DNA of 64,000 nt, from contig JAWMAR010000820.1 of NCBI GenBank assembly GCA_036785375.1, positions 496,001-560,000 of the forward strand, written 5' to 3'. Below the pieces are notes generated by a model. The model had not been told where the DNA came from. It was given only the letters and a program-made list of their open reading frames with translations, and did no database searches. The position numbers and the translations under genes were made by a program. The DNA is from Leucoraja ocellata. Its lineage: Eukaryota. Below, in pieces: positions 1 through 64,000 of the stretch. Each line of letters starts with the position of its first letter. Position 1 is the first letter of the stretch.

Positions 1-1369
1 TGTAACTGACTGTATAATTTCATATATGTTCATAAGCAGTTTACTTTGTAAGTTATATAGATTAGCTAAGTGCATATTTCGATTTCATTTTCAAAAGATA
101 AATAGTATAATATAAACGTGGACACAAGGTTAAAGAAAAAGAGTTCATCATGTTATACAACTCTGATATAGCATTGTACAGAAATTGCTAGTTGATTCCT
201 TGAATAAAATCTTAACTCTCCTAATCTTTAACTCAGCAAAATGCATGTTTATTGCAATAGATTAAAAAATAACAGGGCAAAATGTGCATTTATACACCAC
301 ACATTTTGAGATACAACCTAAAATGCCTTTTCCTATTGCAACATGCATTCTTTAATAATGAGCAGAATAATTAGGAGGTAAAACAATGCAATTTTCTCAA
401 GGAAGATTTTGAATATTATAAAAGAGGCAGGATTGAGTGAGTGAGGGTGTTGCACAAGAAAATGCAGGTAACCTTCCGGATGCTTCTTCTCTTGTGAAGA
501 AGCATCCAATAAAAACATCCTTCATTCAGCAGATGCACATTACCTTTAAGAGTTTCTGTTTTTATAACTGTGAAATATCTCACAGCTTTTATTGGTATAA
601 TTTTGTTTTAATTCCTGATACCTTTGATCTCCATCTCAATTTTAATGTCCTTTTTATTTTCTTACTCTTTCATTTTGTATGCTTTTACTGAATACTAACA
701 TTTTAAAAAATATATTTATTTGCAGTCTAGTGTGTCAATTTTAGTTATCATGCTCTTCATCTATCTAATCCAGTCTAGTCTTTCAGTTTTTCTATTAACT
801 TTTTACCTCGTTGTTGAATCATAAAGTTCATATTGTAGTCCCTGCTCCCAAGGTTCTCATTGCATTCAGCTTATCAACCAATCTGTTTAATTGCTCTTAA
901 CCAGATTGAGAGACGCCTTTGCCCTCGTTGATCTATTAACTGACTGCATTGTTAAGTCCAGTTCTATTATCATTTATGCTTTATGAACAGCACATTCATG
1001 TGCCTACACTTTTAGTGGGTCTGTGATATCATCAAGATAAGGAAGATGTACCTGTATGCTCAATGGCATATAGCCAGATCTCCCACTATTAACAACATTC
1101 TTATTGTATAGAAAAATAATTATTTAAATTCATCACAAAATTTATTTTAGCGTGAAACTGAAACCATTTGGCATGTATACAACATATATAATATGCCTTG
1201 TCTACAAAATTAAACCCATGCCTTTGTTTCACATTGTTACCAGTAAATCACTCTTTAGTCATGGATAGTACAGAATACATTTGAAGTTAACTAATAACTT
1301 AAAATATTCCAATGAGTAAGGATGATATATTTCCATATATGCAGCATTCAAAAAATAGATTAAACAGCA

Positions 1370-1740
1370 GTTGAGAGCTTAAACAGATTAGGTTTATATT
1401 CATTTGGGTTTAAAAGAATGAGATGTGATCTCACGGAAAAATACACAATTCTTAAGGCTTGACAGGGTTGATGCAGGGATGATATTTCCCCCACATTCGT
1501 TCCATTCAGAAACAGTATTCACGATCTCAAATAAGAGATAGGCCATTCAGAACTAAAAAGAGAATACATTTCTTCATCCAAATAGTGAATCTGTGGAATT
1601 CTCTACCCATGAATGCTGAGTACATTCAAGGTGAAGAGAATAGGGTTTCATGAAAATGCCACTAAAGGATCAGCCAAGACTTTATTGATTGATAAAGCAT
1701 AGATAAAAGGGTCAAATGTATAATTCATGTTTTTCTTACA
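1370..1740 (+). mobile_element. Degenerate CR1-type LINE 3' fragment
   Basis: Recognisable CR1 3' phrases (agaatgagatgtgatctc, gacagggttgatgcagg, gtgaatctgtggaattctctacc). Confidence 0.6.
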
Positions 1741-1753
1741 TTTTTATGTTATA

Positions 1754-2907
1754 CTAGACTAAGTGGGACCCGTTAGGTCCCAGTCATACGTGAGGCCTGG
1801 TCCCCCAACGCAACCCATCCCCAATGCAATATTCCACCACTCACCTGTTCCAACGCAACAGCGGGAGCGTTCTGTAGCTGGGGAACAGGGACAACTTCAG
1901 GCGGGGAGCTTCCTGCAGCCAGGGGAGGGGGACAGCTTCAGGCGGGGCCTGTCGTGGGCTGGTGGGGTGTGTGTGGGGGAGGGGGGGGTGGGGGAGGGGG
2001 GAGGGGGTGTGTGGAGAAGGGGGTGGTGTGTGAAAGGGGATGTGTGGGGGGTGTGGGGGAGGGGGGGTGTGGGGAGCGGTGTGTGGGGGGAGGGTGTGTG
2101 TGGGGAGGAGGGTTGTGGGGATAGGAGGGTTGTAGGGTAGGGGAGGAGGTTTATGTGGGAGGGGGAGGGTGTGGGTGGTAGGAGGGAGTGTGGGGGAGGA
2201 GGTGTGGATGTGGAGGAGGGGTGTGTGGGAGGGGGTGTTTGTGGGGAGGGGTGTTTGTGGGGGAGGGGTGTTTGTGGGGGAGGGGGTGTGTGTGGGGGAG
2301 TGTCAGGGATGGGATGTAGGGGAGGGGGGTGTGAGGGGGTGGTGGTGTAGGGTAGGTCAAGGGGGGTACAAAGGAGGTGGATGTAAGGTAGTAGAGGGGG
2401 GGTGTAGAGGGGGGGTGCAGGGGAGGGAGGTGTAAGGGAGGGGGGTTGCAGGGGAGGGGGCTGTAGAGGGGGGGGGTCTAGGGGAGGGGGGGTTTGAGGC
2501 CTCACCAGTTCCCTGCCCCGGCTCCAACCACGCCCGCGAACACAGCCTGCCCCTGCCCGCGGAACACAGCCCACACTCCGCTGCTTCAGCTTTATTCTCG
2601 CCGGCTTCTGGACGGGCGGCTTCTGTATGGGCGGCCTCTGGACAGCTTTATTCTCCAGCGGGTGCCGGAAGGGGCGTTGCCTTCATGGTGCATGACAGGC
2701 GAGAAGACCATTCTGCTGATCTCACAATTTTCTAAATCTTCATAATTTTTGTAATCTTGTAATCGGAACTTGGTGTGCTTGGAGCAGAGGCGAACGGTGG
2801 GTAAGGTGGCAAAAAAATCCGAGCGATATAGGGTACCGTTTTTGCGTAAATTTAGAAACAATGCAGACCGGAAGTGGTCGAGATGAGAGTTTTAGTAATA
2901 GTATAGA
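1754..2907 (-). mobile_element. Non-autonomous Helitron with G-rich low-complexity interior
   Basis: Minus strand reads A|TCTATACTATTACTAAAACTCTCATCT ... GGGACCTAACGGGTCCC hairpin (1765-1781) ACTTAGT-CTAG|T. It has a 5' TC, a 3' hairpin plus CTAG, an A|T target and no TSD. Confidence 0.8.
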
Positions 2908-2972
2908 TAGAAGATGGAGATAGATAGATAGGTAGATAGGTAGATAGGTAGATAGATAGATAGGTAGATAGA
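2905..2972. repeat. (GATA/GGTA)n microsatellite abutting the Helitron 5' end
   Basis: Direct reading: tagatagataggtagatagg... Confidence 0.9.
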
Positions 2973-2974
2973 TT

Positions 2975-3153
2975 CATATCTGTTGCCAGCCCTGAATTGG
3001 TCTGGCCTTTACTTGCTTCCAGTTTTTCTCTCCTCCCCCACCACCTCTATCTTTCAGTCTGAAGAAGGGTTCTGACTCAAAACATCACCTCTTACTTTTC
3101 TCCAGAGATGCTGCCTGGCCGGCTGAGTTACTCCAGCATTTTGTGACTATCTT
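2975..3153 (+). mobile_element. Hammerhead-core (Penelope-like) short repeat, decayed copy
   Basis: CTGAAGA-AGGGT-TCTG-ACTC-AAAA-CA-TC from 3059, followed by the family tail ctccagagatgctgcctg...gctgagttactccagcattttgtg. Confidence 0.75.
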
Positions 3154-3359
3154 GTGGTTTCCTTGCTGGATAAGCGACCATGAGAGTTTTTTTTCCACTA
3201 CTGTTAAGATTGGGTTATATTGTATTATTTATGGAATAATTATAACTACCTAACACTTATTCCTAACATTGCACATACTGCCTGGTGTAAAATCCTGTCA
3301 AAAACATTGATCGTACAGTATCTTGTAATGAAATAGCGAAAGCAAAAAAAGTTTCACAG

Positions 3360-4410
3360 CAACATTGAAAAATAGGTGGAGTAGGCCATTCGGTCTTTGA
3401 GCCAGCACCGCCATTCAATTTGATCATGGCTGATCATCTAAAATCAGTAATCCATTCCCGCTTTATCCCCATATCCTTGATTCCTTTGGCCCTAAGAGCT
3501 AATTCTAACTGCATCTAGCCTGTCCAATCCTTTAAGAATTTTATATGTTTCTACAAGATATCCTCTCATCCTTCTAAGTTCCAGTGAATACATGCCCAGC
3601 GACCCATCCTTTCATCATATGTCAATCCCGCCATCTTGGGAATTAACTTGGTGAACCTATGCTGCACTCCCTCAATAGCAATAATGTCCTTCCTCCATTA
3701 GATTAAAATTGCACACGATACTCTAGATGCGGTCTCACCAGGGTGCTATACAACTGCAATAGGACCTCCTTGCTCCTAAACTCAAATCCTCTCGCAATAA
3801 AGGCCAATATGCCATCAGCTTTATTCACTGCCTGCTGTACCTGCATGCTTACTTTCAGTGACAGATATACAAGCACACCCAGTGTTGCACATTCCCTTTT
3901 CCTAATCTGACACCATTCAGATAATAATCTGCCTTCTTATTCTTGTGACCAAAGTGGATAACCTCAGATTTATCCACATTATACTGCATCTGCCATGCAT
4001 CTGCCCACTCACCCAAACTATCCAAGTCACCCTGCATCCTCATAGCATCCTCCTCGCAGCTCACACTGCCATCCAGCTTTGTGTCATCTGCAAACTTGGA
4101 AATGTCACATTTAATTCCCTCGACTAAATCATAAATATATATTGTAAACAATTGGGGCCGAGCACCGAGCCTTGCGGCCCCCCACTAGTCACTGCCTGCC
4201 ATTCTGAGAAGGATCCGTTACTTCCTACTCTTTGCTTCCTATCGGCCAACCAGTTCTCTATCCATGTCAATACCCTACCCCCAATTGCATGTGCTCTAAT
4301 TTTGCACATTGATCTCTTGTGTGGGACCTTGTCACTTTTTGAAAATGCAGATAAACCACATCCACTGACTCTCCCTTATCCATTCTACTAGCTACATCCT
4401 CAAAAAATTC
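3360..4410 (-). mobile_element. CR1/HER1-like LINE 3' portion (RT pseudogene fragment)
   Basis: Minus ORFs 3855-4151 (ISKFADDTKL, WQMQYNVDK), 4124-4309 (WIENWL..RKQRV, SGGPQGSVLGP) and 4267-4497 (VDVVYLHFQK). Frameshifted. CR1 3'UTR at about 3360-3440. Confidence 0.92.
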
Positions 4411-5267
4411 TGTTTCCTCAAATGTTTCATTGCACAGTAGGGATGAGAACAAGAAACCTGAAAGCTTAAGGGATAATTCATTATGTTCTTTTTTCACGTG
4501 CTTCAGTTAATGATAACAAGTGAGTCCAAAACCTGATGGCTTTCTGACATCCACTGACTCAGTTCTTTCTAATTTACATCTTTGTTGAGGGAGACAATCT
4601 TTCAAATATTGTCTTTGCCTAAGATTCCATGCTATGTTTATTCCATAATTAAAAAATAAATTCCTAAAATAAGCTATTTTTTTGCAGTGCAAATTGAACT
4701 TGCATTACAAAAGTTAACAATGTTGTTGAATAGGCTGCTAAAGCAGAGATTCTTCGTCAATGCAGATGTAGCTGTTGATAGTTAAACACACCAGTCAAAC
4801 CTGTTTTGTAAATGATATCACTTCTTAAAAAAATCAACACAGATATTAGTACCTTTTTTGTCCGCTTCAGAACCACCCATTCAGACTTCGTTATTTCAGG
4901 AGATCTGATTATTTAGTTCGCTCCATAACACACTGACAAGTTTATTGAAGGCACAAATCTGGCATTAACTTTACTGACTGCTGGTTTGTGTTCAAAGCTG
5001 TTGATTTATTTGTTTTGAGCTTGACATATCACCTTTAAAAAAAAAATCTACTTTTCTCTTGTCTCTGCAAAAATGGTGATGAACCTGAACGTAATATGAC
5101 CATAGCTAACCTGAATGGATTAGGTTCTCCTGCTTATTATTTTAAATGGAGGTTTGCCAACATGCCCATTGGCAAGATTCAATGTGAGGCAGGAGATGGG
5201 TCGGTTAGGCTTGAATTCTAAAATTCTCTTTGTTGGTGCAAATCCGTGAAATTAATATTCTCATCAT

Positions 5268-5430
5268 TGAGTCAAAAGATAATAGGTTCAAGCCTCACTC
5301 CCGTACTTGAACAGAGGATTGTAACTTGCAATTCAGTGCAATGCTAAAGATGTAATTACTCATATTTTAAGCTGAAGTTCCCGCTCCCAGTTCAGCTTTC
5401 ATTGCATTGATTAAAGGAAAGCAAAAACTT
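5268..5430 (+). mobile_element. Ancient Deu-domain-type SINE remnant
   Basis: gagtcaaaagataataggttcaagcctcactcc...cagtgcaatgct resembles the tRNA-like head of shark DeuSINE/SacSINE-like elements. A similar copy lies at 60225. Confidence 0.45.
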
Positions 5431-5579
5431 CCTCCAATATCCAAAAGCAAAATACTACAGGTGCTATAAGACTGAAAACAGAAGTGCTGAAGATACTTTG
5501 TACAACATTCAACATCTATGAAGAGAGAAACAGATAGCTTTTCAAAATATTCCCCTCAGGGGAAAAAAAGTCAAAAAGA

Positions 5580-5932
5580 CTTGTTTTCCCTGGAACGAGA
5601 GGTGACCTGATAAAGGTAAATAAAATTATGATTGGTGTACATGGGGTAGATGGTCAAAGTCTATTTCCCATGATAATCGTATCCGAAACAAGAATGCAAA
5701 GGTTTAAGATGAGAGGAAGGAGGATTTTGAGGGAAAGGTTTTCTACACAGTGATATCTGGAATGTGCTGCCAGAGAAGGTGAAACAATCACTACCTATGA
5801 GATATTTAAAGAAGACAGATGGTGAAAGGGTATGGAACTAATGCTGTCAATTGAAATTAATGTAGCTCAGGGGAAAGGTTAGCATGGACATGGTGGGCTA
5901 ATGGCCCATTTCGATGCTGTATGACTATGACA
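5580..5932 (+). mobile_element. CR1-type LINE 3' end
   Basis: gagaggtgacctgat...tggaatgtgctgccagag...gcatggacatggtgggct...tgctgtatgactatgac tail. Confidence 0.75.
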
Positions 5933-6734
5933 TATGTTATTATGGGAAAATGCAGGTACATAATTTTTATCAGAGCAATTATTCAATTCTACAAAACACT
6001 TTTTTTACCCATACCCTCTGCTTTCCACTGATGTTTATTTTGAGCCAATGTCTAAGACAACACAGAAACAGGCTGTTTCGCCAATAGAGTCAACTCGAAT
6101 CATCAACAACCATTTCACACCAATGCTATATTAATCCCAGTTATCTTCATCTTAAATTCCACAACTCACCTACACAAGAGGCAATTTGCAATAGCCAATC
6201 AACCTTTGGGATGCAGGAGGAAACTGGAGCCTTCAGAATAAATCCATGTGGAATAGGAAAACATGCAGACTTTTTTCTATTGGGTACTTTAATAGAATGA
6301 TTATATAGAATTGAATAGAATCCACCTCTAATAAAGCAAATCTCATCAATCATTTCGCTATTGTTTGAAGTGCATGGGATATAATCTTCAGACATTTTCA
6401 GTACAATTAAAAACTGAAGTACCACTTCACCTAATAGGTTGGTGCTTATTGTTTTTTTTAATTAAAACTGTGGGTAAAGTTGTAAATATCCAGGAGAATT
6501 CTGTTTAATCACTTTTTTATGTTTTCAGTTACAGAGTCGAACTCTATACTTTAGCTCTTTCAGTCAGACAAAACTTTTTAGGGTAGTGTAATACATTGTT
6601 GTTGAGGTTTCAAAGCACACTATTTATGATGCGCCAGTGAGATTTCAGTTTAGGCTGATCGGCTTTCGTGGTTCGGCTAGCTCCAGAGAAAAACAATGCA
6701 AGACTTATAACGATGCAAAATTGTTTTACTGGTT

Positions 6735-6903
6735 TTGCATATCTTTCATTCATTTGTTCCATATCACCGTCTGTATCTCTCGTCTCCCTCTCCCCTGACT
6801 CTCAGTCGTAAGAAGGGTGTCGACCCCGAAACGTCACTTATCCCTTCTCACCGGAGATGCTGCCTGTCCCGCCGAGTGACTCCAGCGTTTTGTGTACATC
6901 TTC
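6735..6903 (+). mobile_element. Hammerhead-core (Penelope-like) short repeat adjacent to the promoter
   Basis: agt-CGTAAGA-AGGGT-GTCG-ACCCC-GAAA-CG-TC-act at about 6804-6838, plus the family tail. CpGs are preserved. Confidence 0.8.
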
Positions 6904-6924
6904 CAAAAAGTATGTTTTAAAAGG

Positions 6925-7460
6925 ATTTCGTCGCGAAAAAAAAGTAAAGTGCTCCAGTTTCGCAAGGACCGGAATTGCTCAAGGAGCAATGGGAGCGAAG
7001 CGTCCTTGCTCCGCCCACCTGCGCCGAGCCCGCCTAACGCGGGTCACCATTGAGCAGCGCGCTGTCCATCAACCACCGGCAGCACAGGTATAGTTCAGGT
7101 GAGTGACAGATGAGCCCAGATCGCAACCTGGGCGAGTAGCGCGCGCGTGGCGTCGCTGCGGGGAAGTTTGGGTTTCAGTTCATTTTTTTAATTTGCCTTG
7201 TTATTCATTCTTTTAACGCGAATTGCAAACGCACCCACACACACACATATAGAAAGTAAGTAAAGGTGCAGAGCACCATTTCAAGTCAGTGATGTCGAGC
7301 AGCGGGCTAGCCGTCAGCGTCCCCCACGCTGAAGAAATCGCTGTTTTTGCCCAACTCAAGCCGGTGGCCATGGCCGTCGGCGCTTCCGAGGAGCAGTCGG
7401 TGTTTGAAGACATCAAGCCGCCGGTCAGGATGATGGAGACTCAGCACGAAATGGGCCAGG
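6925..7460 (+). promoter_or_regulatory. CpG-rich promoter and first-exon region of the KLF5-type gene
   Basis: Local CpG enrichment in an AT-rich background. GC box CCGCCC at 7011-7016 overlaps E-box CACCTG at 7016-7021. GCGCGCGC run near 7139. Immediately upstream of the ATG. No obvious TATA box. Confidence 0.7.
7292..7459 (+). CDS. KLF5: KLF5/KLF5-like coding exon 1 (56 aa, MSSSGLAV...HEMGQ)
   Basis: ATG at 7292. Encodes VFAQLKPV, identical to the N-terminal motif of human KLF5. Ends at a phase-0 donor CAG|gtaaga at 7460. Lies in a CpG-rich region. Confidence 0.9.
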
Positions 7461-10400
7461 TAAGACTCGAGCAATCGGCTGATCTCTTGTTGTTCGTCCT
7501 GGATAAAGTGTGTCCAACTTGTGCACACCAGACCAAGACTCGCTTCAAAACAGTCTCATTATGTATGTAGTGTAAAGGGGATCTGTGCGAGTTTGTGTTG
7601 TTTAAGTTTAGTTAAAGGTCAGTTCACTTTTCGTCCGGTGGCGGCAGTGATGCGGTCCAGTGTGTTTGGCATTCATGGTATCGGCGGGTCGGGGTGAGGA
7701 AGGAAGGAAGGGGGTGGGAGACGAGAGAGAGGTGGGGGGCTGATTTACCACCAATGCAAGAAAAACATCCCAGGTTAAGAAGGCTTTCAAATTGCGGGAT
7801 ACGCTCTTTAAACCCGGGACAAGGGAGAAGGCGGTCTTTCATTCAGACCAGCGCTGATACCTGGGCATTGGGGACAGTGACAGCGTCCTGGCTCCATGCG
7901 TGCTGCCAAGTAAAACGCAACGCTGGTTGACTGCAAAAACAAAACACCCGAAGGGCTGTGCAAACTGGTTCGCCGTCCACGGGTTTTATTTTTCGTTTCT
8001 GTATGAAGTTCTCCAATTGTCTCTTCCGTATTTTAGTTGTAAACCTCGTGGCAATTTGTTTTCGAGCTTATTCAATCTGAGCTGTTGGGAGTTTTCTCCC
8101 TTTTTTTATTTGCATGGAATGAGATTTGATACTTAGATTGTGTTCTGTCAGAGGGAGGAAGTAATGGAAAGTAGGTCAGCCAGATATTTATAAACAGATT
8201 GGTGAAGGGGGTTGCTTTTTCTGCCATTTATTATCCATACCATAGGTAATTTCGTACTTTATTAACATTTTATGGTTTAAAGCTATCAGTTTCAAACTGA
8301 TAAGATTCAGTTGGAAACTTCACATAAAGTCTTATCTCGAATACTAGGAAATGATCGAATATGAATTGAACTTTGTTCAATAAAAGAAAAGAAAACAAAG
8401 AAATACGTTTTGAAGAATACGATTTTGGAAATTTTAAGTCTCTGGCTGTCTAGACTTCTTATCTCCCTGCTGCAGGCATTCAGGTGGGAAGCATTAATGA
8501 CTTCAAAAGTTTGTGTCAACTCTTGAAGTCCGTTGAGCATTTCATATAATTAGCACGATTACGGAGGTTTTAGACTATGAAAGCCATTTTATTTTTAATT
8601 AAAAAGTGATCCTTATCCTCCACTCTCATGGCTCGGAATAATAATAAATCTGAAAAGATAGTTGTGCAACAATTTCAGGTTTTGAGACCATTTTTGAAGT
8701 TTCAAATATTGAACTGAATGTTGCTTAAATACACTACTAAATTGATGTTGATGAATGTAATAGAATTCATTGAATGAATCCAATGGATTGTTCTACAATC
8801 TACCTGCTGTCCAATTTCCATTTGCTGAATGTAATATGAATGTTATTATATTGGGGGAAACAGCAAGCAATCAATATTTACAACTGCCTTGTATATCCAG
8901 TTATTAGTGTTCTTGTATTTTACATGTTTTGATGAGTACGTCCATGCTACAATGTTAAACTGCTCCTCCAAATTTTAAGATTGTAGATTTCCCTTACTCA
9001 GGAATGGACAGTCTATCTAAGTGGGATTTTTTTTTAAAGTCACAGAGTGCTCCATTACTTACATTCCTCCACAGTCATAGACCCAATTGTTATGGTCCAT
9101 TATTTGAGGACCACGCATTCATTGACAGGGACCAGATCTATAAACAAAACCACTGTCAAAATTTTCAATCTTTCATTTGATCCAGTGTTTTTTGTGAAAT
9201 ATTATATGGAAGAACATCAATTTAAACAAGAAGGCTTAAAAAAAAGTATTTTAAGATATTGTTTTGAGAATTTTTTTTTTTGAATTGCATTGCCTTGTAC
9301 CAGATTTACTAATAATAAGGATACATATTTGTTTTACTTTATTGTAGTATCAAAGGGATAAAATAATATTCAAGAGGATTTGTATAGAATGAATGGTTTG
9401 TCATGTTTCATTAAAGGTGAGAGCTATTGAACATGAGTGGTAGCATTTTTTAATTGTGTATCTTTATCTGATAACTGGATCATATGAAATAATATCCTGG
9501 ACACAATCATACTTTGAAAAATAAAAGATTCTTTTAGCACAGTCAAACTTTTAACGAAATAACAGTATTTTTGTATTTACCACTTTTTGTATATACTACT
9601 TTTAATTTTATATGTTTATATCTGTGTGCACATGCACCTGTTAAATGTGTCATGTATACACATTTATCTTGTGCATAAACACTTCTGTCAATTAATGATA
9701 ATAAAGAAGTCACCTTGAAGATATTCATAATAGCAAACCTTTTTGTTTGAATTAAGCAAATTATAAGGTAAAAAGCTGGAAGATAAATGGGAGTGGCGCA
9801 TTTAATGATATGTTATTTAGTATTTGTCTGGTCAAGTGTCATATTCATCTGATGTTAATCAGACCATAATTATAAAAATACAGTGAATAATTGCTTAAGA
9901 GTATGCTTCAGTTAATTTAAAGTTTTATTTAAATGAGCATATTTCTTTGTGGATAATATTTAAACTGCTGAAATACAAAATCTGTCAATTTCCAATAAAA
10001 ATCCTTCATTTACAGTTTCACCAACAAGCCTTGTATTAAAAGTTTGTGCTATTAAAAATACAATTTAGTTATCGATTTAATTTATTGTTGAAAATGAAGA
10101 GCTTTTTATCTTTTGCACTCCAGAAAAGTATTGAGCAATAAATGTTTCAACTGAATATTCAACGGAAATAGAACTACGAAACTAATTCTAAAATTAAACA
10201 TAACATTAATGTGTTCTTATCAATGTTAATGTGGATGACTTTCGATTTGAGTTGTTCTGTATTATCAACACTTGATGGAGCAGTTGCCTTTTGTGCAGAC
10301 TGATTAGAATGCCCTTAGGCATTGAGGATAGGACATATTTTTAAATTATGTCCTGGAATATCTTCATCAATAAAAACGCAACCTTTCAATATAAAATGCA

Positions 10401-13400
10401 ATATTCATTTTGAAACCCCGTCCACTAATCCTTTTGATTGATTGTTTATAAGTTTGTGGACACCAGATTCAGAAGAGAAAATACTGGTATCCTCCGATGC
10501 CCGTATTTCTAGTAGTAGGAAAAATAATGAGCGGTCAAATCCAAATTGATTTGAGATATCAAAACACAGGTCTATTTCCATTCCCTTTTATCTTATTGTT
10601 TCATGAAATATTAAAAAATATATAGAATGTCATCAAAGTAAATGCTTACAGTAATATTCTGCAGTATTAATATTTTTACTATTTTACACTTAATTTTTAG
10701 GTCTTAAATTAAATTAAAGTTACATTTCCTTATGCAACTGCAAATAATAAAAATGTCCACACGTGCATAAGTTTGCTTTTATGTTCTAAATGCCTGAAAT
10801 AAATAGATAGTCATCACTTTATGTCAACAAAAAAGTTATTTTATTTTGTGAATAAAATAATCGCTAATATTTTTGAACTTCCCCCTCCCCACTGCCACCA
10901 CCGCCAGATATAGATGACAATAATTGAGTCGTTCTCTGTTGGATTTCTATTGGGCATTCTTTTCCATTCCCTTTCAATTAGATCCAACCAATATTTATAT
11001 AGTTTCAATTTCAAAAGATAAGTATTTGATGAATCTTTTATGCTAGTTAATAAGTGGTAAATTGGGTATAAGCTGACGATAATGCAAATGTTTAGATTTG
11101 GGCTTATTTAGCCCATGTTGATATCCAACAAATATTTATAATGTATTAAAAGAAATTATTCATTTGCAATCATAGGCCATTTTGTAACCATGTGAAATTC
11201 CAGGGTTTTTTTTCTTGTACGCTGTACCATCAGTTAATGCTGCTAATTATTTTCTTTCTACTGCATCTAATCTTAGACAAAATATTGAGCATTCAGATGG
11301 CTTAACTGTATAAAATGCCGGCAACTAGAAAGAGACGTGATGCCACATCATTCAAAGTTAATTATATTTTATTAGCAAGGTTTGAGGGGGAAAATGTTTG
11401 GTACACGTGATATTTATTTTTTGTTTTCGTTTAACTACTTCCATTGTCGGCATAAAATATAAACTGGTTTTGCTGGCAACTAGTGGTTATTTTATTCAAA
11501 AGATAACCTAATTTACATTGAATAAACCGTTTGATGTCGTATGATGCCCGAGTTCACAAATAACTGCTTTGCATCTGGACTTATTATTGTAATAGATCAT
11601 AAATTTGCTGGTCTGAATTGCAATTTAATTCATGTTGAATGTGCCAAACTTTTGCTGTATGTCACAAAATCTCCCTGTAATTTACCCAAATGTAGTATTT
11701 TGAAAGGCACTGAATGCCAGTGAATGCAGTCCATGTTCAAACTGATTATATGATAGGACTCATTGATAATGGCTTCCCTGTCGCAGTGTACTGAGAGACC
11801 TCCCTACAATGTAATTATTTTTTTACCATTAAATTGCTTTCTCTCCTGTTGTAACTAGATTGTGCCAGATGATTCACGTACATTGCTCGCCTTTTTTTGA
11901 ATAAGACAACATACTGAGTGCAAATAATTTGCTCAAACAGTGGCTGTTAGTACCATGTTTCTTGATTGATTGTAAAGTATAATTTCTAGGTATTTCTATC
12001 AATATTAAAATATACATATAACAAAATGATTTTAATGTTTTATCACATATTACATTTTTGAATGTTTATGCATTTGGTAGAAAAAATGTCCTAATGTAAA
12101 CAATTGCAGGAAAAAGTCTGGTTACAATCTTTACTCAGTGAAAATGACAACAACGTTGGAATTTAAATGCACATGTAGCTTAATGCTGAAATCAAGCGCT
12201 GCTGTCATAATTCTAACATGTCCTTACAGGCTGTGCTATTTGCAGCCTTTTTAATCACAATCCAGCCGTAAATCATGAACTAACATGATTTTAAGCTATT
12301 TATGCACACTGTTTGCTGAGCAAACTGTTTAGCTCTTTATTTCATATTTATTTTCATTTTCTTACATCAATGTTTGAAAATATTACGATTTCTTTAAAAT
12401 AGGAACTAACTGCATTATTCAAGATCTTTCATTTTCTGCTTCCAACATATTTCGGGTTCTATCTAGCATTCTGGTTGACATGTGAAAGATTACTTTAAAA
12501 TTATTTTCTGGTTTCCTATTGGAATTAAACCAACAATTAGAACAATTGGTTTGCTCCATTACCTTAATGGCATCAGAGTTGTTGGGGGCAGGGACAGCCC
12601 TGAACTGAGTGAGGCTTGGCAGTAGAAAGGAGAAGTTTGTGCCAGAGCTCACTTTGTTTTCACACAGGAATGTTTTTCTAGATCAACCAGAAGTGCTGTC
12701 ACTTTATCTTGGCCCTAAACTCTGGAGCATTATTTTTTACTTGTCACTTCAGAAACTGCCCAGTTATATTGTTTTTGTTTAGTACTTGGTTTTCCAGTAA
12801 TATAAATCAATGTTTCTGGAATGAATTACTGGGTTAATAGATTTTGATTTGGCTTTGGGTTGAACCAGATAGGCTGTAGCAATTTCTTCTCTTTCTCCCT
12901 ATACCTGTCTTCCAGCCATTGTAAATATACTTTGAACATGAGAAGAGAATGTGAGAAGTGTTCCTTTGAAACTCCACCATCAGATCTTCAAAAATATTTT
13001 CTCGTGGACATTGAAAAGTCATGAAGTCTTGAGAAAATGTTTAAACTGAAGTTCACTATTGTAGCCAGTCGTAGGAAGGTATTGTCAATTTAGCATCCGT
13101 GTTCCAATAATCACAGAGGTAACTGATTAGAGGGGAATATGACTTGGTACTTCATCTCTCAAGCTCAAAGAGAGACTTTACTTCAATGCCTTTATTATTA
13201 CATCATAATTACAATTAGTTTGAATTACTTGAAGGGTTGAAATGACAGCCAGGGTTTCTTTAATTTTATGTTAATCATTTGCGGTCAATTATCCTTGCTC
13301 AATAATTTTTCAATAGATAAACTGGAATATACATTAGACATTAGTCTAATGCACTGCCCATCTGGAGAGGTCACCTGAATTTACATATAGTTTGATTATT

Positions 13401-14030
13401 GAATTTGTGGTTTCTTGAATTTTGAATTCTAATGGTTAAAAATTAATCCATTAATCCCTGGGATTACGGCAAACAATCTTCATTAAAAATCAATTTATTC
13501 CATGTGATATCAGGAAATGGTGAACAGTGGATAAAGCAGAAGCTCTAGAAAAGGAATCATGCTGATATAATGCTGTAAACTGCACCTCTATCCAAGCTGC
13601 TGAAGTATATTTACAGTGCTGCTGCCAATGCGCAAAATTGTCCAGTTATACCCTGCCCAGGACCTAGGAGTCATACTTTCCCCAAGCAACTTCCACATGT
13701 AAATCCATCAAAATATATAATCCTCTTCCACTTGTCACACCTCTTCTATAGCCTTCAATACACATCACAGCCTTTGTTCATCTTAGGGAAAGGATGTCAG
13801 AAGATCACACTTGACACATAACTAATTTTGAGGCTTTTGAGATGTGACTACTTACAAAGGCAACTAAATTCTTTGGAAAAACACCACCAGCACTGTTAAG
13901 ATCCTTAAAATTCCCTCGAAGCAATAAGTAAATCCCTTCCCTTGGGTGATGGCCTTGGTTACACTCGGTTGGCTTCAATGGACTGGCTATTTCGTTCCCA
14001 CATGAAATACATACTCTCTACTGCAAGAGA

Positions 14031-14122
14031 AGGCACAAAGTGCTGGAGTAACTCAGTGGGTCAGGCAGCATCCGTGGATAACATGGATAGAAGACATTTT
14101 GGGTCTTAACCTTTCTTCAGAC
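14031..14122 (-). mobile_element. Hammerhead-core short repeat (minus)
   Basis: Reverse complement reads gtCTGAAGA-AAGGT-TAAG-ACCC-AAAA-TG-TC plus the tail gatgctgcctgacccactgagttactccagcac. Confidence 0.75.
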
Positions 14123-14294
14123 ATGGAATGAATTGATTTCCAACTTCTTGTGCAAAGTTAGCCGTCTTGACTTCTCTGCTGCCCTTAGTCACTCCAATCT
14201 CATCGTCTCTGAATGCAAAACCCATTCACTCGGCAACAATCCCATCATTACTGTTAAACATGATGACAATAGAGGTGAAGTTGAAGCCTATATA

Positions 14295-14370
14295 ACTAAG
14301 AAGATGGGTCCCAACCCGAAACATCACCTATCCATGTTCTCCATGCAACAACCCCCTGACTGTTGAGACT
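14295..14370 (+). mobile_element. Hammerhead-core short repeat (plus, decayed)
   Basis: aagaaga-TGGGT-CCCA-ACCC-GAAA-CA-TC-acctatccatgttctcc. Confidence 0.6.
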
Positions 14371-14714
14371 TCTGCCCCATGAATGCTCCAAACATGGCAG
14401 ATGTTTTTGAGTACTTCGAGGCATCTGAATGCTGAGAGACTCTTTTTTTTTTAAATCATTTGTTACAAGCCCATTACATTTTCATGGTAGAGCTAACTTT
14501 CCATCTGTTAAATTTGTATCTCGGAATGCTACTATCCCATGTACGAGATCTTATTTGCAGTTCTCTGGAATTACTATACATTTTGAATGAAGCACACTGA
14601 AGATTTCAGTTCATTTCTACGTGCACCAAGTTTTTTTCCACTAGCTTCTAAACCAGGATACACATTTTATTATGTAAAATAGGTACAGTTTGGGATGAAC
14701 TGAGATATTTGTCG

Positions 14715-15420
14715 TAGAAACATACAGCATAGAACCAGGCCCTTTAGCCGACCAGGTCTGCACCAACACCAACTAGCCATTAACTCTAATCCCAACATTC
14801 ATCCCAGTTTTGTTTTTAACACATTCTCTTCAACTCCACCAGATTCTTGCACTCACAACCTAAGGGGCAATTTACAGCAGGCATTTAAACTAACAACCTG
14901 CATGTCTTTGGAATGTGGGTGGAAAGCAGAGCAACTGGAAGAACCCCAGACAATCACAGGACAAATGTGCAAACTCCACACAGACAGACAGTTGGTTAGA
15001 CTGCATTTGAAATATTGTTTGCAGTTGCAGGAAGGATGTGCTGGCTTTCAAACGGGTGCTGAAGAAGTTTACCAGAATCAGAATTAGGGAGGTTGGACAA
15101 ACTTGCACTGTTTTCTTTCGAATGTCGGAAATTGAGGAGAAACCTGACATAAATGCATATAATTATGAGAAGCATAGACCGGGTAGGTGGTTGGAACTTT
15201 TTTCCCCCAGGGTGGCAATGTCTAAGACTAGAGGGCATAGCCTTAAGATTAGAGAGGGAAACTATAAAGGAAAAATGCTTGCCATTTTTATTTAAAGAGT
15301 GGTGGCTGCCAAGAGTGGTAGGGGAAGCAGATACAATAGGCCATTTAAGAAACTTTTGGATAAGCATATGGATATGGAGGGATGTGAATCACTTGCCGGC
15401 AGAGGAGATTTGTTTTTGGC
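14715..15420. mobile_element. HE1-like SINE (minus, about 14715-14990) followed by CR1 3' fragment (plus, about 15000-15420)
   Basis: The SINE body (gtctttggaatgtgggtggaaa...tgcaaactccacacagacag) is followed by CR1 RT C-terminal peptide in ORFs 15038-15295 (RVLKKFTR, SKTRGHSLK). Confidence 0.7.
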
Positions 15421-16370
15421 TGCAGCCAGCCAGGGATCAAGTATTCTTCCCAGGTAAGACTTTGGGGTCATGGATTAATTGCATCCTCATCATTTCTGTG
15501 TGTTCTGAGGTAGCTGATGAGATTAATTTGGGACCAGAAAACTCTACCACTGGTGGGGCAATTTAATTTAAAGGGTGATAAAGTGGTTAGTTAAGGAGAT
15601 GGTGTGCTCCATCTGACATTTGTACCAGGCCTTCACGTGTTCCTGACAATGGGACTTGAAGTTTTCCGTGCCCTCCTGAATTCTATTGCTCTTCTTCGAG
15701 AAGTCTTGGGCCAGACTTTCCTACATGTTGATGGATATGTTAGCTTTTTATTAACAGACTTTGAAAACATCCTTGAATCATTTCTTCTGTTCTTCAATCA
15801 ATCTCTTGCAATGACCTAATAAGGAATATAATAACTCTTTTGGGAATGTATTGCCAGACATGCAGATGACGTGGCCTTCCCATAATTACTGAATTATTGT
15901 AAGTAACAGTTTGATATTGTGGTTGTTGGCCTGGGAGAGGATGCTGACATAGGTTTGCTTGTCCATTTGAACATTTTTGCTGAGACGTGTTGCTGATATA
16001 TTTCAACACTGAGATTCTTGTTGTATATGGTACATGTTTCAGAAACAAGCACAAAGACAAAGATAACTGCTATCTGGTAGACCATGTTCTTTGTGTTGGG
16101 TTTGAGGTCTGGATCTTCAGATGTTTTTCCTTAGATAGCCAGAGACTATCCTGGCATGGTGATTTCTCTATAGCTGTCTGTTCCCACAGATGGGTGGGAT
16201 ACATATGGGAAGTGGTCCACATTTTCTTGGTGTAATCTTGTCAGAGGAGGTTGCTGTTCTTGTTGTTCAGCAGCAGTTTGGGAGAAGAACTTTGTTATGT
16301 GGATGCTTAATGTGCGGTCAGTGATCAAATCAGTAGCAAGTTGGAATTGGACCTGTGTATATGTGAAGGT

Positions 16371-16536
16371 AGACATAAAATTCTGGAGAAACTCAGGCAG
16401 CATCTTTGAGAGAAGGAATAGGCAACGTTTCGGACTGATGTCGCGGGGGGGGGGAAAGAAGTAGACAGAGACAGTAGGACGTGGGAGAACTGGGAAGGGG
16501 GAGGGGAAGGAGGGAGAACGCAAGGGCTATCTAAAT
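16371..16536 (-). mobile_element. Penelope-like terminal fragment with deleted hammerhead stem II
   Basis: Same family tail (gatgctgcctgagtttctccag). cgaaacgttg is retained but CTGAAGA and stem II are deleted. A pyrimidine-rich upstream segment is present on the minus strand. Confidence 0.65.
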
Positions 16537-16769
16537 ATGTGAGCTTTGTGTACCTCCTGCAATGCAGTGATTTGAAGTTGGACTGATCTTAGTCTTGGAG
16601 TGAAGGCACCTTGGATTGATCAGTCCCATTTGTCCTAGGGATTAGCATCACTCCAACAGGATTTTAATTGTGAGTGGAGCAGTATAACAGCAAATATAAT
16701 AAGGAAAAGTGTTGGCATGGCGATGCAGTCTTGCTTGACCCCAGCCTGCATGGAGATTTAGTATTTTCT

Positions 16770-16867
16770 TCTGAAGAAGGGTCTCGTCCCGAAATGTCAA
16801 TCATTCTTTCTCTCCAGAGATGCTGCCTGGTCCGCTGAGTTACTCCAGCTTTTTATGTCTATCTTTG
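16770..16867 (+). mobile_element. Hammerhead-core short retroelement with 9-bp TSD (best-preserved core)
   Basis: CTGAAGA(16771-77)-A-GGG-TCTCGT-CCC-GAAA(16791-94)-TG-TC. Flanked by GTATTTTCT at 16761-16769 and 16868-16876. Confidence 0.85.
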
Positions 16868-17765
16868 GTATTTTCTCGATGCGTTGGTCATAGCTTGCAT
16901 GCCATCATGTAGCGCATGAAGTCAAAGGATGATGACTGATTTTTGAGGGCAGCAAATGTGAGTAGGATTCTCTGGAAGAAATTTTTCAACAAACTCTGAA
17001 ATTTCCCAAATATTCCTTTTCAGGAGTGTTCTTGACACTGTCCCAAATCAAACTGTCTACTACAACCCAGACTGACAGGAAGTCCAAAAGTAAAACTTTA
17101 GCTTCAGGTGCAAACAATATCCCTGTGGAAATGTTAACACTTCATGTAGAAGAACTTGAAATTAAAGTTTATAGGCTCTTTCTGTGGGACAAGGAGGGCA
17201 TGACAGGGAATCTCAAAGGTTGTAGTCATTGCCATGACCATGATCTTCACTGATCAACAGATCTAGACAAAAATGAAGGGAGCAGCATCAACCACTGCAT
17301 GATCTTTATTAACCCAGATCAAAGCAATTGGAAATGAGGGACCACACTTTGTGGCAGGGACCAAATTTAATAGTATTGTCATTCCAAAAATTATTGGAGA
17401 AAATTTCCAGTCATTGATGTGCTTCGACTGGAATATGTAAGTGATGCATAAAAGTTTCAGGTACTGGAAGAAATTCACAGTCATTCTGTGGACCTGATTG
17501 TATAGATGAGAATGAAACCATGTGAGTGAGGTTCCAACTGGCTGCATGACAGTGGAATTGTTTGGGAGGAGGTTGGTTTGGTCAACTGTGACAAAGGTGC
17601 AACCAGTTTAAGAAAAAATAATTTACCCTTTAAATAGTGTGTGACGTTAAGTGGTAACTTTTGTACTGGTACTGTGCTAAGTGGAGAAGTTTGCTTTGGA
17701 AATATTCAGACAAAGTAATTAGAGAATGATGTTTTGACAACATTAAAAGGCAAATATATATAATA

Positions 17766-18820
17766 CTGGACCAAGTGGGACCGCTGGGTCCCGTCTCCTC
17801 AACACGCGGTTGCGGGGGGGAGGGTCCGGCCTGTGGCATCACACACACACACTAACCCCCCCCCCCCCCCCCACGCACACATACACTAACCACCTCCATT
17901 GATATTATATTAATATTATTCATTCACTCCTTTACTCCATCCCCTATCCACTCGCGTATAGCCCCCAACTCGCAGGCATGACTAGAAAGGGAGGGGGGGT
18001 AGAGAGCGAGAGGGGCACAGGGAGGGACACAGAGGCACAGAGGGGGGGGGGTGGGACAGAGAGGGAGGGGTAGGGGAGGGGGAGAGAGAGTAGGGGAGAG
18101 GCCGGGGGAGGGGGGAAGAGGAAGAGGAGGGGGGAAGAGAGACCCGACCTGCTCTTTCTTCAAAGCCCGGGGGGTAGAGATCCTGGGGGCAAGAGAGATC
18201 CTGGGGGAGAGAGAGAATGCGACCGAGGAGCCGAGAAAAAGCCCTGAGAGAAAGCGATGCCCGAGCGTCTTTTTAAGGGGGTGGAGGAGGAAGAGGTGGG
18301 GGCTGACATCACTCGCAGCGCAAGGAAGACAATTGCAGGGCAAGTAAGGTGGCAGCAAGCAGAGAGGGGGGGGAGAGGAGGAGGAGGGGAGAGAGGGACC
18401 CAACCCGAGACGGACCTGAGAGATCTAGTACAGGGCCCGACTTGCTCATTCTGTACTCGCAGCGCAGTTTTCAGCTCTGATCATTGGTCTTCAGTCGACG
18501 AGCCGATTGTTGAATAACGGGGGGAGGAGGGAGGGGTGGGGGGTTGACGTCACTCGCAGCGCGAGCAGATGCAGGCAGGCAGATCCATTGTGACGCCATC
18601 GGGGAATAAGGAGTTATATTTTTCCAAGTTTCTTCAGATTTGTGAACATTTTGATTAATAACTCAAGAAATGGCGATTTTTGATTTCACGGGATAAATCT
18701 CTACCGGAATATGTAAAAATGCTACCATTAGCACGTCGTTTCTTCGAGTAGATGTGATCGCACACAAACAAATAAATACACACACACATCCGAGATCAGA
18801 GTTTTATAGTTATATAAGGA
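17766..18820 (-). mobile_element. Non-autonomous Helitron (second subfamily)
   Basis: Minus strand reads A|TCCTTATATAACTATAAAACTCTGATCT ... GGGACCCAGCGGTCCC-ACTTGGT-CCAG|T. Termini match the 1754-2907 copy; the purine-rich interior differs. Confidence 0.75.
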
Positions 18821-19586
18821 TAAGGTATTGATAAATGTACAGCACTACAAAACAATCGGGCTGAAATCCAACAGAAATTACTGTTTTGGAGCAAATAAAA
18901 TAGGAGGACATTATAGCATTTAAAAATATGAAGGATTGTGATTGATAGAATGAATAGGAAAAGAAGGTTAAATTAGGTTGTGCATAACTAGTGTACAAAC
19001 TATTTCATCTTTTAAAGAAAATTTGTAAAAAATAAAGTTGGATGAAATGATGGGCAATGGCTAGATTCATTTGCATTGTTTAATCAAAAGCAATCAATGG
19101 TACAATGATACAATTTGCTGAAATGTCTCCCCCTTTGCTGTAAACTTATAATCATGTAAGTTATGATTTACATGCAAGCCATAAATCATGGAAACTATTG
19201 TAGTTTCAAACCAAGATTTGGAAAAATGGTATTGCCTTTTATGAGCCAGATCATCGACCTACATGATGAGTGCCTCAGCTCATTGGTGTTTGTCTTCAAC
19301 TTCTGGTCTGATGCATTAAGTACAACAAGGAAAGTACAACAAGGAGGAAGGGGTCAGTCAATGTTAAATTGAAGTATGAAAAGTCTTCACTTGACCAACT
19401 GCTATGTCTCTTAGTTGGAGAGGTCTGTCTGTAGGCTTGTATCTAGCGTGGGGTACTGAGAGGTCAATGAGAGATACAAAGGAATGATCCTCAGCATTTA
19501 TGTCTTTTCTCGGTGAACAAAGTATTTTTTTTTTTTTTTAAACACGGTATCTCAACATTTAAATATCCCTTTTCTTTTGTCTATAG

Positions 19587-19682
19587 GCCAATATATATCT
19601 GAGCGAAGATGCCATTAAGCCAACAGGCTTCCTGAAATCACAGTTATTGCAACTGCTGCAAACAACTACATCTCCAAGTCAA
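19587..19682 (+). CDS. KLF5: Probable additional or cassette coding exon of the KLF5-type gene (ANIYLSEDAIKPTGFLKSQLLQLLQTTTSPSQ)
   Basis: Polypyrimidine tract and acceptor (cccttttcttttgtctatag|), donor CAA|gtaagt. 96 nt, phase 0-0 matching the flanking exons, no stop codon. No homology recognised. Confidence 0.6.
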
Positions 19683-19982
19683 GTAAGTTTAAGCCTTTTG
19701 TTTTATGTTATTAGATACACATAGAAAACGCTCACATTGCAAATATCTGACAGTTTATGAAATTGATAAGACAGAGTTCCACCCACTTTGACCTAATGGT
19801 CTTGCATTAATTTATTCAGTGTTCAGCTCAAAGACAACATAATATGAGAAAAAGGAAATGAATCAGAAGTGATTACAAATGATAAGATAAAACCAAAGAC
19901 ACTTAATTTGTGCCATTATAATTCTTCCAGCAATCACCAATTGAGCTTTTGGAATAATTTAATAAAATTATCCTTTCAAAGG

Positions 19983-20279
19983 GGGCAGCGCAGTGGTGCA
20001 GCAATAGTTGCTGCCTTACAATGCCAAAGACCCGTGTTCGATCCTGATCTCTGGTGCTGTGCTGTGTGTACGGAATTTGTACGTTCTTCCTGTGGCTGCG
20101 TGGGTTTCTCCGGAAGTCCAATTTCCTCCCACAATCCAAAGAATTAAGCTAATTGGCTTGGCAAAAATGTAAATTATCCCGTGTGTAGGATAGTGCTAGT
20201 GTACAGGAATTGCTGGTAGGCACAGACTCGGTGGGCTGAAGGGCCTGTTTCCGCACTGTATCTCTAAACCAAACTAAAA
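19983..20279 (+). mobile_element. HE1-like tRNA-derived SINE
   Basis: A-box and B-box-like head (gcagtggtgcagc, gtgttcgatcct), conserved body, CR1-like tail gggcctgtttccgcactgtatctctaaac. Confidence 0.85.
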
Positions 20280-21149
20280 TTTGTAATTGAACGAATGTCA
20301 ACTTCAGAATTGAATAATTTGAATCATTGGATCATTGTAGTTTACTTACAGTAGGAGAAAAGGAAAAAGCCTTTTAAATAATTTGCGATGATAAATGTAT
20401 TTGTCAATTGTAATAAGAATTTGTTGACTGTGTGTATATCTCTGCAACTCTTGTGTTATTTTCTATCACGTGCCAACGAGAGCCATGAACAGACATTTTG
20501 GCTGTTTTGCTGTGTCACTATGTACTTGATGGTTTTTGTTTTGTGTTAAGTATAGTCATTGATTGTTGACTGTGGAAAACACAACTGCCTGTTGATTGTT
20601 CTTCAACTGGAGGGCAGCATCAGACTGTTTATGAACCCTTAGTTATTCTTTTCGTAGTGAGTGGATTAAAGTTGATTTAAATATTCTCCCTGTCTTCAGT
20701 TTCTCAGTAAATCCACCAGTATCAAATGAACTTTTCCAAGGATCAGATCTAACAGTTTGAATCTTGTGGGAACTATTGAGTTCAATAAATATGAAATTCA
20801 TTTTGTGGCATTGCTACAACAGTGAATAAGTTCTCATTCAATGATGCCCGGGCAGTTCTGTTTTGTTAAATGCAGTACAATATTTATGTACTTTATCTTT
20901 TTTGTGTGTAGGATCTCTGTGTTCAATGAATGGATCAAAATTAATAACATTTTTTCGCTAAATAATTGAATTCATAATAAATTCATCAGATATGTATCAT
21001 CTGATCAACTGGTCAATGATAAGTAGTGATGCTCCAGTCTCTCATGCACAGGGTTGGAATCTGGCCTATAATACATGATATAAAGCAGACTTCGACCATT
21101 CTTGACAACATAACACATCCTAAATGAATCAAGCAGACCTATGGATATC

Positions 21150-21400
21150 AAATCTCGAATCTGAAGGTGCAGGATTGAAGCCCTCCTTCGATTCATTCTG
21201 GTGAATTAAAATAAAAGTATACACCTGTAGAAGTTCAAGAGAGTATATGTCAACATACCAAATCTCCTCAATCTTGTAAGAAATCGTTCTGTCTTGCTGG
21301 CCATCACTTCTCCCATCTGCTTGGGATGGTACAATTTAATGCAGAAATTGCTGGGGATGACACAACATTCTTCTGCAGGATTCCATGTTGTGTTCTCCAC
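21150..21400 (-). mobile_element. Rex1/Babar LINE remnant
   Basis: ORF 21206-21400 contains FLTRLRRFGM...LLNFYRC, homologous to the Rex1 copy at 45858. Confidence 0.55.
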
Positions 21401-21672
21401 CTACCCGATTAATATAAAATTAGTGATTCTTTGTGAAATTAATTAGCATTACTCTTTTCTCATTGCAAACCCCCCTTAAAAGCATTAACATGCTGAATGA
21501 GGTTTAACTGAACTTTTAATATTTTAAGTTGTGTTCACTGCTGAATAACTTTACAAACACCGGCCAAAAATATAAATGTGTATTAACAAATTATAATACA
21601 AACGTTCTTTGATTTTTAAAGTAATTATGTTGCTTATGATATAAGATGAAGATGGTATCCCTAAACAAAATG

Positions 21673-21972
21673 GGGCGGCAAGGTGGTGCAGCCGGAGATT
21701 TGCTGCCTTATAGCACAAGAGACCAGAGGTCGATCCTGGTTACGGGTGCTGTCTGTACAGAATTTGTACGTTCTCCCCGTGACCTGATTGGGTTTTCTCT
21801 GGGAAGCTCCAGTTTCCTCACACGCTCCCAAGAAGTACAGGTTTGTAGGCTAATTGGCTTGGCATAAAGGTAAATTGTCCGTAGTATGTGTAGGATGGTG
21901 TTGGTGTGCGGGGATTGCTGGTCGGTGCTGACCCGGTGGGCCAAAGGGCCTGTTTTCGCCCTGCAAACTAAA
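21673..21972 (+). mobile_element. HE1-like SINE
   Basis: Collinear with the 19983 copy. Confidence 0.85.
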
Positions 21973-23601
21973 GTTTGTGTTGCTTCTGCCATTGTGGCTA
22001 TCCACACAACATTGTTTGTGAGCGTAGATATTTTGCAGAGGCAACACCTATCATCCAGGTTGGACTATAAGGGGAGGGTAAAACTGCCATCAAGTTTGTT
22101 ACTCGAGGTTAGTAATAAATTATCGCATGTAAAAGCTGAAAAGTAATTTAAAACTGTCCTCCCTCCACCACCCAATATTAGACTACAGAACTCAAATGAA
22201 TAATGATGCAACATATGATATTAATAATGATGGTAATAATAATAACTGATCATTTGTACTGGACTTCTTGAGCAATGTAATGATGCAGCAAAAACTGGAT
22301 TGTCAGCATGAACCACAGAGAACATATTACTTGAGGAGTAACTATTCCGTTCCCTGGTTTAAAGGAAGAAAAACCTATCAATTGTAAATGAGCATTAAAA
22401 TAAATTGTCACAGCTTGTTGGAAAACATATAACTTGCTCAATTGCTTTTATTCAATAGCGTAATCTCATTATTTATAGAGGTATTTGTGGTATGACGCTG
22501 TAACTGTGGGCTCCTGGTACGACCACCAGATGACCTTAAACTCCCTTCCATTGAGCTGTTAGTTAAGCCTGGTAAAAACTGAATGGGATCCAAGACATTT
22601 AATAGTGAAATCCTTGAATTACTCCCAATGCACAGAAGCTATTAAAATAAAGCAGTCAAACGAAGACTGTCTATACTTTTGAAATATGAGGATAGAATTA
22701 AAATATGATTAGAAGATTATCTAATATTTCCCTTGCAGAAAGCACAATTCTGAATGAGTCAAGCAATACATAGTCAGTTAGGACCACAGCAGCAGACTTT
22801 GCCTTGATTTGATATATGCATTTAGTTAAATATACTGCCTTTTATTGATGAAAATGCATTTGAATCCATTAAACAATTGTATCTTCATGAAGCAGCATAC
22901 TAAACAACAGTGTCTCTTGCACTATTTTATTTGCACTGTCAGACAAAACTGAGAAACTAGAACACAACGTTCAATGTAGTTAGGTACAGTGAGAATTAAA
23001 CATATTATTCAATGATCGCTTTCCTCCTCAAAAGTGATAAATATGCTGCAAATTAAATGCATGGGCAATTTCCATCATTCCAATGCTTCTGGTGGCATGA
23101 TGGCAAGCTGTATTTTTTTTTTTATCAGTCTGAGACTGGGCATACCACAGTACCTTCAACTAGTTAAGCGAAAAAGTCACCTTTAAACATCTGGAAGAGG
23201 AATTTTCAACAAAAATAAAGAACAGCATTGAGCGATTACTTTAGTGATTGATATATTTTAATCATGAGGAAAGTTCCTATTCGTGCCTCCCTATTGAGGT
23301 AGATATGTTGGGAAATGTATTCTGCACACTTACAAGTAATGACTAAGTTCTCTTGCTGAAAACCCTCAGTGGTACATACTGTGTTAAAATGCTAATAAAA
23401 GGGAATAATTAATGATTTTTATTTTGGGATGGACTTTGAAATCTTTGGATTTTCAGCATTAAAAGCTGTTTAATGTTAAATTGAAATTCCCAAATAAAAA
23501 CATTTTGGGCTATGTCTCTACAGAATTAGGAAGTTTGGAACAGTCAGCATCCTTGCTTGTTTGTCAGCAAAAAACAAATAACTATTGATTTTGTTTTTAA
23601 G

Positions 23602-24472
23602 GTAAAATCGGAAATGGACAAGTATCTGACACCGCTAATTCCACCACCTATGACAATTCTGGACCAGAAGAAGTACCGAAGAGAGAGTGCCTCAGTAATA
23701 GATGAGTTCTTTGAGGAGCAGATTACATCACCGTACAGCTTGAATATCAACCTAATTCTGCCTGAAATCACACACCTGAGAACAGGCCTTTACAGATCTT
23801 CAAAACCAGTTCTCCCACAAGTAAAGACAGAACAGGCCACTAACTTCACCCAGTCATGCACATCCAGTACGACAAATGCCCTGCCTGAATTCACCAGTGT
23901 GTTCAATGTGCCACAGTCAGTTCCTGTGAATAATATCTTCATCAAGCAAGAAGCCCCGTCCCCAGATCTACCACTCCCTGTCAGTTCACATCAACCTCAG
24001 ATGTACCAAATGCCAATGAATACAGATGTTGTCAACATGCCTTTGAGCTCTAACCAGTCACTTGGCAACACTACAGTTATTCATAGTCGTAACAGTGTTA
24101 CCATGTCAACGGGCATGGGTAGACCAAACAACCCGTGTTCTCAGTCTTCAATTAAACATTTTCAACCCGTTGTAACCACACCAAATGGCTATGTTGTGCC
24201 AGCCCATTATTATCGGCAACAGACTTCATACTTGCCACCCTCACCACCAAACTCCCAACCTGGCAGCCCAGAAAACCAGCCTGATCTTATCAATACACTC
24301 TCGCCACCACCATCATATGCTGCATCAGTGGCATCAAAGATCCATCATTCACAGATTCATAATCTTCCGACTACTTTGCAGTCCTGCCAATCTAACTTCC
24401 AGCAAGCAAAATACAGTCGACGTAACAACCCTGAGTTGGAGAAGAGACGCATTCATCACTGTGATTTTCCAG
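23602..24472 (+). CDS. KLF5: KLF5/KLF5-like large exon: transactivation region to start of zinc finger 1
   Basis: Acceptor ttttaag|GTA. Translation VKSEMDKYLTP...KKYRRESASVIDEFF...LPEITHLRTGLY...VNNIFIKQE...PPSPP...PPPSYAA...NPELEKRRIHHCDFPG is collinear with human KLF5 exon 2. Donor G|gtgctt at 24473. Confidence 0.97.
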
Positions 24473-26477
24473 GTGCTTATCTCTATAAAAGCTTCCTTTG
24501 CTATAATGTATAGGAGAATGCATATTGTGCCTTTAAATTTGTTGCCATTTCATTTGTTTTCTCTACTTCCTCTTACATTAAAGACATTAATTAAAGCTGA
24601 AATACATTCTTCTGTATGTTGCCCATGTGGCCTTGCTTCAGGAATAAACACATTAAGGTTTGAAAGCTTTTTTTGAGAACACGAATGGACCATTATCTCC
24701 TTTTGAATCTACTTTGCCACTTAGCAAGATGGTGGCTGACAACCTGACACTTTTACCCATATCCCGAACAACATTTCTCATAGAAAATATTTCCAAACTT
24801 TACTCTTGACTGCAATATCTAGACTCTGCCACTTGGTTGTAGGTTCCTCAAATAGCAGACGTAGCCATTCTCCAGCTATCTTAGCAGTTTGTACTCGTGG
24901 TTTGAAGACTTGAATCACCCTGTAATCTAAATCCCAAGAAACACAATTCTAGTTTTTCCAATTTCTTGTCATAATTTAAAGTTTTGAAATTCAGATATCA
25001 TTCTAAAAGCTATTTAGCACTATCTCCAAGATTGGTGTATCTTTCCTAAGTTGTGATGTCCAAAAACTGCAGATAGGACTCCAGAGCTTTAAATAACTCT
25101 AACATAATGTCGCATTTTTGAAAATAGTGTTCTAGTTGCCATTCTATGTATGTTTGTAATTCTCTGCTCCTGTTTTAACCATGCTCAACAACAGATTTGG
25201 TCATTCAATTCAACCATGGTCCAATAAATCATGAATAAATATAACAACTAGCTGAGGCCCCAATACAGGTCCTTGTAAGACACTTTCTGCCAATTAGACA
25301 ATATGCTCTTGTACTCTTTTCACCTGCCTCTCAACTTCCTTTAGGTTATTAACTTTTAATTTTATGACTGCAACTTTGTTGGCTTTCTTACCATAAACTT
25401 TTAAAAGTTGCTTTCATAAAAATAAACCCCCCAAACTGTTTTTGTCATCTTTCAAAGATGTTGGCATATTCCTGTTTGACATTTTAAAAAAAATCATTGT
25501 TACTAGTTTAAGGAGGTGACCCTCTTATCGCCCTCTCTTCCCTAATATTATAAATCATTAATTTAATTTCAATCAGAGTTGCCAGGACCAGTGCTAGTTT
25601 CTGCATTGTTGTTCTTGGTTTATATCAACCTTAACTTTTTGGCTACAGATGGCTTCTTTTGGCAGGTAGAGCTCTTGCCCTTTGTCAATTATAAAGTATT
25701 TTAAACCTACTTGTTTCTTTACACTCAAGTTAGCCAAAAGTTTTTTTTATTTGTACTGGAATCCTAATATGTGCCCTGCTCTGCCAAATTGAAAATCTAT
25801 TCTAATTTTGGACCTATTTAATTATCAACGCAACACCAAAATGCAATCCAAATCATTAAACATTAACTCTTAAAATACTATTAAGCTGATAACTCTTTTT
25901 CAAGCACCTAAAATCCCATCTTAAGGTATTCTTGTAAAAATCACCCTCTATTAACTACAATATCACATTTATTTTCTACCTTTGTTTGGTTACTGCTCAC
26001 TCCTCTGCTCTCATTGACTTCCTCTTGTCAATTCTCTCAAATCTATCCATCACTGTTTTCCATCAGATTAGTTCTGTCCCACTCTCAGCTGGTCAACTTT
26101 TATGTAGAACGGAATACGATGCACACTAAACCAATTGACAGTTGTACCTTTCAGGAGAGGATCATAGTTAGGAGTATGTTATGATGAGTTATTTGCATTT
26201 TTTCAGCAATCTGTGTGCATATAAATTTAATTTAGTCTTTAGGTTGAAGAAATGTAACTGTTTCCTTGACGTGCACAGAGTTTACATTGTCAATGACTTC
26301 AATCATGGCAAGTTTCATGACAATAGTTGTAACTTTGCATGTAACCAGAGCAGCAGTCTGCTTGTCAGTTTACCAGTAGCCAGCTGGTATAACCAGCCAT
26401 TCTCCTTTGAAACAATTTAACAACCCATTCTGAAATAATGAGTTAATCCAGTTGTTATTCATAAATCTTGGACACAC

Positions 26478-27360
26478 ATGAGCACGAAAATAGGAGCAGA
26501 GGTAGGCCAATCAGTCCCTAAAACATGCCCCACCATTCAATGTTATCATGACTGGTCTACCCCTTCCTTCAAATCTTCCCCTATGCTACATCCCAATAAA
26601 CCTCCATATCGAGACATTAAAAAAAAAATGTATCTACCTCTACTTCAAATATTTACAATGAGCTCCACAACGCTCTGGAGCAAAGAATTCGAGAGATTCA
26701 CTACCCTCTATGAGAAGAGATTTCTACACAGCTCTGTTTCAAATAACTGCCCCCTTATCTTTAAACTGTTTTATCATTTGAGATGATGAAATTATCTCAT
26801 TATCTCAACAACTATCCTGCCATGCCTCCTTGGGCTCTTTTGTGTTTCAAAAAGATTATCCTTTATTCTTCCTATAATAAAGGCACAGCCCTTTTGGCCT
26901 CTCTCCTTTGAATAATCTTTTTTTCCCTGGAATTAGTTTGGAATCTATTGACTGCTTAGAAATACAGCTATATCCTTTCTTTGGTATGGGGACCAAAGTA
27001 ATCCTCAATTTCAACTTTCCAAGTGTGACTTTACCAACACTCTATATAGATGTAATAAAATTAGCCTATTTTTAAACAAACGTCTACAATAAGGGCAATT
27101 TGCTATGGTAACCACCTTGTTGCATCTACCTGATAATATTTTGTAATTCATGCACAGGAACGTCCAAATCATTTACACCCCTTTTCCTCTTGGATAATAA
27201 TCTGCTTTTAACTCCTCTTGCTGAACTTCATGATCTTGCACTTTCCACATTAAACTCCATTTGCCAAATTTTGAACCACTCATACAATATATCCACATCC
27301 CATTGTTGATTCACAATATCCTGATCACAATTTTCCCTTCCTTATTTTTGGTGAACAGTT
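26478..27360 (-). mobile_element. Old CR1-type LINE 3' fragment
   Basis: aaataggagcagaggtaggcca tail, ctccacaacgctctggagcaaagaattc, and cactttccacattaaactccatttgcca (WQMEFNV on the minus strand). Confidence 0.65.
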
Positions 27361-28116
27361 AGATTGCTATGTTATTTTCCCTTAGAAACAAGTATTGATA
27401 CGTTTGTAATAATGTTATTTGTCATAAAAAGTGAATTTTGTCAGTCACTAATTTGCTTCAATGTTTTGAAAGTCAGATTTCTCACAAGTGAAGCAGTATA
27501 GCGCAAAATGTATATCAATCTGGGGTGAATCTTTAGATGGGGTTTATCTACGTGTCTGTCGTGGCTTTGGTGGAAGGCCTATAGAAAATCCAGCAAAATG
27601 GCGTCAACATTAGTTTTGAGATTTCCACAGTTCCGATACTGAAGTCACCAGCAGACCTATGCTAAATTTCTTCCAGAGATTCTGTATTTTTGGGCAATAT
27701 TCACAAATTTATAACGCTAGAAAGTTTATCGTACTCAAATGGTTTGTTAAGAGCAGATAAGCAGCCTGTTGTCAGATTTATTTTTGCCTGGAGTTTCTCA
27801 GTAATACATAAGAGCCAATCTGATCTGTTCTTAAATCCAGATATGCATCGCAATTTGTAAACAATTGTAAAAAGCTCAAATGTACACACATAAAGAGGCA
27901 CTTTTTAATTCAAACAAGAAGTACTGATCCCACAGGTTTTTAATGATCTGGAAATTAATACCTTAGGTCCTTGAAGTGACTGTTTTAAGCAGTTCAAAAA
28001 CTCTCCGCTCCATTTTTGAGGTTACTCATCAAACTAAAATGAATACATTTAGGACTTTTTTCAGCATCCAGGATGGGAAATCAGAAATGTTCTTACATTT
28101 TAAATTATTTTTGCAG

Positions 28117-28176
28117 GTTGTGCTAAAGTTTACACCAAGAGTTCTCATTTGAAAGCCCATCAAAGAACCCACACAG
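28117..28176 (+). CDS. KLF5: KLF5/KLF5-like 60-nt exon: zinc finger 1 ([19 protein letters not shown])
   Basis: Acceptor tttttgcag|, donor ACAG|gtattc. Phase 1-1. Canonical KLF ZF1 sequence. Confidence 0.97.
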
Positions 28177-29904
28177 GTATTCTGTTTTGCTTGGCTATCA
28201 TATAGCAGTGTCCACAATTAATGTATTTATTCCAGCAAAATGAGTGTGCACGATGTAATAAATCAGATCGAGACACTCAGTGTTTAAGAATGTGTTCACG
28301 AAAATACATCAACGCTCAGAATTTTACAAGATAATTCCTTGCTATTTCCACATTTAAATTGCTAAGCATTTAGTATTTCAGCACTTTTTACTACTAGCCT
28401 GTGTAACCAATAGAATCAGAGAACTGCAGTAATAAATAAGAATATGAAACATTTGACTGTGAATAATTTAACATGTTAGAACATGCTCTAGCAAATTTTG
28501 GCATAAACCTGATGGGTCAAATTGCCAATTAGTCTGCTGTAAACTCTCATACTTTAATACAGAATGCATCTTATTGAGTCTTTTTGGTAGCCAATTTTGC
28601 CGCATAATCAAAAATAAGGTAACACATACAGGCACTCAATTCCAATATCCCTTTCTAACACTGGGATTATCTCCAGTATAAAGTGTAAGTAAAACATTGG
28701 ATATCTAATTTGGCTGAATTTAGATCTTGATCGTATTCTGTCCTTTTAATACCATGGTATAACTCTGCACAATGACTCTTATTTGTTTTCCTAGTCTGTT
28801 AAAATATATATATATTGTCACTTCTGATCAATTTAGATCTCAGACCCAGTTTGCTGGTCACAGTAGAGAAGTGTGTCAGCTGTCTGACCATTGATTCAAC
28901 AGCACGAAAAAGCTGAAAATGAAATAAATATTCTATAAAAACGGATCTTGGAATTCTATTATAATCCATATAAAATTCCAATGGTTTGTATTATCAGGCA
29001 GGGAATATAAGATTCATCATTTAACACAATTAGACTATTTGGAAGTACAATTTACCTTCTTATCAAAAGACTAGCTAAATAATTCCTCTGTTCACTATTT
29101 GTAGGATACTTGAAACCTGAAACTGTTCTTTCTACTTCTCTTTGGAAATCCATCTTGAATAGTAATCAAGAAATAAAATGGCCATTTTTATATTGTTTTA
29201 TATGCTGCAAAAGTAAATTGCTCATTTAGAAAATAATATCTGAAGAGGATACCCATGATTTTAACTGTGTGGCACCTGTTTAGAAAATCAGGTCAATTAA
29301 TATACTTATCATTCAAGTTATAATTCAAACGTAGCTGATGAAGCAAAGTACCTGAATATTTAATATTCCATTGAATGTACATAAAACACATAGCTCTGGT
29401 TTTCATTACGAAATTTTCATTAGTGCCTGATATTGTATATGAATTTAACAAAGCAATTCTTCACCTCGTGTATGCATCCGTATTCACCAGTAGGAAATTA
29501 GCTACAAAGTTACAAGCACTTAACGTATTTGTCTGAAACTTTTGTACTCTGCTGTTTTAACAGAGGCACTAACCCATTTATTTTAATCTTGCCTTTGTTT
29601 CCCACTGCAGTCTTTTAGGACCATATTGTAACAATCCTTTAGTGTTACATGTTTTTAGAAACCAAGGAGAACTGCCTGTGGCACAGCAGATTTTCTAAAC
29701 AAATGGCATTTGGCTGATGGATCTAGATATCATATTGCTTAAAGCAGATTGAATTAACTAGTGTACTTAGCTATGTAATTCTGAATTCTGGACAAGTTCC
29801 CTTGTTCGTTCTAATCTCCAAATTCTTTGTCTTTTGCATTTTTCCTTTTCATTGCATGTTTGACTTTTTTTACCTGGCTTTTAAAACATTTGACTCTTAG
29901 TTAC

Positions 29905-31288
29905 TGTAATGAATCAACTCGAAAATACATCAAGATACAACACAAAATCGCCATATCTAACGGGTGGCCTGCAAACCCGTCCGGCACGTGTGCGGTTCGA
30001 GTCCGCCTCACCTCCTTTCACTTGAGAAGATACCGGGGAGGGAAATGGGGAAACGACCGGCGACCCGACAAGCAGAGAGGGTGACGAGATAGGCGAGCTA
30101 GACGTCAAACGCCGTGGGGAAACGATAGGTGGCAGTGGGGACGCGGGACTGACTGTGGGAGGGTAAACAAAACGCGAGACATCTGGATATGGAGTCGGAG
30201 TGCTGCTGGGACCACTGCTTTGTGGCCCTTGACAATAATTCCGTCCTGTAATACTAGTTCGTCGCAAACCAGGAAGTATGGGCGGATTTCGAGCCGGGTG
30301 TTGTGTTGTTTGTCTGGCCAGCCGCACCAGACAGCAATTGTAAAGTCTCATCAGCAGCCGTGTGTTCTGCTAGGCTGCTCAAACAATCAGTTGGCACAAA
30401 CAAAACCTTCATTACTGAGAATTGGACCTGTTCAGAGAGTTGTTGTTCTTTAGTTTTGCGCGGGGCTCTGGATAGGTGTCGGCTATGAACATGTCTGCCT
30501 TTCTTATAGACGATGATGAAATCAAACCGTTGCAGTTGCATCATCATTCGCTGTAGTCGTGCTGGGGCAGCGTGGATGGGTTTGTTCAGAATGGTGACCA
30601 GCGGCTGGTGGTCAGTCTCAATAGTCACAGACTTACCAAAGATAATGTCCTTGAATTTAGTGCAGGTGAAAACCACTGCGAGCCGTTCCTTTTCGATATG
30701 AGCGTAACGCTGTTCAGTGTCAGTTAGCGTACGGGAGGCATACGAAACGTGCTTGAAATCTCCATCGGTAGTGGTCTGCAGGCACGCTGCGCCTAGCCCG
30801 TACTGGGACGCATCGCAGGTGAGCGTTACTGGTAACTCCAAGGCAGTAGAGAGGCACACACCTCGGGCGGGGGGGGGGGTCATTGCGATGAACGATGCGA
30901 GCATAATGAATGTAGTCACGCTCGAAAAGATGCCAAGGTTTAGCAATGTCCGAACCGAAGATCAGAGGATTTGGACGGCGACACGAATTTGCCATGATGG
31001 AGATGATAAATACACAAAATAATCAAAAGAAAATAAAACCCGATAAACATGAGCGGAGTGGGCAAGATCCACTCTCTGACACCATGTAATGAGTCAACTC
31101 AAACACGCATCAAGATACAACACATGTTTATTAAATCTACTTATAGCAAGGATCTGCAGACATTACATGTCCAAGCTGCTACTCAAACTAACTAGCATAA
31201 GCAAGCCCTTGATAATATGAAGCACATAATAGGTGGAGTCACTACTAACAAACACTATAATTGGCTAATATAAAATAGCCAATCTACA
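29905..31288 (-). mobile_element. Internally deleted Ty3/Gypsy LTR retrotransposon
   Basis: TSD GTTAC at 29900-29904 and 31289-31293. TG...CA LTR at 31085-31288. PBS at 31066-31084. Gag start at 30995. RNase H-like CDASQYGLGA..YASRTL..RYAHIEKE..ETDHQPL (ORF 30254-30946). Pol C-terminus TRAGRVCRPPVRYGDFV. Confidence 0.92.
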
Positions 31289-32269
31289 GTTACCATAGTC
31301 TTTCCGTCCTCTTTCATGTGTTTAAAGGTCCGAGCCAAACATGATCATACCTCGTCTGATTTCCCAAATGCACTTTGTTCTGTGTTGCTGATGTCCAGGA
31401 TTATCTGCCCTGTCCCATTCCCTGATATTTAACAATAAAAATAGCTGAGAGAATGTGTAATGAAATGCCAAGGAAATGGGTATCAGAAGATAAGTTTACT
31501 GCCAATATCTCAATCAATATTACAGTAAACAAGGATATCCAGTGTTTAATGGAAATTGTCATACAGTCATTTAAAATTGGGTCAATAACCATTCAACGGT
31601 CAAGGCAAGATGACATTCTTCCTATTGTTATACAAGCCAAGAGTCAGTTCTGGCTGTGCCAAAAGATTTTTCATAAATCATATTTGTAACTTCATAGTTT
31701 TATGCTGGAGTGTTTTTATTAGCATTAAGGCACAACACATAATCCTTTGACCGCATCCGCCTTCTGAGTCTTCACATGTCCTAGCTTGCTCTCCAATGCT
31801 AGATAAACAAGGCCACCCACGTAAACACCATTCAAATCCTAACAAGCATGACTGACAAGCAGATCTTAGAAAAAGCTTTTTAAACATAATTTCATTGCAT
31901 TATATCTTTGATTTGATTTTTTGGCATTTGGACATCAAAATATAGATAATATAAATGTGGATATTGGGTGGAAAGCAATTTGCTAAATAAACATATCAAT
32001 ATATTTGAAGATTCCTTAAGAAATAACTATCGTTGGAGGCTAGAAAAATTGAAAGGTGCTACATTCATGGAGAAATGCATAATGTAGTAAAAATGTATTT
32101 AAAAAAAAAAAAAAAGTTCTGTAAGGATATGCAAACAGAAATGTAGAAGGTATGTGTTAAATGTGTGTGGGCCTATATTTCTGTATGTCCTCATACTTGC
32201 TGCATTAATGTTTGGGGGCATCAATGAGTTCATTTCTCGCTCTTCTAAACTCGAGACAGTATGTGTTCA

Positions 32270-32543
32270 GTTAGTTTAGTTTAGCGATACAGTGCGGAAA
32301 CAGGACCTTTGTCCCCGCACATTAACACTATCCTACACACACTAGGGACAATTTTACATTTATACCAAGCCAATTAACCTACAAACCTGTATGAGTGCGG
32401 GAAGAAACTGAAGATCTTGGAGAAAATTCACGGGGAGAATGTACAAACTCCATGCAGACAGAACCCATAGTCAGGATCAAACCATGGTCACTGGTGCTGT
32501 AAGCACTGTAAGGCAGCAACTCTACCGCTGCACCACCGTGCCA
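32270..32543 (-). mobile_element. HE1-like SINE inserted in an older CR1 fragment (about 32220-32970)
   Basis: Reverse complement of the 19983 and 21673 SINEs with a (ctaaa)n tail. Flanks carry decayed CR1 phrases. Confidence 0.8.
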
Positions 32544-35500
32544 CTCTAAGTTTACTTAACTTCTCTTTGTGCAACAAATGCACCATCCCTGAATCAATAT
32601 GGTGATCCTTTACTGTAATTCTACATTTACAAGCATATCATTTCTTGGGTAGGACAAATAAACCTGTGCAAATTACCCCAGATTCACCAAGGTAAACTCT
32701 ATTTAGAGCAAGACGTCTTTACTTTGGTACTCAAATCCTTTTGCAATAAAGACCAACATACCATTTGCCTATCACAATGCTTGCTGTACCTGCACATTAA
32801 CCTTCAGGAAACTTGGGTTCCTGTGAATGACAACACTTTTCAATCTCTCATCATTTCAAAACTACTGTCTGTTTCTGTACCAAAGAAAGTCTGTACCAAA
32901 GTGAATGATGTTGCACTCTTTTGCACAGTTTCCTACTGCCATTCGCATAACTCTGCATTCCCCTGAAATAGAGGTCTAATTTTCCACTACAGCACAGAAG
33001 TTGTATGGTAATGTGCATTTTCCAGCGAGCCACAGTATTCAAAGGGGCTTTGACAATATTTCTGCATTCCAGAAACCATATTTCCACAGATTAGTAAAAT
33101 CAGATTAACCGCACATTGACTGTCATCCTCTCTCAGGCTATCAACATTAATAATCCTACTCTACTGCTTCACAAAGGTCCTTGCAATTGTTCAATTGATC
33201 CATAACATAACCACCCATTACATGATAGTACGATCAAAACTTGACTACCGAAGCTGAGAGCTGCTTGATATTGACATCTGCAATCATTTCCCCTGCATTT
33301 CATCAATTTGACTGCAGCCATTGGGGGAATACTGTCTCGGAGTAGGAAAACAAGAAAAGCCTTTAAGGCTATCCACTAATACTCATTTGATATTTATAAG
33401 CATTTGATCAGGACTGAATATATAAATATAATTTGGAACATTGTTAGGTTCTTGGATGGGTGTCAGATGCTAAGATAAGCATCTGCAGAAGGGAAATCAA
33501 ATGATAACTGTGGTGAGAATCTTTTTTGTAGTTATCTTTATTCACTCCTGGTGTGAGTTTCTGTCATGGACCAGTGTTTTCTGTTTGTCCCTCGTTGTCA
33601 TTGAAAAGGGAGTAATGGGTTGCCTTCTTGATGTGCTGCAGCGGTTGTGACAAAGGTTAATTTTGTAAATCCTGACAGGCAACAAGGAATAAAAGCAAGG
33701 ATATTTTTCTAAGCCAGGAACATGGGTGTATGCTTTGTCAATGACATGTGCCATAGACAAAGTTGCTGCAAAAGATGATGTACCCATGTAATTATTGTCC
33801 TTTTCCTCTTGGCAGAGGGCATGGACTTTCAGATGTTGCCTTAAAAGCCTAGCAAAGTATTTGTTGGTGCTGTGTGGAATGTTTGAGGAGTTTAATGAGG
33901 ATACCAATCAGAAAGATTACTTTTTCCTGGATTATATCAAATCACTGCATGTATAATGGAAGTGTTACCGCTCTAATTCCATTAGCTACAAAACACGTCA
34001 TGTTAAAACTGTTGTGAATTGCAAGTGGAATTCCAAACAGATTGTCACATGTTGAGTAAATTGAAACTGCGTCAAGTAGCTCAGTGTGGTGAACCCTCTC
34101 TTTTCTGATACCTTGCTGTATGTTACACTGAAGGCATGACCAGGAGTCACTAATCAAATTGGAAAGGTAAATCCAGAAACTAACCATGATTTGTTCCTGT
34201 TCGCTGTCACATCCATATGTACAGCCAGTCAAGTAAAAAGGCAAGAATAATGAATCAACTCATCCACCATGTCAATTTGCATTCCTTGTACTTCGATTTT
34301 GAATGCCCTGCTGCCATTTCTGAGATTATTTTTTGGTCTTGGGTGCAAATGATGTCTACCAAGCAATATTTATTGCACATCTGCATTTGCCCTAAATTAA
34401 AATGATGGTGGTGTTGGTGATAAGCCTTTTTGAACCTTATCCGTCCATTTGGCAAAGCTAATCCCAGTTTTTGTTTTTTTTTAGCCAGGACCATTGACCA
34501 GCAATGATGACTACATGTTAAACATCAGCAGCAAAATGTAGGCCAGTATAGCATTTCAGTCAGGCTGGCAAATTAATTATTGTACCATCATACTTCAGTT
34601 CAAATAAGTAACATGCAGGACAAAAGAAGAAACTGTCTTGACTTCATGTACGGCATCACTAAACTGTCTAGGCTTTACAGTACTGGTTAAAGTCGGGATG
34701 CATTTGTGGCAAACAATGTATTACTTGGAGTTGATTTAAACAACCAGTTTCGGGTTGCAGTTTCAGTCCTGGAGTAATAATCACGTCCCCTTTCGTCTGA
34801 TGCCAATATCTCATACCATGTAAGACAAACTGGCAGGCCTCACTTTAAAATGTCCTACAGGTTTATTTTAATTAAAACAGTAAATACCACCTGACAATCA
34901 GACCAGAACTCACTTCTTCAGTGTGCTGTTGAAATTTGTGTCGGAAACCTGCTAAACCAGATTTCATTTTGCCTCATTCATGTTATTTCAGGCAATGCTG
35001 CAATGTCAGTGAACTGTTGACACTGAAGTAACAGAAGTGGTTGCGCTTTGTGGAAACCCCAACTCGCCTGGGAATAGAGGCACTGATTACCTCACGTTTT
35101 ATTCTGTTTTTACCTGTTCTCAGTGTGCTGCTTTCTTTTCGTACATGGTCAAAACAGAAATGTTGGTTGAAAAATAGATCTCCAACTATCGGGCAATTTA
35201 ATGAACTATTGACGCATTGAGTATAAATTACTTTCACAATGCCTCGGATTCCAGTCTGATAATCTCTCATAAATAAATAGAAAGTGGAAAACCTTAAGGG
35301 AGTAACATTGCAGTAAACATAGAAAAACACCTTACTTTTGCAATTGTAGTGGGGAGTGAGTAGTTGAAGGGAAAGAAAATACCTCTTTGGAAACTTTAGA
35401 TGTTCACAATTTCCATTGATCACACAGTGTTCTGTTTGTTGTAAAACATAGTGAAATGAGAGATGTTAATGGGAAGAATTCCTGCACAGTTAACCCTGAA

Positions 35501-36316
35501 TACAAACTTTGAGAACGAGACTTACAGACATGAGTTTATACCTTTGGAATTAGGAAGTCGCCTCTCATGTAACATCTCACAGATAAATTAAAGCAAACAT
35601 AGGGAACATTGGAAGTATGCACAAAATCAGTCGGCATCTGTGGTGCAAAAGGATGCATTTTGATTTATTTTCTACATAAATTAAATATAAAAGTTGGAGA
35701 AAACTGGTGGAGTACATGTGCACAGGAAAAAACAGTCTGAAGAGAAGTGTGTAATTTCTCACCTCGGGCAATTAATAAATGGATGCAGTAAGAAATTAAT
35801 AAAAAACAAAGGCTCGTTTGGCGAAACCTACAATTTTATAGGGTACAATGAGTACTTTATCTGCCCAGTTTGCTTTTCATTAAAGAAAATGCATAAAACT
35901 TAATCAGCATTAAATTCACAATTAGTTGTTGACTCAGACTGCAAAAATAAATATTGAGTACAATACATTAACATTTAAAATTAAACAAATAAATGGACTT
36001 TTAAAGGAAAATCTAGGTGTTGAACCTAGCCTTTCTCTTTGCAGCTGCTGGGAGATTTGGTGAATTTAGTTTCTAATCAAATGGAAGTTATTTTGATGAA
36101 GTCATGAGTAGGCATGCTAATTTAAAACTGCTTTAAACCTGCTGCCTTTTACCTGAGACTAACTGAGTTTACCAAGAATAAAAAGTGGTTGAAACAAAGA
36201 ACTTCAGGTTTAATATTGAAGTGGTGTGCAGAATTGGGGTATAGTTTTCCTTTGCATATCATTTCTTCTGAAGATGTGTAGTGTACTACCTGGTTTGCAA
36301 CAGGATACCGAGTTGG

Positions 36317-36401
36317 ATGATCAGCCATGATCATATTGAATGGCGGTGCAGGCGCGAAGGGCCGAATGGCCTACTGCTGCACCTATTTTCTATGTTTCTA
36401 T
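36317..36401 (+). mobile_element. CR1/HER1-like LINE extreme 3' end
   Basis: gatcagccatgatcatattgaatggcggtgcaggc...gggccgaatggcctact...tatgtttcta, the same tail as the 3360 copy. Confidence 0.85.
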
Positions 36402-37793
36402 AATGTTGTAAGATTCTTCAAGGACTGAGGGAGGAAAAGCTCAGGTTCTTGGGCACTGATAATCCTGGTAGAGAGGGTCCAGCTGAGAAAAAAAGTATAT
36501 TTTGGTGGTGCAGATGGATAAACATTCTCACCTTCCTCTCTTTCTCCTGGTCCTTTTCTATGTAGCAACAGCTGCTGGCCTCCCTAACTTTATCTTCCAT
36601 TCTTTCTACAAACCAAGGGAAATCCTCTTGCAAAATCTCTCTGACCAAGCACTTCCTTTCTCATAGAAAGTCGTCACAATGGAAGTGTAGTTTTATCTCT
36701 TTTTACATGAAATCCTCAGAATTTTCATGAAAACTTGTGATAGAGCTTTCCAATTAACTGGACTTCCAAAATGGCTTGGATTCTTGCTGGATAATTTCAG
36801 GTGGAAGTTGAATTGTTCCCAATTAAATGAGTACATACACAAACGCATTTCCAGCAATGAATATTAAACAGTTCTCTAATTACAGAAAAGTTACTGTAAT
36901 ATTACATAGGCATATGTGTAGAATGAGACACTGTTTCAGTGCATGAGCATTGAAAATGTATCATGTTTAATACTTTGAAGATATCCCTTCAAGTCAAAAA
37001 ATATTTAGTATATTGAAAGCTTTTTACAGTTAGTGAAATTAGATATATTATAGCACAAAATATTATATTAGGCTCTGGAGCTTGACCGTGACATTAGCTC
37101 AAATTTGGACTATAATAATGGTGTAAAAATTATAATTGGCCTTTATCCTAAAAATGTAAACTACCTGGGAGAATTGAGGAAATCTCCCAATATTATGCAT
37201 GCTGAAATCTTAATACAAATGCATAACAAGTTTGGAAAATTTCCCCAATTTCTACCTGATCTGAATTTGAATTCACGGTGAAAGAATATCGCCACTTTTC
37301 CTTTTTTTTTTTTTTTGAAAGTCTTTGAAATGTAGGAGGGATTAAACCCCAATTCTAGACTCAAGAATTGTTGTGGTTTCGATCAGTAAATTAATTCATT
37401 AGCTGAAGAACCATTAACTGTGTGGTTAGCAATCACATTTCAAAACGTTTTTGATTGTCTATGTCTGGAGGGTGTACTTCTAGAGAGGATGAGTTATTAT
37501 CAACAGACCTGTCAAAAGAAACAAGAGGTCTAATTAGTTCAAGGAATTCTCGAAAGAATGGAGGTTGGTAATGGTTTTGTAAGCACCTAATGAAGCTTTA
37601 ATGAAGCCTGCTGAAGTGAACGAACAGCTCTTAATCACACCGTTAGTGCAAGACCCCAAGAGACAATAAAGGAATCCCTTCTTTGCAATACTTTTCCCCT
37701 TAGATTGTACTCTATAATTATCCCATTGTAGTTCAATGCAATAGAATCAACATGACTAACAATGTTGAGTTCAAAGAGTTACGGTTGCAACTA

Positions 37794-39014
37794 CAGGTGC
37801 ACAACCTTTTATCCGGTGTTCCAGAAACCGAAAAGCTCCGAAAACCGGCCATTTTTTCCAGATGTCGTCTGCGCACCAAAGCTCGCGTTTGGCGCCAAAC
37901 CTGACCCAAAACGACCCACGGTCAACCCAGGTCTGTACTACTGTAGCGGCTGCCTCCTCCCTGGAGACCGGGAGACGCTTAAACATCTGTAAATCATTGC
38001 TTAAATGTTAGTCAGTTAGTTTGGAGGGCTTTTATGTGAAGGGGGGTGAAGGGGTAAACTTTAATTCTTAGTCCCCTACCTGGTCGGAGAGGCGGGGAGC
38101 GGTCAATGCCTTACCGGGTCGCCGTGCAGTAAGCACCGCAGCGCTGTGGCCGGTGGGGCCGCGGGCGGCGCAGGTTGTAGCTCCGACCCCGGCAACTCTA
38201 CCCCTGGCTGCGAGGCGCTCCAAATCCAGCGCGGCCCGCGGCCGGACGCCCCAGCTCCGCAAATGTCGGGAGTCGGCGGCGTCGCAGCGCAATGCCTTAC
38301 CGGGTCGCCGTGCGGCAAGCTCCGGAGCGCTGTGGCCGCCGACACACAACATCGCGGAGCGTCGCTGGATTTGGAGCCGCGCAGCCAGGGGTAAAGTTGC
38401 CGGGGTCGGAGCTCCAACCGGCACCGCCCGCGGCCGGACGGAGCCCCCAGCTCCGCGGCTCCAAATCCAGCGACGCTCCGCGAATGTTGGAAGAAGGCGG
38501 CCACAGCGCTCCGGAGCTTGCCGCACGGCGACCCGGTAAGGCATTGCTCGCTCCCCGCTGGTATCCCAGCGCTGCGACGTCGCCGACTCCCGACATTCGC
38601 GGAGCTGGGACGTCCGGCCGCGGGCCGCGGGCCGCGCTGGATTTGGAGCGCCTCGCAGCCAGGGGTAGAGTTGCCGGGGTCGGAGCTACAACCGGCGCCG
38701 CCCGCGGCCGGACGGAGCCCCCAGCTCCGCGAGGTTGGGAGTCGCCGACCAGGTAGGTAGGGGACTAAGAATTAAAGTTTCCCCCTTCACCCCTACACCA
38801 CCACCACCACATAAAATCCCTCCAAACTAACTGACTAACATTTATGCAATGATTCTCCCGGTCTCCGAGTAGGAGGCAGCTGCTCCAGACTTTTCAAGCC
38901 GCCCGCGCTACCTACCTAATCTACGCTAAAAATCTTCCATTCTGAAATCCGAAAAAGTCCGAAATCCGACAAGTGTCTGGTCCCAAGGCTTTCGGATAAA
39001 AGGTTGTGCACCTG
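37794..39014. mobile_element. Non-autonomous Tc1/mariner (pogo/Tigger-like) fold-back element
   Basis: Perfect 22-bp TIRs CAGGTGCACAACCTTTTATCCG (37794-37815 and 38993-39014) flanked by TA. The interior is made of nested inverted repeats and has no transposase. Confidence 0.92.
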
Positions 39015-40718
39015 TACAAAATGATTTTGCTCTGGAATACCTAGTGCTATAAAGCACTATAGTGTTTATCAAATTTTATCATACTCTTAATGTTTGCTTC
39101 GTAAGTACACAATTTGTTAGTTACAACGTGACTTGTCACGCAACCGTTTTAATCTCACTTTGGTGCAGTGGAATCGTTTGTTAATACAAAGTTAGGAATT
39201 TAACTTTAACAGGAGATTAAAAAGAAATTTTGCTGAGATCAGGTGAATCTTAACAGTTCTTGGGTAAAATATTGAATGCCAGAAGATAAGGGAGTAGAAG
39301 AATGAGAGGAAAGTAGATTGCCTATTTCAGTGGCAAGAGGCCACCATTGGCATGGGTCTCCATTGGTGGAACATGTGGTACGGTGTGATGGAGGATTGGT
39401 GGAGGCCACAGTCACTGATGATCAGTCAGCCGCTCCCCCATGTGTTACTACTTCTGCTTGTCAACTGTTTATGTAATCTGTTGTTTGGATGAGTCCTTTA
39501 AACCTTTCCTTCTGACCTAGCACATATTGGCAAATATAAACAGTACCAAAGTTGTATTGGACCTTCTGTTGGCCATTTTTATAATTATTTATTGTTGCTG
39601 AAATAATTGCTATAACACATCAAAAATGGATAAAACCTTTTAGGCAAATTATTATAAAAAACCATGTTTGGTTTTAGAAATGTACAAATGAAACTTGCCT
39701 CATTCTTTACAAGTAATAATAAAAGAGCGTGGCAAGGAAGAGTCAGATAAAACATTTTTTACCAGACCTGCGGTTGCCTATTGATCGGACCATACGACCG
39801 GCCGAACCCTCGAAACGTAGCCGATGCACCCATCTTCTGACTTGAAATTAAGATAGTTACAGCAGGAGCCTCCAGCTTGTAAACACACTGGAGGTTATAA
39901 GCCATCCATAATTAACTTTCAAACAGATTATTCCGTTGAGTAGGAGAAATGGATATTGCTTTGTACATAACATTATGTAAACATGAAACTGATCAATTTG
40001 AAAAATTCTTGTAGAATTGGGACAGGACGTAAACTAGAAGGAGCTTTGTACCCATTACAAAGGTGGCAATTATGATGGCCACAACAGTGTGCTTTTGTTC
40101 TATCATAATCCAAAACAATTCTAGATTAGTTTCATATTCATGGTTCAGAATCTACTTTCCCCAAAAAATTTACCCAGGCTGCTCGGGTCTGATCTCATGG
40201 AACAAATTTATTGGTGCATTATACAAAAGTCTGAATGAAATGGACAGCTGTGACTTACTAACTTACACAAAACAATAGCGAGCATTGCCTGTAAACTGGA
40301 TCATGTGGAATGATGTTTTATGTGTGCTGTGTGATCCAATTTCAATGAAAACTGAAATGTTACTGAAACTCGTATCTCATGTGAAATTGCACAAAGTCTG
40401 CATTTTTTTTTTCATTCCAGTTCCTCTCTGCATCTAAAACTAATGCATGAGGGATATCAAATACTGTGATGCTCAAGAACTCTGGGTAATTTATGCAGAG
40501 GAAGCCCATGAAGTTTGCTCTGATGTGATTTACCGGCGTGACCCCAAGCCAGTTCCAGGTTGACACTAAGAACATGATCGGGTAGTTCCACTTTAATCTG
40601 TCTATTATCTTGTGGACCCCATGCCTGATGAGTAGTGTTTCACCCAAATCACTTGTTTCGCCATTCAAGGTTTAAGCATATGTGCAAACCTTTAAAAAAA
40701 AAAAAAAACTCAACTAGA

Positions 40719-40825
40719 CATTTTGTCGTGAGAATGTATCCCAAATGGTTTTATGTAAAGGTTTTAGGTTTTAGGTAAAACTATTTGGGAAGATCAATTA
40801 TGAGATACATTCTCACCATAAAATG
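40719..40825. repeat. Imperfect ~107-bp inverted repeat
   Basis: cattttgtcgtgagaatgtatcccaaatggtttta pairs with taaaactatttggga[13-nt bulge]gatacattctcaccataaaatg. Confidence 0.75.
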
Positions 40826-41489
40826 ACAATTCAAACCTTTTCACCCCAAAGCATGTGTAAATCTGACAAATATAAATGGTTCAGCCAATAGGGTGGATGC
40901 ATTAGGATGGATGGGGTCAGATCAGTAGTTGGAATGGGGTAAATGAACGTTGAGTAGAGACGTACCATCAATCATTACAGAGTAAGATCACTAGATGTGC
41001 AGTCGATGAACATCGGAGCGGGATTGAAGGTCGGTGGTGTGACAAGCGGTCTGGATAAAACGTCACTAATTAGGTATTGGGTCCACAAGACAGTAAACAG
41101 CTTAAGGCAGAACTACCTGAATCAGGTTGCTCTTGTCAACTTGAGCCCGCATACTGAAAATTAGATGCCATTTTGAGCAGCTGTCTTCAACTGCACTAAT
41201 TCCTTGTGAAAGTTTCAAACCACATAGTACATTTGAAATTTCTGCAACAGATTAAATTTATGGTGTACTTATTTTCCCAATGGATTGCCTTGATCAATGG
41301 AGCAACAGCAAGGTACCAATGATCATTTGGGTCATTAGTCCTCCACTGAAGACATCCATTCTCAAGGCCTTGAGTGAAAAATAGAATGAAAATATTCTGT
41401 AAATAACCTTTTTCTGAGGCCATGTTCAGAGATGTGGAAAACAACAAAACACACTACAAACAGGCTGCAAACATTCATTAACACCTGCC

Positions 41490-41832
41490 TTAGGGGAATA
41501 CTTAACATCTGGTAGAGAGACAAATGTGGACCTGTGGAAAAGAACAAGCCAGTTCTTGAATTTGATGTACAATGAATTTGACGTACAAATTCGATGGAGA
41601 AAATGGAGTTGGATTGGACACACCCTCAGAAAACCTGCCACAAACATCACCCGGAAAGCTCTAAAATGGAACCCCCCAAGGAAAAATGAAAAGAGGTCAC
41701 CCCAAGAACAGCTGGAGAAGAGGTGTCCAGACAGAAATGTCAGAGTGGCCTCAACTGGGGAAATCTCGAAAGAACTGCCAACAACCGAGTGAGGTGGAGG
41801 ACATTTGTCAATGGCTTATGCTCCCTAGAGGA
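41490..41832 (+). mobile_element. RTE-clade LINE 3' end
   Basis: ORFs 41526 and 41686: RKWSWIGHTLRK...TRKALKWNP / KRGHPKNSWRR, the typical RTE C-terminus. (AAG)n tail. Confidence 0.85.
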
Positions 41833-44356
41833 GCAAAGGGCTTAAGAAGAAGATGTTCAAGAGACCAGCAGCCACGTGACGAAGCTGCAACAAGAGATGG
41901 GGGTAAGAGACCAGCTCTTGATGTTGTCAGAGAGATGGGAAGAGAGAGACAGGCAGACAGACTTGGTATTTGGCAGGATTGGGTCCAAGAGACTGGCAGA
42001 CACACTGTCTTATATTCATTTCTCTGCTCTTTGAATTGTCTCCTGGAAATAAAATGAGTTAATTCTATGGCAATGATGCAGGAACAAGAGCGTTCTTGTT
42101 TAGTTTAATACCATGAAATCAGGGTTTCTACTCCCTATAATTAAACAGTCATATCTCCTCAGCAACAGTTTCATAGCCAATAAATTCTCATTTAATAGGA
42201 GCTGCACCTCCTGCCTATGTAGCAAAATCATTGATTAAAAATGAAAGGAAGGGATACCTATGACTTTTTAAGGGGGATGACCAGCCTGCGGCCCCAAGTT
42301 TTGGTAATCAGACGTGAATACCAGCTACTCCAATCCATCTATGCTTACAAATTCAGCACAATTTAATGAAAACAATGAGCACTCAAGACTCCATGTCACG
42401 GATCTGTTTGATCCACAAATAAAAAAGTTTGAGCCACCTGAAACCACTGAATCCCACTTAAATACCACATCAAACATAATCTTTAAATTAGTGCTATAAA
42501 TCTTATTTGTTTTGTTGTTGAATATTTGCATTATTACTAATACTAGGAGGACCTAATTAATCATACATGATTTGAATAGGAATTCCACCACCACAAATAT
42601 ATATTAATTTAATTTGTATGACTGCTCTGCTACAGTCATGCATTAAAATAACATATTTCACAATAGTAAGAATGTAAATGCAGTTGGACAAAGCAAGAAG
42701 TTTCAGAATAAGTTGTGAAATAATTAATAGGTTTGTTGATAACAAAATAACCACCTATTTGGTCATCGGTGGTTCTTTCATGGTAAATGGGTGAATATAG
42801 AGGAGCTGAGGCGAGATGGATTCTCCTTATCACATGCGCCCCCCAGGAGTGGGCTGTAAACTATAATAGGAACTCGGTGGTGACTAAACCTCTCCCATAA
42901 TGGCCCTGCAATGTCCTCACAGTCTTTGACAGGAGACTAGGCTTGTGACAGAACTTTTTCTCCTCTCAAAGCTGGGAACATCCTGGTTAAATGTTTTTGA
43001 AGGTTTGTTTTTATATTCACATATACTTAAAATTAATTGCTAATTAATTTCTATAAATCATTTTTAAGTTATTCAAAAGTATTCAAACCTAAAAAATAAA
43101 ATGTTTTAAAACACACATTATTTGAAACAAAATAAGAAAAAAAAAAAACTCTTCCCCATAATCTTCAGTTGGGCATACCCATTCAAAGAATAGAGGTTTT
43201 GATTTCATGCCAAGTCTGGTGGAAATCCCAGCATGGTCATACTTCCTCTCTGTACACCATGTAGTCCAGTAATGGAGTGGAGTGACCTGAGTGCCAGCAG
43301 CTATCACTCAGCAATACAGGGAGCTCATGCAAGTCCAACATTTGCTTATTGGGGAGCAGCTAAATACAGCTAGTTCCCTTCTAAATCATTGGCCACAGTA
43401 ATATGATTTGTCTCCATGCATTTGATGATCATTCAGCTCAACCAGTAGGTTCTTTTAACCTCTCACAGCCCTGACACCTCATTTGACAAATATCAAATCT
43501 GTTTTTGGCAACTCGTGGTGGGACAATTGTATTGTCTTACACAAACTAGAAATGTTACATTCACAGCTCCTGTGGAAGTCAGAAAGTGAAAGTTCGCGAC
43601 TTTCAACTATTGCAGAGTTCACTTCAACAAATACAGTGTGGATTCCACACCAGATTCAATTCACCTGCTCTAAGTGAGTTTGAGTAATTAAGAGTTTTTT
43701 AAATGTTATTTAATTTTTCTTAATACATCTACATTCTGGGATATTACTATAAATATTCTGGACAGATAATGAATTGTTGGATAAATCAGTACTTGCATTG
43801 CAGAAATCAAATTGCATGGAAACGGTGTTGCCCTGAAGTGCTCGTATCAAGCACTCATACCAGTCTGACAAGCTATCCAAATTAGTTGCAAGCCCAACAA
43901 ACAGAAAGAAAAAAACAAGTTTATTTTTCCCTCATTCCATACTTACTTATCTAGTTCTGTTTGCTTTATTTGCTGATAAGCTTTAAGTGCTGGGCAATGC
44001 TGAGCCATACTGACCAGTGTTACACTTGGGTCTTGTGAAGGGCTTATCTCTCTGATGATTTAATAGCTGATTTAGTCACGCTTTGATAACACATTGCTGA
44101 AGTATTAAAGACCTCTTTATACCTCATCAACACATTCTGATTGTAGAAAAGAAACCATGAATAATTTGGAGTACAGTTTGTGCTAATTCTAGAGGCTACA
44201 CTTCATGCCCCATCCGCTGCTAAACCTATGTTTGTCTCTAATTACTGACATTACTATTCTTCCACATGTTTTGCCAAATGCGGATTTAATATTTGCTCAT
44301 GGTGAGCAACAGTTTCTTAAAAATTAGTAACCCTTCAAAACTTCATGGACAGCCAT

Positions 44357-44720
44357 GTCAAGTCAAGTCAAGTTTATTTGTCACATACACATACGAGATG
44401 TGCAGTGAAATGAAAGTGGCAATGCTCGCGGACTTTTGTGCAAAAGACAAACAACAAAACAACCAAACAAATTATAAACACAATCATAACACACATATTC
44501 TTTTACATAATAAATAATGGAAGGAAAAAGGTTCAGTAGAGTTAGTCCCTGGTGAGATAGGCGTTTACAGTCCGAATTGCCTCTGGGAAGAAACTCCTTC
44601 TCAACCTCTCCGTTCTCACCGCATGGCAACGGAGGCGTTTGCCTGACCGTAGCAGCTGGAACAGTCCGTTGCAGGGGTGGAAGGGGTCTCCCATGATTTT
44701 ATTTGCACCTCCTGTTGTGT
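44357..44720 (-). mobile_element. Rex1/Babar-like LINE 3' end
   Basis: (caagt)n tail plus tttatt (AATAAA on minus), the same tail type as the 45643 copy. Confidence 0.7.
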
Positions 44721-44919
44721 CAGCATGATCAGTGAAATATGATATTAAGGATGTTGTAATCTCGCATGATCATCACGTCCACAGCCATGCATTTTCCAGG
44801 GGAGCAACACTGGATTGAAACCAAAAACAAGTGGCTGAAAACTCACTCCCAGTTAATAATGTTCAGAATGGCATACAGTCACATCTGGCTATTCAACTCT
44901 CCAAAATTCATTCCATTAG

Positions 44920-45310
44920 CTAGTGGAGCTGATGCCTCACAGCTTCAGTGACTTGGATTCAATCCTAATCTATGATGCTAATTGTGTAAAGTTTGCAGAT
45001 TCTCCCTTGAAACGTGTATATTTCCTCCAGGTGCTTTGATTTGCATTTAGCTTTATTATGGTCACGTGTACAGTGAAAAGCTTTGTTTTGCATGCTATCC
45101 AAGCAGATCAGATAATTGCCTCCCACATTGACAGCTAGGTGGGTTGGTAGGTTAATTGACCACTGCCAATTGGTTGCAGTGTGTAGGTGAATGTTGATAA
45201 CTGGGGGAATTGATGGGAATATGGCAAGAATACATTGGATTTTGTACAGAGTAATGTTGATGGTCAGCATAGATTTTGTAGAACAAAGATGTTTTTTTGC
45301 ATGAGCCTGT
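44920..45310 (+). mobile_element. Decayed HE1-like SINE with nested short insertion
   Basis: ggagctgatgcctcacagc...ggattcaatcct head and gtttgcagattctccc body. Confidence 0.55.
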
Positions 45311-45642
45311 AACCATGATAGAAACAAAGTACAACCCACTGATGTGGTTCGATGGTACTTTATTGGTCACAAGTACAGTGACATTTTTTTGCATACAATT
45401 CAGTAAAAAATCTTACTGTACATTAGAACAATCATACTTCGATCCAAGAGTGTACGAATATTAGATTACACTCAGTCAGTGCACATACGTTGTACCAGGG
45501 ATGAATAATGGTCTCTTGATTCTATTTAGTTAATGCAAAATAGAGGATTTTATTGCAGAGGTTTCAGAGGAACCAGGAAATGGGTGAAAGTAATCGGTTT
45601 GCAGACAGCCTGTTAGTTAAATTTTGCAAAGTTGAGAATAGC

Positions 45643-47522
45643 CAAGTCAAGTCAAGAGAGTTTATTGTCATGTGTCCCAGATAGGACAATGAAATTCTTG
45701 CTTGCAGCAGCACAACAGAATATTGTAAGCATAAATACAGTTCAGTGTGTCCATATAGCATAGACCATATATATACACCTATGTGGGTGGGTCCTTTATG
45801 ATGTTGGCAGCCTTTTTGAGGAAGCAACTGCGATAGATTCCTTCGATGGTGGGGAGGTCAGAGCCGATGATGGATTGGGCAGTGGTCACAACGTTCTGCA
45901 TTCTTTTCCGCTCCTGGACGCTTTTTTAACCAAGCCATGATGCAACCGGTCAGCATGCTCTCTACTGTGCACCTGTAGAAGTTCGAGAGAATCCTCGTTG
46001 ATATACTGACTCGCCGTAATCTTCTCAGGAAGTAGAGGCGCTGATGTGCTTTCTTCATAATTGCATCAGTGTGCTGGGACCAGAAAAGATCTTCGGAAAT
46101 GTGCACGCCCAGGAATTTGAAGTTCTTGACCCTTTCCACCATCCTGTTGATATACACGGGATTGTGGGTCCCTATCCTACCCCTCCCAAAGTCCACAATC
46201 AGTTCCTTGGTTTTCCTGGTGTTGAGAGCCAGGTTATTGTGCTGGCAACATTTGGTCAATCGGTCGATCTCACTTCTATACTCTGACTCATCACCATCAG
46301 TGATTCGTCCCACAACAGTGGTGTCGTCGGCGAACTTGATATTGGAGTTCGCACTATGTCCAGCTATGCAGTCATGAGTATAGAGTGAGTACAGCAGGGG
46401 GCTGAGCACGCAACCTTGAGGTGCTCCCATGCTGATTGTTATCGAGGATGACACATTTCCGCCAATATGGACAGACTGGTCTGTGGATGAGGAAGTCGAG
46501 GATCCAATTGCAGAGGGATGCGCAGAGACCCAGATCTGAGAGTTTGGTAACCAGCTTGGAGGGGATGATTGTATTAAATGCCGAGCTGGAGTCAATGAAT
46601 AATGACCTGACATATGAGTTTTTGTTGTCTAAGTGGTCCAGAGCGGAGTGGAGAGCCAGTGAGATTGCATCCACCGTTGACCTGTTGTGGCGGTAAGCGG
46701 ACTGCAGTGGGTCAAGGTTCTTGTCGAGGTAGGTGTTGATATGCGCCATAATCAACCTTTCAAAGCACTTTATCACCACAGACATTAGTGCCACTGGTCG
46801 ATAGTCATTGAGGCACATCACCTTGCTCGTCTTGGGCACTGGTATTATTGATGCCCTTTTAAAGGAGGTGGGAACCTCAGACCTCAGAAGTGAGAGGTTG
46901 AAAATGTCCATAAAAACTCCAGCCAGTTTGTCCGCACAGGTTTTTAGAACACGACCGGGTATACCATCAGGTCCAGATGCTTTCCGAGGGTTCACCCCCC
47001 CTGAAGGATCTTCTGACGTCGACCTCTGTGACTGTGACTGAAATACCATCACAGCGAATGGGGGCGCGGGAAGGCACATCGGTGTTCTCCCTATCAAAGC
47101 GTGCGTAAAACGCATTGAGCTTGTCAGGGAGTGATGCTTCGCTGACAATTGAGCTGCCTCCTGATTTCGCCTTGTAGGAGGTGATGGCATTCAAGCCCTG
47201 CCACAGTTGCCGAACATCCATCTCATCCTCCAGCTTGGAGCAGAAGTCCCTTTTAGCCCTTTTGATGGCCTTACCAAGATCTGTACTTCTTGTAGACGTC
47301 TGTATCTCCAGATCTGAATGCCCGGGATCTGGACTTCAGAAGAGTGCGGATCTCATGGTTCATCCAAGGCTTCTGGATAGGAAACACTCGGAAGGTTTTT
47401 AATGGGATGCAGCCCTCCACAGATTTCTTAATGAAGCCTGTGATGACTGTGGTGTATTCATTCAGGTCTGTTGCCGAGTCCCTGAACATTGCCCAGTCTA
47501 CAGACTCCAAACAGTCCTGAAG
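45643..47522 (-). mobile_element. Rex1/Babar LINE, 5'-truncated, frameshifted RT
   Basis: ORFs 47271-47510, 46967-47221, 46372-47190 (KASGPDGIPG, NDYRPVAL, DPLQSAYR) and 45858-46613 (GAPQGCVLSPLLYSLYTHDC, KFADDTTVVG, KKAHQRLYFLRRL). (caagt)n tail. Confidence 0.95.
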
Positions 47523-48567
47523 TTTTTGATCTCATAAATCCATAAATACCAACATCATAATTGTATGGAATCCAACAAAAAACAAATGGATGCTTATTTG
47601 TGTTGTTAAAGTTCTAAAGAAATTAGTTAATTATCGAATCCCTGAGTGAATGGATACTGGACAAAACCTTTTAAAATATAACGATAAATGATGTAATAGT
47701 ATAAAGGTATTCTCTTAGGTTAGTTCTGTGAATGACCTTGAGCTATTCAAACACTTGCAAATCAACCCTCTATTTAACTATACATGTTTTATACCAGTCA
47801 GTTAGAGTTCATATTGATTGTGTATGTTTTAACAGGTTCTTGTTTGCTTCCTTCTCATTTTGAATTTAACCTCGCTCAATATTTGGGCTATTTTTTTTCT
47901 CTCTCACTGTTGACCTGTTTTTTGGTCTTTTGGGTGTACCAAATAATAATGAAGAAGAACGCATCGCAGAGTCATTGTTCTGCTTAAAACCTTTGTCAGA
48001 GGAACAAATAAGGGGATTCAAGTTCCAAGATGTGTCTGGGGGAAGGTCATTAACTAATTAATTTCTTCTGGCAACAGTCCAGAGCACAGAAACATTGTTC
48101 TCTTTTTTTTTAATTTAGTGCTTTGATTGCACCACAATTTTGGAGTCCGCTTTAGATAGAAGATCCATATATCGATCTTAGGGTCAAAGTGGAGATAATT
48201 GGATGGACAACTGCTTGAACATTACTGTCGGGGAATCCTAGCCCCATTAATAATTATGGTTGCCTGATGGGTGAGCTTGCCAAATCTGATCAGGCATAGA
48301 GTGCTGGATTGTGTGTGATATTTCAAAGGTTCAAGTGTTTATTCATAAAATGCAATGGATATGACTGGAACAATGACATTCTTTCTTATTACAACTTTAC
48401 AGGCACATTAGATGCAACAGCACCACCAATAAATATATAATTAGTTATTCTGATGCGCTATTCTTCAACTTAGAAGGAACAGTTCTCAGGCTTAAATACC
48501 TTCTTCCCAATGATACCAATGGGACAAGAGATTAGCCATGGTAGTGTGGGTCATTGCTGATATTAGC

Positions 48568-48949
48568 CGTGTGTGGACAATAAACCGAAGCCATGAAGTG
48601 GAAGCCAATATACAGAACGGAAATGATGGCGAAAAGCCAAATAACCAAACGGGCGCAACACTGAAAAGCCAAATAACGGACATGACGTCTCCGGGGACAG
48701 GATTTGTCCGAGACCTTGTCTCTCTTCTCTCTCCTCCCTCTCTCTCCATCTATCCACCCTCCCCAGCCAGTGATGGGTGGATCCCCCAGCCAGTGATGTG
48801 ATGGACACAGGGGCCTGGACCAATCGCTGACAAGGTCTCGGCCAAATCTCGTCCCCGGAGAAGTCATCTGTTATTTGGCTTTTCGCCGTTGTTTCCGTTC
48901 AGTATCTTGGCTTCAGCTTCTCGTCCTTCGATGCCCCGTCCGGGTACCA
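48568..48949. mobile_element. Unclassified fold-back MITE inserted into a Rex1-like remnant
   Basis: Direct repeat ATATTAGC at 48560-48567 and 48950-48957. Arms at about 48600-48720 and 48829-48915 are inverted complements. Repeated motif AAAAGCCAAATAAC. Confidence 0.7.
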
Positions 48950-49915
48950 ATATTAGCTGCCTTCCTGACGGAGCGCCCCTTGTGGATCTTTTACACGGTG
49001 CGGAGGTCAATATCTTTGCTGGACTGGACAATATTCACCTCTTTCTGCAATCTCTTTTGTTTTTAGCATTCAAATTTTCCAACCAAAGGCATGATACAAC
49101 CTGTCAGTAAAAAGAAAATGCCTCTAATAAGAAACAGGATTAAAAAATGATTGTTAAACTTTCATGAGTCATGGTCATAGAGATATACAGAACAGAAACG
49201 GGCCCTTTGGCCAATCTCATCCAAGACAGTTTCAGGTCGTGTCGTTTGCTTGCATTTGACCCATGGAGTTTGGGAAAATCAATACGTCTAGCCTCCAAAA
49301 GAGCCCAGATCAATTGATTAAAAATAAATAAATAAACTGACCAAAACAGTTTGTGATTAAGTAATGTCAGTGAATATGAAGCAATAGTAAATGAAAGAAA
49401 CCAATGGTATTGATCATCTGCACATTGAGAGATGAAAATCGGAGTCATTGACGAGATTTATCCTAAATGGAATTATAAGCATCTAATGAGATTGCACTTT
49501 GTTTGTTTTCAGTCTTTTGTTCTTTTTTACATAATGTTGTATGTGATTTACGTATAATTTGTTTCTGTGTGTTTGTTTGAATGTATGCGTTTGTGACGCT
49601 GTTGCAGGCAAGATTTTAATTGTACCTGTATTTAACCATTCTTGTGCAGATGACAAATTCTACTCAACTATTTTACACTGTGTGGGAGCAAAATCAACAC
49701 TTTCCAATTTTATTTTATTTAATCATTTAGCTCTGGTTAGGCTTTCATTTTCTATTCCACACCAGATGCATTTCCATTTAATTTAGCTGAGCAACATGTA
49801 AAATCATGTGCCTGAGATTAAATGCAATGAACTAAAAATGAAATGATCCTAAACCCTAACTCTTGAGGACTTCTCTCAGCAAGAAGACCCCTTGTCCAGG
49901 TTTAGAAATGCCATT

Positions 49916-50110
49916 AAATGGACACAAAATGCTAGAGTAACTCAGCGGATCAGGTAACAACTCTGGAGAAAAGTCTGAAAAAGGGTTCTGACCCAAAACG
50001 TCACCTATTCCTTTTCTCCGGCAATGCTGCCTGCCCTGCTGAGATGCTCCAGCATTTTGTGTCTATCTTCTGTGTAAACCAACATCTGCAGTTCTTTCCT
50101 ACACACTCAT
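49916..50110 (+). mobile_element. Hammerhead-core element with inverted 5' duplication and 10-bp TSD
   Basis: AAATGCCATT at 49906-49915 and 50111-50120. Inverted tail at 49921-49972, then core CTGAAAA-AGGGT-TCTG-ACCC-AAAA-CG-TC (49975-50002) and the tail. Confidence 0.85.
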
Positions 50111-51758
50111 AAATGCCATTTATGTGTTAACATTTGCTTGTGGGGAAATGGTCAGCAACAAGAGTGCTGGTGACTTTCCTCCACTCTTCACCCAACCATC
50201 TCCTCCCTTCTTATCCCAGGAAGCACTGTCTGCAAATCCGGGGCCACATTAATGTTTTGCCTCAGTTAAGCCATGGTGAGAGCTAAAAATGGCATGTGAT
50301 AGTAAGTGACTGGGCTGCTGATTTTAGCCATATTTTTGTGTTTCATGTGATAATGCAGACACTGCCCTGCAGCTATTTATATCACCAAGAGGTTAATTTT
50401 TTTTTAAATTCTATGGTACATATTTAAAAAGGTATTCTTTTAATAAAGGATATAATACAAGGGGCATTTTTAAATTAGTCAACAAAAAAAGCAAATATTT
50501 GAGGTCAAAGTATCTGAATTTTATTCACTCGGCTTTATATTTCCACTATCAGAAAAAGTGTGCTAATATTTGGACCACACCCTGGTGCAAGAATCAATTC
50601 AGCCTGGCAAATTCTCCCACTGATAAAGTATTTGTTAACTTGTGCAGAACCTTTTGCAAAGAGACTGATTATCTGACCCTTGTGTAGTGGCCCCTCTAAG
50701 TAGGAGGCAGAGAAGCCAGATAGATTTACTTGCTATTGTTCCATTGTCAGAAATTTCTACCTCTCAGTGCTTAGTAGGTGGCACAAACAAATGTGATGAA
50801 TGGGGAAAATCTAATTATGTCGAAGGAGATTAATAGCCTATCCAAGCTGCAAATACAAGCGTTTCTATGTGTGATATCTGAGAAAGTGAGAAAGAAAAGT
50901 GGTGCGAAATTAAGCATCAACCTATTTTAAAACACAGAATGCTAATTAATTTTGCAATTCTCTTTTTGTAGACACATACAAATATGTAATTTGTGCTATT
51001 CTTGTGCTTCTTCATGGTAGAAATGTATGTTGGGCAGTGCTGGGAAATCACACCAAACACCTGCTCCCTGCAGCATCCAATATTTAATTGCAATGAATGC
51101 AAAATAAATATCTGCATTGTATATAATAAGCAGTCAGCTCGGTTTCTAACACTGCCTGAGACAAATGGCTATCCTGGGTTTGAAGACTCTAGCCATACCA
51201 CAGAATTACTAGTTTTAATAAATGAGGGTGATACACTATCGACCAGCTAGGGTGTACAGAGATCTCATCCTGAAGAATCTCTCTGTCCCTTTCTTTCAAA
51301 TGGTATATAACAGTGTCACTAGTCATAATTTAAATCGCATTTGTTATCTATTATTTTTTGGAAATATTTGCATTTGCATGAAAAATAAATGTGCACATAC
51401 TGTAAGTGCTTAATAAATGTGATTGGTGTTAATAATTCAAGAGAGTATTCAGCAATAATTATTCAGCCATCAGTTTACTTGTTAATCCATCTCTAGTTCC
51501 TTCTCCAATGGAGAAGTCAACTGTGTATGCTTTCCTCCATATAATGAATTACATTTCAATTACAATTTTCCTATCAGGAAGTGTACTTAACAATACTGAA
51601 CAAGTGTTGTTGTATTATCTGAAATGTAACATAGACAGTTTAGCACATCCTCACTTGACATTAGTGGACTAGCACTGGGCCAGCACGTGCTGGTTGGCTT
51701 TGGCTGGTTTAAATGCCATACGCACCTCAGCGAATCAATCTGCCAAATCAATAAATGG

Positions 51759-51788
51759 CGTTGAGTTACTCCTTTTTGTGTCTATCTT
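51759..51788 (+). mobile_element. 30-bp 3' stub of the hammerhead-core family with ~15-bp TSD
   Basis: gttgagttactcctttttgtgtctatctt, flanked by caaatc(a/c)ataaatgg at 51744-51758 and 51789-51803. Confidence 0.6.
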
Positions 51789-53755
51789 CAAATCCATAAA
51801 TGGAATAGGCAGACTTTCTTTTGTATGTCGTGCAAATCAACCAGTATTCAAATCTTGTTTGTTTGTGTTATGTCTAAAGACAATTCTTTAATGTATTTTG
51901 AATGCATCGAAGAAATGTATCTGTTCCATATGTACAATATACCATAGGTTCATACAGTGGTTTGTGCAGATTTAATTCCTCTTAGCCTAGCACTGTTAAA
52001 AATTGTACATTTTGTTTGTATTGTCTTTAAACAAAGAAAAATATGTTGGTTTGGGAATCTCATGTCTAATCGCTAGACTGCAATGCCTGAAAATGCATAC
52101 CCATTGATATTGGTGAATGATAGGATCTAACACATCCAAACAGTCTGGTTACTTGACAACACCTACTGGAAAAAATTAAATGGGTACATTATTGTTTTTA
52201 AGCTTTAAGTGTTAATGATTTGTTTCTCCTGTTGAACAAAATTGTGGTGAAACTGAGATAAATTCCCACTCTAAAGTAGTTTTATTACAACCAACCTTTC
52301 CAATATAATGGGTTAATGCTTTGATTTAAAGACTAGTAGCTACCAGTGATCAGGTCCAATGTTGCGTGTGTAGCAGAGGCACTCTTCTTGCTTTATTTCA
52401 TGATTTATTTCCAGACATGAACAAGAAGAGTAGGAGGATCAGGAGAAATGTTAAGCAGAATGAGCTTCGTTGTGGTGTTAACTGTGGGGCTTCAAGTCCG
52501 GAGTCAGTTGTTAGTAGATGATTGATATATGCAAAAGTTCTTTTTTTTTAATGGAAGATAAGGTAGCAGGAACAATGGATCACTAAACCATGTTATGACC
52601 TGATGAATCATAATGTTGAATGTATTCAAACTCAATATCTTGTGCTTTTAGTGGTGTTGCTTCAGAGGATACACGCCAAAGTGATTAACTGTTGCTAACA
52701 ACCATATCAGTAATTCCTGGCACACCTTTTTGCAAAATGTACAGCGGAAGAGTAGTGAGTGAAATTGTTCTGTGTTGGTGGCATGGAATAGGCCATAATG
52801 AATGAGAAGTACATTTTATACTGCAGGCAAAAATTGTTTGAGTCTATAAATATATACAGCCAATTTATCATTAACCCTTCTTGCATGCCATTGACAAATA
52901 GTTTTAATGTCTTCACAATGGTAAAGCCAACAGGAAGCTGGATAACAGACTCCAATTAACATCTACAATTCCTCTGGAGTAAAAAGATTGCAGATCCATT
53001 ACAAATAATGATCATTGATTACAGCTCTACTGGCATGAGGAAATGTTTATCTTTAAGGGGTGATCAGTTATTGGTACCACTACCAAAATGCCCCAAATTA
53101 TAAAGTTTACTCTTCCAATTTTAAGCACTAATTAAAAATAGAAACAATCATATTTCTAATATAATTATGAGAATAATTGTAGCACTTTTCACCAGTGGCA
53201 TGGGATACTAACTATTCAAAAGTTGCAGAGTATAATAATTCTTATTTCTATCTGTTTCCACTTTTCTATGGTTGATTTCATTAGTAGCTCAGGCAACCAT
53301 GTTTCATACGAGATCTAAATTCTTATTAATAATCAATTACAACAATAATCAATTGCTGCACAATTTGGAGGCACCCTGTACATGAATGTTCTCTCCATTA
53401 GTATTAGGATTGGCCAACATACCAAATAATTCTTAAAGGGTTACTAAAATAATTATAAATTAACTCACACCTGAAGAGCCAGTATAATGCTAACAGTTTG
53501 TCAATGGTATTGTCAATCTGGTCTCCAATTATTTGGGCTAATCAGTGGATTGTTCAGACAGAAATCTTTTGTTTTTGTCCACAGTTTGTTAATGAAAAGT
53601 AGTTGCCAGTCACTGGTTTTATGCATGTGACATAGGTAATATAGTATTGATCAGTATAATTTTGGTAGACGCTGCTTTTCTTGAGAATGGATTTTTACAG
53701 TGTTGTGGCCCTGTGTAGGAGGCAATATATTCACATCTATCTGTTTCAATTGCAG

Positions 53756-53934
53756 GTGAAAAACCATACAAGTGTACATGGGATGGTTGCGATTGGCGCT
53801 TTGCTCGTTCTGATGAACTTACAAGACACTACAGAAAGCACACGGGAGCTAAACCTTTCAAGTGTATTGCCTGTGGTCGTTGCTTTTCACGTTCAGATCA
53901 CTTGGCTCTTCACATGAAGCGACACCAGAACTAG
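53756..53934 (+). CDS. KLF5: KLF5/KLF5-like last coding exon: zinc fingers 2 and 3 and stop
   Basis: Acceptor ttgcag|. Encodes [58 protein letters not shown]. The GAKPF linker and HMKRHQN* end are KLF5-type. TAG at 53932-53934. Confidence 0.97.
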
Positions 53935-54429
53935 ACCAAGTGGCACATGTGTGACGGACTGATTTCTAAAATATACAGATGAACAAAGTACTGCCATTTC
54001 ACACGTAGAAGTACAGGAGATGAATAGCTGCATCATTTTGAAAGGATATATTGTTAGTAGCAAAAGGTTGTTTAACTGGAAAATGATTATTGAAAGCATT
54101 CAATTCACAGAAAAAGTAAATGTTGTATTATTTATTTGTATTTCCTGAAAGCAAGCTTGAAATGTTGTAGAAAACATGATGAGTATGTTGAAGAATAACA
54201 ATACATTTCTATTCAATGTATGAATTAAATTGTTGGAATGTGAACTTGGAATTTGATTAGCTAATAGTCATGGTTAAATAGCCAGATAATTAAGGGATGA
54301 GACAGCACCCGATGCACCTACAGCCTGGAAATGACTGAGAGCAGTGTTATCATACAACTAACATTATCTGACCTTAGCATCCCCTCCACTTTTTATTAAC
54401 AGAAAAGTTTAATTGTTTTGAAAATAAGA

Positions 54430-55370
54430 TGTCATCCAGTGAAGAGAGGAGTTTAATGAGAAAGATACAGAGAAGCTCCAGGTTGAATTGGACAGGTTGA
54501 AAGAGTGGTTAGATATGTGGCAGATGCTGTATAATATTGATCACTATGACCTTCTCCAGTTTGGTGGCAAAACGTAAAAGCAGATTATCTGAATAACGCT
54601 AGACTTGGAAAGGTGGTAATATGGTGAGCTCGGAATATTTTCGGTGCCATTTGCTGAAGTAAGCTTGCAGGTGCAGTAGGCGATTAAGATGACTACTTAT
54701 ACGCTCCTTCATTGTGAGAGGATATATAGAGCCTTGGTGAGACGATATCTGTGTGCAGTTTCGGAGTCCTTATCTGAGGAAGGATGTTCTTTCAATGCAG
54801 ACTGTTCAGCAAATGTTTACCAGGCTGATTCCTGGAACGGTCGGGCTGACAAATGAAGTATGGGTCCACTAGAGTTTAGTATAATGAGAGAAGATCTGAT
54901 AGAAACCCATACAATTCAAACAATTTTGGACAGATTAGATTGCAAGAAAGATGCTCCCAATAGCAGTCTGGGGGTCACAATCTAAGGTTAAGCCACTGCA
55001 ATAAGAAACGTCCTCCACAGGGTTCTGACAATGCAGAGTTTTCTGCAACAGAAAATAATTGAAATCAAAACATAAAATTTATACAGTGTATACAGGAACA
55101 AGGATGAAAAGGATTTAGAGGGATATGGGCCAAATAGATGGGGCAGCTTGGTTGGCATGGACAAGTTGAGCCAACCGGCCTGGTTCCATGCTCTAAGACT
55201 CTATGACAGTGAGGAGTTAGATATTGTTTATCACACACGAGGGATTGAGGCATATGGGAAGAAAGCTCGAAACAGTTACCACATTAGGAGGATCGCAATG
55301 ATCATATTGAATGGCAGAGGAGACTGGAAAGATTGAATAACCTGCTCATCTTTTTATATGTTTCTAATAT
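54430..55370 (+). mobile_element. Decayed CR1-type LINE 3' part with a nested second CR1 tail
   Basis: tggcagatgctgtataat, gagccttggtgagac, tttaccaggctgattcctgg; tails at about 55200 and 55365. Confidence 0.75.
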
Positions 55371-57669
55371 GAAAATGTTAAGATGTTTGGACAGTCATCT
55401 GCCCCTCCCTGGGTGAATGGCCTGTCCTGAAGGGAGCTCTGCTGAGAGAATCTATGCCAGAAAATTGAAACTATATCCATCGATTACACACAGAGCACTG
55501 GACTACAGAATTGCCCCTGAACAGTTAATAAATGGAGTGTGTATACATTAAACTTTCATGTAATTTAGCCATTTATCGGTTTATTTTGGCAAAAACAATA
55601 TATTAAGGACATCAGGGAAGATAAATAGAATCAGATGTCATTCATATAATCAAAGATAAGGCACCTCATTTTAGATAACGGCAATGCTCACATTGACATG
55701 GTTTGCCTGCAACTAATGTACAATGGGTCGATTCAGGAGAGCTTCTCTTGTCAACTCTGCATTCTTTCATGCGATTTGAATGGCTGTGACTATCCCAGGC
55801 TTTACATCACACCTGAGACTTAATTCCTTGCTTATATTTTAGAAAATAATGTTAGTGAGTTTCTCCAACAATTATTATTGTGGTAAAAGTTGAGAAAGAT
55901 GTCACAGTTAGCAACTTACAATACAATACGGTTTATTTGTCACATTACACATAAAGTGCAAGTGAAATGAACGCCGGGATTAATTCCTGCTAAATATTAG
56001 CTCTTTGTTTTGTGCCAAGACTTGCTTAAAATATGATGTTACTTTTTTATTATTTTGGTGTATATGAACTGCTGAATATTAACTGCATTGACAAGGGCCA
56101 TTTGAATATGGACAATTTGCCTTAAATACACATGTCCTCTACTGATCATTGTGGGACAAGGAATTTTTAGAAAGCATTGGATTTAATGCATGCTAGAAAT
56201 AGCTTTTTATTATAACTACTAATGGCCATTGGCTAATCAAACTATTGTAACCTCATGAATTGAAGCACTATGTGGGATTTGCATCCAACTATTTCTATGC
56301 TGACTATTGTAATATTGTTAAAGATTTTAAATCATTTCTACATTCTGATTTTGTTCAAGGATAATTTGATCTCTTTAAATGTTCCTGCTATTTTAAATAC
56401 CAGTTAGCTAGCTTTAACATTGATCGTTTGAAATTTGTCATGACACTGAACTGATCAACATCATGATTAATACATTTATTCACTAGCAAAATTACACACA
56501 TGCCCCTCAGGTAATCGTGACACTGCTTTAACCAGGTTTAACTGGATGCTCACATATACATAACGTATGTCTCTGTGGACATATCCTAATATTTTTCAGC
56601 ACTTCATTTCTCCAAAAAAAACTTAATGGAAAATATTAGAAATTATATACTATATGGATATCTAATAAATTGCCGTAAGTAAACTGAAAATACATTAATG
56701 ACGTGCTTCTAACACTGTATTATTTTTTTAAAGTACACACATTGTTGATCATGTTTGTAAATGTGTAACATACTGCAGTTATCAAAGTTTCTGAAAGTGA
56801 GAAGAGAGTAGATCAGGTTGTATGAAAGTGAGAATCAAAATGGAGGGATTTGGGGGGAATGAGTGAAAAGACCCGTTTTCACTCGCCTTTACCCTTCCCC
56901 AATCCAAAATGGACCCATTATAAAGGAAGTTGATTCCGAGGCAATTTAGCTGCTTTTGGCCTGGACATGAAAAATGGCTCTTTAGATGAGGGCGACTGCC
57001 AAGTAAGGGACCCTGTGTCAGGTCAGACTTTCAAGCGAGGAAATGGGATAATTATAGAAGAAACATCAATTTTAATGAATCAACTTACAGAGAAAGTGAT
57101 AGGGTTTAGACAGACCTCAACGTTAGTAACAACACTGATAACATTAATTGAATGATCAGCCATTTGGATTGCTTTCAATTAAGATAATTAGCATAGATAA
57201 GCTGGATTAGGGAGTAAAGAGCAAAAATTCCTCAACCCATATGAAAGATTGCAAAAGATGACATTTGGGGGCACTTAATGTATAATTAGCCAACTAAATC
57301 CACATCCATTCGATGTTACACAAGAAGCATGCAGCGTGATTATTACTGTTGAGTTGTGTGCCATTGGATGAAAGGTTTACAACTTGTGGAACGACGTTTA
57401 TCTTTTTTTTTATCAAGTACCCAAAGAAACAATGGCATGTAAATATTGGGATATTTTGCATTGTATATAATTTTTATAAGTTGTTAAAATAATGTTTATA
57501 TTCAGAACAAACGGGAAGAAAATGGTGGTAGTTTTAATCTGTTATCACGTATTTTTTATAATGTAGCATTTCACAGAATCAAAAGAATTAATGTTTTGAA
57601 ATAAATCTTATATACAGTGATTTGGGATTTTGTTAAGATCTATATTGTACAATATGAGAAAAGGAACAA

Positions 57670-57675
57670 AATAAA
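57670..57675 (+). terminator. Candidate distal polyadenylation signal AATAAA
   Basis: AATAAA with an upstream TGTA and downstream T/GT-rich sequence. A second AATAAA lies at 57600-57605. Confidence 0.4.
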
Positions 57676-57979
57676 AACTGTTTATAGTTTGAACTGTAAT
57701 CCGTCAATGAGTCTGAGTAATTCATTCTGTGTTGATGTTTCTATATGGGTTAATAGCGTTAGAAGCAAATGGCATATATCAGGGTACTTAAAATGTTACA
57801 CTTTGGACAATACACCAGACTGGACCAGGGAGAAGAAGGAGTGACTGTGATGGGACAAGTCATTGATTAATTTGGATGCCTCACCGAGGAGTCGGCGGTG
57901 GGGGGTCTGGTCTATGTGATAGGTTGCGCTACATCTACAACTCTCATGTGAGTTCATGTGGTCTTGGGCAGTTGTTCCC

Positions 57980-58430
57980 AAACTAGGCTGTGATGCAAGC
58001 AGACAGAATATTTTTTTTTATGCTGCATGCATAGAGGTTTGTAGGAGTTACTGGCGACATGCTGAATTTCCTCAGTTTCTTCAGGGAGTAGAGTTGTTGG
58101 TGTGTCTTCTTCGCTGACACATCAATATGGTTGGTCCATGACAGGTTGTTGGTAATATTAATGCCACACAACTGGCCACTCTCAGCCATTCCCACTTGGG
58201 CACCATTGATGCTGATGTACTCTACCACGTTTCCTGGAGGCGATTACCAGCTCCTTTTGCTGAGATTGTTATCCTGACACCTTGTTACAACGTTCAGTCT
58301 CGTTATTGTTCATGATTCAGCCCACTACAGTGGTGTCCTCTGCAAACCAATAGATGAATTTGCTGATTGAGAACACATCTGTGGTTCGGAAAGTAGTGGA
58401 TCCAGTGGCAGAGCGGAGTGCTGATTCTTA
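57980..58430 (-). mobile_element. Rex1/Babar LINE remnant
   Basis: ORF 57983-58228: NITNNLSWTNHID..AKKTHQQLYSLKKLRKF. Confidence 0.75.
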
Positions 58431-59477
58431 GGCAGTAGAGTTTGGACATCGTTTCGGTCGTCGCTCCGATCATTGCTGCAGTCGTCTGTGGCGAGGTTGT
58501 TTGGCGGGTGCATAGGGCGCGTGCAGCTCCCCGGGACACTCCCACCATGCATGCAGCTCCCCGACATCATCATGCATATCTATCCCTTGTATTACTTTGA
58601 TATCCAATGCATTATTGGTCAAATTGATTAGAATTCAGATGGTGGAGTTGGACTACCCACATGTCAGTTGGAGGATTTAAATTTAAGTATATGAGTGGTA
58701 AAGCTAGTTATTAGCTATTACAGTCACCATGAAACTATGGACTTTGCTTCAGTAAAGGATATCTCCCACACTTACCAAGTCTGACCTTGCTCTGATTTCA
58801 AGTGCACTTCACTTACTGAATGGACAAACAGGCAACAATTCATGGTGAATTAGAGTGGGAATGATCACATCCCATGAAGAAATAAATTTAAAATCCAGGC
58901 TTCGATTCATAGAATCATAGAATGGTTAAAGCACAGGAGGAGGAGATTCAGTTGGCTCATCCACACCTCATCGCCTCATCACCAGAGTGATTCTCCAGAT
59001 CCACCCACTGGCCCTTTCTCAGTATTTTTGCAAATCTTCCTTTACCATATGCAATAACAAATCTCCAGAAATCACATCTCACTGCTTGGGTCAAGTACTG
59101 CTATTATGTTCAATGAAGCTAACATCACCTTTGTTGAGACAATGATCACTTTCTTCCACTGTGATATGAACCATTTGATGTCAGAATTCATCAGAACCCA
59201 AACTGAACATGCTAGTGAACAGTGTTGTTTTATGAATGATTAGGAGTTTGATTGCACAGTGTTTTTTGTCAAGTTTGTTTGTGTGGACACACCTGAGCAG
59301 TTTCTATTGGCTCAGGAAGGTACCAGCAGCATTGCTGTTCCAGAGCACCTTGATTTACAGGAGCAGCTATTTTTTTTTATATAGCATGAGCTTTTGATCT
59401 TTATTGAACCCCTAATAATAAGCAAGTATAAACATTGATTTATCTAATCCCAAGTAATTCATGGAGTCCCTCTCTTC

Positions 59478-59553
59478 CCTCGAAAAACATCACATCCATT
59501 TTCTCCAGAGATGCTACCTGACCCATTGAGTTACACCAGAACTTTGTGCCTAT
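59478..59553 (+). mobile_element. Hammerhead-core family tail fragment
   Basis: ttctccagagatgctacctgacccattgagttacaccagaactttgtg. Confidence 0.6.
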
Positions 59554-60224
59554 ATTCTTTCACTTGAACTTTCCTTGTGACATCTCCTGCTCTGCCATTT
59601 ATCCGCATCATCTGTTGTTAAAGTTTTCGGATTAACGACTCAAATCTGCACCCCTTAGCTTAGCTCTGAACGTTAAAAGCAAACAAGATCAAAGCCAAGT
59701 ATGTTATTAGATTACTATTATTGAATGAACATGATTGTTAAATTGAAACTTCGGAGTTAATTCCCCTCCTGGAGTTAAGTTGGTCGGCACTATATATTTA
59801 CAAAATGAACCAACACAAAAGCAAGTTAATAATAAAGAGGAACTGGAACATTATCTGAAAGAAAATTATGTTTTTGTTATCAGGTTACTGGCAATTAATA
59901 CAATGATAATAAATCTGATACTTTTGTTGTTAACAAAAGTCTCAGTTGGCTAGGGTTTGTTCACCTCATTTAGATGTAGCAACTTATTTTTTTAACAGTC
60001 TTCTCCACAAAACAGAGATCACGTCAGTATCTAATTAGAAAATCCTGGGGATATTTAATCTACAAAGAGTAATTTTAGCTTGATATCTAAATGGATCACA
60101 TTATGGCATCCTAGAACCCTGAAATCCAATTCATTATACAACGTTGTTACTTTCTGGCATAGTTAATGCACAATAACCACTAATAATCTGTCTATCAATT
60201 ACTTTCCAGCTTTATTGATAGTGG

Positions 60225-60460
60225 GGTCATGAATCAGAAAGTTGTAGGTTCAAGTCTAACTACAGGATTTTAGTACATAATATGGATGAGCAAATTAGTG
60301 CAACACTGCGGGAGGGAGGGCTGCCTGGCCAATGCTTTCTTTTTGATATCTTTGGTGGACATAAAACATTTAATGGGACTGTTATGGAGATAGGAATTGT
60401 CTGAGCATCTAACTAACATTACCAAAATAATTTAATTGGTCACATACTTTTATTGTTTTT
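60225..60460 (+). mobile_element. Ancient Deu-domain-type SINE remnant
   Basis: gaatcagaaagttgtaggttcaagtc...gtgcaacactgcgggag...ggtggacataaaa. Confidence 0.5.
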
Positions 60461-60786
60461 GTTTCTAGAGGTTCACAGCTTATTTGTCTTTTATATCCCA
60501 CGATACAATTGGGAAAGTTTAAGTATATTGACGTTTGGTGGCAAAATGTATTAATTAGCAATCAAGATAGAGAATTTAAATTTAATTAATTAAATAATTC
60601 TGCTCCAATGGGCTATATCTGTGCAACTAACACTGCGTGATCTATGTACAGTAAATCAGGTTGAACAACAGGAGAATCTTCGGTCATCTATGAAACTACT
60701 AAGATTGAACTGTAACAGAAAAATTAAAATAGTTGCAGACTACAGCTCTAAAACCAGGATACAATTCCTGAAATCCAACATAATAC

Positions 60787-60796
60787 TATCTATCTG

Positions 60797-60840
<44 letters not shown>

Positions 60841-60860
60841 GCTATCTAGCTATTTATCTA
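60787..60860. repeat. (TATC)n microsatellite at the Helitron 5' end
   Basis: Direct reading. Confidence 0.92.
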
Positions 60861-62941
60861 CTATTATAAGTCTCGTCTTGTTTGTCTGTTTGTCTATGTG
60901 TCTGACTGTGAGATCAATGGTACACAATAGCGCAAAAATGTTTGCAGAATCTTATTCGGGTTTTCCCCGTGTTCATTAATATCAAGTCTCTTCACATTTG
61001 ATGTTATATTGTATGTTATTGATATTTAAAGTTTAATAAAGCCAACTTTGAAGAAAATAATTGCCTGCGAGTGGGAGACTTTTCTCGCAACTTCACAGTG
61101 ATGATGTCACAATGGTATCTCACAGTCATCCAATCACAATGGGATCTCATTTACACAAGCTGCCGTGAAGATTCCAGAAACCGAAAATGACATCACAATG
61201 TGACCTCTGCTGCCAATACAGAAGCTACGAGAGTTGACGGGGTGGGAGGAGAAGAAATGTTATTTAAACATTGTCTATAGTGGGGGAGTGCGAAAGGGGT
61301 GAGGTGAGGGCGGGAGTGACTGAGGGTAGGGAAATGAGGGAGGGAGAGGTGACAGAGACAATGGGTTCAGCAGCTTCAAGGGAACTAAGGAGAGAGTGAG
61401 ATTTTTGCCCCCACCTCTCCCCACGTGGAAAGGATTGATTGGCTCTAGGGAGTGCCGACACCAACTCAAAAATCGAGTCCATTCATTGACTCTGGGAAGC
61501 GCCGACTGTCACCCCCCCCCCACCCCCACCCCGCACGTGGGAATGATTGATTGCATTGGGGAACGGGTTGCTTTGAGGGAACGGGTGAGTGGTGGAAACA
61601 GGATGTGTTAGGGAAACGGGTGAGTGGTGGAATATTGAGTTGGAGAAACGTGGCCCAATGGGTCAGGGTGGTAGGGAGGGGAGAAGGGTTATGGAGGGTG
61701 GGAGGGAGTGACTATGGGTAGGGTGTGGCTGAGGGTAGGGGAAATTAGTAGGAGGGATAGGTGAAGGAGGGAGTGGAGGAGGTGAGGGGAGGGAAGAGGG
61801 AGGGTGAAGAAGAGGAGTGTTGGGTGATGAGGGGAAATGAGCCGTGCCTGCACAGTTGGGGCTTATGAGTGAGTGGTGGAATATTGCGTTGGGCGAACGG
61901 GTTACATTAGGGGAATGGATGATGGCGTTGAATATTTGCACCACCTCACTAACCATTGTCCAGTGGTGGTCTGTGTCAAGTTTCGTTCAGATTAATGTTA
62001 TATTTTACAAGTTATTCATAATTCTTTCCTTTAGAAATTCAAGTATAAGAAAAATTTAGCAGCTAAAATCCTTGCTCGCCCAGCTTGCAACAAAGTTTCA
62101 ATCAACTAACACAGTCCTTCCAGCAAGAACAGGAGGCGGTGGGGGCAATTGCATTCTTTTTTAAAGCTCGAAGCAAGAGGAGGGGGATGCGGTGCTGGGG
62201 TATACGCCCCTGCACAGTTGGGGGCTATAGGTGAGTGCTGGAATATGGGGGAACGGGTGATTGGTGGAATATTGCGTTGGGGGAACAGGTTGCATTGGGT
62301 AACCAGGCCTCCCATGTGACAGGGACCCAATGGGTCCCAATTGGTCTTCTATATTACTAAAACTCTCATCTTGTTTGTTTCTATGCGTGTGTGCATGTCT
62401 GTAATTGTGATCCCAGAACTACGGCAAAATGGTACACGATAGCGCTAAAAGATTTGCACTACCTTACTCACCATTGTCCTGTCATTTGTGTCAAGTTTCT
62501 TTCAGATTGATGTTATATTTCACAAGTTCTTGACATTTAAAAATTTACAAATTCAAGTTTAAGAAAAATTTAACAGCTATTGTGATCCAAATCCTTGCTG
62601 GCCAGTTTGCAACAGTTGTAATCGAGGAACACTCAGTCCTCCCAGCAAGCTTTTTGCTGAACAGGAGGAGGAGGGGGCAATTGCATTATTTTTTAAAGTC
62701 ATCGAAGTACGAGGAGGGGGAGGCAGTGCTGGGGGAAATGCTCCTGCACAATTGCGGGCTATGGTTGAGTGTTGGAATATGGGGGAATGGGTGAGTGGTG
62801 GAATATTGCGTTGGGGAATGGGTTGATTTGGGGGACCAGGCCTCCCGTGGGGGCTATGTGTGATTGGTTGAATATTGCGTTGGGGGAATGGGTTGCTTTG
62901 GGGGACCAGGCCTCCCGTGTGCAGGGACCCACTTGGTCTAG
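60857..62941 (+). mobile_element. Tandem array of two to three non-autonomous Helitron units
   Basis: 5' end tctactattataagtctcgtcttg. Hairpin GGGACCC-AAT-GGGTCCC at 62322-62338, then TTGGTCT joined to a new 5' end TCTATATTACTAAAACTCTCATC at 62348. Final ACTTGGTCTAG|T at 62941. Segment 61935-62347 parallels 62452-62941. Confidence 0.82.
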
Positions 62942-64000
62942 TTAACAATAAAATGGTAGCTTTGGGCATGAACATTTTTCTTTGGGCTGTGTTCAACTGT
63001 ATTTCTTTTTATAAATGTCACCTCTTTGTATGGTATTTCATGAGTTTTGACCCTAATCCATCATATATTTTCTATTGCACCTGCATCTTTGCAGGCTAAT
63101 ACCTGCCGCCCCCATTAGTTTATGAGAGTTGATGGACTCGCGGAGACTTCAGAACTAGCTCTGGGACAAAGTCCAATCCTCTAAAGCTGTATTCTCACAA
63201 CCGTTGTTGCCAGTGAGTTTGTATCTCATTGGAGTAAATAGCCTGAAAGATCTTGAGTTTAAGTAACTGCAAATGTTTCCAAGTGTGTCCCTCCTATTCA
63301 GGCACCCACAGTTAAGGATGTAAAGGGTGAATGCTGTCAGAGTTATTGGCTCTTTATCAAATCATGGTTTAAGGTAGGATTTTATCATTTGTAATCCCAA
63401 ATCAAACCCACGATAAAGCAAAGATTGATAAAAGCGCAGACACCCAAAGACAAGAGAAATATAATTCATCGTGAGAATATCACACATTTGTAGGCTGATC
63501 TTGTGACATGGTTTACATAACACATTTGTTATTTCCATTAACCTAAAATGACTGTTTTTTCTTAGTTATCAACTTACCCATTGCCAGAGTTGAGCAGGTT
63601 TCCTCATTTTCTCGTTAACAAACTCTATTTGCAATGCCTTGCAATTTATTGCAGAGCTATGAAAACCACATCAGATCAGCTCTCAAATTAAACAGAAGAT
63701 CATGGGAAGAAAAAGATTAACTTGAGAGATTCAAACACTGACCAAATCTGCTTTTATACTTCAAATAAAAGTGTTAGAGATTTACAAATTGCATGCTTCA
63801 CAATAGGCGTTTATGACAAAAGGTCACAATTCTCCAAGTCACTTTTTATTTTAAGTTATTTTAAAATTTAACTATGAAACATTTCTTTTAGAGCACAAGC
63901 ATCTGGAAGCATCACAGTCTCCAGCATTCTCCATCTTAATTTGGGAAATACCCTGTTGACTGACTAGGCTTACAAATGAAGAATGCCTTCTTAGGCAAAG

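Follow-up and report, generated by a model that had tools for sequence, protein, structure and literature searches.

The 64-kb window analysed here, a stretch of 64,000 nucleotides of Leucoraja ocellata DNA, contains 10 copies or fragments of one repeat in and around a batoid klf5-like gene, and these are very probably the dead pseudo-LTR 3′ ends of a batoid EN+ Penelope-like element (PLE), most likely of the Neptune clade and present as several subfamilies. With them the known association of PLE pseudo-LTRs (pLTRs) with minimal hammerhead ribozymes (min-HHRs) is extended to a batoid family. No published description of this family was found in the literature searched, and repeat databases probably list it. 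Each copy is referred to below by an approximate position, and the coordinates of all features are collected in Table 1.

Seven copies and two tails had been listed in a preliminary description made from the sequence alone, and all nine are present. With three or fewer mismatches, its consensus pattern has five matches in the window as compared with a mean of 0.02 in 100 shuffles, and BLASTN with the 16771 region alone as query finds nine further places, seven of them with E values of 1.1e-7 or lower and the remaining two with 0.002 (51759) and 0.042 (14300). What had been missed is a tenth piece, an inverted arm on the minus strand at 49916-49972. A profile made from nine copies recovers the same copies by construction and reports nothing below E 9 in the reversed window; two weak profile matches (5482-5555 and 35627-35658, E about 0.05) were inspected and rejected as copies. 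The nine aligned copies diverge from the majority sequence by 8-23%, the value for the 6807 copy being inflated by a misplaced gap, and the 16771 copy departs from it at 14 of 96 positions (14.6%), a divergence like that of the others. Neither the 27 rows of Tandem Repeats Finder output for the window nor its 10 copies include a tandem array of the repeat unit, and exact-pattern scans of prokaryotic genome contigs with two patterns gave no match for either. Ten pieces per 64 kb suggest a very abundant repeat, and such abundance would be useful both for covariation analysis of min-HHRs and for mapping the ends of PLE insertions. The repeat is also relevant to annotation, since it is translated in Leucoraja gene models: four of the 16 database matches of the translated repeat are models of Leucoraja erinacea (P0125, P0134, P0136 and P0137; figla, a protease locus, RASL10B and TLR7). 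In three of these four it lies at the N-terminus, and they are likely annotation artefacts or exonised repeats.

Table 1. Repeat copies, their component parts and target-site duplications, and the host gene. Positions are those of the 64-kb window.
Feature	Position	Strand	Remarks
3059 copy	3027..3153	+	pyrimidine-rich upstream part, CAG-T before core; G12 lost; 5′ edge approximate; no clear target-site duplication on search
6807 copy	6733..6902	+	upstream element sequence of 74 nt or more that matches P0123; scrambled CUGA box
klf5-like host gene	7292..53931	+	coding exons ~7292-7460, 19587-19685, 23602-24477, 28110-28178, 53752-53931
14120 copy	14026..14122	-	starts 2 nt before C3; G12 lost
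14298 fragment	14296..14344	+	C3/U4 mutated; without the common 3′ end
16430 copy, independent, 168 bp	16367..16534	-	~100 nt of pyrimidine-rich upstream element sequence
Duplication of the 16430 copy	16359-16366 and 16535-16542		exact, 8 bp
Left target-site duplication, 16771 copy	16757..16769	+	13 bp, 1 mismatch
16771 copy, 5′-truncated PLE pseudo-LTR end, ~96 bp	16770..16865	+	starts 1 nt before hammerhead C3
Min-HHR motif of the 16771 copy	16771..16798	+	CUGAAGA, extra A, stem II of 3 bp plus U-U mismatch, GAAA, AUGU; C17 = 16798
Right target-site duplication, 16771 copy	16864..16876	+	first 2 nt overlap the element end
Duplication around the whole 49916-50110 insertion	49906-49915 and 50111-50120		exact, 10 bp
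Inverted, 5′-truncated arm without tail	49916..49972	-	joined head-to-head with the direct arm
Direct arm with hammerhead motif (49975 copy)	49973..50069	+	G8 and G12 both mutated to A
Optional 3′ tail, 41 bp	50070..50110	+	aligned in P0138
51759 3′-terminal fragment, 30 bp	51759..51788	+	15-bp duplication, 1 mismatch: 51744-51758 and 51789-51803
59478 3′ fragment	59479..59556	+	starts near GAAA; duplication looked for, none found

The majority sequence matches the published min-HHR consensus of PLEs (Fig. S3 of Cervera and de la Peña 2014, PMC4209133) at all of its defined positions: CUGANGA, the extra H, G10.1-C11.1, GAAA, a palindromic pair, U and H, with a minimal helix III. The motif is therefore, as had been proposed, a minimal type I hammerhead of the kind that occurs in PLE repeats, with a stem II of 4 bp, a loop of 4 nt and a helix I of 2-3 bp that fall at the short end of the range for PLE min-HHRs. 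The extra residue lying between position 9 and position 10.1 is A (T in the 14298 copy), and the G10.1-C11.1 pair is G-C in five of six copies. The core (CUGANGA...GAAA...UH) is intact in the majority sequence of six copies and in the 16771 copy, and broken in the other five single copies. The sequence of the 16771 copy is CTGAAGA-A-GGGT-CTCG-TCCC-GAAA-TG-TC, after which come about 70 nt of repeat body, and the statement that it keeps all core nucleotides is correct (11 of 11, with C16798 at the H17 position). Loss of G12 had been ascribed to most other copies and is seen in three of the seven that cover it (3059, 14120 and 49975); elsewhere the CUGA boxes are damaged (6807 and 14298), or the 5′ core and stem II are gone by deletion (16430). 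Helix III had been given as A-CG-U, and this palindromic segment is indeed that of the majority and of two of six copies (6807 and 49975), but it is CpG-decayed in four of six, including the 16771 copy, where it is the non-palindromic A-UG-U. Helix I has 2 bp in the majority, as it also has in the Culex and D. virilis rows of PMC4209133; 83% of its cells are paired, and its only two-sided change is host sequence at 16771.

A strict hammerhead descriptor has a single match in the window, at 16771, and one match each in 10 of 100 random sequences of window length; as it also matches random sequences, identification of the hammerhead rests on the family and not on the 16771 copy. Rfam at gathering thresholds gave no hammerhead match in the whole window, and at E ≤ 10 in the interval 16500-17100 it gave three unrelated matches and no hammerhead.

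Nine of the 10 copies have a common 3′ end, and the 5′ ends are spread from -101 to +62 relative to C3, with three copies reaching at least 32-101 nt upstream of the core. No copy carries a poly(A) or microsatellite 3′ tail. The family had been said to generate target-site duplications, and it does: four of the nine insertions searched (16771, 16430, 49906-50120 and 51759) are flanked by flush duplications of 8-15 bp, all AT-rich, and a convincing duplication is missing in the other five. The flush duplications score 8, 10, 10 and 12; among random window pairs, for which flush ends were not required, scores of at least 10 occurred in 6/400 and 4/400 and scores of at least 8 in 38/400 and 42/400. 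The position of the 16430 duplication assigns to the element about 100 nt of pyrimidine-rich sequence upstream. The insertion at 49906-50120 comprises an inverted truncated arm, a direct arm, a one-sided 41-bp tail and a 10-bp duplication, and the same layout, with an optional tail of 30-40 bp and duplications of 8-10 bp, has been described for PLEs (Fig. 2 of PMC8557442; PMC3846280). Its tail is family sequence, because database record P0138 aligns across it (49957-50103, tail included, E 8e-12), and its inverted junction is found in two further database peptides, P0128 and P0131, by reading of the peptides and, for P0128, also by alignment. On the minus and plus strands of 14026-14344 the 14120 copy and the 14298 fragment lie head-to-head about 175 bp apart, both with the variant CTATCCATGTT after the core, and are possibly one inverted insertion with a captured spacer; a shared duplication that would make them a single insertion was sought, and its best score of 6 is unconvincing.

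Connection of the repeat to PLE coding sequence comes through database record P0123, which contains the repeat, an upstream extension of the 6807 type, and a stretch common to P0138, P0139 and P0142 that lies about 270 nt before the repeat and its hammerhead. Records of this type read TGA as W, and the residues allowed in shifted frames were computed by degenerate back-translation and set against the alignment of endonucleases that Craig et al. 2021 (PMC8557442) give in their Fig. S2. Read in the second shifted frame, both P0123 and P0138 fit the C-terminal motif of the Neptune-1_Ac endonuclease at 10 of 10 positions, P0139 at 8/10 and P0142 at 5/10, the best of 600 shuffles being 8/10. The C-terminal motif and His block together fit these first two records at 15 and 16 of 16 positions, with shuffles reaching at most 13; the GIY and YIG motifs themselves were not seen. 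A Poseidon-type C-terminal motif fits at 5/7, no better than shuffles. The motifs were chosen after the allowed residues had been seen, and the shuffle test is therefore optimistic; the endonuclease link nonetheless appears strong, though the motif choice was not blind, and it rests on two database translations. It is direct only for the 6807-type upstream sequence and the tail, the upstream sequences of the 3059 and 16430 copies being different. As judged from these translations, the C-terminal motif of the endonuclease alone favours Neptune over Poseidon. The order in P0138 (repeat, tail, endonuclease-like stretch) reads as a partial tandem, an arrangement that is absent from the window.

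Larger parts of a PLE were sought in several ways. Pfam identified no GIY-YIG domain in the 128 window orfs scanned (of 143 orfs of at least 75 aa), and neither a PLE reverse transcriptase nor a full-length element was seen near any copy, the RVT_1 matches and the LINE- and LTR-type reverse transcriptase fragments lying apart from the copies. Among 878 candidate proteins neither a longer relative of P0123 nor a reverse transcriptase was found; Pfam found only host or LINE domains, and no PLE domain, in 20 repeat-bearing database peptides; and the ESM Atlas gave no usable match to residues 55-125 of P0123. No consistent orf start emerges within the repeat: the frame with the ATG closes in the tail, and only three of five copies keep the other frame open. 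At 16523-16534 on the minus strand, which is the 5′ end of the 16430 copy plus one base of its duplication, the very short translation F-R-stop-P resembles the end of the endonuclease frame deduced from P0123, and this copy may start at the last codons of the orf in a subfamily with a shorter 3′ UTR.

A variety of relationships to known systems is observed. Thousands of min-HHRs per genome are reported in fish, coelacanth and Xenopus (PMC4209133), mostly as single dispersed motifs ascribed to truncated PLEs but in part as opposite-strand pairs spaced by 100-700 bp, and the window resembles these in both respects; no chondrichthyan is included in the 56 rows of Fig. S3 of that paper, and shark or skate names are absent from the parts of it that were searched. 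Among PLEs of the Neptune clade (Neptune-1_Ac, Neptune1_Nv and Penelope1_XT; Fig. S2 of PMC8557442) the likeness lies in the fit of the linked sequence to the C-terminal motif E..IFRL...HP.GLN and the His block, in a 3′ endonuclease that precedes a hammerhead-bearing pLTR, and in inverted copies with an optional tail, whereas the family is known here without a reverse transcriptase, a linker zinc finger or a full-length element. A similar C-terminal motif occurs in the endonucleases of Naiad and in some from Chlamys, but these are N-terminal and mostly without hammerheads (PMC8557442). In Poseidon_Ac of Anolis (Frangieh et al. 2024, PMC11167929) the hammerhead precedes, by about 70-110 nt, two alternative 3′ ends with a tail between them, and the targets are AT-rich, both as found here; this element differs in its endonuclease motif and in an orf that starts at stem II (PMC11167929), where the batoid repeats show no consistent orf start. 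Non-LTR retrozymes (PMC7229834; bioRxiv 10.64898/2026.07.22.740005) are likewise non-coding, have type I hammerheads and a kinship with PLE pLTRs, and are described from one chondrichthyan, but they are tandem with a hammerhead in each unit, whereas the present copies occur singly or inverted, are truncated to varying extents and have the minimal motif; head-to-tail units each with a type I hammerhead, by which retrozymes are recognised, are absent from the window. Penelope elements have been reported in the whale shark (PMC8455134).

We propose that in the source element an orf with a GIY-YIG endonuclease at its end would be followed by a 3′ UTR, roughly 100-200 nt long and finishing in a pyrimidine tract, and then by the min-HHR, a body of about 70 nt and an optional tail of about 40 nt. 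By extension from the anole PLE (PMC11167929), the element protein would nick AT-rich DNA and reverse transcription would begin internally at either of two sites, the common 3′ end and the end of the tail. Reverse transcription would usually stop early and sometimes add an inverted arm, which would give pieces of 30-200 bp between duplications of 8-15 bp; pieces and duplications of these sizes are present in the window itself. By analogy with what is reported for other PLEs (PMC4209133, PMC11167929), the hammerhead would work in the source element only, its cleavage depending either on dimers in tandem transcripts or on help from protein. The solitary inserted copies, the 16771 copy included, would decay without selection, with which the counts of changes are consistent.

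In six copies, changes affect 8/66 cells of the core, 3-4/48 of stem II and 78/536 of the body, with p = 0.71 for the core and 0.13-0.28 for stem II; with six copies such a neutrality test has little power, and the stem trends towards conservation. Loop II, with 10/24 cells changed, is more variable than the body (p = 0.002), and CpG sites are changed in 13/46 cells; the loop II changes are compatible with variation tolerated among source elements, with CpG decay, or with a combination of the two. The preliminary description of a stem II that is kept while its loop varies agrees with these counts, but the compensatory changes expected of a structured RNA are found at none of the four stem II pairs in these (only six) copies, and the observed level of stem II pairing is reached by 74/500 shuffles. 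The genomic copies look to be neutrally decaying, with no compensation in stem II and a core conserved no better than the body. In an RNAalifold consensus of five copies the partner of the core is the downstream pyrimidine tract, and the covariation term is unfavourable (+1.16); single-strand folds have z-scores from -1.48 to +0.86 with the hammerhead formed in none.

It had been implied that the 16771 copy would cleave the host pre-mRNA after C16798, and the rival reading that follows from this is that it is a working ribozyme, retained for cutting the klf5-like pre-mRNA within intron 1. The reading is favoured by a full set of 11 core nucleotides, found in no other copy, by an orientation sense to the gene, and by three stem II pairs with probabilities of about 0.96. 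The helix I pairs of this copy, however, have probabilities of 0.0001-0.0002, and its free cofold at -15.0 kcal/mol beats the -7.2 kcal/mol of helix II plus an intermolecular helix III. Because there is no second intact core in the window to serve as a partner, because AUGU is not self-complementary, and because the 2-bp helix I has a 5′ strand made mostly of host target-site sequence, it is unlikely to cut. Folding z-scores of +0.84 and +0.26, a divergence of 14.6% like that of the other copies, and the descriptor matches in 10/100 random sequences also count against a retained function, as do the reports that single min-HHRs show no cleavage (PMC4209133) and that the anole PLE hammerhead cleaves only with protein and is dispensable for insertion in vitro (PMC11167929). 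We regard a working ribozyme at 16771 as highly improbable, and conclude that the window copies are predicted to be inert as ribozymes.

The 5′ ends bear on the nature of the short copies. Three of the 10 (16771, 49975 and 14120) start at -1 to -3 from C3, and the chance of such a -3..-1 bin is roughly 0.0007, or 0.04 over all bins, if truncation is assumed to be uniform. Before the core, the three copies whose upstream sequence is intact have an 82-87% pyrimidine tract ending in CAG-T, and TCAGTCT at -5..+1 fits the initiator consensus YYANWYY. Three of 13 informative database peptides (P0133, P0138 and P0140) lose homology near the same place, at codon resolution; the remaining 10 either are ambiguous, run on further or begin within the core, and P0125 falls short of the region. 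In D. virilis Penelope an intron ends at helix I (PMC4209133), and the CAG-T before the core fits a splice acceptor of that kind as well as an initiator.

Two other origins for the family were weighed against the decayed PLE ends proposed above. The common 3′ end, 5′ truncation and duplications are also features of LINEs and SINEs, and the repeat could on these grounds represent a LINE (CR1/L2) or tRNA-derived SINE 3′ end whose likeness to a hammerhead arose by chance, as the lack of an Rfam hammerhead and of covariation support would allow. We give this next to no credence: the copies are without a poly(A) or microsatellite 3′ tail, both the inverted arm with its optional tail and the connection to a C-terminus of GIY-YIG type are features of PLEs, and the majority equals the PLE min-HHR consensus at every defined position. 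Closer to the preliminary description, which saw a self-contained non-autonomous mini-element built around the ribozyme, is the reading in which the form of about 100 bp that starts just before the hammerhead is a non-autonomous family of its own, either SINE-like or made of retrozyme monomers, whose short RNA transcripts PLE proteins would mobilise in trans. The starts at -1 to -3, the initiator-like TCAGTCT and the three peptides speak for it, as does the occurrence of non-autonomous pLTR-derived retrozymes in one chondrichthyan (bioRxiv 10.64898/2026.07.22.740005). Copies of the same sequence nonetheless extend upstream into the PLE 3′ UTR or start well inside the element, the peptide evidence has only codon resolution, non-LTR retrozymes are tandem repeats with type I hammerheads and the window has no tandem array, and ARAGORN finds no tRNA gene in the window, which is a weak test for SINE heads. 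We consider such a family unlikely, and the self-contained mini-element is not upheld, given the upstream extensions, the endonuclease-like link and the PLE layout of inverted arm plus tail.

Within the reading of the copies as PLE pseudo-LTR ends, it is possible, though doubtful, that the -3..-1 cluster is real and marks an RNA end, either an initiator-like start at TCAGT or an intron end at CAG, with run-off producing unit-length mini-elements. Internal priming about 100-135 nt downstream would lead the enzyme to run off the 5′ end of its own transcript and insert the hammerhead-bearing leader. If so, PLE 'strong-stop' products would have accumulated in batoid genomes as a very large fossil record, from which the start of the transcript and the two priming sites could be read, and RNA start or splicing would set how much of helix I the ribozyme can form. 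Such run-off would rescue part of the mini-element idea, although the numbers are small; clustering that held genome-wide would bear on how PLE RNA is started, processed and primed.

The host was described as an elasmobranch, which is correct, and the klf5-like exon places it most likely among the batoids: the orf at 23605-24477 is a KLF5-family exon whose best named match is 'Kruppel-like factor 5 like' of Narcine bancroftii (88%), with sharks at 81-83% and elasmobranch KLF5 proper at about 46-51%. The 16771 copy was said to be sense to the KLF5 pre-mRNA; it is sense, and in intron 1, but the gene is the paralogue klf5-like and not KLF5 proper. The 6807 copy is about 390 bp upstream of the klf5-like start codon; it lies (6733-6902) at the edge of a CpG-rich region and has kept its CpGs, unlike the other copies, as would suit an unmethylated promoter neighbourhood. 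An (ATAG)n microsatellite (2898-2973) adjoins the 3059 copy on its upstream side; microsatellite targeting is mentioned for some PLE clades (PMC8557442).

Several other repeats are present in the window. Two LINE-type reverse transcriptase remnants are on the minus strand, one at 45861-47190 in two frames (RVT_1 and ALKBH8_N matches) with a related fragment at 57986-58243, and one at 3513-4375 with related pieces near 27193-27329, 32591-32807 and 54458-54940. Intron 4 of the klf5-like gene contains an RNase H-like domain of LTR-retrotransposon type reverse transcriptase (30257-30961, minus strand). Another dispersed repeat of about 300 bp, possibly a SINE, is found at 19978-20277, 21668-21963 and 32271-32542, the copies being 66-73% alike. 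At 60786-63000 a (CTAT)n tract precedes a degenerate G-rich tandem region that in part matches 1739-1851 in opposite orientation.
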